From the NCBI GenBank assembly GCA_001825155.1, contig MHVH01000005.1, positions 168,501-232,500 of the forward strand: 64,000 bases of DNA, given 5' to 3'. Below, piece after piece: positions 1-64,000 of this stretch (within the stretch, counting starts at the first letter, position 1; every line of letters begins with the position of its first letter). The notes beneath the pieces were generated by a model. That model saw only the letters and a list, made by a program, of their open reading frames with translations. It searched no databases and was not told the DNA's origin. This DNA comes from Candidatus Zambryskibacteria bacterium RIFCSPHIGHO2_01_FULL_46_25. Lineage in GTDB: Bacteria > Patescibacteriota > Minisyncoccia > Phycocordibacterales > Zambryskibacteraceae. The translations under genes were made by a program, and so were the position numbers.

Positions 1-338
1 ATTAGTTTATATGTTTTTTTTATATATTCAGAAATATCACGAATTTCCGGAGAGTCTGAACCAGCGCAAGTTATTTTGAAAGTTTTAAACTCATCCTCGT
101 TACCTGCAATGACTGCCTCAATAAGACAGCCCAAAATAGACTTGTGATTTGAAATATAAAGTGGATTGTATTTGGTATCTTGTGACACAACATAGGCACG
201 AGCTACGCTCCTCAACTCCCTAACCTCATCCAAATTTGATACATAGTCTAAATAGATAGAATCTCCAACTTCTCTTCGTACGTGAAAAACTTTCTTTTTA
301 TTAATCTCATTTAGAACAATACTACGTAAACCCGTCAC
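1..338 (-). CDS. partial ORF (3' part; GTG start near 336-338; runs off the window start), hypothetical, possibly glycosyltransferase-related
   Basis: Open frame on the minus strand from the GTG at 336-338 to the window edge, with no stop; manual translation VTGLRSIVLNEINKKK...ITCAGSDSPEIRDIS. Confidence 0.3.
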   Translation of the reverse strand, partial: MTGLRSIVLNEINKKKVFHVRREVGDSIYLDYVSNLDEVRELRSVARAYVVSQDTKYNPLYISNHKSILGCLIEAVIAGNEDEFKTFKITCAGSDSPEIRDISEYIKKTYKL

Positions 339-348
339 GTAGGATAGT

Positions 349-2061
349 TTAATTTCTAGATTTAATTCTTTCATACCCATTCTTAATTTGATCAAAGGCA
401 TCAGAAACTCGTATTCTGTCCATGCAAAATTCTTCACAGCACGTAATCTCCTCTTGCCTTGAACTATGTTTGCACAATTTATGCCTATCTTTGTCATATA
501 ATGGTACCATGTATTCTGAAGTATGTAAATATTTAGGGTCAGTCGCACCGAATATAACAAATGAGCTCTTATTGAAGCTCTGGGCAATTACTGCTGGCCC
601 AGAGTCATTTCCGATAATAAATTTACAATGTTTAATAAGCGACATCATTTCGCTGAATGAGTAAGACTTCTCAAGTATTATGCATTTAACTTTAAACTCT
701 TTTTCAAGCAATTTTGCTAACTGAAGAAACTTATCGTAACCCCAATTTCTCTTTTTCTCCTCCCACCAACTGGTAGAAGGGGCAATGAGAATATACTCGT
801 CCTTAATAATTCTATTCCACTCATCATTCAAGGTTGGAATATCATTCATCTCAATGTCACCAAAACCAACTGATTCCATGTATCCTTGAATATATGTCTT
901 ATGGTTGTCACTTAACTCGTGTACCAGCCTGATGAAAGCATCACACTTTATCTGGTTCGAAATTAAGTCATTGTAATCGTATATATGGGTATAAGTGCCT
1001 AGTAGTTGCCCGGCGTCTGTAATCTTGGTTGCCAAGGAAATGGTATCGCTAAATTTTAATAGAAATTTAGCAACAGGCTCTGTCATTATCACATCACCCA
1101 GATGTCCACTCCTGACAAGGCAAATTGACTTAATCTGTCCCTTTTCAATCTTTCTCCTCAGATACTGACTGTGCCATTTGACCAATTTAGTATCGTAGAT
1201 AAATCTATCCTCTGGTATAAGAGTTCCCCAAAATGTTCTGTGTTCCGAAAACCATCTTTTTCTTATCTCGTCCACATTATTTTTAAATTCATCAACATAT
1301 TTTCTAATGGTTTCTATTCTCTCCATCCATGGTGCGTCCGAATCAGAGGTTGAGTCATTTTCGAATTCAGCAAGCTTCTTCCACTTTTTATATATTTCCT
1401 CCGGTTTTCCGCGAAATTCAAAATGTAAAAGCTTAGCCTCACTTGCGGGCACAATAAAAGGGTTCCAGTGATAATTACCAAAAAAATCTTTGTTGTTCTC
1501 AGTTCTTACATAATGGCCTCCCACCACGATTTCCATACGATCATGATTTTTAACAATAGCTTTTCTAAAATGACCGTATTCCTGCCATGGTTTTTCTGGC
1601 CACGGATAATAGTATTTTGTTGTATCTATTGGATTTACTGGTGAGCATGTAAAATCATTAAAAGTGTAATCAAATAAGGCGTTTGCCCACCCAATTGTTG
1701 CATAAGGAATTTTCTTGTCCTCTAGGCGATCTATAAAATCGTGTATATCTTTTTCTTTGATTGAAAAAAACTCGTCGACATCCAGAAATATAAACCAGTC
1801 TATCTCGTAGTTATCTTTTGCATACTTTAAGAGCTTATTAGCAATTCTTGCATGATCAAATACGGGATTCTCCTCATTGATGATTACTACCCGAGAATTA
1901 TTTTTATATTTGTCGAAAATCTCTTTGGTTCCATCTGTAGAGCAGTGATCAGCAATAAAAATGTAATCAAACCCGAGGTCTAGATGATAGGAAATATTTA
2001 AATCAGCATATAACTCCTCATTTCGTACCGACATCAGTATCGCAACACTGCTTCTTCTCAT
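349..2061 (-). CDS. two-domain glycosyltransferase: N-terminal GT2-like (nucleotide-diphospho-sugar transferase) plus C-terminal GT9/heptosyltransferase-like
   Basis: 570-aa ORF; N-terminus DHCSTDGTKEIFDKY...FLDVDEFF is GT2-like; C-terminus GHLGDVIMTEPV...GNDSGPAVIAQSF is heptosyltransferase-like. Confidence 0.6.
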   Translation of the reverse strand: MRRSSVAILMSVRNEELYADLNISYHLDLGFDYIFIADHCSTDGTKEIFDKYKNNSRVVIINEENPVFDHARIANKLLKYAKDNYEIDWFIFLDVDEFFSIKEKDIHDFIDRLEDKKIPYATIGWANALFDYTFNDFTCSPVNPIDTTKYYYPWPEKPWQEYGHFRKAIVKNHDRMEIVVGGHYVRTENNKDFFGNYHWNPFIVPASEAKLLHFEFRGKPEEIYKKWKKLAEFENDSTSDSDAPWMERIETIRKYVDEFKNNVDEIRKRWFSEHRTFWGTLIPEDRFIYDTKLVKWHSQYLRRKIEKGQIKSICLVRSGHLGDVIMTEPVAKFLLKFSDTISLATKITDAGQLLGTYTHIYDYNDLISNQIKCDAFIRLVHELSDNHKTYIQGYMESVGFGDIEMNDIPTLNDEWNRIIKDEYILIAPSTSWWEEKKRNWGYDKFLQLAKLLEKEFKVKCIILEKSYSFSEMMSLIKHCKFIIGNDSGPAVIAQSFNKSSFVIFGATDPKYLHTSEYMVPLYDKDRHKLCKHSSRQEEITCCEEFCMDRIRVSDAFDQIKNGYERIKSRN

Positions 2062-2100
2062 TGCCTAACTATATCATTTATGGTCGAATTTTAATACTGG

Positions 2101-2847
2101 CTACTTCAAAAGGTCATCGAGGTAATGTTTGAATTTATAAAATGCCGGATGATCAGGGTAGACAGCATGGAACATTGTAACTTCATCCAAATCTTCGATA
2201 TCAGCATTTTCGTTTGGACCAATTAACATATATTTTTCTTTCGGGAAAATATATAATTCGCCATTTATCGAATACCTAGTCAGAGCAATTGCTAGTGCTC
2301 CCTGCTCATCATGGTGGGTTTGATTATCTTTAGATATGTTCTTTTTCCACCAATTTAATTCTTCTGACAAATCTTGAGAAATGTTATAACCTGCTTTTTG
2401 TATAAAGAGACCAGCATTTACAAAGGGAGTTTGTTTGTCAGCTTTTTGCTGCATAGCCCCATACTGCCACAGCTGACCGAAAAACTCATCCATAATACCG
2501 AACTTTGATTTCGAGTCCTTGATGAAATCGTCAATTTCTTTTGGGTATCTCAATAAAAATACATCCGAGTCAATATAGACCTCCGTTTCATTTACATCTA
2601 TTCTCGGGCTTGGACACCACTTTTTCCATGTAGCAACAGAATCAATATCATACTCACTAACGATGTTGGTAAAATCTAGCACTTCAGCAATTCCGTTGAA
2701 TTTGTTCATCCAGTCACTTGGTGAATCTGTATAGATGACATATCTGTGTTTATTACCAAATTGCTTTTTGAAAGACAAAATACTATACCTAAGTAAATCT
2801 AGGTTTTTTTCTTTATATTGACCCCATATACTCCATCTAAATATCAT
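2101..2847 (-). CDS. hypothetical protein in glycosyltransferase cluster
   Basis: 248-aa ORF, same strand, tightly packed with neighbours. Confidence 0.35.
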   Translation of the reverse strand: MIFRWSIWGQYKEKNLDLLRYSILSFKKQFGNKHRYVIYTDSPSDWMNKFNGIAEVLDFTNIVSEYDIDSVATWKKWCPSPRIDVNETEVYIDSDVFLLRYPKEIDDFIKDSKSKFGIMDEFFGQLWQYGAMQQKADKQTPFVNAGLFIQKAGYNISQDLSEELNWWKKNISKDNQTHHDEQGALAIALTRYSINGELYIFPKEKYMLIGPNENADIEDLDEVTMFHAVYPDHPAFYKFKHYLDDLLK

Positions 2848-3590
2848 TTTATTTTAGGAAAATGTTTAGGTTTCCACTGCTTTCTTTTAGTATTATTATA
2901 TTTTGAATACATTTCGAATATCTTTCTTTGATCTGGTCTTTCAATAAGCCATTTATCAATATTGGTGTAATATCCATGAAAACCAAATTGATCTTTATAG
3001 TTATCATCGCCGCCCTCGAATGCAAATCTTCTTGCTAATTCTACATCAGCGAATTCTATTCCTCTTTTTATAAAAAGATCTCTGTACCATACACTGAACG
3101 CTATGTCTTCTGGATGAAAATATGGAATCTCACTTGATTTAAATAATTCTGCCGATACTTCTAAGAATTTCCTGCTCCTTATACAAAAACCTCCATTACC
3201 AACCACTCTTCTCCCTCTCCAGTTTTCAGGAAACCCAAAATCATTAATTGACCAATCTTTTACAACCCATGGTGCACCAATATAATCATAATTTAGAAAC
3301 TCATTGGTCCAACTATTTGGGTTTAAGATGAATCCATCCCATTGAACCAGTAAAACAAATTCTGTATCAACGTAGTCTTTTAAGTCACTTAAACAGAACT
3401 GCGAATATTGCTCATGAGAAGCAATCTCTTTTATTTTAATTAATCTATGATCTTCAACATCCTTTGAAGTAAGCAGCTTGGATTTTGCAAAAGTAATTTT
3501 TTCTTCGCACAAATTCATTACTTCCTGTAGCTTAGCTGGGTCGACACAATCAATCCCTAGCAAAGTAACTTTATCTAACTTTAATTTCAT
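2844..3590 (-). CDS. hypothetical protein in glycosyltransferase cluster
   Basis: 248-aa ORF overlapping the downstream gene by 4 nt (operon-like). Confidence 0.35.
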   Translation of the reverse strand: MKLKLDKVTLLGIDCVDPAKLQEVMNLCEEKITFAKSKLLTSKDVEDHRLIKIKEIASHEQYSQFCLSDLKDYVDTEFVLLVQWDGFILNPNSWTNEFLNYDYIGAPWVVKDWSINDFGFPENWRGRRVVGNGGFCIRSRKFLEVSAELFKSSEIPYFHPEDIAFSVWYRDLFIKRGIEFADVELARRFAFEGGDDNYKDQFGFHGYYTNIDKWLIERPDQRKIFEMYSKYNNTKRKQWKPKHFPKIK

Positions 3591-3610
3591 ATAATCGGAG
3601 TGCGTATAAT

Positions 3611-4891
3611 CTATTTGAGATTCTTCACAAGAAAATCCCTCATAATTACCGGAAAATCAAATCTGCCAATCGTGTTTGTGTTTTTATCAATAATTTCTCT
3701 CTTTGTGTTCTGATCCAATTTGGCTGTGGTGATTATTTTTTGTGAAAACAGTTCGATATCATTTGGATCAACGTATACAGACTCATCCTCACTAAATGCA
3801 TCAACTGCGCCATCAACCTCACTAATTATAGTTACAAAATTCATATCTCTTGAAAACAACTTGGCCTCAATTGAGGTGTGTGGGAATGGATCCATTATTG
3901 ATGGTATACATACAATATCTGTATTTTCATTTCTTAATACGGTTTTCCATATATCTGGATTGAAATCATCAATGATGATAGATCTAGGTGTATCTGAAAG
4001 AATGCTTCGGACTTCGGAGAAGTAATTCGATTCACCAGAATTATTTGGCATTTGTAAAATAAGATAGTGATTTGGCAACTGTTGAGCCGACATTTTCCAT
4101 GCCTGAGCAAGCTCTCTGAAACCTTTAGCGACCGAGCACCTTCCCCAAGAAAAAATAATCTTTGCATCTCGTTCGATATTTATATCAAATTTTTCTAAAT
4201 CAGAGTTTGTAAATTTCCTGCTAAGATAGTTGTCGTATCTACTAAAAAATAATCCATTTTGAAGAAAATCATCTTTTGAGAAAAATAATCCATAATCATT
4301 ATGCATTCTCTCAGCGAACTTTTTTCCTAAAGAAATGACCTTCGAGTCTTTATCTTTGAAGGCTAGGTCAAAACACTCTTGCTCAACCCTAATTCTATTT
4401 TCTCTCCAAACCTGATCTCCAAAAGCATGATTTTTGCCAGTACTTAATGGGAAATAAAAATACTTAACTTTTTTGCTGTTAACCAAATCTTTATATTTAG
4501 CAAAGAATAAAAAGGGAGTGTCATTTAAAATGATATAACTCTCCTCATCAGGGTTTAGAATAATATTTAGAGCAGTAACAAGGGAGGAGCATGTGTAATT
4601 CCATTCATTAAAACTTCTCCACATATCCCACTCACTTTCTCCTTTGGTCGAATTACATAGTGGCAACATGGCGCCTCCAGTTTCTGAAGTAAGTTTATTT
4701 GCCTTATCAAAACACTCTTTGTTAAACACTTTTGAACCCTGGTCTACATTGATATAAGCAATACTTACCTTCAAATCGAACTCATCAGCAAGTTCACCTA
4801 AAGCATCCACAAAATTTTTTGCAATTGTTCCAACTCCAGAATAATGCGTACCTATGCCGTCATATGTAGCTATAATTAGATGTTTCTTCAT
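3611..4891 (-). CDS. putative glycosyltransferase (GT1/GT4-like) / hypothetical
   Basis: 426-aa ORF; N-terminus IIATYDGIGTHYSGVGTIAKNF resembles the Rossmann-like start of GT-B enzymes. Confidence 0.4.
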   Translation of the reverse strand: MKKHLIIATYDGIGTHYSGVGTIAKNFVDALGELADEFDLKVSIAYINVDQGSKVFNKECFDKANKLTSETGGAMLPLCNSTKGESEWDMWRSFNEWNYTCSSLVTALNIILNPDEESYIILNDTPFLFFAKYKDLVNSKKVKYFYFPLSTGKNHAFGDQVWRENRIRVEQECFDLAFKDKDSKVISLGKKFAERMHNDYGLFFSKDDFLQNGLFFSRYDNYLSRKFTNSDLEKFDINIERDAKIIFSWGRCSVAKGFRELAQAWKMSAQQLPNHYLILQMPNNSGESNYFSEVRSILSDTPRSIIIDDFNPDIWKTVLRNENTDIVCIPSIMDPFPHTSIEAKLFSRDMNFVTIISEVDGAVDAFSEDESVYVDPNDIELFSQKIITTAKLDQNTKREIIDKNTNTIGRFDFPVIMRDFLVKNLK

Positions 4892-4959
4892 ATATTTCAG
4901 CTGGACTTAATTTCTAATAGAAGTGGCGAGTGATCTGATATCGGCTCATTAGTGATATT

Positions 4960-5330
4960 TAAAATACCACTCTTTTCAGAGTTTAGGAAGTACTGTGCCG
5001 ATGCTCTTCGGTCATCGTGTACAAGGTGGCTGGTTGGCAAGGTAGAGAAACTGTTCTCTTTTGCCCTAACGGCTCAGCAAGCTGAGCCGTTGGAAAACTA
5101 GACTTTCCGCTCATTCCATTCAAAAAAGTCTTATCACCGCCAACACTGAAAGTATGATAGCGGAAAGGCTGAGGAAGCGCTGTGCGCTTCCGAAGGGCCT
5201 TGAGCACCGAAGGTGCGAAAGGTGTACGGCGTCTGTAAGACGAGAGGCACGAGCACGCCCGCAGGGCGTGCGAGTTAGTTAGAATCAAGAATTTTTGATA
5301 AAGTAGGTTCGAGCAGACTCGTATAGAGCC
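4960..5330 (+). other. structured non-coding region of unknown family; ends in a tRNA-3'-like GGTTCGA...AGAGCCACCA
   Basis: About 370 nt without a credible ORF and dense in hairpins (GCACCttcgGTGC, GCACGCCCgcaGGGCGTGC, AACGGCTCAGCaagcTGAGCCGTT); its 3' end resembles the 3' half of tRNA-Leu; strand uncertain. Confidence 0.2.
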
Positions 5331-5422
5331 ACCATAGATGGGATAAAGCCCAATTCGGATAATTCGGATTTGGCTTGGCTGATGAAAACCCAAGGAATTT
5401 CGGGCACGGCGCGCGCTTCGCG
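5331..5422. repeat. left copy of a perfect 92-bp inverted repeat (partner 8581-8672); diverged similarity continues to about 5480
   Basis: Manual reverse-complement alignment gives 92/92 identity; begins with ACCA immediately after the tRNA-like 3' end. Confidence 0.9.
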
Positions 5423-5827
5423 CGAGTGGAGGTGTAGGTTCATAAAATTCAAAGCCAAAATATTTTCTGGAGGTTGATTTTAATACAAGGGTTCTGGGAG
5501 GTCGTACTTTTTAGTATGTGCTTGCCCCACCCGCCCGTGCGCGCACAAATTCTGCTCCCCTTAATGACATTCTCCATTTTACAACACTGATTATTCCTCC
5601 TGTCTTCTTGAAAAATCCTTATTTTATGATAGTTTATCGTCAGTGGCGATTCGTTCGCCACCAGAGTGCTCAACGGGAGAAGTTTGTTTACTCAAATTAC
5701 TCACAATGACGCACTCGCAACATTCAAGTAAGAAAGAAAGTTTTACTTTCCTTCCGAAAGGTGTTATCCTTAGTAGCGAGGCTGACCCAGCGTCGGCCTC
5801 GACTCCTAAGGGTACCGGTCCAAGTGG

Positions 5828-7084
5828 TTGTATGTTGGTTCGACTCCAACGGGATCGTCTATTGAAAAACATCTCAATTTACATTCAGTTTTCTCCTATT
5901 CAGAGTTTGGAAAAGCTTTTAACAAGCTAAAGAAAAAGAACAAATATAGGCAGACATCTGCAGATTTTAATTTAAAAGACCGATATTCCGACAAAAGAAT
6001 TCTAAACGCCCTAGGGAAATTCATACAGAAACATTCGAGCGATCAGGCAAGAGGATTGTATAGAGAAGTAGAAATCTACTCTCTTAGGCCATATAGGGGA
6101 ATTTCGATTTTAAAAAAGAGCGGGAAATATCGCCCACTTCTTGTTCCCTCTCCTTTGGATAGATTGGTATTTTTAACTGCGCTTCCAAGAATAAAAGGGT
6201 TGATTTATAAGAGACTTTTGAAATTTTCTGCTTTAGGGGTAGGCGTTAAGAGTGAGGAGGGATTAAAAATTACCATTGTATCTAATAAAATATTTGAAAA
6301 GGTTAAGCAGAAGAAAACGAGATATGTCCTTGCCTTAGATTTCCAGGACTTTTTCTCAACTATTCACAGAGATAAGCTGCACAGAAAACTTAAAACTATT
6401 TTTTCAAAAGCTGAAGAAAAAGAACTTTTGAAACTTTTAGTCTTGTCGATAAATAATCCTATAGAATCAGATGATCTTTTTAAAGCAAAATTTAAGAATC
6501 TTAATCTCGAGACAAGCGGAATTCCTCAAGGACTAGCGTACTCTCCATTACTAGCTAGTTTCTTTGCTACAAGTCTGGACGCCTTAGTGAGAAGAAACAA
6601 GTCAGTAATCTCGTACCGTTATTTAGATGATATGGTAATCATAGGGCCAAACAAAAGAAATCTTATAAAAATCTATAGAAAAATAAAAAGTTTTTCAGCT
6701 AAATTGGGTCTGAAGCTCCACGACCTTGGCGGAAAGACAAAAATATTACCAGTTATAAATCCCGATGATTCTTTCGATTTTCTCGGCATCTCTTTTTCTA
6801 AATCAGGTAAGCATATTACCAATCAAGCTATTAAGAAGTTTTTAGAAACCATAAAGACAGAAATCCTTACTGGGCGAGGATTAAGAACTTCTCCAGATAA
6901 TATCAAGAGGGTTTTTAAAGAATATGTCACTGGATGGAAACAATACTACTCGGCCATCTGCCCAGAGCACTATAAGGAAATAGCCCCAATTTTAGCAAAT
7001 GAAGTTCGTACTTATATGCTGAAAAAGAAAGCTTGGAAAAGGATATACCTAAGTGATGAAAATTTGTTTAACTTGAAGGAGTGA
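5828..7084 (+). CDS. reverse transcriptase (group II intron/retron-like prokaryotic RT; no intron RNA domains recognised)
   Basis: RT motifs RPLLVPSPLDRLV (RT2), LDFQDFFSTI (RT3), GIPQGLAYSPLLAS (RT4), YRYLDDMVII (RT5, YxDD), and thumb motif YVTGWKQYY; ORF opens with TTG, true start uncertain. Confidence 0.75.
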   Translation: MYVGSTPTGSSIEKHLNLHSVFSYSEFGKAFNKLKKKNKYRQTSADFNLKDRYSDKRILNALGKFIQKHSSDQARGLYREVEIYSLRPYRGISILKKSGKYRPLLVPSPLDRLVFLTALPRIKGLIYKRLLKFSALGVGVKSEEGLKITIVSNKIFEKVKQKKTRYVLALDFQDFFSTIHRDKLHRKLKTIFSKAEEKELLKLLVLSINNPIESDDLFKAKFKNLNLETSGIPQGLAYSPLLASFFATSLDALVRRNKSVISYRYLDDMVIIGPNKRNLIKIYRKIKSFSAKLGLKLHDLGGKTKILPVINPDDSFDFLGISFSKSGKHITNQAIKKFLETIKTEILTGRGLRTSPDNIKRVFKEYVTGWKQYYSAICPEHYKEIAPILANEVRTYMLKKKAWKRIYLSDENLFNLKE

Positions 7085-7191
7085 TATAATAAACTCGCAC
7101 TCAACCGATAATAAGTTGTCTTTTTAAATGGCCGTCTCGGGTCAGCTTAAGGCAACTTAGGTTGAGTGCACCGGGGCGGCCATTTAAGTTT

Positions 7192-8721
7192 ATGAAATAC
7201 TTTTTATACGTTAGAAAATCCACCGATGTTGAAGACAAGCAAGTGCTTTCTATTGAAGCGCAGCTTTCGGAATTGAGAACTATTGCTAAACATGATGAGC
7301 TAGAAATCGTAGAGGAGTTTATAGAAAAGCGAAGTGCAAAAGTTCCAGGCAGATCAATTTTTGAAGAAATGCTCCGCCGGATTGAAAAGGACGAAGCCGA
7401 AGGAATTATTTGCTGGAAAGTAGATAGACTTTCCAGAAATCCTGTAGACAGCGGACGTATCAGTTGGATGCTTCAGCAAAACATCATTCAAAAAGTTATC
7501 ACACACGATAGAGTTTATCTCCCGCAAGACAATGTGCTTATTATGTCTGTAGAGTTCGGGATGGCTAATCAATACATCAGAGATTTGAGTGTAAATACCA
7601 AACGAGGTTTAAGAGCCAAAGCCAGACAAGGTATTTACCCCAGTGTTGCGCCCCTAGGATATTTAAATGATGTAAGGAGTAAGACGATAGTTATAGATAG
7701 GAAGAAAAGCCTTATAGTCCGTAAAGCATTTGAGATGTATGCGGAAAATAAATATAACCAAGAAGATATAGCCAACTTTCTTTTCAAGAATGGTATTCAA
7801 AGCAGATTAATAAGAAGACCAGACGCAACTGGCGGTAAGCCCTTGAAGAGAGACCAGATTAAGTGGATCTTAGAAAGCCCTTTTTATTATGGAAACTTCT
7901 ACTATGCTGGCGAAGTTTGGGAAGGAAAACACAAACCCTTAATTTCAAAAAAGCTCTGGGATAAAGTCCAAGAAGTTTTGAAATTAAGAGGAAGGGTAAA
8001 GAAAGTTAAGACAGAACCTAAAGCATTTTCCGGACTTCTTTATTGTGGAGAATGTGGCTGTTCTATTACTGCCGAAAGACAAAAGGGACATATTTATTAT
8101 CGTTGCACCAAAAAGAAAGGTAAATGCTCACAGCCCTTTACTAGAGAGGAAGTTTTAGACTCCCAACTTTCGGCAATACTAACTTCCTTAGTATTGCCGA
8201 GTGAATGGGCTAAAGAATTAAATAAGATGTTGGATAAAGACGAAGCGGACATCACTCAATCCGCGACGGCGTCCGTCCAAGCTCTGCGGTCAGATGCGAT
8301 GGAGATAAACTCCAAGCTTGCCCGCATTACAGACCTCTTTGTGGAACAAGACATTGAGCGTGGAGAATACCTGGATAGGAAGAAAGCTCTAATGTCTCAA
8401 AAGAAGTCTGTAGAGGAACAAATCCTCTTACTTGAACGAGACGCTGCTAGATGGCTCGAACCGATGCGAGAATGGCTAAAGGTGGCTTCTAGCCTAGCTG
8501 AAGCCGCGCAATCGAACGACCTCCCCTCCAGAAAATCATACCTCCAGAAAATCTTTGGCTCGAACCTCACACTCCACTCACGCGAAGCGCGCGCCGTGCC
8601 CGAAATTCCTTGGGTTTTCATCAGCCAAGCCAAATCCGAATTATCCGAATTGGGCTTTATCCCATCTATGGTGGGTCAGGTGGGAATCGAACCCACATCC
8701 GCAGAGCGGACAACATTTTAA
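7192..8721 (+). CDS. large serine recombinase (resolvase/invertase N-domain, recombinase domain, zinc ribbon); ORF reads through the inverted repeat into tRNA-Leu
   Basis: MKYFLYVRKSTDVEDKQVLSIEAQ with catalytic-Ser context; zinc ribbon CGECGCS...YYRCTKKKGKC; ORF track starts at TTG 7162, ATG at 7192 is preferred; last ~50 aa are encoded by the inverted repeat and tRNA. Confidence 0.8.
   Translation: MKYFLYVRKSTDVEDKQVLSIEAQLSELRTIAKHDELEIVEEFIEKRSAKVPGRSIFEEMLRRIEKDEAEGIICWKVDRLSRNPVDSGRISWMLQQNIIQKVITHDRVYLPQDNVLIMSVEFGMANQYIRDLSVNTKRGLRAKARQGIYPSVAPLGYLNDVRSKTIVIDRKKSLIVRKAFEMYAENKYNQEDIANFLFKNGIQSRLIRRPDATGGKPLKRDQIKWILESPFYYGNFYYAGEVWEGKHKPLISKKLWDKVQEVLKLRGRVKKVKTEPKAFSGLLYCGECGCSITAERQKGHIYYRCTKKKGKCSQPFTREEVLDSQLSAILTSLVLPSEWAKELNKMLDKDEADITQSATASVQALRSDAMEINSKLARITDLFVEQDIERGEYLDRKKALMSQKKSVEEQILLLERDAARWLEPMREWLKVASSLAEAAQSNDLPSRKSYLQKIFGSNLTLHSREARAVPEIPWVFISQAKSELSELGFIPSMVGQVGIEPTSAERTTF
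8581..8672. repeat. right copy of the perfect 92-bp inverted repeat (partner 5331-5422); extended similarity to about 8490
   Basis: Exact reverse complement of 5331-5422; lies within the recombinase 3' coding region and ends at the CCA of tRNA-Leu. Confidence 0.9.
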
Positions 8722-8754
8722 GTGTTGCGCGTATACCTATTCCGCCACTGACCC
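8669..8754 (-). tRNA. tRNA-Leu (anticodon TAA), CCA encoded
   Basis: Manual cloverleaf: acceptor GGGTCAG/CTGACCC, anticodon arm CAACA-CTTAAAA-TGTTG, long variable arm, T-arm GGGTTCGATTCCC. Confidence 0.85.
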
Positions 8755-8756
8755 AG

Positions 8757-8829
8757 AGGCGTAGAGGGGAATCGAACCCCTGCAATAACAGTTTTGCAGA
8801 CTGTCGCGTTACCACTTCGCCACTACGCC
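8757..8829 (-). tRNA. tRNA-Cys (anticodon GCA)
   Basis: Acceptor GGCGTAG/CTACGCC, anticodon loop CTGCAAA, T-arm GGGGTTCGATTCCCC. Confidence 0.8.
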
Positions 8830-8900
8830 AAAACCACTATTACCATACCATAAAATGTTGAAAAACGGTTCGATTAATGAGATACTATGCTTTGTTTGTT

Positions 8901-8973
8901 GCGCCCATAGCTCAGCTGGTAGAGCAGATCCCTCTTAAGGATAAGGTCCAAGGTTCGATCCCTTGTGGGCGCA
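8901..8973 (+). tRNA. tRNA-Lys (anticodon CTT)
   Basis: Acceptor GCGCCCA/TGGGCGC, D-arm GCTCAGCTGGTAGAGC, anticodon loop CTCTTAA, T-arm CAAGGTTCGATCCCTTG. Confidence 0.8.
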
Positions 8974-8977
8974 CAAT

Positions 8978-9059
8978 GCCGAGGTGGCGAAATTGGCAGA
9001 CGCGCCAGCTTTAGGAGCTGGTACCGCAAGGTGTGGAGGTTCAAGTCCTCTCCTCGGCA
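8978..9059 (+). tRNA. tRNA-Leu (anticodon TAG)
   Basis: Acceptor GCCGAGG/CCTCGGC, anticodon arm CCAGC-TTTAGGA-GCTGG, long variable arm, T-arm GGAGGTTCAAGTCCTCT. Confidence 0.85.
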
Positions 9060-9089
9060 CACTGCATTTATGAAGAAAGAAAAATAAAC

Positions 9090-10973
9090 ATGCTAGAAGG
9101 AACAATACGCGTAACCGGCAAGGGTGTCGGCTATTTTGAGGACCCGCAAGGCGGAGACGACTTCGAAATACAGCCGGAGAATCTTAAGGCCGCCTTAAAC
9201 CGCGATACCGTAATCGTCGAACCTACCGGCAAAGAAATTTATGGTCGGAAACAGGCCAAAGTGGTCGAGATTCTCGAGCGCCACAAGACGGAATTCGTCG
9301 GCACTTTCGATGATGGCTTCATGATTCCGGATGATAAGCGGATGTACCGAGACATCTTTGTCGAGGATCCTAAGGGAGCAAAAAATGGCGACAAGATACA
9401 AGTCCATCTCACGTCCTGGGAAGACCCTTCCAAAAGCCCCAAGGGCGAGATACTCCGCGTCATTGGGCGCGCCGGCGAGCACAATGCCGAGATGGTCGGC
9501 ATTGTTTTGGAAAGTGGATTCGAAATCGACTTCCCTCCCGAAGTGGAAAGCGAAGCCGAGGCTTGGAAGGAAAGATATGAAAAGGAGGATAAGCTCAAGA
9601 ATCGGCGTGACTTTAGTGAAGTCACGACCTTCACCATCGACCCGGCGGACGCCAAGGACTTCGACGACGCTATTTCTTTGAAAAAACTTGAGAACGGTGA
9701 TTATGAAATCGGCGTGCATATCGCCGACGTATCCCACTTCGTTACTCCCGGCACAGCGCTTGACAAAGAAGCGGTAAAAAGAGGCACGTCCATCTACCTC
9801 GTCGACCGCACCATTCCCATGCTTCCGGAAGTGCTTAGTAACGACCTTTGCTCGCTTAATCCCAACGAACCCAAATATGCCTTCTCCGCCGTCTTCGTCA
9901 TGGATAAGAATGCGAAGGTGAAGGACCGCTGGTTCGGCAAAACTCTTATCGAGTCGGATAAAAGATTTACCTACGAAGAAGCGCAGGAAATATTGGATAA
10001 AAAGTCCGGAACATATTACGAAGAATTGAAAACCTTAAACGACCTGGCCTACAAACTTCGCGAAGAGAAGTTCAGGAAGGGCGCCATTGAATTCGAAACC
10101 GAGGAAGTGAAGTTCGAGCTCGACGAGCTCGGCAAGCCCATACGCGTATACAAGAAGGAACGCAAGGACACGCACAAACTGGTGGAAGATTTCATGCTCC
10201 TCGCAAATCGAGAGGTGGCGACACACATGCATACGGCATACAAAAGCAATGCGCGCGCCGCTTTTGTCTATCGCATACACGACGCTCCGGACAGAGAAAA
10301 AATCGTGAATCTTGCCACGTTTGTAAAAGCACTTGGCTTCGAACTCAAGAACAGGGACGGCGAGACTACGGCGGAAGATATTACAAAGATGCTCAAGTCA
10401 GTCGAAGGCACTCCGACAGAAATGTTGGTAAAAACTGCCGCCATCCGCTCCATGAGCAAGGCCATTTACTCAACCAGTAATATCGGCCACTTCGGTCTGG
10501 CATTTGAATATTATACTCACTTCACCTCCCCCATCCGCCGATATCCCGACCTTATGGTGCATCGTCTACTTCAGCGCTTCATCGAGCAGGGGCAAATTGA
10601 GCAGGACGAGATTATCAAATACCAGAGACTCTGCGACGACTCTTCTGAGCGCGAGATGGAAGCGGCCGAGGCGGAGCGCGCATCTATCAAGTACAAGCAA
10701 GTAGAGTACATGCAGGAGCACGTGGGCGAAGAATTCGACGCTATCATCTCCGGCGTCTCGGAGTGGGGCATTTATGTAGAAGAAGTGAATACCAAGGCTG
10801 AAGGTATGGTCAAGCTCCGTGATATGAAAGACGATTTTTATGAATTAAATGAGAAGCTCTACGCCATCGTCGGTCAGAAATCCGGCAAGAAATACTCCCT
10901 CGGCGATAAAGTCCGCGTCAAACTCATCGCCTCAGATCCAGAGAGAAAGACTCTTGACTTTGCATTTGTTTAG
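9090..10973 (+). CDS. rnr: ribonuclease R (VacB/RNase II family 3'-5' exoribonuclease)
   Basis: RNB-domain motifs HFGLAFEYYTHFTSPIRRYPDLMVHR, C-terminal S1-like domain; start moved to ATG 9090 to avoid overlap with tRNA-Leu. Confidence 0.85.
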   Translation: MLEGTIRVTGKGVGYFEDPQGGDDFEIQPENLKAALNRDTVIVEPTGKEIYGRKQAKVVEILERHKTEFVGTFDDGFMIPDDKRMYRDIFVEDPKGAKNGDKIQVHLTSWEDPSKSPKGEILRVIGRAGEHNAEMVGIVLESGFEIDFPPEVESEAEAWKERYEKEDKLKNRRDFSEVTTFTIDPADAKDFDDAISLKKLENGDYEIGVHIADVSHFVTPGTALDKEAVKRGTSIYLVDRTIPMLPEVLSNDLCSLNPNEPKYAFSAVFVMDKNAKVKDRWFGKTLIESDKRFTYEEAQEILDKKSGTYYEELKTLNDLAYKLREEKFRKGAIEFETEEVKFELDELGKPIRVYKKERKDTHKLVEDFMLLANREVATHMHTAYKSNARAAFVYRIHDAPDREKIVNLATFVKALGFELKNRDGETTAEDITKMLKSVEGTPTEMLVKTAAIRSMSKAIYSTSNIGHFGLAFEYYTHFTSPIRRYPDLMVHRLLQRFIEQGQIEQDEIIKYQRLCDDSSEREMEAAEAERASIKYKQVEYMQEHVGEEFDAIISGVSEWGIYVEEVNTKAEGMVKLRDMKDDFYELNEKLYAIVGQKSGKKYSLGDKVRVKLIASDPERKTLDFAFV

Positions 10974-10998
10974 TTATATGATTTAAGAGGAGGGGTTC

Positions 10999-11208
10999 AT
11001 GAAAAAGCAGTTGACGAGCATCTTTGCGCTGTCTCTCTTCTCCCTGACCTTTCCTCTCGTGTTGATTTGCGCATTTTTCTACGGCGCAATGTGGGGGAAT
11101 TTCACGTTCAACTACGACGAGGAGAGGGGGCGAGAAGCGATCCAGAATCTGTTTCTCAACCCTTGCGGGAAGATCATTTCCTGGGGTTGGGATAAGGTCG
11201 CAGCGTAA
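10999..11208 (+). CDS. small hydrophobic hypothetical protein
   Basis: 69-aa ORF with strong RBS AGAGGAGGGG 6 nt upstream; N-terminal hydrophobic segment. Confidence 0.4.
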   Translation: MKKQLTSIFALSLFSLTFPLVLICAFFYGAMWGNFTFNYDEERGREAIQNLFLNPCGKIISWGWDKVAA

Positions 11209-11230
11209 TCCATTGCTCCGCCAATCTCAC

Positions 11231-11260
11231 CGCCGGCGCGCACGCGCCGGCGGCTTTCAT
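11231..11260 (+). terminator. GC-rich hairpin, probable rho-independent terminator
   Basis: CGCCGGCGCG-cac-GCGCCGGCGG followed by CTTTCATT. Confidence 0.4.
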
Positions 11261-11303
11261 TACAAATTTTAACAAACCTTCCACTCTAACTGAACCTCTC
11301 CCC

Positions 11304-11337
11304 CCATTATTTTCCAGCTATAGCGTAGAAATAATGG
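11304..11337. repeat. quasi-palindromic ~34-bp repeat, copy 1 (partner 11908-11941), just downstream of the PaaX-like gene
   Basis: CCATTATTTTCCAGCTATAGCGTAGAAATAATGG versus CCATTATTTTCTAGCTATAGCTTAATTATAATGG; direct repeats, each with palindromic ends CCATTAT/ATAATGG and core AGCTATAGC. Confidence 0.85.
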
Positions 11338-11344
11338 GGATGAC

Positions 11345-11911
11345 TTATATAAGGTCGAAATCCATTCTTAAATATTTATCATTCTCTATTTGATCAGCGA
11401 TGATGTAGAGCATATTCTTCCCTATCCCATAATTGGTCTTGAGGAGTCCGATGACATCTTCGCAATCATAAGGATAAACCCAGACGCTGTCCTGTAGTCT
11501 TAAAAAACCCGACGATTTGAGTATCTCCCTCACCTCGTCTCTCACTTTCTTCATCTTTTCCGGAATATCGAAAATTATGATCCTCCATTTTCTATCCCAT
11601 CTTTTTGGCTTAGGAATTCTATAATCATCCATTTCCCATTGGCGAAGAACCTTTTCTCCATCCGTTGTGAGAAAATATTTCCCACTTTTAAATTCCACCA
11701 ATCCTTTCCTTCTCAGGCGCGAAACCGCGGAGTATATAATATCTTTCTTTCTAGAAGATATTGGAATATCCAGATCAAGAAAATAATTCAGAACACTCGG
11801 CAAAAGGTCCGAGGAGCCCCTTCTGCCTCCAGAAGCTATCGAGACAAGAATCGCCTCCTGAACTTTCGATTTATTTATGGACTTCCTGGCTTTTCTTTCT
11901 AGCTCTCCCAT
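11345..11911 (-). CDS. PaaX-family regulator-like protein (N-terminal wHTH plus C-terminal Cas2-like/PaaX_C domain), paralog 1
   Basis: WRIIIFDIPEKMKKVRDEVREILKSSGFLRLQDSVWVYP matches the PaaX C-domain / Cas2-like pattern; 60-70% identical in the C-terminal half to ORF 22404-22976. Confidence 0.7.
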   Translation of the reverse strand: MGELERKARKSINKSKVQEAILVSIASGGRRGSSDLLPSVLNYFLDLDIPISSRKKDIIYSAVSRLRRKGLVEFKSGKYFLTTDGEKVLRQWEMDDYRIPKPKRWDRKWRIIIFDIPEKMKKVRDEVREILKSSGFLRLQDSVWVYPYDCEDVIGLLKTNYGIGKNMLYIIADQIENDKYLRMDFDLI

Positions 11912-11941
11912 TATTTTCTAGCTATAGCTTAATTATAATGG
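11908..11941. repeat. quasi-palindromic repeat, copy 2, overlapping the start codon and promoter region of the PaaX-like gene
   Basis: See 11304-11337. Confidence 0.85.
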
Positions 11942-11990
11942 AAATATGATATTTTGAAAATTTAGGAAAGAAAGACACTTGACTTCCAGT

Positions 11991-14171
11991 TTATTTCGCC
12001 ACTTCCACCGCCTCATCGAATGATATGGAAAGGAGTTTGGAGATGCCATTGCCGGACATGGTGACGCCGTAGATAACGCCAGCGCGGCTCATAGTCTCGC
12101 GGTTGTGGGTTATGAGAATTAGTTGCGACTTCTCGCTAAGCAACTCCACCAAATCGCCGTACTTCTTGGAATTGGACTCATCGAGAGCGGCATCGGTCTC
12201 ATCGAGAATGATAAAAGGCGGTGGATTGACTTGCGAGATGGCAAAGATTAAGGCGATTGAAGTAAGCGCTCTTTCACCACCAGAGAGCATCATGAGATTG
12301 CGAATCTTCTTCTTCGGCAAGGAAACTTTTATATCCAACCCCTCTTCAACTTTTTCACCTTCCTCACCTTCTTCAACTGGCAACTCGTTCTTCACAAGAG
12401 TGAGATGCGCTTCCCCGCCGCCGAACATGGAGGTAAAGAGTTTGTCGAATTTCTCATTGATATTTTGGAGCCCGGTTTTGAATTCTGTCGCGAGTCTGTC
12501 TTCCAAGTCTTTTATCAAGCCGTTGAGAGATTCGGCCGACTTCTCAAGGTCGAGAAGCTCGCGCGCCAAGAAAGCGTCTCGCTCGGAAGTTTCGAGATGT
12601 TCCTTCTTCACCTCCTCAGCGCCAGCTATACTTGAGTCCTCTAGTCGTATCTTCAATCTCCCCAAAGTTCGCTTCCTCTCTTCTTGATTTACCCTGCCCT
12701 CTTCCTTGGAGAATTCCAAACCTCCATACTTCAAAACATCTCCGCCCGCCAGATGTCCAATTTCCGTAAGCTCGCGCTTGAATTCGGTTTCTTCAAGACC
12801 CACCTTCTCCTCACGCGCCTTGAGCAGACTGAGTTTCGAGCGAATACTGTTCTCCTCCGACATAATGCGGAAGACTGCTATCTGGGCAGAGCTGTCAGAA
12901 TCCTTGGCTCGCTCAACCTCCTTCTTGAGCGTCTCGTAATCTGCTTGGAGTTTCTTCTCCTTCTCTTCGGCATCCTTCTGCTTCCGCTCTACCCCCAATT
13001 TCTCTTCTCTCAGTTCTTCAATATACTTCTTGGCTTCTTCGATAATATTCGAAGCAACTGTTTCCCGTCTTTCCTTCAAGAAATTTAGAAACTTGGCTTT
13101 GATTCTCTCTAGAATCCCGGGTGCGTCCTTCTCAATCTCGATTTCTTTATAAAGCGCCTCAACATCTTTGAGCGGGATAACTTTGTGCTCATTGGAAGCG
13201 GCAAGCTCTTGCTGTTTTCTCACAATGCTCGACTGAGCATCCATCAAGCCCTCCACCCTGCCAAGCTCCCTGCTGGAAGCATCTTTGATAGCGCGAGATG
13301 CCGATAGTTCTTTCTCCAACTCGAGGATGAGATACTCCTTCTTCTCCTGCGAGCCTTGCTCCGCAAGAACTTCTTTCGCCTCCGCCAATTCTTTCTCCAA
13401 CTTCGCAAGCGAAGCACTGAGTGGCTTGCGTTCCTCTTCTATCTCTTTCTTCGCCGACGTGATATAGGAATCCTCCCGTTTGAAGTACTCAAGAGCGAGC
13501 TTCACAAGGTCTTCTCGCAGACCCTCTGTCTTGGCAAGCTTCTCCACTTGCTTCTCGAGGAAGCGCAAGTGCGGCGCAATCTCTTTTCGCAGAGCCTTAA
13601 CTTGTGCCACGTTTTCGAAAGTTTTCTTGAGCTTACGCTCACTCTCAGCTTTCTTGTATTGATAGAGCTTGAGGCCCAAAGCATCCTCGACCATTGCTTT
13701 TCTATCCTTGGGATTGGCACTCACTACCTTGTCCGCTTCGCCCTGTGAAATGATGTGGTGACCAGAAGCACCTATGTGAGCACCCGCTAGAAGCTCGATA
13801 ATATCCTTCAATCTCATCTGTGAACCGTTGATGAGATATTCGTTGAGCCCATCGCGATGCACAACACGCTCTATGGAAACTTCCGGAAAATCTATGTCGA
13901 AAATTTTTCTGGAATTGTCGAAGGTTACTTTGACCGAAGCCCTGTTCGCTCTTGGTTCGGAAGTGGCACCATTCCAGATAAGGTCCTCACCCTTCTTGCC
14001 ACGCATGCTCTTGATAGACTGCTCACCCAAAACGAAGCGGAAGGCCTCCGCCACATTGCTCTTGCCTGAGCCGTTAGGCCCCACAATGGAGGAAATAGGG
14101 GTATTGAATTCAAAAACATTCTTTTTCGCAAAAGATTTAAACCCCGATAGTTCTATCGATTTTAGATACAT
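11991..14171 (-). CDS. smc: SMC-family chromosome segregation ATPase (short form)
   Basis: Walker A GPNGSGKSN, long coiled coil, signature LSGGERALTSIAL, Walker B FIILDETDAALD. Confidence 0.75.
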   Translation of the reverse strand: MYLKSIELSGFKSFAKKNVFEFNTPISSIVGPNGSGKSNVAEAFRFVLGEQSIKSMRGKKGEDLIWNGATSEPRANRASVKVTFDNSRKIFDIDFPEVSIERVVHRDGLNEYLINGSQMRLKDIIELLAGAHIGASGHHIISQGEADKVVSANPKDRKAMVEDALGLKLYQYKKAESERKLKKTFENVAQVKALRKEIAPHLRFLEKQVEKLAKTEGLREDLVKLALEYFKREDSYITSAKKEIEEERKPLSASLAKLEKELAEAKEVLAEQGSQEKKEYLILELEKELSASRAIKDASSRELGRVEGLMDAQSSIVRKQQELAASNEHKVIPLKDVEALYKEIEIEKDAPGILERIKAKFLNFLKERRETVASNIIEEAKKYIEELREEKLGVERKQKDAEEKEKKLQADYETLKKEVERAKDSDSSAQIAVFRIMSEENSIRSKLSLLKAREEKVGLEETEFKRELTEIGHLAGGDVLKYGGLEFSKEEGRVNQEERKRTLGRLKIRLEDSSIAGAEEVKKEHLETSERDAFLARELLDLEKSAESLNGLIKDLEDRLATEFKTGLQNINEKFDKLFTSMFGGGEAHLTLVKNELPVEEGEEGEKVEEGLDIKVSLPKKKIRNLMMLSGGERALTSIALIFAISQVNPPPFIILDETDAALDESNSKKYGDLVELLSEKSQLILITHNRETMSRAGVIYGVTMSGNGISKLLSISFDEAVEVAK

Positions 14172-14189
14172 CTAGTACAGTTTATCAAA

Positions 14190-14891
14190 TTATTTCCAGC
14201 CTTTCTTTTCTAGAGCATCACGAGCGGCCTCTTGTTCTGCATCTTGCTTCGACTTCCCTTCTCCCTCGCCGTAAACCTCTCTACCGACGGAGACAGAGAC
14301 GGTGAAATGCTTGTCATGGTCTGGTCCGGATTCCCTGACTGTTTTATATGCAGGAGTTAATCCCATTAACTCCTGTGCCTTCTCTTGAAAAAGAGATTTT
14401 GCGTCTATCCAAGTACCGTCTGAGACAATTTCTTCCATAAGCGGAGCAATGTGTTTGAGTATAAAATCTTTTGCCGCTTCGTAATCTCGGTCTATGTAAA
14501 TCGCGCCAATGAGCGCCTCAAGCGTATTCGCCAGAATATAGGTACGGGCGCGACCGATATCTTTGCCTTCCCCCCGGGAAAGCAAAAGGAAATCATTTAC
14601 CCCCAGCGCTTGCGCCACCTTCGCGCAAGTCTCCGCATTGACGAGAGCGGAACGAAGAGCGGTCATCTCCCCTTCGCTAGCCTCTTTCATCCTGCCGAAG
14701 AGATAGTTGGTAATAACAAGCTCAAGGACCGCATCGCCGAGGAACTCCAGGCGCTCATTATGAGCAAGGCCGGATCCGCCAGCTGGCGGACGGTTCTCGT
14801 TTATATATGAGCGGTGAGTGAAGGCCTGTTTGAGCAGGCTTTTGTCCTTGAACATGATTCCCGCTGTTTCTTCAAATTTGTTGAAATCCAT
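14190..14891 (-). CDS. rnc: ribonuclease III
   Basis: RNase III signature ERLEFLGDAVLELVI; C-terminal dsRBD; conserved rnc-smc neighbourhood. Confidence 0.9.
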   Translation of the reverse strand: MDFNKFEETAGIMFKDKSLLKQAFTHRSYINENRPPAGGSGLAHNERLEFLGDAVLELVITNYLFGRMKEASEGEMTALRSALVNAETCAKVAQALGVNDFLLLSRGEGKDIGRARTYILANTLEALIGAIYIDRDYEAAKDFILKHIAPLMEEIVSDGTWIDAKSLFQEKAQELMGLTPAYKTVRESGPDHDKHFTVSVSVGREVYGEGEGKSKQDAEQEAARDALEKKGWK

Positions 14892-14892
14892 T

Positions 14893-15804
14893 TTACTTGC
14901 CCTCAGCGAGCTTCGTTATCGCCTTGGTCACGATAGGCAGAATATCATCATAAAAGTTTAGGTCAAGGATGTCCGCCAGTTTGAACCATCTCACGTCATC
15001 GAGTCCGCCCTTCTCCTCCTTCTTCTCGAGAGTCAATTCCATAAACGGCGCTTCGGCCATATAGTAATTAATTTCTTTCATCATCTTGCCTTTTTCCGGA
15101 TGGAAGGTGGAGTAGGAGTTGCTGCCAATATTTTCCTTGACCTCAATCGGGACACCTAGTTCTAATGGCACCTTGCGGCGTAAACATTCAACATCGCTTT
15201 CACCTTCATTTAGACGACCTTTCGTAAGTGTCCAGTGACCGAACACATCATGCACAAGCGCCACATAAACTTCCCCTTCATGCCTGGCAAATACAGCCGC
15301 GCCGGCAAGTTTCTCTACGGGCAACTGGTCTAGAGGCACGTTGCCGAATTTTTTCTTTGGCTTCGGCTGGTCGTTTTTCCCCGGTTCGCCCATCTCCTTG
15401 TATACCGCGCCGAGAACACCGTTAATGAATCTGCCGGAAGTCTCTCCGCCGAACTGCTTGGCAAGCTCTATAGCCTCGTTGATAGCCACCTTGGGCGGAA
15501 CTTCTTTTCTATCGGCGAAAAGAAGTTCCGCCAGCCCTATCCTCAAAATATTCCTATCGACCGGCGCGATCTTCTCCAGAGGCCAGTCCGGAGCCGCTTT
15601 GGCTATGAGATTGTCGAGGTCCTTCTGCTTATCTAAAACAAGATTAAGAAGCCGTTCCATGAAAGGCCGGTCGTTACTGCCCGGCGCGAACTCGGTAATA
15701 TTTTTCTCAAAAATCGTCCTAATCTCCTCGATGCTGCGTTTCTCAAAATCCCACTCAAAAAGTGTTTGCAAAACTATCGAACGAGACAGATGTCGTTGTG
15801 ACAT
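14893..15804 (-). CDS. nusB: NusB antitermination factor fused to a C-terminal Nudix-like hydrolase domain
   Basis: N-terminal NusB motifs (RNILRIGLAELLF, GETSGRFINGVLG); C-terminal GHWTLTKGRLNEGESDVECLRRKVPLELG is a Nudix-box-like motif. Confidence 0.7.
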   Translation of the reverse strand: MSQRHLSRSIVLQTLFEWDFEKRSIEEIRTIFEKNITEFAPGSNDRPFMERLLNLVLDKQKDLDNLIAKAAPDWPLEKIAPVDRNILRIGLAELLFADRKEVPPKVAINEAIELAKQFGGETSGRFINGVLGAVYKEMGEPGKNDQPKPKKKFGNVPLDQLPVEKLAGAAVFARHEGEVYVALVHDVFGHWTLTKGRLNEGESDVECLRRKVPLELGVPIEVKENIGSNSYSTFHPEKGKMMKEINYYMAEAPFMELTLEKKEEKGGLDDVRWFKLADILDLNFYDDILPIVTKAITKLAEGK

Positions 15805-15835
15805 AAAGAACTAAAGAGCTTATGTTTATATAAAT

Positions 15836-16057
15836 TTAACGCGCGTTTTCCGCTTCCTTCGTCTTCTTGGCTCGCTTCTCGATCTTGGCGGAGAGATTGA
15901 CCACCTTCCTGCCGCGATACGTGCCGGTAGCCGGAGACATCCTGTGGCGCAAGTGCGTATTGCCCTGCTCGTCTTTCGACAAAGCCGGGTTCTTGAGCCT
16001 ATGGTGAGAGCGCCGACTGTTCGTCTGCGACCTCGTATGTCTCATTCGGACTACCAT
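15836..16057 (-). CDS. rpmF: 50S ribosomal protein L32
   Basis: MRHTRSQTNSRRSHHRLK...HLRHR...YRGRKV is typical of bL32. Confidence 0.75.
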   Translation of the reverse strand: MVVRMRHTRSQTNSRRSHHRLKNPALSKDEQGNTHLRHRMSPATGTYRGRKVVNLSAKIEKRAKKTKEAENAR

Positions 16058-16144
16058 GACTCTACATTAGCATAAATATGGCAAAAAGAAAGGACCCGGC
16101 AGCTACAGCCGCCGGGCCACTCATGAGACTGTGGTTCGAGAGTT

Positions 16145-16603
16145 TTATACTGTCACTCCCCGTGCTCGAAGGGTCTCTACCGCCGCACGATATGCCCAGA
16201 ACTGAACTGGGGCGATCATGCTGCGCAGACGTCTTACCGACACCCAACGTGGCGCCGACATCTCGTCCCCTTGAGCCTCTAGTGGTCTCGTATGCAATTC
16301 GCCGAGACAGTCGCTCAAAGATATGAGGAAGGCGTACTTGATGTGGTGGGTTCCCTTCTTCGCAATCTCTTCCGTGTCGACTGCCAGAAGCCCTGTTTCT
16401 TCCTGGAGCTTCCGGACACTCGTCTCTTCACTCGATTCCCCGAACTCACCGGACCCGCTGGTGCCGGTCGGGAATCGAACTTCCCACCTGCTTTTTTTGC
16501 CTGTGTCAGGATCCGTTGAACGATAATCATGAACGAGCATCTCGAGCTCGTTATCAGAATTAACGCGCCAGACCACATTACAGGCAGAGTGTGTCATGAG
16601 CAT
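16145..16603 (-). CDS. Nudix hydrolase
   Basis: Nudix box GSGEFGESSEETSVRKLQEETGL; locally GC-rich, with spurious overlapping ORFs on the other strand. Confidence 0.55.
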   Translation of the reverse strand: MLMTHSACNVVWRVNSDNELEMLVHDYRSTDPDTGKKSRWEVRFPTGTSGSGEFGESSEETSVRKLQEETGLLAVDTEEIAKKGTHHIKYAFLISLSDCLGELHTRPLEAQGDEMSAPRWVSVRRLRSMIAPVQFWAYRAAVETLRARGVTV

Positions 16604-16642
16604 CGCTCCACCCTATTCCTTTCTACTTCTTACTATACTACC

Positions 16643-17233
16643 TTACGGTGTAAATGTCAATCTCTTTGTAAAGCTCCTCCTATGTAGCTCTGTTAAGCCA
16701 TATTTTTTGATAGCTTTCCGATGAACCAACGTGCCGTAACCTTTATGCAAATCGAAGCGGTATTTGGGATATTTTTTAGAAAATTTGACCATCTTTCTAT
16801 CGCGAATCACCTTGGCGCAAATTGAAGCGAGGGAAATTATGGGAATTTTCTCATCCCCTCTTATGACCGTGAGCTGGTGCTTGAATTCCGGCGGAGCCTT
16901 GAGTGCACCGTCGAGGAATATCTGAGAATCTTGAGTAATTCCCAAACCCTTCAAAACTCTTTTGATACCGAGGCGAATGGCGTAAGCGATGCCATGCTTG
17001 TCTATAATCTTTTCCGAAATGAGAGAGACGTGGAAATCGAGTTCACCCCTCTTTCTTGCTTCTTGCGCTAAAGCAAACCACAGTTCCCTTTCTTCCGCTG
17101 TAAGCTGTTTGGAATCTTTTATTCCCTTGAAAAATTTTTTATTAAACTTTTCCGGAATCCTTACCGCCCCGACTGCCACCGGCCCGGCCAAGGGTCCCCT
17201 CCCCGCTTCATCTATGCCTACGATATGACTCAT
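16643..17233 (-). CDS. rnhB: ribonuclease HII
   Basis: MSHIVGIDEAGRGPLAGPVAVGAV is the canonical RNase HII N-terminus. Confidence 0.9.
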   Translation of the reverse strand: MSHIVGIDEAGRGPLAGPVAVGAVRIPEKFNKKFFKGIKDSKQLTAEERELWFALAQEARKRGELDFHVSLISEKIIDKHGIAYAIRLGIKRVLKGLGITQDSQIFLDGALKAPPEFKHQLTVIRGDEKIPIISLASICAKVIRDRKMVKFSKKYPKYRFDLHKGYGTLVHRKAIKKYGLTELHRRSFTKRLTFTP

Positions 17234-17252
17234 TCGTTCTCTGTATTATACT

Positions 17253-20200
17253 ATGCCCATCACGATGTCGAAATCTTCCCCTTTCACCCATTTACACACC
17301 CACTCCCATTACTCCCTTTTGGAAGCATTGCCTAAGATTCCGGACCTGGTCAAGAAGGCGAAGAAATGCGGCATGGAATCACTCGCGCTCACCGATTCCG
17401 GCAATCTCTATGGCGCTATCGAGTTCTACAAAGAATGCAAAGAGAATGGCATTAAGCCCATTATCGGCGTCGATTTCTATGTCGCTCTCCGCACCCGCCA
17501 TGATAAAGAAGCTCGTATAGACAACCAGAGAAGCCGCTTGGTACTCTTGGCCGAGAACGAAACGGGTTATAAAAATCTTTTGAAACTCGTGTCAGCTTCA
17601 TACCTCGAAGGCTTCTACTACAAGCCGAGAATCGACCGAGAATTGCTCGAGAGATACAATGAAGGGCTCATCGCCATAGCGAAGGAAGACCTGCCTGCCG
17701 GCAGGCAGGGAAATAATTATAAAGAAATATTTAAAAATAATTTTTTCTTGGAAAGCGAGCTTGCCATATACGACGTTTATTATCTTGAGCCGGAAGACCG
17801 CCCGGCGTTCGAAACGGTAAAGTCGATCCAGGAATTCATAAACCGCGGCAGTTTCGGCGAGGAGGAAGACCTGCACTTTCGAACCCGAGACGAAACCAAG
17901 AAGGATTACAAAACAAACCCGGAAAAACTTTCCAAGACTGTAGAAATCGCCGAGAGATGCAACCTGATTCTGGAGCTGGGCAAGTGGGTATTCCCGAATT
18001 ATGTGACAAAACCGGGCAAATCTTATGACGAGGAACTGCGCGACCTTGTATATGAGGGGTTGAAGAAAAAAAGCATTGAGGAAACGCCGGCGATAGTCGA
18101 GCGCATAGAGTACGAATTGAAGGTCATAAGAAGCAAGGGTTATTCGCCATACTTCCTCGTTACCGCGGACCTCTTGCGCTACGCGCACGGTCACAAAATA
18201 CTCACCAATACCAGAGGCTCGGCGGCAGGCTCGATGGTTACCTATCTTGCCGGCATTACGACTGTTGACCCTATAAAATTCGCCTTGCCCTTCGAGCGAT
18301 TTCTGAACCCAGACCGCCCCTCTCCTCCAGATATAGACCTCGACATAGCGGACAATCGCCGCGACGAGCTCATCCAGTACGCAAGAGACAAATACGGCGT
18401 CAACCATGTAGCGCAGATCGGCACCTTCGGCACCATGATGGCGCGCGGCGCGGTACGCGACGTGACCAGAGCTATGGGATTGCCTTACAGTCTGGGCGAC
18501 CAGATTGCCAAGCTGATACCTCTCGGCGCGCAAGGCTTCCCTATGACTATAGACCGCGCCATGAAGGAAAATCCCGACCTCAGAAAACTCTACGAAGAGG
18601 GCGGCGAAGCAAAAACCGTTATGGATATGGCCAGAAAGATTGAGGGCAATGCCCGGCACATCTCGGTTCACGCTGCGGGCGTCGTTATCGCCCCCTCCGA
18701 CCTCACCGACTACACCGCGCTCCAGTACGATACTAAGGGTGAGCAGAAAATTATCACTCAGTACGACATGTATTCCATCGAGGAAGCGGGGCTTCTCAAG
18801 TTCGACTTCCTCGGCATCAGAAATCTTGCCACCATCGCGGAAACCTTCGTGCGCTTGGAGAAAATCGAGGGAAAGATTATCAAGCTCGAAGACATCCCAA
18901 TCGATGACAAGAAGACCTACGAGATGCTCGCCCGAGGCGAGACCGAAGGCACTTTTCAGCTCAACGGCTCAGGTATGACCAAAGCTCTCATGGATTTGAA
19001 GCCGACGGTTATCCACGACATTAATGTCATGGTAGCCCTCTACCGCCCCGGTCCAATGGACAACATTCAGGAATATATAGCGAGGAAAAACGGCAAGAAG
19101 CCGATTACATATCTCCATCCGAAGATGAAGACCTTCCTCGACACGACCTACGGCGTGCTGGTCTATCAAGACGATCTTCTCATGACCGCAATAGAAGTGG
19201 CCGGATACACTTGGGGCGAAGTGGACAAGTTCCGCAAGGCTGTCGGCAAGAAGATCCCGGAGGAGATGAAGAAGCAACACGTCATGTTCGTCGAGGGCTG
19301 CCAGAAGCACGGCGGTATGACGGAAGAGAAAGCCGAGGCGCTCTGGCAACTCTTTGTGCCATTCCAGGGATACGGCTTCAACAAGGCGCACGCAGCGAGC
19401 TACGGACATATCGCCTACGTGACGGCGTATCTCAAGGCGAACTTCCCGGAAATTTATATGAGCGCCGTACTCACGGCGGAATCCGGCGATGTGGATACTA
19501 TTGGCGTCATGGTGAACGAATGCAAACGCATGGGCATAGATGTCTTACCGCCTTCGATAAACGAGAGTTTCTCGCAGTTTTCGGTAATCAAAGCCGACAT
19601 AGGCCTTGCCTATGGGTCTCCACAGGCAAGGCCTATGTACAAAATTCGCTTTGGTCTCACGACCATCAAGAACTTCGGACAAGGCATTTCTTCAAGTATT
19701 ACCGCCGAGCGAAAGGTGAATGGCAAATTCAAAAGCCTGGCCGACTTCCTCGACCGAGTGAAGGACAAGAATTTGAACAAAAAATCGCTTGAGGCTCTCA
19801 TCAAGTCTGGCGCTCTCGATGAGTTCGGCGAGAGAGGAGAACTCTTCGCGAATCTAGAAAACTTACTCGCCTATCATAAGGAGCAGCTGAATTCTTCTGA
19901 TAATCAAAATTCGCTTTTCGGACTTATGGAAGACTCTACGAGTCTTCCATCACTTCGACTTCGCCCGGGGCAACCGGTTTCTCAGAAAGAGAAACTCTTT
20001 TGGGAGAAAGACCTTCTGGGGCTCTACATCTCCGGCCATCCTCTGGAAGAGCACCGCCAGAAATTAGTTGATAAAAAGATGGATATATCGAAGCTTGTCG
20101 ACGCTCCAGAAGGAGCCGAGAAAGTCATCGCCGGCATGGTTGAGGAGGCGCGTGACGTCCTGACGAAAAATAACGAGCGCATGGTATTCATGAAGCTCTC

Positions 20201-20357
20201 TGATTTTACCGGCTCGATAGAGGTGGCGGTTTTCCCGCGAGTGCTGACCGAATTTCGCCAGTTCGTAGAGCCGGAAGCTTGCATCGCCATCAAGGGCAGA
20301 ATCTCGAAGCGCAACGGCATCACCTCCTTCGTTGCCGACAAGATTAAAGCCTTGTAG
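17253..20357 (+). CDS. dnaE: DNA polymerase III alpha subunit
   Basis: PHP domain HLHTHSHYSLLEA; polymerase core; 1034 aa. Confidence 0.9.
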   Translation: MPITMSKSSPFTHLHTHSHYSLLEALPKIPDLVKKAKKCGMESLALTDSGNLYGAIEFYKECKENGIKPIIGVDFYVALRTRHDKEARIDNQRSRLVLLAENETGYKNLLKLVSASYLEGFYYKPRIDRELLERYNEGLIAIAKEDLPAGRQGNNYKEIFKNNFFLESELAIYDVYYLEPEDRPAFETVKSIQEFINRGSFGEEEDLHFRTRDETKKDYKTNPEKLSKTVEIAERCNLILELGKWVFPNYVTKPGKSYDEELRDLVYEGLKKKSIEETPAIVERIEYELKVIRSKGYSPYFLVTADLLRYAHGHKILTNTRGSAAGSMVTYLAGITTVDPIKFALPFERFLNPDRPSPPDIDLDIADNRRDELIQYARDKYGVNHVAQIGTFGTMMARGAVRDVTRAMGLPYSLGDQIAKLIPLGAQGFPMTIDRAMKENPDLRKLYEEGGEAKTVMDMARKIEGNARHISVHAAGVVIAPSDLTDYTALQYDTKGEQKIITQYDMYSIEEAGLLKFDFLGIRNLATIAETFVRLEKIEGKIIKLEDIPIDDKKTYEMLARGETEGTFQLNGSGMTKALMDLKPTVIHDINVMVALYRPGPMDNIQEYIARKNGKKPITYLHPKMKTFLDTTYGVLVYQDDLLMTAIEVAGYTWGEVDKFRKAVGKKIPEEMKKQHVMFVEGCQKHGGMTEEKAEALWQLFVPFQGYGFNKAHAASYGHIAYVTAYLKANFPEIYMSAVLTAESGDVDTIGVMVNECKRMGIDVLPPSINESFSQFSVIKADIGLAYGSPQARPMYKIRFGLTTIKNFGQGISSSITAERKVNGKFKSLADFLDRVKDKNLNKKSLEALIKSGALDEFGERGELFANLENLLAYHKEQLNSSDNQNSLFGLMEDSTSLPSLRLRPGQPVSQKEKLFWEKDLLGLYISGHPLEEHRQKLVDKKMDISKLVDAPEGAEKVIAGMVEEARDVLTKNNERMVFMKLSDFTGSIEVAVFPRVLTEFRQFVEPEACIAIKGRISKRNGITSFVADKIKAL

Positions 20358-20366
20358 GATGTAGTT

Positions 20367-22088
20367 ATGAGTAAAATTGAGGAAAAAAGGCATTCTCTCG
20401 CCCATCTTCTGGCGGCGGCGGTTTTGGAACTATACCCCGGGACCAAGAACACTATTGGCCCGTCTATAGACAACGGCTTCTATTACGATTTCGAATTCCC
20501 CTCTCCTATAAGTGACACAAACCTCAAGGAAATTGAGAAGAAGATGAAGAAACTTTCGAATTCCTGGAAGAGTTTTGAGAAAAAGGATGTTTCCGCAGAG
20601 GAAGCTCGAGAACATTTCAAAGATAATCCATACAAGCTCGAACTAATCGGGGAAATTATTTCTAAGGGAGAACCTCTGACTCTATACACTTCAGGCAGCT
20701 TCACCGATCTTTGTCGTGGCGGGCACGTCGAAGATATGCGGGAAGTGGACAACGACGCTTGGAAGCTTTCCCACATTGCCGGTGCCTACTGGCGCGGCAA
20801 TGAGAAGAACAAAATGCTCACCCGCATTTATGGCTTGGCTTTCGATACGAAAGAAGAATTGGATACGTATGAGAAAATGATTGAAGAAGCCAAAAGGAGA
20901 GATCATAGAAAACTGGGGGCGGAACTCAACCTGTTTTCAGTAGATGACCGTCTAGGTCAAGGTCTTATATTATGGCACCCGAAGGGCGGCATCATCCGTA
21001 AAGAAATCGAGGATTATGAGAGAGAGCTTGTCTTGAAACATGGATATGATTTAGTCTATACACCACACATTGCTAGCGAGAAACTCTTCATTGAATCTGG
21101 ACATTTGGAAAATTACATCGACAGCATGTACGGCTCAATAGAGATTGAAGGGGAAAAATATCGACTCAAGCCAATGAATTGCCCTGGGCATATTTGCATT
21201 TACCAGGCACGGGTGCATTCCTATCGTGATTTGCCATTGCGCTTCGCTGAATTCGGTACGGTTTACCGCTATGAACTAAGCGGTACGCTCCAAGGCCTCT
21301 TGCGTGTACGCGGATTTACACAAGATGATGCTCACATCTTCTGCACACCGGAACAAGTAGAAAATGAGGTTAAGGAACTGCTCTCTTTGGTTGACGAAAT
21401 GCTCAAGACTTTTCGCTACCCTTACTCTATCGAGCTTTCAACAAAGCCTGAAAAGGCCATGGGTTCAAAAGAAACCTGGGACAAAGCGGAACAGTTACTC
21501 AAATCAGTTTTGGAAAAGGAGGGCAAGGAATACACCGTCGACGCTGGAGGAGGTGCTTTCTACGGGCCAAAATTGGACTTCAAGCTCATTGATTCTCTCG
21601 GACGAAAATGGCAGGGTCCAACTGTCCAACTTGATTTCAACTTGCCGGAAAGATTTAAGATGGAATATATCGGATCGGATGGAAAAGCTCATAGGCCAGT
21701 AATGCTACACCGAGTATTAGTAGGCTCAATGGAGCGATTCTTCGGTGGTCTTATCGAGCACTACGCCGGTGCATTCCCTCTCTGGCTCTCCCCGGTACAG
21801 GTTAAGGTTTTACCTATCGGCGAGGGACACTTCGCTTACGCGACAGAAGTTCTGGACAAGATGAAAACCGCTGGCATTCGCGCCGAACTCGACGTCTCCG
21901 ACGAAACTCTGGGCAAGAAGATTCGCAACGTGAAGACCGAAAAAATTCCTTACGCTCTGGTCATCGGCGACAAAGAGGTGGCGGACAAAAAAGTGACTGT
22001 CGAGAGCCGCGACCGAGACAATGAAGGAGTACAAGAAGTCGAAACGCTGATTGAAAAGTTGAAAACAGAAATCAAAGAGAAAAAATAA
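20367..22088 (+). CDS. thrS: threonine--tRNA ligase
   Basis: Class II core (HRKLGAELNLF, FRYELSGTLQGLLRVRGFTQDDAHIF), anticodon-binding C-terminus. Confidence 0.9.
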   Translation: MSKIEEKRHSLAHLLAAAVLELYPGTKNTIGPSIDNGFYYDFEFPSPISDTNLKEIEKKMKKLSNSWKSFEKKDVSAEEAREHFKDNPYKLELIGEIISKGEPLTLYTSGSFTDLCRGGHVEDMREVDNDAWKLSHIAGAYWRGNEKNKMLTRIYGLAFDTKEELDTYEKMIEEAKRRDHRKLGAELNLFSVDDRLGQGLILWHPKGGIIRKEIEDYERELVLKHGYDLVYTPHIASEKLFIESGHLENYIDSMYGSIEIEGEKYRLKPMNCPGHICIYQARVHSYRDLPLRFAEFGTVYRYELSGTLQGLLRVRGFTQDDAHIFCTPEQVENEVKELLSLVDEMLKTFRYPYSIELSTKPEKAMGSKETWDKAEQLLKSVLEKEGKEYTVDAGGGAFYGPKLDFKLIDSLGRKWQGPTVQLDFNLPERFKMEYIGSDGKAHRPVMLHRVLVGSMERFFGGLIEHYAGAFPLWLSPVQVKVLPIGEGHFAYATEVLDKMKTAGIRAELDVSDETLGKKIRNVKTEKIPYALVIGDKEVADKKVTVESRDRDNEGVQEVETLIEKLKTEIKEKK

Positions 22089-22096
22089 AACGATGA

Positions 22097-22130
22097 GGGC
22101 GGTCCGGCTACTAAGCCGGACCGCCCTTTG
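22097..22130. terminator. bidirectional rho-independent terminator
   Basis: GGGCGGTCCGGCTactaAGCCGGACCGCCC followed by TTTG; preceded by an A-run on the other side. Confidence 0.6.
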
Positions 22131-22137
22131 CGCTGCT

Positions 22138-22335
22138 TTACATGTGAAGAATCCTCTCGACGACGCTCGAGACGTCGAAGCCCGTGCCCGGGCTCAGAAA
22201 TTCGACCACGAGTAACGCCACGACCGCCCCCAGAAATCCCACGGCGGTGTAAGCTGCGATATCTTCCGCCCTATCCCAAACCATATGCTGCCTCCAATCC
22301 TCTTTAACTATACACCCAAATTTATAAAAAGTCAA
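22138..22335 (-). CDS. small hypothetical membrane protein
   Basis: 65-aa ORF with one hydrophobic helix; weak support. Confidence 0.25.
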   Translation of the reverse strand: MTFYKFGCIVKEDWRQHMVWDRAEDIAAYTAVGFLGAVVALLVVEFLSPGTGFDVSSVVERILHM

Positions 22336-22346
22336 GTTGTTCTCTT

Positions 22347-22380
22347 ACACAATAACCCTACGACCGTTTGCTTATTGTGT
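22347..22380. repeat. quasi-palindromic repeat upstream of PaaX-like paralog 2 (partner 22976-23012)
   Basis: ACACAATAACCCTACGACCGTTTGCTTATTGTGT versus ACACATAATAAGCTTACGACCGTTGGCTTATTATGTG; direct repeats with inverted ends. Confidence 0.8.
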
Positions 22381-22403
22381 AGTAAGATGTAAATTAAAGA
22401 AAA

Positions 22404-22976
22404 ATGGGAAAGCTAGAAGAAATCAGTAAGAAAAATACCCGAAAGACGAGAATCCACGAAACTCTCCTTCTTGCGCTAGTCTCGGGCGGAAGAAGGGGTG
22501 GAGATATACTGATAAGGCAAGTGGTTGATTCACTTCTTAAAACCGACTTCTCCCTCACTTCCCCACGCATAAGCGACACAGTGAAGTCTGCTGCGCAACG
22601 CTTGAGCCGGAGAGGTTTAATAGCATTCGAGGACGGACATTACTCACCCACCGTAAGCGGGAAGAAACTATTGGCAAAATGGCAGAGAACAAATTATAAA
22701 ATCAAAATCCCGAAAAAATGGGACAAGAAGTGGCGGGTGATCATTTTTGACATACCTGAGAAGAAACGGAAAATCCGCGATCACATCAGAGAAATACTTA
22801 TTGCCACCGGGTTCATTCGGTTACAGGACAGCGTATGGGTATACCCATATGACTGTGAGGATGTAATCGGGCTTATAAAAACAGAACTGCGAATCGGTCG
22901 GTATCTTTTGTATATGATCGTCGACCAGATCGAGGACGACCGGTTCCTACGAATGGATTTCGACCTCATTCGCTAA
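22404..22976 (+). CDS. PaaX-family regulator-like protein (wHTH plus Cas2-like C-domain), paralog 2
   Basis: WRVIIFDIPEKKRKIRDHIREILIATGFIRLQDSVWVYPYDCEDVIGL; paralog of 11345-11911. Confidence 0.7.
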   Translation: MGKLEEISKKNTRKTRIHETLLLALVSGGRRGGDILIRQVVDSLLKTDFSLTSPRISDTVKSAAQRLSRRGLIAFEDGHYSPTVSGKKLLAKWQRTNYKIKIPKKWDKKWRVIIFDIPEKKRKIRDHIREILIATGFIRLQDSVWVYPYDCEDVIGLIKTELRIGRYLLYMIVDQIEDDRFLRMDFDLIR

Positions 22977-23012
22977 CACATAATAAGCTTACGACCGTTG
23001 GCTTATTATGTG
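22976..23012. repeat. quasi-palindromic repeat immediately downstream of the PaaX-like paralog 2 stop codon
   Basis: See 22347-22380. Confidence 0.8.
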
Positions 23013-23063
23013 GATGAGGTTTAAAAAATAATTACATATATAATTACGTAATTAAATATGTGG

Positions 23064-23104
23064 AAAGGGCGAAGCCACCGAAGTGACTCCGCCCTTTTGT
23101 CTTG
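23064..23104. terminator. hairpin plus T-tract, probable bidirectional terminator
   Basis: AAAGGGCGaagccaccgaagtgactcCGCCCTTTTGTCTTGTT. Confidence 0.5.
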
Positions 23105-23116
23105 TTGCCGACGCCA

Positions 23117-23482
23117 TCAGCGGTCGGCGGGAACGATCTTGATGGGAACGCCCCTCGCCGTGACGACACCCGCCTTGATCTCGCTGGAGCATCCTCGCTC
23201 CGAGCTCACGTTCCCCGCTGAGGTCGTGTAGCAAGGATTGAGCGCGCGTTCCAAGTGCTCGGGTTTGAGTCCAGGAACATCAAGTTCATACCAGCTGCGG
23301 GCGTTAACGGCAACCCACCCCGCTTCCTGCCACTGGGCAACCTCGACCTTGAGCGCGACGTTCTCCTGCTTGAGTGCCTTACTCTCAGTCTCCGCTTGAT
23401 CAGCCTTGTACGCTGCCCAGGAAGCGGTTACACACACGACCAGGAACACGACCAACAACGTATTGAATTCGTTTTTTCTCAT
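23117..23482 (-). CDS. hypothetical secreted/membrane-anchored protein with coiled-coil segment
   Basis: N-terminal hydrophobic anchor LLVVFLVVCVTASWAAY, then a coiled-coil-like KALKQENVALKVEVAQWQ. Confidence 0.45.
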   Translation of the reverse strand: MRKNEFNTLLVVFLVVCVTASWAAYKADQAETESKALKQENVALKVEVAQWQEAGWVAVNARSWYELDVPGLKPEHLERALNPCYTTSAGNVSSERGCSSEIKAGVVTARGVPIKIVPADR

Positions 23483-23554
23483 CGTTCATCTCCCGTTGAG
23501 TTAACTCAGCAGAATCTCAGTCTTTTTTTATTATACAGTCAGATAGTATAGAAG

Positions 23555-24913
23555 TCAAGACTTCGGTTTAAGAGTCGGGAAGAGAATCACTTCTTTGATA
23601 TTTTTTACATCCGTGAGAATCATGACCATGCGGTCAATGCCAATGCCGATACCGCCGTTCGGAGGCATGCCGTATTCCATGGCTTCCAGATATTCGAGGT
23701 CGGATGGCGAGATATTCTTCTCTCCCTTCGCTCCCTTCTTGTCTTCTTCTAAATAACGTTCTTTCTGGTCCACTGGATTATTGAGTTCCGAAAACGCATT
23801 CACCAGTTCGACGCCCGCAATCACAAGCTGGAAGCGGTCAATCAGTTCCGGGTTATCTTCTTTGCGCTTCGCGAAAGGATTGAAAGATACCGGATAATCA
23901 ATAATAAAAGTTGGCTGGATGAGAGAGGGGCGAATTTCCTTTTTGTATACTTCATCAGTCAAACCCTCCGGCCATACCATAACCTTGAAATCCGGCTCCA
24001 TGTCTATCGTCTGCCCTTGATACTCGAATTGCATCTTGCCGAAAAGATTCTTGACCACGTATTTAAACAATTTCTCGATAAATTCTCTCTGACCCTTGGC
24101 GTCAGTGTAAGCTTCGTTTGATTCGAGCATCGTAAATTCCGGATTGTGAGATGTGTCTATACCTTCGTTTCTAAATCGTTTGCCTATCTCAAAAACCTTA
24201 TCGAATCCTCCCCCCAAAAGCATCTTGAGATAAAGCTCCTGCGCGATAGGCAGGTAGAAATCCATGTCGAGCGCGTTGTGATGCGTCGTGAAGGGCTCCG
24301 CGGTGGCACCGCCCGCCAAGGGCTGGAGATTCGGCAGGTCAACTTCTATATAACCGTTATCGATATAAAATTTTCGTATAAGTTCTACGATTTTCGAACG
24401 CTTGATGAATCTTTCTTTCACCTCCGGATTGGAGAGTAGGTCCAGATAACGTTTGCGAAACCGTTCTTCCACATCTTGAAGTCCATGCCACTTTTCGGGC
24501 AGTGGCAGGAGTGACTTGGAGAGCATCTTCACCTCCTCCGCGAGGATGGTCTTCTCGTTCTGCTTGGTGAGGAAGAGCGTGCCGCGAATTTCCGCGAAAT
24601 CGCCAATGTCAAAAGCTTTCTCGAAGAGTTCGAAATTCTTTTCCGGTATCGGGTCATCTTTCTTCAGGAGTGCCTGGAAGCGGCTTGTGCCGTCGTCGAA
24701 ATCGAAGAAGGCGATCTTCCCTTGCGCACGCAAAGACACGATGCGTCCGGCAAGCGTCACCGCCTCGCCGTCTGTAAGCTCGTCGAACTTCGCCTTGGCT
24801 TCGGAGTTGGTGTGTGTGCGACCGGTGGAAACCGGGTACGGGTTAATACCCTTCGAGATAAGAGAGTTTAGTTTCTCGAGTCTTGCGGCCCGGATTTCAT
24901 CTAATGAAGCCAT
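23555..24913 (-). CDS. lysS: lysine--tRNA ligase (class II)
   Basis: OB-fold N-domain; class II motifs FRNEGIDTSHNPEFTMLE and GGIGIGIDRMVMIL. Confidence 0.9.
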   Translation of the reverse strand: MASLDEIRAARLEKLNSLISKGINPYPVSTGRTHTNSEAKAKFDELTDGEAVTLAGRIVSLRAQGKIAFFDFDDGTSRFQALLKKDDPIPEKNFELFEKAFDIGDFAEIRGTLFLTKQNEKTILAEEVKMLSKSLLPLPEKWHGLQDVEERFRKRYLDLLSNPEVKERFIKRSKIVELIRKFYIDNGYIEVDLPNLQPLAGGATAEPFTTHHNALDMDFYLPIAQELYLKMLLGGGFDKVFEIGKRFRNEGIDTSHNPEFTMLESNEAYTDAKGQREFIEKLFKYVVKNLFGKMQFEYQGQTIDMEPDFKVMVWPEGLTDEVYKKEIRPSLIQPTFIIDYPVSFNPFAKRKEDNPELIDRFQLVIAGVELVNAFSELNNPVDQKERYLEEDKKGAKGEKNISPSDLEYLEAMEYGMPPNGGIGIGIDRMVMILTDVKNIKEVILFPTLKPKS

Positions 24914-24925
24914 GAAGCTATGAAG

Positions 24926-25393
24926 CTATTTAATGTCGATAATCTTATACGACATTGTACCACTTGGCGTTTCGAATGAGAACGTGTCCCCCTTCTTCTT
25001 ACCGAGAGCGGCTTGGCCCAAGGGAGAACGCGTCGAGATAAGGCCCTTGGCGGCATCGGCCTCTTCCGAACCCACGATGGTAAGAGATTTATTGGTTTTA
25101 TCCGACTCACGCTCGACGATGATGGCCGACCCGACGCTCACCAGGTTGGTATTCTGCGTCGAGACAATGGAAGCAGTTTTCAGAATTTTCTCGAGCCTGT
25201 TGATTCTGTCCTCGAGCACCGCCTGGCTGTCGCGAGCCTCTTGATACTCATGATTCTCCGAGAGGTCGCCAAGAGATTTGGCATATTCGAGCGCGTCCGC
25301 AATTTCCTTGCGCTTGACGGTTTTCAAATGATTCAGCTCTTTTTCCAGCTCGGCGAACTTGTCTTTTGTCAGATATTCTTGGCTTACCTCCAT
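24926..25393 (-). CDS. greA: transcription elongation factor GreA
   Basis: N-terminal coiled coil plus C-terminal FKBP-like fold; sequence typical of GreA. Confidence 0.85.
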   Translation of the reverse strand: MEVSQEYLTKDKFAELEKELNHLKTVKRKEIADALEYAKSLGDLSENHEYQEARDSQAVLEDRINRLEKILKTASIVSTQNTNLVSVGSAIIVERESDKTNKSLTIVGSEEADAAKGLISTRSPLGQAALGKKKGDTFSFETPSGTMSYKIIDIK

Positions 25394-25456
25394 GTTTCTA
25401 TAACTATTAATATAATGGCAAGTAATGATACACCCAATCCTTTTAAAAGCAATGCA

Positions 25457-27181
25457 CTACTGTTGAAAATATTCCGACGCGTAAATGGATATCCAGTCGA
25501 AAACCTGACGCATAACGGAGGTGGCACCCATGGTATTCGTCGCCGGTCCTCTCTCCATGATGACAGCCCAGGCGTAGCGGGGATTATCGTATGGGAAGAA
25601 GCCTACGGACCATGAGTGGACATATTTCTTGCCGGCTCCTATCTCGGCCGTGCCGGTTTTTGCCGCCGCTTCGACATAGGGCACATTGAGGCCTATTGAG
25701 GTACCGTAGGTTACGCTCTGACGCAAGCCCTCATGCACGACACGCCAATCGGCGCCAGCAAACGGGACAGTCCTCACAACCGGCTCAGGCGCTCCGCCGG
25801 AGAGGAGCGAGGGCTTAAGCACCTTTCCCTTGTTGGCAATGGCGGCCATGAAGCGGACAGCCGAAAGGGGCGTTATCTGGGTGCCGTATTGACCGATAGA
25901 GGTGATGAGGGTATCGCCCAAACGCCAGATATCGCCGTCGAATTTCTCCGCCTTCCATTCTGGGGTAGGGATAAGCCCCGCAACTTCCCCCGGTAATTCC
26001 AAACCGGTCGGCTCTTCAAGCGCAAACATTTCGAAATATTTGTCGATAAGCCCAATTCCCAATCCTTTCTGCCCGCCGAATCCCCCACCGATAGAATAGA
26101 AGTAGGTGTCGGAAGACACTGCCAAAGCTTCTCTCATGGCCGTCCAGCCATGCACCTTCCAATCGCCGAAGATTGTAGGCTTCGACGGGTCATAAGGATT
26201 CGGCACCGTGATTGAACCTGTGCTTAAAATTTCCTTATCCGGGGAAATGATTTTTTCGTTTAACGCGGCTAGAGCGAGAATCGGTTTGACTATGGACCCG
26301 GGGGTGTAAAGGCCGCCAATGGCGCGATTGAGGAATGGCTTGGCAGGATTATTTATAAGCGTGGCAAAAGTGTTCTGGTCAACGCCTTGGGTAAGCGCGT
26401 TCTGGTCATACTCCGGATAACTCGTGAGCGCGAGGATCTCTCCAGTCGTAACATTCATGATGACGCCGGCGCCACCGACAAAGCCGCCCGACCTGGCAAG
26501 CGCCTTGATTGCTTTGTACATCGCCTCCGTAATCCCGGAGTCGATAGAGAGAACAAGTGTTTCGCCATCCACGGGCTTTTCGACAATGCTCTCGGAGGTA
26601 ATTCCCCCCATGACATCCGTCTCGACAAGCCTCTCGCCATTTTTGCCCTTAAGCACGCCGTCGAAGGCGCGCTCCGCTCCATCACGCGGTCTGTATTCGG
26701 TTTCGTAATAAATTCCCGAACTGTCTCTCATGGGGTACTTAACATAGCCGACCGTGTGAGCAAGACCTTCTATCGGCGCATAGCGCCGACCAGCAAAATC
26801 GCTCTCGGAGCTTTTGATATCGTTGGTAGCAAGCTCCGTGCCGTTTCTGTCAGTGATAATGCCCCTGTTGGCAAAAATGAATGTCTCTTCAAGCCTGTTT
26901 TGATCTGATATTTGCGCGTAGATCTCTCCGTCCTTAACTCCCAAAAACCAAAGCTTGCCCGCGAGTATTACTATCAAGAGAATTAACGTCATTTTCACGA
27001 TAGTGAAAGTGACGTTCCCCATCGGACGCTCGATTCTCCCCTCCAACGCGTACTCGTCGAAGCCTGGAAGATTGGTTGAATCAAGAAATATATCTTCGGG
27101 ATTGATATCGCGGTATTTCTTGCCGACAGGAGAACGGATATGCAGGCCCTTTTTGATATTTTTCCAGATGCGTCTATGCAT
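25457..27181 (-). CDS. mrdA: penicillin-binding protein 2 (peptidoglycan D,D-transpeptidase)
   Basis: N-terminal TM segment; transpeptidase motifs SIVKP (SxxK) and KTGTA; lies next to mreBCD. Confidence 0.85.
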   Translation of the reverse strand: MHRRIWKNIKKGLHIRSPVGKKYRDINPEDIFLDSTNLPGFDEYALEGRIERPMGNVTFTIVKMTLILLIVILAGKLWFLGVKDGEIYAQISDQNRLEETFIFANRGIITDRNGTELATNDIKSSESDFAGRRYAPIEGLAHTVGYVKYPMRDSSGIYYETEYRPRDGAERAFDGVLKGKNGERLVETDVMGGITSESIVEKPVDGETLVLSIDSGITEAMYKAIKALARSGGFVGGAGVIMNVTTGEILALTSYPEYDQNALTQGVDQNTFATLINNPAKPFLNRAIGGLYTPGSIVKPILALAALNEKIISPDKEILSTGSITVPNPYDPSKPTIFGDWKVHGWTAMREALAVSSDTYFYSIGGGFGGQKGLGIGLIDKYFEMFALEEPTGLELPGEVAGLIPTPEWKAEKFDGDIWRLGDTLITSIGQYGTQITPLSAVRFMAAIANKGKVLKPSLLSGGAPEPVVRTVPFAGADWRVVHEGLRQSVTYGTSIGLNVPYVEAAAKTGTAEIGAGKKYVHSWSVGFFPYDNPRYAWAVIMERGPATNTMGATSVMRQVFDWISIYASEYFQQ

Positions 27182-27443
27182 ATGCTCTTATGCGGCGGCG
27201 AATCGGTAATATGATAACCGCCAAAGATAAGCTAAAAAAAGCGAAGGTGGAAAAAATCGAAAAGAAGGAATGTATCTCCGAGCCGTATAAGGCATCGATG
27301 AGAAAACCGGCAAATACGCCCTCCCAAAAGAAGGGAAAAACAACTATGACCACAGCGAGAAACGGAATATAAACATAATAAGGTAGAAAAATGATGGCGA
27401 GAATCAGAGCGGCAAGAGTTATATAGCGACGCTTATTTATCAT
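27174..27443 (-). CDS. mreD: putative rod shape-determining protein MreD (short)
   Basis: 89-aa polytopic hydrophobic protein between mreC and mrdA. Confidence 0.45.
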   Translation of the reverse strand: MINKRRYITLAALILAIIFLPYYVYIPFLAVVIVVFPFFWEGVFAGFLIDALYGSEIHSFFSIFSTFAFFSLSLAVIILPIRRRIRAYA

Positions 27444-28237
27444 GGTTTTATCAATACAAAATGAATGCCGAAGATGTTGACCGGGCTTATGGCAAGCACT
27501 TCCTTGAACGAATCAGTTGGCTTCATTACCACATCCCCAACTACCGCGAGAAGACGTGACGAGATGTCGGCAGAAAGAATTCTATCTCCCGCCTCAACCT
27601 CGGTTTCTCTGGGCAGAACGAGTTTGAAATTACCTCCGCCGGCTCCTTCGAGTGTCACGGATATGCCGTGACGCTCAAGCATCGCGGCAGTCTTTACTTC
27701 TGAAGCGGAATAAAGCCTGACTTTCGCCGAGCTTCCAAAAACTTGTTCAACCGTGCCAAGTCCTGGTCCTTCAGACATTAACACGCCGGAGCCCTCCTTC
27801 ACACCATCATTCGAGCCTGCATCTATTATGAACGTATCATAAGGCGTCTGTGGTGGCCGGGCGAGGACGGTTGCGATAATTCCACCTGTTTCGACGCGAC
27901 GAGCAAACATTTCTTCCATCGCGCCACCGCTCCCCATTTCGGGAAAGCGTGCCGCCTTCTCAAGTTCTAAGAAAGCGATGCGCTCTTTCAGTGTTGCATT
28001 CTCGGTCGCTAAAAAATTTTTGGAATGGAAGAAGTTGCCTATGACACCAAGCTTCGTGGCAACAATATTCTCCCCCTTCCATAATGGAGAAGCGATCGAA
28101 ATAATAGCTCCATCAAACAAGAAGAGAAGGAAGACCACGACCACAAATACACCAAGAAGAACCAAAACGGGCTTCATAAACGGGCTTCTTGCCCTATTTC
28201 TTGGGAGGTAATTCATCTTCATTGACAATAAGCACAT
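27440..28237 (-). CDS. mreC: rod shape-determining protein MreC
   Basis: N-terminal TM segment, coiled coil (LKERIAFLELEKA), beta-rich C-domain; position after mreB. Confidence 0.75.
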   Translation of the reverse strand: MCLLSMKMNYLPRNRARSPFMKPVLVLLGVFVVVVFLLFLFDGAIISIASPLWKGENIVATKLGVIGNFFHSKNFLATENATLKERIAFLELEKAARFPEMGSGGAMEEMFARRVETGGIIATVLARPPQTPYDTFIIDAGSNDGVKEGSGVLMSEGPGLGTVEQVFGSSAKVRLYSASEVKTAAMLERHGISVTLEGAGGGNFKLVLPRETEVEAGDRILSADISSRLLAVVGDVVMKPTDSFKEVLAISPVNIFGIHFVLIKP

Positions 28238-29267
28238 CCTTAAATCTCTCTAAATCTTCGAGAATAATGCCACAGCCCCTAGCCACAGCCGTAAGTGGGT
28301 CCGCCGGAACATGCACGGGAATGTTTATTTCATTCTCGATAAGTTCGGCGAGACCTTTGATCAATGCTCCTCCGCCCGACAGATGAAGGCCTCGCTGCAT
28401 AATATCGGAGAGAATTTCCGGCGGAGTGGATTCCAGCACTTCGCGCACCGCCTCTATAAGGGTTTCGACCGATTGAGAGAGGGCTTCCCTGATATCCGTG
28501 TCGGTAAGAATCACTTCCTTCGGAAGGCCCGTCACCAGATCTCTGCCTTTAATCGGCGCTTCAAATGGAGCGTGGGTCGGCATGACAGACCCGATTGTCA
28601 TCTTCACCGCTTCCGCCGTTTTTTCCCCAATCAATATTTTGAACTGGTTTCGAACATACGCGATTATGTCGGAATTAAACCGGTCTCCGGCGATGCGAAG
28701 ATTTTTCGACCGGACAACCCCGCCCAAAGATATGACTGCGATGTCGGAAGTGCCGCCGCCGATGTCTATGACCATATTGCCCACTGGCTCATGAATGGGC
28801 AATCTCATGCCAATGGCTGAAGCCATGGGCTCTTCCACTATGTGCACTTCTCCGGCACCGGCGTTTCTTGTAGCATCGCGGACGGCTCTTATCTCGACGT
28901 TTGTTATGTTGGAAGGAACGCCGACGACAACCCTTGGCGACAACAATTTGTTTGAACCTGCGGTAGCTCGGCTCAAGAGATACGCCACCATCTCTTCCGT
29001 CGTTTCGAAGTCCGATATGACACCGTCAACGAGAGGCTTGATGGCGAGAATATGCTCGGGCGTTCTGCCAAGCATTAACTTGGCTTCGGTGCCGATGGCG
29101 ACAATCTGACCGGTTTTCTGGTTTACCGCCACGACCGAGGGCTCATTGATGACAATGCCCCTGCCACGCATGTAAACAAGCGTATTGGCGGTGCCAAGGT
29201 CTATGCCAATGTCGTGGGAAAAGAGTCTGCGCCACTTTTTATTGTAATTCAGAAGCTTTTTTATCAT
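28194..29267 (-). CDS. mreB: rod shape-determining protein MreB (actin homolog)
   Basis: DIGIDLGTANTLVYMRGRGIVINEPSVVAV phosphate-1 motif; full actin-like fold length. Confidence 0.9.
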   Translation of the reverse strand: MIKKLLNYNKKWRRLFSHDIGIDLGTANTLVYMRGRGIVINEPSVVAVNQKTGQIVAIGTEAKLMLGRTPEHILAIKPLVDGVISDFETTEEMVAYLLSRATAGSNKLLSPRVVVGVPSNITNVEIRAVRDATRNAGAGEVHIVEEPMASAIGMRLPIHEPVGNMVIDIGGGTSDIAVISLGGVVRSKNLRIAGDRFNSDIIAYVRNQFKILIGEKTAEAVKMTIGSVMPTHAPFEAPIKGRDLVTGLPKEVILTDTDIREALSQSVETLIEAVREVLESTPPEILSDIMQRGLHLSGGGALIKGLAELIENEINIPVHVPADPLTAVARGCGIILEDLERFKDVLIVNEDELPPKK

Positions 29268-30472
29268 TTCTTAAGTTCCGCGATTAAGTTTTCTATAGTC
29301 ATATACTTAACTTCCTCTGACGTGCGTTCTTTGACCTCAAGTGTTTTGGATTCGAGCGACTTTTCCCCGATAACAACTCTTGTGGGAATACCTATTAGGT
29401 CCGCGTCGGCAAACTTCTCGCCGGCGCGCGCGTCGCGGTCGTCGTAGAGCGTCTCAATCCCTTTCGCTTCCAATGTTTTATACGCTTCATCAGCAAGTTC
29501 TTTGACGTCGCCGAGCGCAATAAGATGCACCCTGAACGGCGCCACCTCCTTGGGCCAGACAATACCCTTATCGTCTGATAAGGCTTCTACGATAGTGCCC
29601 ATGAGCCTCGCAGGACCAATGCCATAAGAACCCATGAAAACAGGAACCTCTTTACCCTCCTCATTTTTGAACTTGAGATACGGGTCAGAAAATCGTGTAC
29701 CAAGTGTAAAGATATTTCCAACCTCGACCGCCTTGTGGGCTTCACCCACTCCATCCCCGAGTTCTTTGTTGACAGCCTCTTTCTTGCCTCCGTCGGTGAT
29801 GTGGATGATATCCTCTCCGGCTTCACAAAGAGTCTGGAATTCGTGAGAAAACTTAGAGAATGAGCCTCCAGAAGCACGAGTCATGTAGGTAAGATGTCCG
29901 ATGCCAGTACGGTCAAAGACGTTCCTATACGCTTGTGCCACTCGATTATAGAACTTCTCATGCTGTGCCACGTCTGTCGAGAAAGAATAGAGGTCCTTCA
30001 TGATGAATTCTCTTGTGCGCATGATACCAGACTTCGCCCGTGTTTCATTCCGGAACTTGTTTTGGAATTGATAGACTGAAAACGGAAGATCTTTGTATGA
30101 AGAGACAAATTGCTCGAGCATATTGGAGATGGGCTCTTCGTGAGTGAAGCCGAGCCCGAGCTCTCCGCCGTCTTTCAAATTGGTTTTGAACCAAGTGTCG
30201 ACACTCTTGTCATCCCATCTGTCTGTCCTCTGCCACAACTCTTTCCTTTGCAAAGAGCTCATGAAGATTTCGTGCGCACCGAGCGCATTCATTTCTTCGC
30301 GAATGATACTAATGATCTTGTTTAAAGTGCGCAGACCGAGTGGTAGGAAGTCGTAGACGCCCGCCATCTCCTTGTTGATAAATCCAGCCCGCGTGAGCAG
30401 AATGGCGTTTTTTGAAATCTCGTCCGCTGGCGCTTCACGGCGCGTTTTTGTAAATAAAGTGCTTTGCTTCAT
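29264..30472 (-). CDS. proS: proline--tRNA ligase (short form lacking editing insertion)
   Basis: Class II motifs; N-terminus MKQSTLFTKTRREAPADEISKNAILLTRAGF is typical of ProRS. Confidence 0.85.
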   Translation of the reverse strand: MKQSTLFTKTRREAPADEISKNAILLTRAGFINKEMAGVYDFLPLGLRTLNKIISIIREEMNALGAHEIFMSSLQRKELWQRTDRWDDKSVDTWFKTNLKDGGELGLGFTHEEPISNMLEQFVSSYKDLPFSVYQFQNKFRNETRAKSGIMRTREFIMKDLYSFSTDVAQHEKFYNRVAQAYRNVFDRTGIGHLTYMTRASGGSFSKFSHEFQTLCEAGEDIIHITDGGKKEAVNKELGDGVGEAHKAVEVGNIFTLGTRFSDPYLKFKNEEGKEVPVFMGSYGIGPARLMGTIVEALSDDKGIVWPKEVAPFRVHLIALGDVKELADEAYKTLEAKGIETLYDDRDARAGEKFADADLIGIPTRVVIGEKSLESKTLEVKERTSEEVKYMTIENLIAELKK

Positions 30473-30603
30473 GGCGCTATTATAGAGAAAAGATTGTATT
30501 AATGAAACAGACTATATGCTTTACAATCTCATATTTGTGTGATAAATTAAAAATGTAGTGACGTCAGATTGCGCCGCGTAGATGGAATCACTCCTTCTTG
30601 CTC

Positions 30604-30652
30604 GACCTCACCCGGTCTTACGACCACCCTCTCCTAGACGCAAGGAGAGGGT
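30604..30652 (+). repeat. palindromic mini-repeat (GACCTCACCC...CCCTCTCCT-loop-AGGAGAGGG), copy 1, overlapping the 3' end of the DUF559 gene
   Basis: Identified by eye; four copies in the window share GACCTCACCC plus the hairpin CCCTCTCCT/AGGAGAGGG. Confidence 0.85.
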
Positions 30653-30985
30653 TTGCTTAATTATCCCAATTACTTTATTCAAATTTTTGGTAATTTCATA
30701 ATTTTTTATACGAAGAGTTTGATATCCTAAGTTTTTAAAAAACTTATCACGATTAGAATCATATTCTTTTTGAAATTCATGCGATTTACCATCAATTTCA
30801 ACAATCAACCTGGCTTTAAAACAGTAGAAATCGAGTATGTATCCTCCCATGCTGTGTTGTCTTCTAAATCTGCACCCGAGTTTATTATTTCTAAGTTTTT
30901 GCCACAACATCTCTTCTTCTGGAGTTGATGATTCCCTGAGATTCCGTCTTCGTTCAATAAATTTTCGTTGATTATGTATTTTCAT
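30608..30985 (-). CDS. DUF559 endonuclease-domain protein (Vsr/restriction-endonuclease-like fold)
   Basis: YILDFYCFKARLIVEIDGKSHEF...RDKFFKNLGYQTLRI is the DUF559 pattern. Confidence 0.65.
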   Translation of the reverse strand: MKIHNQRKFIERRRNLRESSTPEEEMLWQKLRNNKLGCRFRRQHSMGGYILDFYCFKARLIVEIDGKSHEFQKEYDSNRDKFFKNLGYQTLRIKNYEITKNLNKVIGIIKQTLSLRLGEGGRKTG

Positions 30986-30990
30986 GCTTG

Positions 30991-31032
30991 CCCCCTCTCC
31001 TTACGTTCTAGGAGAGGGGTTGGGGGTGAGGT
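30991..31032 (-). repeat. palindromic mini-repeat copy 2 (inverted relative to copy 1), between the DUF559 start and the rseP stop
   Basis: CCCCCTCTCCTtacgttctAGGAGAGGGGttgGGGGTGAGGTT. Confidence 0.85.
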
Positions 31033-32117
31033 TAGAAAATATTCCTAACGTCCCTTATGGTAATAAGTATCATCAGGAAGATTAGCAGGGCGAAACCGGC
31101 GGCATTCACGGCGTTGAAAAATCTGACGGGAATCTTCCTCCTGGTAATCGATTCCATGCCTACGAAGAGTAGCCTGCCTCCGTCAAGGGCCGGGAACGGC
31201 AGAAGATTGATTATCGAGAGATTTATAGAAAGAAGTGCGGTGAAGGTGACGAGATAGCCCCAGCCGAGATTGCGTATATCCCCCACCATACCGACAATTC
31301 CCACCGGTCCGGTTACGGACGCTAGGTCCGCCTTACCGACAAACGCCCGACCTATTAATCCGACAATCGCTTTGGCCGTAAGAGTGGTGAGAGAAGCTGT
31401 GGTCTTAAGCCCTTCCCATACAGCCCGATGCGCCGGCAACTTCACCGTCCCGATAGTTTCCATGGATATGCCGACTGCTTTCTGTCCCGGCAAAATGCCT
31501 TCCTTTGGAGTTACTGTCTTCTGCGAAATGTCCTTGCCCCTCTGAATTTCAAAGGCAATGGACCCTGAAGAATTTTTTATATACCTTGTCGCCTCTTCCG
31601 GAGTAAGGTTCAGAATCACATCTCCTGCCTTGAGGCCCGACAAAGCAGCCGGGGATTCCGGCACTACGAGCGTTATCACGGTGCGCGGATTCTCAACGGG
31701 TAAGGAAGTGCTCGCGGGCGATGGTATACCTGTGATAAAACCGAGAGAGATGAGCAACCAAGCGAAAAGGAAATTGAAGAAGACGCCCGCCGCGAGCACG
31801 GTAGCCTGTATGCCACGATTTTTGGATTGAAAATTATCTGGATCAAGACCTCTCCCCTTCCCCTCTCCTAAATTAGGAGAGGGCTGGGTGAGGTCGGTCT
31901 CTGAATTCTCCCCAAAAATTTTTACAAAGCCGCCGAAAGGCAGCCAGTTGAGCGTGAAATCAGCTCCCTTCCATTTAAAAATCTTTTTGGCGCGAGGCGG
32001 GTAGCCCAGGCCGAATTCGTCCACGCGTATGCCAAAAAACCTTGCCGCGAGAAAATGCCCAAGCTCATGCACTACGATAAGCGCGCTTAAAATTATTAAG
32101 AAGATTATTATTGACAT
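31032..32117 (-). CDS. rseP: RIP metalloprotease RseP (site-2 protease, M50 family)
   Basis: HELGHFLAARFFGIRV zinc motif, PDZ domain, C-terminal TM helices; contains an in-frame palindromic repeat insert. Confidence 0.85.
   Translation of the reverse strand: MSIIIFLIILSALIVVHELGHFLAARFFGIRVDEFGLGYPPRAKKIFKWKGADFTLNWLPFGGFVKIFGENSETDLTQPSPNLGEGKGRGLDPDNFQSKNRGIQATVLAAGVFFNFLFAWLLISLGFITGIPSPASTSLPVENPRTVITLVVPESPAALSGLKAGDVILNLTPEEATRYIKNSSGSIAFEIQRGKDISQKTVTPKEGILPGQKAVGISMETIGTVKLPAHRAVWEGLKTTASLTTLTAKAIVGLIGRAFVGKADLASVTGPVGIVGMVGDIRNLGWGYLVTFTALLSINLSIINLLPFPALDGGRLLFVGMESITRRKIPVRFFNAVNAAGFALLIFLMILITIRDVRNIF
31855..31896 (-). repeat. palindromic mini-repeat copy 3, inserted in frame inside rseP
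   Basis: CCCTCTCCTaaattAGGAGAGGGctgGGTGAGGTC; encodes ...DLTQPSPNLGEGKGRG... in RseP. Confidence 0.85.
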
Positions 32118-32668
32118 TATTCCGAAATTTCTTTTGTCTTCTTCTCGTAGAGCTCTTCGAGTTTCTGATTCGTTTCATCAACCATCTTCTGCAAATCTTG
32201 CTTGGCGCGGAAAACGTCATCCTTGCCAATAGAGCCTTCCTTCTCTTGCCTATCGGCATCAGAATGGACTTTCTCTCTCTCATTCCTTACCCGCACGCGG
32301 GCCTCCTCAAGCTTCTGTTTGGCAAGTTTGGCCAAGGCCTGCCGCCTGTCGTCCGTAAGCTCTGGGAAAGCCACCCTCAAGCCCTGGTCGTCCACGGAGA
32401 CGGATACACCCAGATTCGCTTCCCGTATCGCGGAGTCAATCATCTTTACCGCGGACTTGTCCCACGGCGTGATGCGCAAACTCCTCGCACTCTCGCCGAG
32501 CACCGAAGCGACCTGATTAATCGGCATCTTGGAACCATACATATCGACTCTTACGGAATCGAGAATGCCGGGATTAGCCTGGTTACTCCTTATGCCCAAA
32601 TATTCCTTCTTGAGCCACTCGATAGTGCCATCGGCACCCTGCTTAAATTGGGAAAAGTTGTATGACAT
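32117..32668 (-). CDS. frr: ribosome recycling factor
   Basis: 183 aa; RRF motifs (VRVDMYG, ITPWDKS, coiled C-terminus). Confidence 0.9.
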   Translation of the reverse strand: MSYNFSQFKQGADGTIEWLKKEYLGIRSNQANPGILDSVRVDMYGSKMPINQVASVLGESARSLRITPWDKSAVKMIDSAIREANLGVSVSVDDQGLRVAFPELTDDRRQALAKLAKQKLEEARVRVRNEREKVHSDADRQEKEGSIGKDDVFRAKQDLQKMVDETNQKLEELYEKKTKEISE

Positions 32669-32675
32669 GAGTTGA

Positions 32676-33257
32676 TTATAGCACTACAGCCAAGTGCTCC
32701 AGAATGAGCCTCGGTGAAGCGGCGCGGTCGTCGCTGTAGAGACGCATCTTGTAAACTTCCTTCGACTTCGTGGCGCGAAGTAACTCATCGAGGAAGATGG
32801 AGAGATTCTTTTCTTTATCGGCAAACTTGGCGGCAAAAGTGAGACGGTCTCTGGGAGAAAGATTCAAGAAATTCCGAGCTTCGTTAGCTTCGTTAGCTTC
32901 GTTAGCGAGGCGCAGAATCTCCATACGTGAGCGCAGAGTCGGGATAATCAACTCTTCCTCGCGAACAACGAGGAAGAAGTGCGTATCGGGAACAGGGTCT
33001 TCGAAAGTCTTGAGAAGAGCGTTCTGGGCCTCAAGTGTAATTTTCTCCGGCGAGAGAAGAAAGATTTTCCTCTCGCCGAAAGCCTTGAGGCAAGCCGCTT
33101 CGCCAAGACGGCGGGCCTCATCAATGCCGAATAGCGGCTCGTTGAATACGAAAAAATCCGGCGAACCCAAGAGCTTCACTCCTCTTTCCGTCCAGAAAGA
33201 ATGCAGGCGCTCTTCGGCCAAATTTCTTTCTCCGATGAGAAGATACGCATGATGCAT
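32676..33257 (-). CDS. holB: DNA polymerase III delta' subunit-like (short)
   Basis: HAYLLIG...NALLKTFEDPVPDTHFFLV...IIPTLRSRM matches clamp-loader delta'; contains an in-frame EANEANEA repeat. Confidence 0.65.
   Translation of the reverse strand: MHHAYLLIGERNLAEERLHSFWTERGVKLLGSPDFFVFNEPLFGIDEARRLGEAACLKAFGERKIFLLSPEKITLEAQNALLKTFEDPVPDTHFFLVVREEELIIPTLRSRMEILRLANEANEANEARNFLNLSPRDRLTFAAKFADKEKNLSIFLDELLRATKSKEVYKMRLYSDDRAASPRLILEHLAVVL
32881..32906. repeat. 9-bp tandem repeat (TTCGTTAGC)x3, equivalent to GCTAACGAA, in frame in holB
   Basis: Read directly; related string GAAGCTAACCAAGCTAACGAAGCTA at 45856-45880 in the rpsA-like N-terminus. Confidence 0.8.
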
Positions 33258-33713
33258 TTATTTTTCTACCTTCAGGAGCTCGACTTCGAAAACCAAGGTC
33301 GAATTCGCTGGAATTGGACCAACTGCCTGGTTGCCATACGCGTAGTCGGAAGCGATGACGAGAGTTCTCTTGCCACCCGCGCGCATGCCCTGAATACCTT
33401 CGTCCCAGCCACGAATCACCTGTCCGGCTCCGAGAGTAAAGGTGTATGGAGAATTGGAATCGCGCGAGCTATCGAAAACTTGTCCGTTCGGCAAAGTGCC
33501 AACGTAATGCACGGTGAGCTTGTCCCCCGGCTCAGCCAGTTCGCCCTGTCCGGCAACCACTTCCTCTACTTTGTATCCTGTTTCTGGCATTTGATTATTT
33601 TGATTTTGAGAACTGGTGCTAAAGAAACTCATAAGCGGCCCGGAAAAGAAAAGATACCCCATGAGTCCCAGTCCCGCGGCAACTGCAATATATTGATTCC
33701 TGCTGTTTTTCAT
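33258..33713 (-). CDS. FKBP-type peptidyl-prolyl cis-trans isomerase (membrane-anchored/secreted)
   Basis: GDKLTVHYVGTLPNGQVFDSS...FTLGAGQVIRGWDEG...LVFEVELLKV. Confidence 0.8.
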   Translation of the reverse strand: MKNSRNQYIAVAAGLGLMGYLFFSGPLMSFFSTSSQNQNNQMPETGYKVEEVVAGQGELAEPGDKLTVHYVGTLPNGQVFDSSRDSNSPYTFTLGAGQVIRGWDEGIQGMRAGGKRTLVIASDYAYGNQAVGPIPANSTLVFEVELLKVEK

Positions 33714-33752
33714 TTATCTAGTATTTAGATTAATAAGACTTATGCGACCTAT

Positions 33753-34502
33753 ATGTCATATGTTATTATAAGTCCCATGGATGACGCAACCAAGCAGAAG
33801 CTCATGAATGACCTCACGCTCTCGCGTGGCGAGATGGAAAAGATTGCCAAAAACCGTGTGGCGGAGATTGCGAAGGAATTCACGGAAGGCTTCAAATTCC
33901 TCGAAGATTATCCGAAATCAGTCACCTTCTTCGGCTCCAACCAATGCAAGGAAAATGACCAGTATTACGAGAGTGCCCGTACTCTCTCCGGTAGACTCGT
34001 CAAGGAGCTCAGCTTTTCCGTGGTCTCCGGTGGCGGTCCGGGCATCATGGAAGCGGCCGACCGTGGAGCCATGGAGGCCGGCGGCAACTCTCTCGGCCTT
34101 CTTATCAGACTCCCCAACGAACAGCCGGTGAATCCGTATATATCGAAGAGTATCAGCTTCTACTACTTCTTCGCCCGCAAGGTCTGCCTCACCTTCGGGG
34201 CGGAAGTTTTCATCTTCTACCCGGGCGGTTTCGGCACTCTCGACGAATTCTTCGAAATTATTACTCTCATCCAGACGAAAAAAATTGGCAATGTGCCTCT
34301 AATCTGCGTCGGAAGCGATTACTGGAACAAACTCAAAACATTTATGCAAGAGGAGATGCTCAAGCGTGGCGCGATAGAGGCTAAGCATCTCGACCTTTTT
34401 ACCATTACCGACAGCCACGACGAGATAATCGATATTATAAAGAAAGTTCCCGTGAAGATTAGCGTCCCCTTCTCCGGCGTTGACCAGAAGATTACTGCGT
34501 GA
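33753..34502 (+). CDS. LOG-family (TIGR00730) nucleotide-binding protein
   Basis: VTFFGS...SGGGPGIMEAADRGAMEAGG...PGGFGTLDEFFEI is typical of LOG. Confidence 0.75.
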   Translation: MSYVIISPMDDATKQKLMNDLTLSRGEMEKIAKNRVAEIAKEFTEGFKFLEDYPKSVTFFGSNQCKENDQYYESARTLSGRLVKELSFSVVSGGGPGIMEAADRGAMEAGGNSLGLLIRLPNEQPVNPYISKSISFYYFFARKVCLTFGAEVFIFYPGGFGTLDEFFEIITLIQTKKIGNVPLICVGSDYWNKLKTFMQEEMLKRGAIEAKHLDLFTITDSHDEIIDIIKKVPVKISVPFSGVDQKITA

Positions 34503-34545
34503 TATAATATAGGTAGACAGAACACCTCTTTCCTAGGAGTTTCTC

Positions 34546-35616
34546 ATGGAAATCGTGATTGCGCTTTTGGGCGCCGTGCTGGTAATGATCGCGGTCTACG
34601 GTCTTCTTCAATTTGGGCTGCCGTGGATCATCGTCAAGCTCGGCAACATCGATGCCTGGTGGAGCCCGTACCGTACCTTGCCACCCCCCGGCGAGATGTA
34701 CATCATGGTAAGCGGCGACCCGGACGGCCCATTCGACAAAATCATCGAATCGGTAGAGGGTTACCGATACGATGAGGAGGAGCAGCAATTTGTTACTGAT
34801 CCCATGCCAAGAAAAAAGGGCTACCTCGAGAATCTTGGCGTGGCGAAAATCGGCTTCTGGAAGTACTTCCTCTGGCGGGAAGTCCGCTACGACAAGTGGG
34901 AGAAGAAGCCGGATCCTTCAACGGAGTACGGTCTGGTCTCAAAGACCCGGGGGAAAAAGAAAGAAGGAGAACTGCCCTCAATCTTCTTCCGCTACAACAT
35001 GGCCACCGAGGTCAAGGCAGCGGAGACAAAAGATAATTTCCCCGTCGACGCGATACTGGTTTTCACAACTCAGATCGAACGGCCGGTGAAGGCGTTCTTC
35101 TTCGCCGGCGGCTGGGAAGTGCAGGTCAACGCCGCGGTGCAAGGGCTTTTCCGCCAGTACGTGAGCGATCGCACAATCGAGGTGCTGCGGGAAGAAAAAT
35201 CCAAGGGCGACAACACTCTTGTTGACCAGATCAAGGAACTGAGCAACGGCTCGGAACTGGAGGGTGGACTTCTCGAACTCTACGGCGTGAAAATCATCGA
35301 TGCTCGTTTCGTCATCTTCGACCTCGTCAAAGGCGAAGCCGAGATGGCGGAAGCACTACGAGCCATCGGTGTGGCCGAGAGAAAAGCCCAGGCCCGTGTA
35401 AAAGAAGCCGAGGGCAAACGGGAAGCGATGATCGTCGAAGCCGACGGCGAGAAGGAAGCGAGAATCAGAAAGGCCGTTGGGATTCGAGAGGAAGTCGCCG
35501 CATGGGGCAGTCACCCCGTCGGCAAGACCGTCGTTATCGGCGAAGCCATCAAGGAAGCCAAGCCGAAGGCAATCGGCGGTGACATCTTCGCCAACATCAA
35601 CGTCGAGGATAAATAG
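34546..35616 (+). CDS. membrane protein, possibly SPFH/band-7-like
   Basis: N-terminal TM segment; C-terminal A/E/K-rich coiled coil (AERKAQARVKEAEGKREAMIVEADGEKEARIRKA); tentative. Confidence 0.35.
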   Translation: MEIVIALLGAVLVMIAVYGLLQFGLPWIIVKLGNIDAWWSPYRTLPPPGEMYIMVSGDPDGPFDKIIESVEGYRYDEEEQQFVTDPMPRKKGYLENLGVAKIGFWKYFLWREVRYDKWEKKPDPSTEYGLVSKTRGKKKEGELPSIFFRYNMATEVKAAETKDNFPVDAILVFTTQIERPVKAFFFAGGWEVQVNAAVQGLFRQYVSDRTIEVLREEKSKGDNTLVDQIKELSNGSELEGGLLELYGVKIIDARFVIFDLVKGEAEMAEALRAIGVAERKAQARVKEAEGKREAMIVEADGEKEARIRKAVGIREEVAAWGSHPVGKTVVIGEAIKEAKPKAIGGDIFANINVEDK

Positions 35617-35629
35617 AAAGAGGTGGAGC

Positions 35630-35662
35630 GGGCCGGACGACAAGTCGTCCGGCCCTTTTGTA
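35630..35662 (+). terminator. rho-independent terminator
   Basis: GGGCCGGACGAcaagTCGTCCGGCCC followed by TTTTGTATTT. Confidence 0.6.
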
Positions 35663-35731
35663 TTTGACATTTTACTTGTTTAGTGTATAATCAAAAGCAG
35701 ACTAACCTGTTCTATACTAGATAGAGGGAGG

Positions 35732-36541
35732 ATGGACATGAATGCAGTACTCTGGACCGCCATCATCATCGCGGGCCTCGCCATCGTGGCGGTACTCGTG
35801 GTGTGGGCGGTGAAGAAAAGCTTCGTCCCCTGGCTCGTCAGGACGCTGATCAAAGAGGGTCTCGTCGCAGGCGTTGAAAGCTGGCGGAAGAGGAGATTGG
35901 CTGCCGCCCAGCCTATCGCGAGACCAACACCGGTGGCTTCCCCAGCCGTCACTACTACCACAACAACAAGAAAAAGGACTCTGGCTTCCAGGACTGGAAC
36001 CATTTCTCTCCTCGTCGGAATCGTCACGTTCGTGCTTCTCCTGGTCTGGATGCGGCAATCGCCGGGCATGATGGCAGCTATTAGCCAGACCGGATGGTGG
36101 CTCGGCACTGGAGCTCTCGCTCTGGCTCTGCTCGCCGGCCTCGCCTATCTGCTCTACAAAGCGGCACAAGCGAAGAAGTGGGGCTTGATCGTTACGGTAG
36201 TCATCGCAGTGATAGTAATCTACGGCTACAACAACTGGTGGACAACGAGCCCATCTTCCGGCACAACGCTGGTTCCAATCGCTCCTATTCGAACCGAAGA
36301 GGTTCTCGCGACTAGGGAGTGGTCAGAGGTCGTCGAGGTACCCATGTGCTATCGGGCAAAGTGGCAAAGGCAAAGTCCAGTAGCATACGAGATAATGACG
36401 CAAACTGGTGAGGTGATCGACTACCCACGAGACCTTGTCGGGACAAAAAAAGTGCGTGGGAAACTCGAAAGCCTCCGGTTCCGTGTCACGGATCCGGAAC
36501 AAGAAGCTGTTGTTATCAAGATCAGCTTCTCCCCTCTTTGA
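35732..36541 (+). CDS. hypothetical polytopic membrane protein (paralog of 36674-37504 in the C-domain)
   Basis: Multiple TM helices; C-terminus ...EWSEVVEVP...VAYEIMT...RFRVTDPEQEAVVIKISFSPL resembles the C-terminus of the next gene. Confidence 0.45.
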   Translation: MDMNAVLWTAIIIAGLAIVAVLVVWAVKKSFVPWLVRTLIKEGLVAGVESWRKRRLAAAQPIARPTPVASPAVTTTTTTRKRTLASRTGTISLLVGIVTFVLLLVWMRQSPGMMAAISQTGWWLGTGALALALLAGLAYLLYKAAQAKKWGLIVTVVIAVIVIYGYNNWWTTSPSSGTTLVPIAPIRTEEVLATREWSEVVEVPMCYRAKWQRQSPVAYEIMTQTGEVIDYPRDLVGTKKVRGKLESLRFRVTDPEQEAVVIKISFSPL

Positions 36542-36563
36542 GGTTTAAGGGAGAAGTATTCAC

Positions 36564-36595
36564 GGGCGCCGCGTTCACGCGGCGCCCTTTTTGAT
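36564..36595 (+). terminator. rho-independent terminator
   Basis: GGGCGCCGCGttcaCGCGGCGCCC followed by TTTTTGATTT. Confidence 0.65.
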
Positions 36596-36673
36596 TTAAA
36601 TTTAAATTGACAATTGTAACGTTAACATGGCATAATTCTCATCGGAAAGTTCTCTCCACTATGTGAGGTTAAC

Positions 36674-37504
36674 ATGAACTGGAATGCTTTCGGGAACGCG
36701 CTCAGGAAGTCGGGCAAATTCGCTCTCAAGCTTGCGGGCATCGGATTGGGCATCTGGATCAGCCTCGTTCTGGCTGACATTCTCACCTTCTACTATGCCT
36801 ACGTGAGCAGCCACAGCGTGCTGTTGGATCGCGGGATGAGTGAGTATGGCTCGAAGATTGTCGCAATAGTATTCGCGGCAATCTTCATGCTCACGGTCCA
36901 TCGCTCCGTGTGGTACATGATTAAGAGAGACCACCAGCGCTGGGTTCTGCTGGTGACGGGCGGAATTCTTGCCTGGTTTGTGATCATGTACGTCGTCTCA
37001 TCGCCGTACTCGAATTCCTCCTTCAACCCGTTCTCTGGCGAACCCCAGGCGAAGTACTACCGCGACGGCGGAGGACAAATCGTCAAGATGCCTCTGGGTG
37101 CCAAGACAGGACCGGAAGGCCAACCACTTCAACTCATCGATCGCAAAACGGCAGAGGAATACAAGGCGCAAGCTGCACTTGTGACACCGGCGCAGAAATC
37201 CGAGACGGTAAAGTCTGTTCGATCCTCCAACCTTACTCTCCTTCGGACAATAGAAATCCTCGTAACAAACGAGTGGTCCGAGAGGGTTCCGATACCACCG
37301 GGTCAAAGGATGAGAACGGACAGACTCGACCCAAATGTTGCCTACGAGGGAAGAGGTCCAAACACTTCGATGCCTATCTCTGTTCCTGTCGGGCTCGAAG
37401 CCAGCGGCAAACGGATACAAATACCCGATGGTGATTGGATCCAGTACCGCGTTACTGACGAGGGTAAACAGGTTAAGCTTCGCATCAACTTCTTCCCCTA
37501 CTAA
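36674..37504 (+). CDS. hypothetical polytopic membrane protein (paralog of 35732-36541)
   Basis: TM-rich N-half; C-terminus ...NEWSERVPIP...VAYEGRG...YRVTDEGKQVKLRINFFPY. Confidence 0.45.
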   Translation: MNWNAFGNALRKSGKFALKLAGIGLGIWISLVLADILTFYYAYVSSHSVLLDRGMSEYGSKIVAIVFAAIFMLTVHRSVWYMIKRDHQRWVLLVTGGILAWFVIMYVVSSPYSNSSFNPFSGEPQAKYYRDGGGQIVKMPLGAKTGPEGQPLQLIDRKTAEEYKAQAALVTPAQKSETVKSVRSSNLTLLRTIEILVTNEWSERVPIPPGQRMRTDRLDPNVAYEGRGPNTSMPISVPVGLEASGKRIQIPDGDWIQYRVTDEGKQVKLRINFFPY

Positions 37505-37516
37505 CAACCAGCACAA

Positions 37517-37555
37517 AGGCGCCTCGCTTCCGCGAGGCGCCCTCTTCTTTTTCTT
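37517..37555. terminator. bidirectional hairpin terminator
   Basis: AGGCGCCTCGCttccGCGAGGCGCCCT followed by CTTCTTTTTCTT. Confidence 0.55.
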
Positions 37556-37567
37556 ATCGTTTCTTTC

Positions 37568-37840
37568 TTACAGAAGTCCCGGATAATTCGGCTTGTCGAT
37601 GCCGAACGTGCCTAAGATGAGATTGATGATGCCGTAGGCGGATATCATGATAAGCATACCCACTAGCCCCCACAAGATTTTTTTCTTGCCGTCTTCGCGC
37701 TTGGTATCGGTAGTTTCGGAATTGATGAACTGGACTATGCCCCAGAAGAAGTATAGTGTCGCCACGGCGAAAAGCAGTATGATAATCGGATTCAGGATGA
37801 ACTGATTGACCTTGTTGAGAAGCTCGATAATCATCGCCAC
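37568..37840 (-). CDS. small two-TM pilin-like protein (VirB2/TrbC-like, T4SS-pilin-type), array member 1
   Basis: 90 aa; two hydrophobic helices separated by a K/D/E loop; conserved LLFxxxxLYFFWGIVQFI ... ILWGLVGMLIMI. Confidence 0.45.
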   Translation of the reverse strand: MAMIIELLNKVNQFILNPIIILLFAVATLYFFWGIVQFINSETTDTKREDGKKKILWGLVGMLIMISAYGIINLILGTFGIDKPNYPGLL

Positions 37841-37846
37841 CCAATA

Positions 37847-38194
37847 CTAGAGACCGGGAACCGTCGGTACGGCTTGAGGAGTAGACTCCGGATTGACGCC
37901 GACGGCATTGCCGATGAAGCGGACAAGACCCCAGACAGCAACCATTACGAAGAGGGCTACAAGGCCCCAGATCATGAGACGCTGGCCTTCCTTATGAGCA
38001 TCTTCGCCAGAAGCGGAGAAGATGAATCGAACCAAGCCCCAGAAGAAGACGAGGAGTGCGACCGCCACCACGATAGGAAGGGCGATACCCACCAGTCTGC
38101 CGATGGAGCGCAGAAGCGTCTCGAGATTGCCGAGATTCTGAGCGAAAGCGACTGCCGGAAAAGTTGCTAAAGCGATTAATGCGAATTTTTTCAT
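37847..38194 (-). CDS. pilin-like two-TM protein with signal peptide, array member 2
   Basis: Signal peptide MKKFALIALATFPAVAFAQ; LLVFFWGLVRFI ... MIWGLVALFVMVAVWGLVRFI. Confidence 0.5.
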   Translation of the reverse strand: MKKFALIALATFPAVAFAQNLGNLETLLRSIGRLVGIALPIVVAVALLVFFWGLVRFIFSASGEDAHKEGQRLMIWGLVALFVMVAVWGLVRFIGNAVGVNPESTPQAVPTVPGL

Positions 38195-38304
38195 TTAATT
38201 AACTATTTACTATCTAATATCTACTAATAACTTACGTATTTAATGATACGTCAATAGCGGGAAATCGCAACCGATCAATCCCCACCCCATGGGGATTGAT
38301 CTCC

Positions 38305-38661
38305 CTAGGGTCTTGGGATTTGTGGCAAGTCCACGGTGTAGCCGGAGATATTCAATTCCTTCTGTATAAATCTCACAAGTCCCCAGACCGTTATCATCAC
38401 GAAAAGAGCCACAAGACCCCAGACCATAAGGCCCTTACTCTTCTTCACTTCCGCTTCATCCCCGGCCTTCGAAATAAACTTGACTAGGCCCCAGAAGAAA
38501 ACAAGCAAGGCGGCAGCTACAACGATAGGAATAATGTTTTGTATCAGGTCGCCTATGCGATCGATCCATCTACCTGTGGTCCCGAATGTCGTTTGCGCGC
38601 TCGCTATTGCCGGAAAAACCGACAAGGTAATCACCAATAATTTCATTAATTTATTTTTCAT
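38305..38661 (-). CDS. pilin-like two-TM protein with signal peptide, array member 3
   Basis: Signal peptide ...FPAIASAQ; LLVFFWGLVKFI ... MVWGLVALFVMITVWGLVRFI. Confidence 0.5.
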   Translation of the reverse strand: MKNKLMKLLVITLSVFPAIASAQTTFGTTGRWIDRIGDLIQNIIPIVVAAALLVFFWGLVKFISKAGDEAEVKKSKGLMVWGLVALFVMITVWGLVRFIQKELNISGYTVDLPQIPRP

Positions 38662-38684
38662 ACTTTAATTATAACTTGATTATT

Positions 38685-38957
38685 TTAACGCCTCAAGGGT
38701 ATTGAGGACCCCTGGCCTATGTTAAGTTCCTTGCCTATGAACTTCACAAGCCCCCAGACACTTATCATAACAAAGAGGCTTATGAGCCCCCAAACCATGA
38801 AATTTTTGCCTTCTTCCACAGCCTTCTCATCCCCGCCTACGCGGGCAATGAATTTTACCAAGCCCCAGAAGAAGACAAGCATGGCGGCAATAATCAGCAC
38901 TCCGACAATATCCGCCACCAGTCCGCCCGCCCCTTTAATTAAGACTTGCAAGTTCAT
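38685..38957 (-). CDS. pilin-like two-TM protein, array member 4
   Basis: MLVFFWGLVKFIARVGGDEKAVEEGKNFMVWGLISLFVMISVWGLVKFI. Confidence 0.5.
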   Translation of the reverse strand: MNLQVLIKGAGGLVADIVGVLIIAAMLVFFWGLVKFIARVGGDEKAVEEGKNFMVWGLISLFVMISVWGLVKFIGKELNIGQGSSIPLRR

Positions 38958-38960
38958 GGA

Positions 38961-39236
38961 TTATTTATTGGTAGGCAGAGTTGGCACGGCGAAATTTCTG
39001 AATCCAAGCTCGCCGAACGCAAACCGGAGAATACCGAAAATCGATACCATCACGAATATGCCTATGAGCCCCCATATCATGAGACTGCGCCCTTCGGCAT
39101 GAGTCTTGGCATCGCCCGACTTGGCTATGAAGCCGACCAAACCCTTGAAGAAGACGAGGAGTGCCAGCGCCACCATAATGGTAATAAGCGGATTGATGAG
39201 GTTTATGAATTTTCCCACTAGTTCTGTGAAATTCAT
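38961..39236 (-). CDS. pilin-like two-TM protein, array member 5
   Basis: LLVFFKGLVGFIAKSGDAKTHAEGRSLMIWGLIGIFVMVSIFGILRF. Confidence 0.5.
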   Translation of the reverse strand: MNFTELVGKFINLINPLITIMVALALLVFFKGLVGFIAKSGDAKTHAEGRSLMIWGLIGIFVMVSIFGILRFAFGELGFRNFAVPTLPTNK

Positions 39237-39237
39237 T

Positions 39238-39657
39238 TTAGATAGGACATGTGCCGCCTGTTACCTGGGCTATGGTCTTGCACACTACGGTAGCAAGCAT
39301 CCACGAACCCAGGAGCACGCCTGTGCCTACTGCTGTATATAGAAGCGCTTTGTGAGCTTTCTCAAGTTCTGCCGGCTTGCCCTGGGCCATGACATATTTG
39401 AAGCCGACGAAGATGAAGGCCATCACGGCGAGAACGGCTCCGATAGGCAGAAGAATGTCATTGATGATGGTCTTTAATAAAACAAAGAGGTTGTCTGTGC
39501 CACTCTTTAAAGGATTGGGGAGAGAAGTGCAGTTTGAATTTTGACCCTCTCCTTCGCACGTATTGTCACCTTCACCTTGAGCGTAAACAGTTGCTACCCC
39601 AAAAGATAGAATTATTAAGAATGAGAAAGCTGAAGCAAGAATTGTCTTTTTCATCAT
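39238..39657 (-). CDS. pilin-like secreted two-TM protein (Cys-rich N-region), array member 6
   Basis: Signal peptide then GEGDNTCEGEGQNSNC...; two C-terminal TM helices of the VirB2/TrbC-like type. Confidence 0.45.
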   Translation of the reverse strand: MMKKTILASAFSFLIILSFGVATVYAQGEGDNTCEGEGQNSNCTSLPNPLKSGTDNLFVLLKTIINDILLPIGAVLAVMAFIFVGFKYVMAQGKPAELEKAHKALLYTAVGTGVLLGSWMLATVVCKTIAQVTGGTCPI

Positions 39658-39980
39658 TTAAGAATTATGAAATTCGATTTAAGCAAAACCGTACTTATAG
39701 TATAGACCACAAGCCAGGCGGCCAGTATCCACACATAGCCCCACGCGACCTTGCTAAGCATGGTAACGGCATTCTTGTACTCCGTCTCGCTTCCTCGAGA
39801 CATGACCATCTTGAAGCCGGCGTAGGCGAAGGCCGCCACGGCGATAAGGGTGGAGAGTATAAACAGGTCGTTTATAAGCACTCTGGCCAGAGTTATTAAG
39901 CTTGCGTAACCGCATTCCGGAAGTTCGGTCGTCTTCACCCCATCGCAGACTATTAAACTTTGCCAGCCTGGCATAGCCAT
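39654..39980 (-). CDS. small two-TM membrane protein, array member 7
   Basis: 108 aa with two hydrophobic helices; overlaps the previous gene by 4 nt. Confidence 0.4.
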   Translation of the reverse strand: MAMPGWQSLIVCDGVKTTELPECGYASLITLARVLINDLFILSTLIAVAAFAYAGFKMVMSRGSETEYKNAVTMLSKVAWGYVWILAAWLVVYTISTVLLKSNFIILK

Positions 39981-39989
39981 ATTTGTAAA

Positions 39990-41273
39990 TTATTTTATTA
40001 AGTTATCCAAGCTTCTGCTCGCGGCGCCGAGAGCTTCCGAAGTTCTCGCCCGTCCACTCGTGACGGCATTTACCATCTCGCCGAAAATGTTTCCGGTGGA
40101 AACATTTTCGGGGTCAAGCCAGCCACGAGCCTGCAAGGCCGATTCGTAGAAGACCGAGAGCGCGGAATCGCTCTGCCGCCCCGAGAGAATATCGCGGCGG
40201 GCCGGCGGCAGGCCGAGACTCTTCGACAACGGCTCACTTATGTCCCTAGACACAAGTATAAGCGCTGCCCTGAGCGCGGCGGAAGCATTCCTCGTGCCGC
40301 GGGTAATAGAGACCGCGTAGAGTCGACCAAAGGTAAGTTTCTTGCCCGACACTCTCGACTGCGGCACTGGTGCGATGCCAAGATTCAAATTCGGGTTCTT
40401 GTTCCGGAGAGCGGAGAGCTCGCTCGCGAAACCCAGATAGTAGACCGCATCCCCGCTCGCGAAGTGTGTTTCTGCGGAAGGCAGAATCCTGTTCCAACTG
40501 TAATACGCTTTCGCCGGATTCGAGAATTGGGTGTAGAAATCGAGCGCCGATTCGCCGGGCGCGACCGGCAACCCGTAATTATTTGAGAGAGCGGAGCGCA
40601 GATTCGCGTTGATGGACTCCGTCACTGGCGTCCCGGCCTGGAGAAGAAGGAGGGAAAGAATTTCTTTGAAGTTCGGAATGTTTCTGGTCTCGCCGAGAGC
40701 TATAACCGACTGCGCCAGATTACCAGCCGGGTCTTTCTTCGTGAGTTTGAGAGCCATGGGATATACCTCATCCCAGTAAGCGATAGGTCTTGCCTCGCCC
40801 GCCGCCGAGAGCAAATCGCGGTTGTAATAGAGAACCAGCGGGTCTACCGCGAGCGGTAAGCCGTATACACCCTCTTTCGTCAGAAAAAGTTCTCCTTCTT
40901 CCACAAACGAGTTCCCGAAATCGCGCTCACCCACGCTGTCGTAAGGAATATAGATGAGCTTAGGTTTATTCTTGAGAAATCGCTCCTGGGTAACGACGAG
41001 AAGGTCGGGACCGGCGCCGGAGGCAAGCGCCTCGGTAAATTCCTGGTCGATAGAATCCGCGGACTTCTCCACGTAGCGAATAGTGAGCGACTTGTCGATA
41101 TTCGGGACGGCGGTGTCAATAATTTGCGAGATTGCTTCGGAAGGCAAGTCCCCCCAGACCGTAACCGTCGCTTCCTGGCTCGACGACCCTCCGCGATAGA
41201 GGGCAAAGACCATGACCGCCAATAGTATGAAGAGTCCGAAAACCGACAGGAGTATTATTTGAAACTTGGACAT
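39990..41273 (-). CDS. extracellular solute-binding protein (ABC-transporter SBP family 1-like), membrane-anchored
   Basis: N-terminal TM anchor then a periplasmic-binding-protein-like fold; start preferred at MSKFQ (ATG 41271-41273) over the track's 41321. Confidence 0.6.
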   Translation of the reverse strand: MSKFQIILLSVFGLFILLAVMVFALYRGGSSSQEATVTVWGDLPSEAISQIIDTAVPNIDKSLTIRYVEKSADSIDQEFTEALASGAGPDLLVVTQERFLKNKPKLIYIPYDSVGERDFGNSFVEEGELFLTKEGVYGLPLAVDPLVLYYNRDLLSAAGEARPIAYWDEVYPMALKLTKKDPAGNLAQSVIALGETRNIPNFKEILSLLLLQAGTPVTESINANLRSALSNNYGLPVAPGESALDFYTQFSNPAKAYYSWNRILPSAETHFASGDAVYYLGFASELSALRNKNPNLNLGIAPVPQSRVSGKKLTFGRLYAVSITRGTRNASAALRAALILVSRDISEPLSKSLGLPPARRDILSGRQSDSALSVFYESALQARGWLDPENVSTGNIFGEMVNAVTSGRARTSEALGAASRSLDNLIK

Positions 41274-41297
41274 AGACCTATTGTAGAACACAATAGG

Positions 41298-41332
41298 CAA
41301 TTTACAATTCACAATTTCCAATTTTCAATCAA
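41298..41332. repeat. AT-rich CAATTT-type tandem repeat block (family shared with 51195-51228)
   Basis: CAATTTACAATTCACAATTTCCAATTTTCAATCAA versus GAATTTTCAATTTTCAATTTGCAATTTTCAATCAA. Confidence 0.8.
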
Positions 41333-41606
41333 TAGCTGGTTGCGAAGATTTCAGCATTCTCAGCCAGTGCTTGGTCTCTTGTATCTCCTTCTTGCAGATG
41401 AATATCTTATTGATGAAATCTTTCCGTGAGCTTGCGCCGTTCGCTTCCATATAATTCGCACCCACGCTCGTCGCTGCCCGGACAAGCTGATTTACAATCG
41501 GAGAAATAATATTGTCCTGCCTTACCTTCCGGCATAAAACTATGACTGATTCACCAAATTTCGCCGTTCTTTCTTCCAAGTCGTACTTCTTTCCCGTTTG
41601 AGTCAT
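41325..41606 (-). CDS. four-helix-bundle protein (TIGR02436; 23S rRNA IVS-protein family)
   Basis: ...RAATSVGANYMEANGASSRKDFINKIFICKKEIQETKHWLRM matches the family consensus. Confidence 0.65.
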   Translation of the reverse strand: MTQTGKKYDLEERTAKFGESVIVLCRKVRQDNIISPIVNQLVRAATSVGANYMEANGASSRKDFINKIFICKKEIQETKHWLRMLKSSQPAID

Positions 41607-41658
41607 TTGAAAATTAGAAATTTATTGAAAATTCTAAATTAAAAATTGAAAATTTCAC
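41607..41658. repeat. GAAAATT-type tandem repeat block (reverse complement of the AATTTTC family) upstream of the four-helix-bundle gene
   Basis: TTGAAAATTAGAAATTTATTGAAAATTCTAAATTAAAAATTGAAAATTTCAC. Confidence 0.75.
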
Positions 41659-41666
41659 TAATTTGC

Positions 41667-44135
41667 TTACAGGCAAATTAGCGAAGCTATCGAGTCGCCT
41701 TCGCGGAGTTTCATGATGCGGACGCCTTGGGTTTGGCGGCCGAGGATGGGAACCTCTTTGAGGTCGACACGTACCACCTGGCTCTTCTTGGAGATAGCTA
41801 TAACCTCCTCTTCCGCGTCGGAGACAATCTGCGAGGTAATGACGGGACCTGTTTTCGGCGTGACTTTCGACGTGAGGATACCGGAGCCGCCTCTGCCTTG
41901 CGCCTTATACTCGGCGAGCTTTGTCCTCTTACCGTAGCCGTTGCCGGAGATGACCAGGAGATGTCCGGAAGCAGAATTCTTCGTTATCACGTGCGCTCCC
42001 ACAACCGCGTCATTCTTCTCGAGCTTGATGCCTCGCACTCCGCCAGCCGCGCGCCCCATCTCTCGGAGCGCCGAATCCTTGAAGCGGATGGACTGCCCTT
42101 TTCTCGTGACTATGGAAATATCGTCCCCGCTCTCCACAAGTTCCGCCGATACGAGCCTGTCTCCCGGTGCGAGACGGATGGCGATAATGCCGGATGAGCG
42201 GACATCGGTAAAAGATTTTGCCGAAACTTTCTTCACCGTGCCCATCTCGGTCACCATGAGAAGCGAGCCGGAACTTTTTGCATCCTTCGTACGCAAATCT
42301 TTCGGCATCGGCAGAATCGAAGTCACCTTCTCTTCGGCGGAAAGCGCAATGAAGTTCATTATTGACTTGCCGCGAGTGGCGCGCTTGCCTTCCGGCAGGT
42401 CATACATCTTAATCTGATAAGCCTTGCCCTTGTCGGTGAAGAAAAGAAGGTCGTCATGGGTTGATGCCGTGAGAAAATTGGTCACAAAATCCTCTTCCTT
42501 GGTATCCAGGTCAACGACGCCTATGCCTCCCCTCTTCTGCCTCTTGTATTCGTCCGGATTGGTGCGCTTGATATAGCCACCGGAAGTAAGAACCAGAGCA
42601 TTGTCTTCTTCCGCGACCAAGTCCTCGACGGAAAGGTTCTTTACCGCGCCCTTGACCACGCGGGTCCTGCGTTCGTCGCCAAACTTCTCTCGTACGGCGA
42701 TAAGTTCAGACTTGATCACTTTTAGGATTTTTGCTGGCGATGCCAGCAACTCCTTCATCTCCTGGATGAAAGCCTGCACCTCGGTGAGCTCGTCCTCAAT
42801 CTTCTTTCTCTCGAGACCGGCGAGCTTCTGCAAACGCATTTCGAGAATGGCGTTGGCCTGGATTTCCGAGAACTTAAAACGCTTGATGAGATTCTCCCGC
42901 GCATCATCTATGGTCTTCGAAGCGCGGATAATCTTTATCACCTCTTCTATATGGTCGAGCGCCTTGGATAGGCCGAGCAGAACGTGTTCACGCTCCTCCG
43001 CTTTGACAAGGTCGAAGAGTGCTCGACGCCTGACCACCATCTCTCTGTGCTTAAGGAACTCGACCAGCATGCTCTTGAGCGAGAGCGTTTGTGGCACGCC
43101 GTCCACAAGTGCCACGATGTTGAAGTGGAACGTATCCTCAAGTTGAGTGTGTTTGTAGAGAGCGTTTAAAACCTTCTGTGGCTGAGAACCGGCCTTCAAA
43201 TCGACGACAATGCGAATGTCCTTGGCGGACTCGTCGCGCATACCCTTAATACCCTCAATCTTCTTCTCTCGGTGCAGGTCGGCAATCTTCTCTATAAGAT
43301 CGGCCTTATTGACTCGATAAGGAATTTCGGTAATGACAATCTGATAATTCCCTGCCTTGTTCTCGGTAATGTCCGCAACACCTCGAGCAACCACGCCGCC
43401 GCGGCCGGTGGCGTACGCGTGGTGAATGTCTTTCTCATTGAAAATGATTCCCCCCGTCGGGAAATCCGGCCCCTTCACGAATTCCAAAAGGTCTTCCGTT
43501 GCCGCGTCCGGATTGTCGGCGAGATGCATGACGGCATCGACCACCTCAGTCAGATTGTGTGGTGGGATGTTCGTGGCCATGCCAACAGCGATGCCCAAGG
43601 TGCCGTTCAAAAGCAGGTTCGGCACGACAGTCGGCAGGACAACCGGCTCAGATTTTGTGCCGTCATAATTCGGCTTGAAGTCAACCGTCTCCTTCTCGAT
43701 ATCTCGAAGCATTTCTCCGGCGACACGACTCATCTTCGCCTCGGTATATCGATAAGCCGCCGCACTGTCACCATCGATACTGCCGAAATTTCCTTGACCT
43801 ATGACAAGCGGATAACGCATGGAGAAGTCCTGCGCCATCTTGACCATCGCTTCGTAGACAGATGAGTCACCGTGCGGGTGATACTTGCCGAGCACATCTC
43901 CAACGATAGTAGCGGACTTTCTGGTCTTTGCGGTGGCGGAGAGACCGATCTCATTCATGGCGTAGAGGATGCGGCGATGCACCGGCTTCAGCCCGTCACG
44001 TACGTCGGGCAGAGCGCGGTCGGTAATGACAGACATCGCGTAGTCGATGAAGCTCTCCTTCATCTCACTCGTAATGGCGCGGGAAACTATTCTGCTTGCC
44101 CCGAGCTCTGTCGAGGGGTCTTTTTTATTGTCCAT
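41667..44135 (-). CDS. gyrA: DNA gyrase subunit A
   Basis: [28 protein letters not shown] active-site Tyr region; C-terminal beta-pinwheel repeats; 822 aa. Confidence 0.9.
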
Positions 44136-44460
44136 AGGTATTTAAAGTATTGTCGCGCATTTCCTCGAAGCCCGATTCGAGCTCGATTGACTCGATGCCC
44201 TCCTTCAAGCCACCGAAGCTATCCTTCAAACCCTCGAAACTCGACTCAATGCCACGGAGAAAGGAGCCGAAGGGGTTGGCCGATTCAACGGATTTGTTGA
44301 CGCTCGCTGCTTGCCCTGAGCTTGTCGAAGGGTTACCACCAAAATTGACAGTAGCCCACACAGCGAAAATAAGAAGAGTGAATCCGCCCGAAGCAAGAAA
44401 GGCGAAACGCTTCTTGTGACTTGGAGACCTTTTATGCAGAGTTGAGAGATATGTTCTCAT
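44125..44460 (-). CDS. hypothetical small membrane protein (overlaps the gyrA start)
   Basis: 111-aa ORF with one TM helix; translationally coupled to gyrA. Confidence 0.35.
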
Positions 44461-44550
44461 GTTGCGATACTAATCTACTAATTCATGCGAATTATACTAA
44501 TGGTATTCCTATTCGTTTCATTCGTATACATTCGCATATTGGTATCGCTG

Positions 44551-45102
44551 TCATTCTTCTTTAAGCACCACTATCTCCCCTTCTTTGCCTTCCAAGTCCT
44601 TCTTCTTCACTACGAATTTGTCGATGGGCACCGCTTTGGTCCCGCCTTCTTTCACAAACTGGTCGAGCTCCGCTTTATTGTAATGCATCGGGATGACAAC
44701 GGAAGGTTCGAGTGATACGGCAAGCTTATAGGCCTTCGCCGGGTCGAGCGTGCCGACAGGTATAAATAGGATATCAATATCTTCAAGCGCTTCAAGCGTC
44801 TCAGCCTTGAGCTCCGCATTGGCAAGCGCGCCAAGGAAACAGAGCTTCATGCCCTCGAACGTGATGAGATAAATAGTATTAATCCTATCTTTCGCCTCAG
44901 AGAGAAATCCTTTTATAAAAATATCTTTGATCTCGTACTCGCCCGGACCGTCGATGATAAAACCAGACTTCTCGGCGGTTTCGCTCCGTCCGGTGCTGAA
45001 AAGAGTGATATCCGCGCTCGTTTTCGCCTGCGGATTGAGAGCAATGGTCAGATTGCCTTGGGAAATCTTGAAACTATCCACCCCTTGGTAGCTGATAATC
45101 AT
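44551..45102 (-). CDS. MBL-fold metallo-hydrolase (Lactamase_B_3-like)
   Basis: 183 aa; ...LFIPVGTLD...VVIPMHY... resembles UlaG/YtnP-like beta-lactamase-fold proteins. Confidence 0.55.
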   Translation of the reverse strand: MIISYQGVDSFKISQGNLTIALNPQAKTSADITLFSTGRSETAEKSGFIIDGPGEYEIKDIFIKGFLSEAKDRINTIYLITFEGMKLCFLGALANAELKAETLEALEDIDILFIPVGTLDPAKAYKLAVSLEPSVVIPMHYNKAELDQFVKEGGTKAVPIDKFVVKKKDLEGKEGEIVVLKEE

Positions 45103-45251
45103 AGTGAATATTCTAGCACAAAAGAGCCTTTTCCGCCATAGTCTTAGCCCTTAAATTTCATCTCCAAAAACACTTGACAAAAAGACTGAAGTATGCTAAG
45201 CTTAATACAGATAGGCACACGACCGTGCTGAGTCGGTTCCAGGAGGAACAG

Positions 45252-45551
45252 ATGGAAAAACAGACGAAGAAGATGGCGGCGACACAGGTGGAGATCGATG
45301 CGAAGAAGGCCGAGCACGATGAGGTCCTTTTGTGCATCGACCAGGTCGCGAAATTCAAGCCGCAGAGCGCACCGTCCAAGCAGAAGCAGGACGAAATTCT
45401 CAGCCAGCTGCAGAACAAGTGCGGCACGATCGGCAAGAATTTCGACGAGCTTCGAACCCGCCTCGAGCTCGAAACGCTCGACATGCTCGCGGGCGCCGAC
45501 ACTGACTTCGTCGAGGAAACGCCGGCGGACGCCCTCCGCAACGCCAGCTAG
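45252..45551 (+). CDS. hypothetical protein in a locally GC-rich segment
   Basis: RBS AGGAGG 8 nt upstream of ATG 45252; followed by a clean terminator; overlapping ORFs on both strands look like GC-rich artefacts. Confidence 0.35.
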   Translation: MEKQTKKMAATQVEIDAKKAEHDEVLLCIDQVAKFKPQSAPSKQKQDEILSQLQNKCGTIGKNFDELRTRLELETLDMLAGADTDFVEETPADALRNAS

Positions 45552-45584
45552 GCACCGCACCCGGCGGCTCCGGGTAACGACTCA

Positions 45585-45614
45585 GGGCGGGCTCTCACGA
45601 GCCCGCCCTTTTAC
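45585..45614 (+). terminator. rho-independent terminator
   Basis: GGGCGGGCTCtcacGAGCCCGCCC followed by TTTTAC. Confidence 0.6.
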
Positions 45615-45726
45615 ATTCCTCCACTTTGTGTTATCTTAATACGGTTCTTTATTAGTCCCGTTTCTGTTATCCCTGCCCTTACGGCAATCACTCAACAGAG
45701 GGCAGGACCGGAGGCGGCATCATCTA

Positions 45727-46929
45727 ATGTCATTATTTTCATTTGGTAAAAAAGCCCCGACGCTCGAAGAGGTCGGGGTCCCGACCCAGCCTGAAGCTGG
45801 CGTCGGGAAAGAGATTAAAAAAGTAAAAAGGGTTAAAAAAACCAAGGAAGCTCCTGAAGCTAACCAAGCTAACGAAGCTATTTCAAGCTACCTTGAGAAG
45901 ATTCCCACTCCCCCGGCGATAGACGACCTCGTCGAAGGGTCGGTCATCTCTATAGACAAGGGCGCGGTCTACGTGGACCTGCCGCCCTTTGGCACCGGTA
46001 TTATCTACGGGCGCGAATTCCAGAATGCCAGAGACATCATCAAGAAGATTAATGTCGGCGACATTGTCGCGGGCAAGGTCGTGGGTGTGGGTGGCAAAGA
46101 GGGTTATATCGAAATTTCGCTCAAGGAAGCTCGCCAGGCCATCATATGGAACGAAGCCGAGGACGCTATTCGCGAGAAGCGCACATTCGAACTCCCTATC
46201 ACAGATGCCAACAAGGGCGGGCTCATCATAAACTGGCAGGGCATTACCGGATTCCTCCCCGCTTCCCAACTCAAGCCCGAGCATTATCCTCGCATCTCCG
46301 ACGGCGACAAAGACAAGATTCTCGATGAATTGAAGAAGCTCGTGGGCGAGAAGCTCTCCGTCACCATCATCGGCGTCAATCCGAAGGAGGGTAAACTTAT
46401 CTTCTCCGAGAAATCGCCGGAAACCAAAGATAAGGAAAATATTGTTTCCCGCTACGCGCTGGGTGACGAGCTTACCGGCGAAGTGACCGGTCTTGTGGAC
46501 TTCGGAGTGTTTGTGAAGATTGAGGAAGGACTCGAGGGCTTGGTCCACATTTCCGAAATTGATTGGGGCCTCGTTGAGAATCCGAAAACTATGTTCAAGA
46601 TCGGCGAGAAGGTGAAGGTGAAAGTCATCGAGATAAAGGATGGCAAAATTTCCCTCTCCATCAAGGCCTTGAAAGAGAATCCTTGGCGTGAAGCGGAGAA
46701 GAAATACAAGAAGGATGACGTCGTCGAAGGTGTCATCATCAAGTTCAACAAGCACGGCGCTCTCGCCTCTATCGAGGAAGGTGTTGCCGGTCTCATTCAC
46801 ATCTCAGAATTCGGCTCCGAGGAGAAACTGCGTGAGAAACTCGAAATGGGCAAGGTGTATTCCTTCAAGATTACCCTCTTCGACCCCAAGGAACAGAAGA
46901 TGGCGCTCTCATACGTAGAGAAGAAATAA
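45727..46929 (+). CDS. rpsA: S1 RNA-binding domain protein (ribosomal protein S1-like, about 4 S1 repeats)
   Basis: Repeated S1 motifs (GSVISIDKGAVYVDL..., GEVTGLVDFGVFVKIEEGLEGLVHISE..., VEGVIIKFNKHGALASIEEGVAGLIHISE). Confidence 0.7.
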   Translation: MSLFSFGKKAPTLEEVGVPTQPEAGVGKEIKKVKRVKKTKEAPEANQANEAISSYLEKIPTPPAIDDLVEGSVISIDKGAVYVDLPPFGTGIIYGREFQNARDIIKKINVGDIVAGKVVGVGGKEGYIEISLKEARQAIIWNEAEDAIREKRTFELPITDANKGGLIINWQGITGFLPASQLKPEHYPRISDGDKDKILDELKKLVGEKLSVTIIGVNPKEGKLIFSEKSPETKDKENIVSRYALGDELTGEVTGLVDFGVFVKIEEGLEGLVHISEIDWGLVENPKTMFKIGEKVKVKVIEIKDGKISLSIKALKENPWREAEKKYKKDDVVEGVIIKFNKHGALASIEEGVAGLIHISEFGSEEKLREKLEMGKVYSFKITLFDPKEQKMALSYVEKK

Positions 46930-46954
46930 ATTCGAAGTTAGGATTTAGGATTTT

Positions 46955-46974
46955 CACTATGATATATCATAGTG
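46955..46974. repeat. perfect 20-bp palindrome CACTATGATATATCATAGTG (second copy in trxB at 54666-54685)
   Basis: Read directly; preceded by TTAGGATTTAGGATTTT, related to the tsaD TTAGGATT repeats. Confidence 0.9.
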
Positions 46975-47063
46975 CCTTCATACATCGATTTTCTGCTATA
47001 GCCTGAGATAGATGTATACGTTATCTTTTCGCTGCAGCGAAATTATAACGTATGTGCAAATTT

Positions 47064-47621
47064 TTAGGTATTGTTTTTTAATTCCAGCTGATAAATTTGG
47101 GTATCGTAACCGCGGAGTTCTTCGTCGGCGCGGGAGAGACCCAGCATTTCGAGTTCTTTGAACAATTCTTCGCGAACTTTTTCCGGATTGGCGTCGTCCG
47201 GGCAAAGCTTCTCAAGTTCGACGTAAGTGCCGAGTTTTTCCACGTCATCAAGACAGATTTCATAAATGCCGAGCTTGCCCTTGCGGCGAATTTTCCTCAC
47301 CTCGATCATCGGCACCCAGCCTAAAGTTTCCAAAATTTTGCTGGTTTCTTCCGCATCATCAATTTCGGTTTCGTATTCAAGATTATCTCCCTCATTTGAG
47401 CGCTGTTGCTTGAGATTCAACTGAATTTTATCCTTCATTCTTCTAATACGCATAATAATGTCACCCTCTTTAGCCTGACTAAACTCATTGGCAGAGCCCT
47501 TGAGCGCGTAAATAACGTCATGTTGACTTATCGGCTTAGACAGTTCGCGTCCCTTCTCTCCGAGCTTTCGCTCAAGCTCTGTGAAATTACCCGCTTTCAG
47601 TTTTATTTCTATTTCTCTCAT
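47064..47621 (-). CDS. CYTH-domain protein (class IV adenylate cyclase / triphosphatase family)
   Basis: MREIEIKLK...start with ExExK and later acidic motifs typical of CYTH. Confidence 0.55.
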   Translation of the reverse strand: MREIEIKLKAGNFTELERKLGEKGRELSKPISQHDVIYALKGSANEFSQAKEGDIIMRIRRMKDKIQLNLKQQRSNEGDNLEYETEIDDAEETSKILETLGWVPMIEVRKIRRKGKLGIYEICLDDVEKLGTYVELEKLCPDDANPEKVREELFKELEMLGLSRADEELRGYDTQIYQLELKNNT

Positions 47622-47622
47622 C

Positions 47623-48168
47623 TCATTTATTAAACTCCGTCATGGCGGTGCTTAGGCCGGAGTCTTTGATAGTTTCGACTGCGGTTACGACACTTTTGAA
47701 AACTTTTTTGAGTTTTTCCATTTCCGGCTTTTTGAAGTCAGACAAAATATGTTTCTCGACTGCTTTCTCCCCCTTCGGCTTCTTGAGTTTGCCGCTCGGA
47801 GTAGCGGGCGAAGTGCCTATACGTATGCGAATAAATGCCTCGGTTTTGAGCGCCTTTATAATCGACTCCAGTCCGCGGTGTCCGCCCGAACCGCGGTTGT
47901 AAGAAATTTTCATCACTCCTAGAGGCAAATCGAGGTCATCATAAATCACAATAAGTTTCTCCGCAGTTTTCTTGTTCTTCACAACCTTCGCCACAGCCTT
48001 GCCTGTGACATTCATAAAGGTGCTCGGGGTAAAAATTCGGAAGCCCGGCTTCTTTTGTGGAAGCCGAGCTTCCACAGTTTGCAAAAAATCCGCCGCCATG
48101 CGTCCCGTGTTGTGCCGAGTGCGCGCGTATTCGTCTCCAGGATTTCCCAAGCCTATAACAATATACAT
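47623..48168 (-). CDS. pth: peptidyl-tRNA hydrolase
   Basis: MYIVIGLGNPGDEYARTRHNTG is the canonical Pth N-terminus. Confidence 0.9.
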   Translation of the reverse strand: MYIVIGLGNPGDEYARTRHNTGRMAADFLQTVEARLPQKKPGFRIFTPSTFMNVTGKAVAKVVKNKKTAEKLIVIYDDLDLPLGVMKISYNRGSGGHRGLESIIKALKTEAFIRIRIGTSPATPSGKLKKPKGEKAVEKHILSDFKKPEMEKLKKVFKSVVTAVETIKDSGLSTAMTEFNK

Positions 48169-48215
48169 ACTGCTATTGTGTCAAATAAGAATAGATAATA
48201 CAATCTCTGCAAACA

Positions 48216-48824
48216 ATGCCTCCTGAGAATTTACAACCCGCCCTTCGACAAGCTCAGGGCAAGCCAACCGAAAATTTCTGGAAAGAACTTTTCAAGCTCG
48301 TTTTGCTCGCGGTCGTCATAGTTATCCCCTTCCGACTTTATGTCGCTCAGCCCTTCATCGTCGATGGGCTTTCCATGTATCCGACCTTCGACAACGGACA
48401 CTATCTCATCATTGACGAAGTCTCGTATCGCTTCCGAGAGCCAGCGCGCGGCGATGTACTTGTTTTTAAGGCACCACCAAACCCAGAAAAGTATTACATC
48501 AAGCGCCTCATAGGCTTTCCCGGCGAGACGATAATGATAAACGATGGTCAAGTAACGATAACCAATAAAGAAAATCCGGACGGATTCAAATTGGCCGAGC
48601 CTTATGTCAAATTTCCCAAGGACGAGGTCCTGACCATAATTCTCGAAGAGAACGAGTACTTCGTCATGGGTGACAACCGCGCTTCGAGCTCGGATTCCCG
48701 CGTCTGGGGGCCGTTGCCGAAGGAAAATATTATAGGCCGTCCGGTCATGCGATTCTTTCCTCCGGCGCTATTCCCCGGAGACATCTCGCACTTTGAGGCA
48801 AGGCTTAACGCAAACGACGAGTGA
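48216..48824 (+). CDS. lepB: signal peptidase I
   Basis: Catalytic Ser GLSMYPTF, Lys box YIKRLIG, GDNRASSSDSRVWG. Confidence 0.85.
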   Translation: MPPENLQPALRQAQGKPTENFWKELFKLVLLAVVIVIPFRLYVAQPFIVDGLSMYPTFDNGHYLIIDEVSYRFREPARGDVLVFKAPPNPEKYYIKRLIGFPGETIMINDGQVTITNKENPDGFKLAEPYVKFPKDEVLTIILEENEYFVMGDNRASSSDSRVWGPLPKENIIGRPVMRFFPPALFPGDISHFEARLNANDE

Positions 48825-49960
48825 TGCTCAAAGAAGCGCGAAAACCTGTTTGGAGCTTAAACGAATTCGACAAGCAGATTATCACCGCGACATATTTCGG
48901 CTTCATGCCCATCACCGCCCCGAGAATCACGGAGGAAGACATCGCCGCGTCCAAGCACTGCGCGGCACTGCCGTATTATGACGCCGCGGAGAAATCGGCT
49001 CTCATCCGAAGCTACATAAACAACAACTTCGCTTCGCTCCCGCACCCGCTCGCGCTGGTGTATAAGAAAAAGAAGCCCGAAAGCTATTCTCTCCACTTCA
49101 TAGGAGCCCAGGGCGGCATAGCGGAGGCAACACTCATCCGCGCCGCCCTCTCCATGCTTGCGGAAGAAGGCTACAAGAACCTCTCCGTCCACATAAATTC
49201 CATCGGCGACAAAGATTCCATATGTGTTTATGAGCGAGAACTCGCAAGCTACGCGAGGAAATTCGGTAGCTCTCTCAGCGCGCCTCTCAAGGAAAGTTTG
49301 AGAGAGGACATCTGGAACCTTTTCCGGCGCGATGAGGAAGAGATGATACAGCTGCGCGCCGCCGCTCCATCATCTGTCGCCTTCCTCTCCTCGCAAAGCC
49401 GGCTCCATTTCAAAGAAGTGCTTGAGTATCTTGAATCTCTTGCCATAGATTTCCGCCTCGCTCCGGAGCTTGTGGGCGAAAAGAATCATTGCTCGCACGC
49501 CATCTTCGCTATCAAAAATTTGGTCGACGAAGTGGAGACGACTCTTGCCGTGGGCTACCGCTATTCCCGCCTGGCAAAAAGATTGGGGCTTCGCAAAGAA
49601 ATTCCCATGGCCGGAGTAACCATCTTCTCCGCCGCCAAGAATGCCGCGAAAAAAATCTACAAGCAACTGCCCAAGCCGAAATTCTATCTCGTCCAACTAG
49701 GGCAAGTGGCAAAGATGAAAACTCTTTCGCTTATTGAGCTTTTACGCTTGCACCATATCCCCGTTCACCATTTCCTCGGCAAGGATAAACTCGCCGCCCA
49801 GCTCTCGAGCGCCGAATCTCTGCAAGTCTCTTACCTCATCATCATCGGGCACAAAGAGGCTCTCGACGGCACCGCCACCATTAGGAATGTTGCCACCCGC
49901 GCCCAGGATACCATCCCTCTCGAATTGCTCCCGCAGTATTTGAAGAAGATTAGCCTTTAA
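48821..49960 (+). CDS. HisRS/HisZ-like class II aaRS paralog (catalytic motifs degenerate)
   Basis: Class II HisRS-like fold with C-terminal anticodon-binding-like domain (YLVQLG...YLIIIGHKEALDGTATIRN); motif 2/3 are not clearly conserved. Confidence 0.4.
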   Translation: MMLKEARKPVWSLNEFDKQIITATYFGFMPITAPRITEEDIAASKHCAALPYYDAAEKSALIRSYINNNFASLPHPLALVYKKKKPESYSLHFIGAQGGIAEATLIRAALSMLAEEGYKNLSVHINSIGDKDSICVYERELASYARKFGSSLSAPLKESLREDIWNLFRRDEEEMIQLRAAAPSSVAFLSSQSRLHFKEVLEYLESLAIDFRLAPELVGEKNHCSHAIFAIKNLVDEVETTLAVGYRYSRLAKRLGLRKEIPMAGVTIFSAAKNAAKKIYKQLPKPKFYLVQLGQVAKMKTLSLIELLRLHHIPVHHFLGKDKLAAQLSSAESLQVSYLIIIGHKEALDGTATIRNVATRAQDTIPLELLPQYLKKISL

Positions 49961-50139
49961 CTTTAAGGGAAATGCCGACGATTTTGTTTGACAATAATAA
50001 CAATATTTGTTATTATTCGGTTGGGCTGAGAGCCAGTTCCAGCAGAGGCGCGCCACTTCAAACTGCTGTCACGTCGAGCAGGCTCTCGCCCACTTGCAAG
50101 TATGGGAACCTTGCACGCTTGGGTGCCGCATGGCGAGTG

Positions 50140-50900
50140 GCACCTTTTTTGTTTGCTTGTGTTCTGCAACACCGAGTGTTGCAAACAATTATAAAGTATC
50201 AATATATTCCAGTTCTTCTTTAAGGAGTTTTGCTGGACTAGTCTTCACGAATTGATGATATTCTTCTTTATCTTTAAATCTATCGGTAAGAATAGCGGGA
50301 AGTAGTAAATTACCCCACCGATTTTCATTTACCATATCTTGATAGCTAGACCAGTAATAGTGATTTTCTTTACTCAGCCATTTTGTAATTTCTCTGGGAT
50401 TTCTGTGAATATAGGTAGATAGGTGAAGAAGTTGCCTATCGTCTCCGACATGTACTGCTTTGTAAGGACCCTGAAATACGTGTCCAGACTTATCGTATTT
50501 GGTGTTGTAGTATTTGCTATAAGCATTCAACACTCTTTGCATGTAATTTGAAATTCCACCTTCTTTCAATTCCTTGATTATCAGATGGAAATGATTTGGC
50601 ATTATGCAAAAAGCAATCAATTCGATTGTGCGCGTATCAATCACCTCTTGAACATAATCCTGCAACACCGAGTGTTGCATAAAATCTCCCATAAGTTTGC
50701 TAATATTCTTAATAATGGTCGGGGATTGGAGATACAAGATTAAGAAAAGGAATCTGTAATAATCTCGGGTGTCATGAAAGATTATTTGTTTGTTAATTCC
50801 CCTATTGAAAAGATGGTAATGTTCTCCAGGCGCAATAATGATATTTCTCATAGAGCCTATTATACATGCAACACTCGGTGTTGCAGGTTGTAGACAATTT
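50140..50900. mobile_element. IS200/IS605-like RAYT (REP-associated tyrosine transposase) unit with flanking REP hairpins
   Basis: Hairpin TGCAACACCGAGTGTTGCA at 50158-50186 and 50866-50890, with a third copy inside the ORF at 50649-50676. Confidence 0.7.
50189..50851 (-). CDS. tnpA: Y1 HUH transposase (RAYT / IS200-like TnpA)
   Basis: HYHLFNRG...; HUH motif MPNHFHLII; catalytic Tyr region NAYSKYYN. Confidence 0.75.
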   Translation of the reverse strand: MRNIIIAPGEHYHLFNRGINKQIIFHDTRDYYRFLFLILYLQSPTIIKNISKLMGDFMQHSVLQDYVQEVIDTRTIELIAFCIMPNHFHLIIKELKEGGISNYMQRVLNAYSKYYNTKYDKSGHVFQGPYKAVHVGDDRQLLHLSTYIHRNPREITKWLSKENHYYWSSYQDMVNENRWGNLLLPAILTDRFKDKEEYHQFVKTSPAKLLKEELEYIDTL

Positions 50901-50928
50901 ATATGGCTTGTGTTAAATTAACGCCCTA

Positions 50929-51189
50929 ATGCAATCAATGGTAAATATAGAGGTGGAGAAAGGTCCGAACGAGAACAACCTCGGCGTTTTGAGGCGCTTC
51001 ACCAAGAGAGTCCAGGCCGCGGGCATCCTACCCCGCGTACGAAGCAAGCGCTACTCCGAGCGCCACAAGTCCGAAAATGTCAAACGCGCCAAGACCTTGG
51101 AATATTTGAAGAAGAAGGAAGTTACGGCGGAACTGGTAAAGCAAGGCAAGATCGTCGAGGTTTCCAAGTTTGCTCGAAAGCGAAGATAG
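50929..51189 (+). CDS. rpsU: 30S ribosomal protein S21
   Basis: VEKGPNENNLGVLRRFTKRVQAAGILPRVRSKRYSE...KRAK is the bS21 pattern. Confidence 0.8.
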   Translation: MQSMVNIEVEKGPNENNLGVLRRFTKRVQAAGILPRVRSKRYSERHKSENVKRAKTLEYLKKKEVTAELVKQGKIVEVSKFARKRR

Positions 51190-51194
51190 AACAG

Positions 51195-51228
51195 GAATTT
51201 TCAATTTTCAATTTGCAATTTTCAATCA
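51195..51228. repeat. AATTTTC tandem repeat block between rpsU and ybeY (same family as 41298-41332)
   Basis: GAATTTTCAATTTTCAATTTGCAATTTTCAATCAA. Confidence 0.8.
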
Positions 51229-51569
51229 AGAATCAGACACGCAAGCGGACTCCCAGGGAAGATTTTGAAATTTTGAAGGGTAGAATACTCGGCAAAAAGT
51301 ACGAGCTCTCGCTTGTTTTCTGTGGAGACATGCTCTCGCGCCGCCTCAATCGCGCTTATCGCGGTAAAGACAAACCAACCAACGTTCTGAGTTTCCCTCT
51401 GTCGGAAAATTCCGGAGAAATTTTCATCAACCTTTCGAGAATGGAACCTTTTGGAGCGCGAAAACTCTTTATCCACGGTCTTTTGCATTTGAATGGAATG
51501 GAACATGGGGCTAGAATGAAGCAAGCTGAAAAAAAATGGCTCGTCAAATCACAGTCGGCATCGACATAG
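51213..51569 (+). CDS. ybeY: endoribonuclease YbeY
   Basis: HGLLHLNGMEH zinc-binding motif; the annotated start lies inside the repeat block, so the true start may be downstream. Confidence 0.75.
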   Translation: MQFSIKNQTRKRTPREDFEILKGRILGKKYELSLVFCGDMLSRRLNRAYRGKDKPTNVLSFPLSENSGEIFINLSRMEPFGARKLFIHGLLHLNGMEHGARMKQAEKKWLVKSQSAST

Positions 51570-52738
51570 GAACATCCCAAGTCAAGGCAATCATTGCCGA
51601 AGGCGCTCTTGAGCAAGGACACTTCTCCCCCCGCATCATCGGCGCCGCAACCGCAGAATCGAAAGGTCTTGAGCGCGGCTATATCCTGAACGCGGAGGAA
51701 GCGGCCGAGAGCGTTCGCTTGGCCGTCAACCGCGCGGAAAAAACGGCCGGAGTAAGGGTCAGAAGGGCTTACGTCTCTTTCGGTGGCATCGGCCTCGGAA
51801 GCATCAAGGCGGAAGGCTCTGTCGCTATCTCACGCGCCGATATGGAGATAACAGAGAGGGACTTGGCGCAGGTACTTGAAGCGGCGGAGCAATCAATCCC
51901 CGCCGCAAGCATTCTCAATAAGCGCATCATCAATACCATCCCCATCGAATACAAGATAGACGGCAAACCCGTCTGGGGCGACGCACTGGGTCTCAAGGCG
52001 CAGAAACTCGAGGTCAAGGCTCTTTTCATAACCTGTCTTGAACACCACTTGGCGGAACTTATAAAGACGGTGGAAACCGCGGGACTCGAGGTAGTGGATG
52101 TCGTAGCCGCGCCGGTGGCGGCAAGCTTCGTAACCGTCTCCAAGAAGGAACGCCGCGTCGGATGCCTGCTCGCGGACATTGGCGCGGAAACTCTTTCTCT
52201 CATCGTCTTTGAAAACAACAACCCAACCTCTCTTGAAGTCTTTCCCATCGGCGGCAATGATATTACCAATGACATCGCTCTTGGACTCAAGCTTCCGCTC
52301 GAGGACGCCGAGAATGTGAAGCAAGGAGGCATCGCCCGCACCCCTTATTCGAAGAAGAAGCTCGAAGAAATCGTTTTAGCGCGCCTCGGCGACTGCTTCG
52401 ATCTCGTCGAAACCCATTTGAAAAAGATTGGCAGAGACTCGCTCCTCCCTGCTGGAGTACTACTTACTGGCGGTAGCGCATCCGTTTCCAGTGTCAAGAC
52501 CTTTGCGGAAGAATTCTTAGGCCTACCCTCCCGCATTGCCGAAATTCATTTCGGCACGAATGAGAAGAATCGCATGAGAGACAATGTTTGGGCAACAGCG
52601 TGCGGCTTGGCACTCTTGGGCTTCAACGCAGGAGAGAAAAACGGATTCTCCGGTTCGAGCAGAAGCGGACTTTTGCCCGGAAGTGGCAGAGGCTTGGCGC
52701 AAAAAATTTCCCGCCTCATTTCTCAAATCCTGCCGTAA
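51536..52738 (+). CDS. ftsA: cell division protein FtsA
   Basis: MARQITVGIDIGTSQVKAII actin-fold N-terminus; lies immediately upstream of ftsZ. Confidence 0.85.
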   Translation: MARQITVGIDIGTSQVKAIIAEGALEQGHFSPRIIGAATAESKGLERGYILNAEEAAESVRLAVNRAEKTAGVRVRRAYVSFGGIGLGSIKAEGSVAISRADMEITERDLAQVLEAAEQSIPAASILNKRIINTIPIEYKIDGKPVWGDALGLKAQKLEVKALFITCLEHHLAELIKTVETAGLEVVDVVAAPVAASFVTVSKKERRVGCLLADIGAETLSLIVFENNNPTSLEVFPIGGNDITNDIALGLKLPLEDAENVKQGGIARTPYSKKKLEEIVLARLGDCFDLVETHLKKIGRDSLLPAGVLLTGGSASVSSVKTFAEEFLGLPSRIAEIHFGTNEKNRMRDNVWATACGLALLGFNAGEKNGFSGSSRSGLLPGSGRGLAQKISRLISQILP

Positions 52739-52824
52739 ATCACAACATATTTATAGTATTTTGTCCATTGCTTCCCAAATCCCCCGCCTTTGGGTAAGAT
52801 AGGCGCATCCATAAATTTAAACGC

Positions 52825-53994
52825 ATGCCACAAATCAAACCAGAAGTGGAATCTTTCGCCAGAATCAAGGTTATCGGTATAGGAGGCTCCGGCAAGAATA
52901 CGGTTAATCACATGATTAATTCTAAGGTCAAGGGGGTCGAATTTATCTGTATAAACACCGACGCGCAAGACCTCCATAATTCGCTCGCCAAGAAGAGGAT
53001 ACACATAGGTAAGAACCTTACCCGAGGTCTCGGCACCGGCATGAATCCGGAGCTCGGCAAGCGAGCCGTTGAAGAAACCAAGGAAGAGGTCCAGGAATCC
53101 ATCAAGGGTGGTGACATGGTCTTCATCACCGGTGGCATGGGCGGTGGCACTGCCTCTGGAGCAGCGCCAGTCGTCGCTCGTACGGCCAAGGAGAATGGCT
53201 GTCTTACAGTCGCTGTCGTCACCAAGCCATTCTTCTTCGAAGGTCAGCAGAGGATGAAGATTGCGGAAGTGGCAATAGACGACCTCAAACAGTCCGTTGA
53301 CGCGCTTATCGTTATCCCAAACGACCGCCTACTCCAAACCGTGGAGAAGAACATCACCGCCAAGAACGCCTTCGCCATCTGCGACAATATCCTCAAGGAA
53401 GCCGTCGAGGGCATCTCGGACCTCATCACCACCCCGGGCATTATCAATATAGACTTCGCTGACATACGCTCGGTGCTCGAGAATTCCGGCGCGGCGCTCA
53501 TGGGTATCGGCTCAGCCTCAGGCGAGAATCGAGCCATTGAGGCCGCGAAAGCCGCCATTTCTTCGCCTCTGCTTGAAATCTCCATCAATGGCGCGAAGGG
53601 CGTGCTCTTCTCCATCGCCGGCGGCGACGACTTGACTATGTTTGAAATTCAGGACGCAGCCAAGGTTATCACCGAGTCCGTGGACCCGAACGCGAAGATT
53701 ATCTTCGGTACCGTCCGAGACGAGAAGTTGAAAAAAGGCGAACTCAAGATTACCGTCATCGCTTCTAACTTCCCAGAGAACAACGTAAGGAAGGCCGGCT
53801 CCCTTTTCCAGAACTTCGGCACCGATGAAGAGCGAGGCAAGGGTAAGATATTCAACGCCATGCCGATACAGGAGAAATCTGCCAACAAGGAACAGGACAT
53901 AAAGAAGCCAGCTCCCCCCATTTCCGCTGCCGAAAACAATGACGACGACTGGAGCGCCGTACCGGCATTCCTGCGACGCAGCAAACTCAAATAA
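52825..53994 (+). CDS. ftsZ: cell division protein FtsZ
   Basis: GIGGSGKN and GGGTASGAAPVVA tubulin signature. Confidence 0.9.
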   Translation: MPQIKPEVESFARIKVIGIGGSGKNTVNHMINSKVKGVEFICINTDAQDLHNSLAKKRIHIGKNLTRGLGTGMNPELGKRAVEETKEEVQESIKGGDMVFITGGMGGGTASGAAPVVARTAKENGCLTVAVVTKPFFFEGQQRMKIAEVAIDDLKQSVDALIVIPNDRLLQTVEKNITAKNAFAICDNILKEAVEGISDLITTPGIINIDFADIRSVLENSGAALMGIGSASGENRAIEAAKAAISSPLLEISINGAKGVLFSIAGGDDLTMFEIQDAAKVITESVDPNAKIIFGTVRDEKLKKGELKITVIASNFPENNVRKAGSLFQNFGTDEERGKGKIFNAMPIQEKSANKEQDIKKPAPPISAAENNDDDWSAVPAFLRRSKLK

Positions 53995-54030
53995 GCGACT
54001 CGGGAAGATTTCTGATAGAATTTCTTTTGT

Positions 54031-54945
54031 ATGCATGATTTAACAATCATCGGCGGAGGGCCGGCTGGCGTTGCCGCGGGTGTTTATGCGGCACGTAAGC
54101 GCCTTAAAACAATTTTAATAACAGAATCTTTCGGCGGGCAGTCCACCGAGTCTGCCGGCATAGAGAATTGGATTGGCACGGTCAATATTCTCGGGCCTGA
54201 TTTCGGCAAGATGCTTGAGGACCATCTCCGCTCCGTAGCCGGCGAGTTTGTTGAGATAAAGTTGAATAAGGTTAATAAATTGAATAAGTCGGATAAGGGA
54301 TTTGAGATTGGTACGGAAGACGGGCAATCTTATCTATCGAAAACCGTTCTCATTACCACTGGCTCGACGAGAAGGAGGCTTGATATTCCCGGCGCCAAGG
54401 AATTCGAGAACAAGGGCATCTCCTACTGCGCCTCCTGCGACGGTCCTATCTTCGCCGGGAGCCACGTGGCAGTTATAGGTGGCGGCAATGCCGGATTCGA
54501 GACGGCGGCCCAGCTTCTAAATTATGCCGCCTCCGTTACCCTCATCAACAGAAGCGACACCTTCAAGGCCGATGAGATGACAGTTGAGAAAGTGCTTTCG
54601 CACCCCAATATGAGAGTAATCAAGAACGCGGTGCCCAAGGAGATTAAGGGAGATAAGTTTGTAAGCACTATGATATATCATAGTGGCAATACAGATCACG
54701 AGCTTAAGGTTACCGGCATATTCGTCGAGATAGGCCTCGTACCCACCACAAGCTTCGCCAAAGAACTTCTGCCTCTGAATAAAATTGGACAAATAGAAAT
54801 CGACCCCAAGACGCAGAGAACCGCCGTAGCCGGAGTGTGGGCGGCTGGAGATTCGACAGACGGTCTCTACCATCAGAACAACATTGCCGCCGGCGACGCG
54901 GTAAAAGCGCTCGAGGACATCTACCTCCATTTGCACGCGAAATAA
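54031..54945 (+). CDS. trxB: thioredoxin-disulfide reductase
   Basis: FAD motif IIGGGPAG, redox-active CASCDG, NADPH motif GGGNAG; carries two in-frame repeat inserts. Confidence 0.85.
   Translation: MHDLTIIGGGPAGVAAGVYAARKRLKTILITESFGGQSTESAGIENWIGTVNILGPDFGKMLEDHLRSVAGEFVEIKLNKVNKLNKSDKGFEIGTEDGQSYLSKTVLITTGSTRRRLDIPGAKEFENKGISYCASCDGPIFAGSHVAVIGGGNAGFETAAQLLNYAASVTLINRSDTFKADEMTVEKVLSHPNMRVIKNAVPKEIKGDKFVSTMIYHSGNTDHELKVTGIFVEIGLVPTTSFAKELLPLNKIGQIEIDPKTQRTAVAGVWAAGDSTDGLYHQNNIAAGDAVKALEDIYLHLHAK
54253..54298. repeat. GATAAGTY-type octamer tandem repeat inserted in frame in trxB (shared 14-mer ATAAGTCGGATAAG with the valS 3' region)
   Basis: GAGATAAAGTTGAATAAGGTTAATAAATTGAATAAGTCGGATAAGGG encodes EIKLNKVNKLNKSDKG. 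Confidence 0.8.
54666..54685. repeat. perfect 20-bp palindrome CACTATGATATATCATAGTG inserted in frame in trxB (encodes STMIYHSG)
   Basis: Identical to 46955-46974. Confidence 0.9.
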
Positions 54946-54965
54946 ACGGGTATAACTTACGTTTG

Positions 54966-55041
54966 TGGTGCGCGGTGCAGAACTCGAATCTGCGACCCTC
55001 CCCACGTCAAGGGGATGCTCTACCAACTGAGCTAACCGCGC
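54966..55041 (-). tRNA. tRNA-Val (anticodon GAC), CCA encoded
   Basis: GCGCGGTTAGCTCAGTTGGTAGAGCATCCCCTTGACGTGGGGAGGGTCGCAGATTCGAGTTCTGCACCGCGCACCA. Confidence 0.85.

Positions 55042-64000: not shown

Follow-up and report, generated by a model that had tools for sequence, protein, structure and literature searches.

Palindromic protein-binding sites can lie within genes. Operators in coding sequence, such as lacO2 in lacZ and the PurR operator in purB, which forms a roadblock, can work through looping or by stopping elongation, and parS, a short, near-perfect palindrome that recurs across phyla in few copies per genome and is often intragenic, is bound by a helix-turn-helix (HTH) protein. Palindromic repeats of another kind, the Rickettsia palindromic elements and the REP/RAYT repeats, likewise occur between genes as well as in coding DNA. 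These are degenerate elements of 35-150 bp that insert into host proteins and lengthen them, and REPs lie on either side of a Y1 transposase gene.

The closest described systems belong to the TrpR family. Escherichia coli TrpR is a dimeric HTH protein that recognizes an 18-20-bp dyad, regulates its own gene, and uses Arg69 to contact the outer G of the trp operator. The operators of TrpR and HisR are 20-bp palindromes and autoregulation is common (PMC9413887). HisR (YerC) of Firmicutes is a small PF01371 HTH protein with a lineage-specific consensus operator, cacTTTAnnnnnnTAAAgtg, and a site before its own gene (PMC9413887). The CPR, or Patescibacteria, account for a large part of bacterial diversity. 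Hardly any of them have been cultured, they have very few regulators, and their gene control is barely known. To our knowledge, these organisms generally lack tryptophan biosynthesis.

Here we describe two copies of a perfect 20-bp palindrome in a 64-kb stretch of Zambryskibacteria DNA (the window, meaning the whole stretch that was analysed), which we interpret with considerable confidence as putative 'orphan' operators recognized by a TrpR/YerC-like regulator of the CPR. TrpR-family operators are a known kind of element, but this subfamily, with co-evolving sites embedded in coding sequence, appears to be new, and our literature search found no published description of the palindrome sequence or of a CPR TrpR regulon. 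The copies and the features around them are as follows.

45727-46929, + strand: open reading frame for an RpsA-like RNA-binding protein with four S1 domains (Pfam PF00575, four stretches)
46955-46974: palindrome copy 1, CACTATGATATATCATAGTG, exact match, in the convergent spacer 3' of the S1-domain gene
46980-47017 and 47016-47053: two hairpins (inverted repeats) directly after copy 1
47064-47621, - strand: CYTH-domain gene (Pfam PF01928), convergent with the S1 gene and bounding the copy-1 spacer
50189-50851: Y1 (IS200/RAYT-like) transposase gene, between both copies
54031-54945, + strand: TrxB/AhpF-like FAD-dependent pyridine nucleotide-disulphide oxidoreductase gene (Pfam PF07992, E = 2.4e-43), host of copy 2
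54666-54685: palindrome copy 2, CACTATGATATATCATAGTG, exact match, embedded in frame in the TrxB-like gene

The palindrome follows the scheme Y-ACTATG-ATATAT-CATAGT-R and occurs exactly twice in the window, where no further match was found with up to three mismatches allowed. Copy 1 lies 25 nt 3' of the S1-gene stop codon, in the spacer to the CYTH gene. Copy 2 is read as ..AGC ACT ATG ATA TAT CAT AGT GGC.., or S-T-M-I-Y-H-S-G; the codons ACT ATG ATA TAT CAT AGT encode TMIYHS between the edges ..C and G.., in the sole open reading frame that the palindrome possesses. The original prediction had noted two identical copies, the second in frame within the trxB-like gene, and had judged a chance origin unlikely. 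Exact matching and the codon reading bear out the first two points, and the third is confirmed by 100 dinucleotide-preserving shuffles, which yielded no match at all; with an expected number of zero, chance is ruled out.

The same prediction held that copy 2 adds the peptide STMIYHSG to the protein, and proposed an alignment of orthologs as a check. Such an alignment of 120 TrxB-like homologs from Zambryskibacteria and other Patescibacteria (301-315 amino acids, most 301-308; named FAD-dependent oxidoreductase or peroxiredoxin subunit F) has no gap at the palindrome position, where the family pattern is x-[LM]-[IV]-Y-x-x. Insertion is thereby ruled out and the claim of an added peptide fails; the alignment demonstrates that the palindrome was written into existing codons. 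Nor can coding constraint account for its preservation. The trxB orthologs are only ~70% identical in nucleotides, and their conserved amino acids share a codon in only 41-46% of cases, yet all 20 bases of the palindrome are identical in five of them (L093, L106, L108, L109 and L110). Five degenerate codons are thus the same in five orthologs, against ~45% same-codon use elsewhere in the gene, and in the codons that flank the site the amino acid changes while the ..C and G.. are kept. Codon comparison in this way establishes selection on the trxB copy at the DNA level. Two further orthologs (L191 and L192) carry the symmetric variants CGCTATG..CATAGCG and TGCTATG..CATAGCA (AMIYHS), which are the variants present at TrpR-like genes in L122, L125 and L126.

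MiaA provides a second case. A palindrome-compatible xxIYxx hexapeptide is present at one ungapped position in 33 of 120 homologs, against a background rate of 1.15e-4, and the whole set of 120 aligns without gaps at this embedded site. The hexapeptides are of 17 types, many of which match known operator variants. TrxB-like and MiaA proteins are therefore clear examples in which sites held in coding sequence dictate the amino acids of the host protein. The trxB copy resembles lacO2 and the purB operator in being a candidate repressor site within an open reading frame; unlike them, the CPR embedded sites are conserved across deep lineages, switch variant with regulator specificity, and impose xxIYxx as a hexapeptide on the protein that carries them.

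Public genomes connect the palindrome to a single protein family. The 18-bp core has 131 exact copies in 105 public-genome stretches (L001-L105), nearly all from Patescibacteria, in which many classes are represented and a genome contains several copies. These stretches contain 23 TrpR-family genes (Pfam PF01371), 22 of them with an exact copy just ahead of the start, just past the stop, or at both; most (14) are bracketed on both sides. The bracketed protein is ~140 amino acids long, and the sites lie a few bases 5' of its start codon and a few bases 3' of its stop. As an unbiased test set, 80 metagenome loci were picked by the TrpR-like protein alone. They hold 97 perfect ATATAT-centred 20-bp palindromes in 510 kb, where 0.02-0.06 would be expected, and almost every TrpR-like gene among them is bracketed by a perfect N7-ATATAT-N7, in most loci by the same variant on both sides. 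This sampling by protein demonstrates an association of the motif with the family. The arms of the operator are lineage-specific and the central ATATAT is invariant. Within loci, exact copies outnumber those with one or two mismatches, and the motif varies far less than operators typically do. At the TrpR-like gene, the upstream site overlaps the promoter and its end is often 5 nt away from the ATG.

Orphan sites follow the same rule: in six loci (L122, L170, L179, L180, L146 and L154) their variant is the one found at the TrpR-like gene of the same locus. In assembly LCQJ01, a site downstream of the S1 gene, syntenic with copy 1 (L008), occurs together with a bracketed TrpR-like gene (L047). 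The S1/CYTH gene order of the window is also found in L106. The syntenic spacers of L106 and L008 contain copy 1 without a single change, but in both of them the two hairpins beside it show compensating changes. These hairpins, at 46980-47053, are separate from the operator and probably serve the convergent spacer as structural elements or as terminators.

Residues of the protein co-vary with bases of the site, as demonstrated here by counts over non-identical proteins in which kinship is ignored. Where operator position 7 is G, the motif 'VGxDTI' has its Asp in 43 of 43 proteins, and where it is C, 18 of 19 have another residue (Fisher p = 1e-14). An Arg in the first HTH helix is present in 16 of 19 proteins whose operator has G at position 2 and in none of 40 with A (p = 9e-12). 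We take this Arg to be aligned with Arg69 of E. coli TrpR, which lies in its 'SQRE' stretch, and position 2 is G in the TrpR motif TGTAcT.. as well. Two, possibly three, residue-base pairs of a recognition code can be read in this way, giving a concrete, testable regulator-site pair that is present across the CPR. The closest solved structures are YerC/HisR-like (3FRW, 3KOR and 3G1C), followed by TrpR itself, and the CPR protein has a conserved basic C-terminal tail (...RLKKKYP.HFLLFP).

We propose that the palindrome is the cognate site of a Patescibacteria-wide TrpR-family regulator of ~140 amino acids (PF01371, YerC/HisR-like), and that a dimer would bind the 20-bp dyad through its HTH, as TrpR and HisR do at their 20-bp palindromes; physical binding of the protein to the palindrome is predicted from comparison of sequences. 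A site before the start and another after the stop of the regulator's own gene suggest autoregulation and insulation. Both window copies would belong to the same regulon, and the copy in trxB would have arisen by point substitutions in existing codons and been kept by selection on the DNA. A tblastn search found no TrpR-like gene across the 64-kb window; judged from its relatives, the source genome presumably encodes the regulator elsewhere. The operators cacTTTAnnnnnnTAAAgtg of HisR and CACTATGATATATCATAGTG are both 20-bp palindromes with CAC...GTG ends, and the two systems share a small PF01371 protein, a lineage-specific consensus and a site before the regulator's own gene. The CPR protein, however, is ~40 amino acids longer and has the basic tail, its gene is flanked by a site at either end, the ATATAT centre is invariant where that of HisR is free, and the targets are not his genes. 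Relative to E. coli TrpR, with which it shares an HTH protein and an 18-20-bp dyad and would share the dimeric state and autoregulation, the CPR system differs in half-site sequence and spacing, and similarity of the proteins is weak (E about 1e-4). A resemblance to the NrdR and Fur boxes, presumably through a shared CACTAT..ATAGTG or ATGAT..ATCAT flavour, was set aside because the TrpR-like association and the co-variation explain the motif directly.

Several other readings of the palindrome must be weighed against a TrpR-like operator. Two identical copies in one window with a Y1 transposase gene between them, many copies in related genomes, and a surplus of exact over degenerate ones are what might be expected of a mobile palindrome resembling a MITE, a REP or a Rickettsia palindromic element, which would have entered the spacer and, without breaking the frame, trxB, and the original prediction had indeed suggested a mobile mini-palindrome. 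We find this reading barely credible, and for the coding copies it is already contradicted: TrxB and MiaA homologs with and without the palindrome are equal in length at the site, and orthologs with a nucleotide identity of ~70% have the site at one and the same set of codons, which points to ancient vertical inheritance rather than insertion. The variants are symmetric and track HTH residues, the flanks share no sequence beyond the 20-mer, and no target duplication is seen. A link to the RAYT/IS200-like gene was rejected as well, since that gene is flanked by its own hairpin, TGCAACAC-CGA-GTGTTGCA, which differs from CACTATGATATATCATAGTG, and is absent from the syntenic L106 and L192. A second alternative, to which we give a very small chance, is that the palindrome acts as a structure, whether an RNA terminator, a stabiliser of mRNA ends or a DNA cruciform, and not as a protein site. 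Copies do lie just 3' of stop codons, those of the S1 gene here and of the TrpR-like genes, their arms co-vary around a constant centre, and the copy-1 spacer folds well (z = -3.5 for RNA of 46925-47065). Intergenic copies, moreover, are prolonged by complementary extensions of variable sequence, with a mean of 3.5 bp against 0.33 expected and up to 20 bp, in all contexts. The stem, however, is AT-rich and weak (-7.8 kcal/mol, 3 G-C among 8 pairs) and no U-tract or T-run follows it; a scan for canonical promoters and terminators found neither at copy 1, so that the intrinsic terminator contemplated by the original prediction is not borne out. A free hairpin would not need most sites within a contig or genome to have one arm variant, nor that variant to correlate with HTH residues, and copies in coding sequence are maintained at the expense of amino-acid changes. 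An Rfam search of 44000-57000 gave no family at the palindromes; a tRNA was matched elsewhere, as was an sRNA below threshold. The extensions are as common at divergent promoters as at convergent ends, which speaks against a structural role at transcript ends; for the same reason, and because they are contiguous with the core and leave no loop bases over, their origin by insertion into pre-existing terminator loops is unlikely. They are not explained by a dimer binding to duplex DNA.

The remaining alternative accepts the TrpR-like protein and changes its task. The protein might bind few near-perfect palindromes, many of them intragenic, for chromosome segregation, nucleoid structure or replication control, in the manner of ParB at parS. 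The two have in common near-perfect palindromes, often intragenic, with cross-phylum conservation, few copies and an HTH protein. The ~2-10 sites of a genome combine very high information content with very little degeneracy; many sites are intragenic or in convergent spacers (19 of ~90 intergenic copies lie between convergent genes), others are conserved inside housekeeping genes, several miaA sites adjoin parB, and L003 and L067 contain arrays of 3-6 copies. Against this, the associated protein is TrpR-like and not ParB, no partner NTPase (CTPase or ATPase) was seen, and a gene bracketed by sites, one of them 5 nt from its ATG, has the appearance of autoregulation. Sites of the parS type cluster near the origin; the CPR sites were surveyed in loci of 8-12 kb. 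Known TrpR-family members are, in addition, metabolite-sensing repressors (PMC9413887). We consider an organising role of this kind improbable. In a broader form the idea is unlikely but deserves attention: a superphylum-wide DNA-marking system, with near-perfect sites in essential genes (trxB, miaA and murD) and at gene ends that co-evolve with the protein, would serve as roadblock, insulator or parS-like organiser and not as a metabolite-responsive repressor. Such a system, if real, would operate in organisms with very few regulators, and the palindromic extensions would then point to extruded hairpins or to palindrome growth by template switching.

Operators of a TrpR-like regulator thus remain our preferred reading of the window copies, and it keeps one part of the original prediction, which had offered a protein-binding site that tolerates coding insertion: TrpR-family bracketing and HTH co-variation support the binding site, and the insertion falls away. 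That prediction was to be abandoned if the homologs showed no insertion and no further copies existed; the insertion is absent, and further copies are many. The reading also explains perfect palindromes in CPR genome bins that might, without it, pass for mobile elements or artefacts of assembly. Neither window copy overlaps a promoter, one being in a convergent spacer and the other intragenic, and no sigma-70-like promoter was found near either, so a classical operator role is not evident for them. The low degeneracy of the motif, the 19 of ~90 intergenic copies between convergent genes and the complementary extensions likewise count against our reading. Protein bound at these two sites would more plausibly act as a transcription roadblock, terminator or insulator. 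Elsewhere, sites lie in or near trxB, miaA, murD, and genes of DNA repair and nucleotide metabolism. The genes beside orphan sites, identified by eye, are heterogeneous and include PurD, DHFR, PyrF, RuvA, UvrB, MGMT and epimerases.

The 20-bp sequence CACTATGATATATCATAGTG is a perfect palindrome with exact matches at two places in the window, which gene content and best-homolog names assign to the Patescibacteria (CPR), near Zambryskibacteria. No further match was found in the window at ≤3 mismatches, and none in 100 shuffles. The two copies and the genes concerned are:

45727-46929, + strand: gene with four S1 domains
46955-46974: copy 1, 25 nt past the stop of the S1-domain gene, in the spacer toward the CYTH gene
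47064-47621, - strand: CYTH gene, convergent with the S1-domain gene
54031-54945, + strand: TrxB/AhpF-type gene for a 304-aa FAD/NAD(P) disulphide oxidoreductase
54666-54685: copy 2, inside the TrxB/AhpF-type gene, read S-T-M-I-Y-H-S-G

The original prediction held that the palindrome had been inserted in frame, adding a peptide to TrxB. This is contradicted by the 120 best TrxB-like homologs (mostly 301-308 aa, range 301-315), which align without gaps at this position, so that the palindrome consists of six pre-existing trxB codons; an inserted palindromic element was rejected, there being no insertion at the trxB site. The family pattern here is x-[LM]-[IV]-Y-x-x, and TMIYHS itself occurs in nine other homologs among the 120. 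One frame of the palindrome contains TGA and another TAG, leaving ACT ATG ATA TAT CAT AGT, identical on both strands, as the sole open frame; any copy within a gene must therefore read TMIYHS.

To judge from comparison with related loci, selection acts on the DNA sequence of each window copy. TrxB-like orthologs share ~70% nucleotide identity and use the same codon at just 41-46% of conserved residues, yet all 20 bases of the trxB palindrome are identical in five loci (L093, L106, L108, L109 and L110). The adjoining codons vary in amino acid (S/H/T/N before, G/E/D after), yet keep ..C and G.. at the palindrome's edges. Two orthologs reading AMIYHS carry CGCTATGATATATCATAGCG (L191) and TGCTATGATATATCATAGCA (L192), a symmetric double change that yields the variant found as putative operator at the TrpR-like genes of L122, L125 and L126; in a further ortholog, reading ALIYQS (L193), the site has decayed. 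Copy 1 is likewise kept, invariant, where L106 and L008 have the syntenic spacer; the two hairpins 3' of it differ there through compensating substitutions, unlike the palindrome. Assembly LCQJ01, the source of L008, carries in L047 a TrpR-like gene with the canonical palindrome on either side. Hairpins at 46980-47017, 11302-11339 and 11907-11941 of the window share the centre GCTATAGC (..TTCTGCTATAGCCTGAGA.., ..TTCCAGCTATAGCGTAGAA.. and ..TTCTAGCTATAGCTTAAT.., respectively); L106 and L008 preserve the first, its substitutions compensating one another. They may be a second kind of structured element, or of terminator, in this lineage.

A scan of public genomes, one per species, with the 18-bp core of the palindrome gave 131 copies in 105 stretches, nearly all from Patescibacteria (Giovannoni-, Zambryski-, Woese-, Kaiser-, Adler-, Yanofsky- and Saccharibacteria, Paceibacterota), often with 4-10 copies per genome. 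Since Y and R flank the core in coding and intergenic copies alike, the unit is 20 bp; no flank is conserved further out. The few non-CPR matches are from Firmicutes (Ruminococcus, Erysipelotrichaceae; L051, L066, L097, L004, L043), three of them at one position of a homologous 370-390-aa protein (..ESTMIYHSPE..). Between roughly a quarter and a third of the core matches fall in ORFs, among them MurD-like, glycosyltransferase-like and TrxB-like genes and MiaA, where nine species share the position. A hexapeptide xxIYxx encodable by a perfect N6-ATATAT-N6 palindrome is present in 33 of 120 MiaA homologs, always at one ungapped position, vs a rate of 1.15e-4 per window elsewhere in these proteins. 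It comprises 17 types (including TMIYHS, AMIYHS, SMIYHT, GMIYHT, DLIYQV, SLIYQT, TLIYQS, TFIYES and GLIYQS), many of which match palindrome variants seen at TrpR-like genes. The palindrome-bearing miaA adjoins a parB-like gene (MSQF.N.AIFW.EVDKI.PNPFQPR..) in L019, L024, L046 and L098; in L024 and L098 it also adjoins a RelA/SpoT-like gene, and L024 has a second palindrome on the far side of parB.

Pairs of copies 446-503 bp apart (586 bp in one case) enclose a gene of ~140 aa matching Pfam Trp_repressor (PF01371), and of the 23 TrpR-family genes in the core-matched stretches, 22 have an exact copy shortly ahead of the start codon, shortly behind the stop, or both. As the palindrome itself had served to pick these stretches, the test was repeated on 80 metagenome loci chosen by the protein alone. 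Nearly every TrpR-like gene there is bracketed by perfect 20-bp N7-ATATAT-N7 palindromes, 97 in 510 kb vs 0.02-0.06 expected, the upstream one often ending exactly 5 nt ahead of the ATG. About twenty arm variants occur across lineages (ACTATG commonest, then GACTTG, ACTATC, ATTATG, ACTTTC, CCTACC and others); in most loci the same variant lies on both sides of the gene, and additional palindromes on a contig carry that contig's variant. Arrays adjoin or lie near the TrpR-like gene at L003:3817-5172 (six copies in 1.4 kb), L067:1542-1667 (three in 110 bp) and L180:5962-6592 (four around the gene), and resemble iterated binding sites.

Protein and palindrome also co-vary among non-identical TrpR-like proteins, in counts and p values that ignore phylogeny. 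With G at operator position 7, the HTH motif 'VGxDTI' has its Asp in 43 of 43 cases; with C, Asn, Pro, Thr, Ala, Ser or Gly replaces it in 18 of 19 (Fisher p = 1e-14, kinship ignored). G at position 2 goes with Arg in the first HTH helix (16/19) and A with its absence (40/40; p = 9e-12, kinship ignored); as a third trend, G at position 3 tends to accompany Arg/Lys at 'x'. The C7 class spans seven arm types and six replacement residues, a diversity that argues for repeated independent changes. The co-varying Arg aligns with Arg69 of TrpR, a contact to the outer guanine. Taken at the sequence level, these patterns make it quite probable that the TrpR-like protein reads the palindrome as its operator.

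A TrpR/YerC-like dimer would most likely bind the 20-bp dyad. At the regulator's own gene, a Shine-Dalgarno leader does not fit behind a site that lies 5 nt from the ATG. Operator and promoter therefore probably overlap, the transcript being leaderless or nearly so, and the gene would probably repress itself; the site after the stop would insulate it. The nearest solved structures are YerC/HisR-like (3FRW, 3KOR, 3G1C), then E. coli TrpR. Operators of TrpR (consensus TGTAcTnGTnnACnAgTACA) and HisR (= YerC; cacTTTAnnnnnnTAAAgtg) are 20-bp palindromes, and autoregulation is frequent (PMC9413887). The CPR system, which probably works like these operators, shares the testable features of the family except promoter overlap: no promoter was found at either window copy, and neither overlaps one. 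The window has no TrpR-like gene. A protein bound at its two copies might block or insulate transcription, where the S1 gene ends and about 280 bp short of the trxB end. Sites on either side of the regulator gene, superphylum-wide conservation and coding-embedded sites co-evolving with the regulator would be unusual traits; no literature was found on CACTATGATATATCATAGTG or on a CPR TrpR regulon.

Some features, namely excess information, complementary flanks and arrays (L003, L067), would also fit a less likely parS-like or global-roadblock role. The palindrome's information content is far above the need of a ~1 Mb genome, exact copies outnumber near-matches within loci, and the central ATATAT is invariant. 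Among both core-selected and protein-selected loci (L001-L105, L111-L190), intergenic copies carry flanks that are complementary but otherwise of any sequence, 3.5 bp long on average and at most 20 bp (e.g., L058:5945-6002, L032:7677-7726, L122:8828-8863), as often at divergent promoters as at convergent gene ends. Such flanks could come from selection for hairpin extrusion or from palindrome growth by template switching.

The window's genuinely mobile-looking palindrome system is instead the hairpin TGCAACAC-CGA-GTGTTGCA flanking an IS200/RAYT-like Y1 transposase gene (50189-50851, - strand; PF01797), since this gene is absent from the syntenic L106 and L192. Copies lie just past its stop (50165-50183) and, inverted, just before its start (50867-50885), with a third in frame within it (50661-50679, read ..MQHSVLQ..). 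Just downstream of trxB and tRNA-Val is an IS1595-family (ISXO2-like DDE) transposase gene (55957-56775), with a 27-nt imperfect inverted repeat, I1 (55748-55802), ahead of it. The 20 nt that end tRNA-Ser(cga) (TCGAATCTCACCGCTTCCGC, 58801-58820) have an exact repeat 130 bp downstream (58931-58950), a pattern suggestive of a remnant attachment-site duplication. At 37717-39184, four small paralogous genes in tandem have a segment in common (..GCCCCAGAAGAAGAC..; repeat families D2 and D4); their products are probably a family of small secreted or membrane proteins. Finally, positions 1-8000 have a G+C of 0.34-0.40 vs 0.45-0.54 in the remainder, and may be acquired DNA ending at the tRNA cluster (8669-9060).
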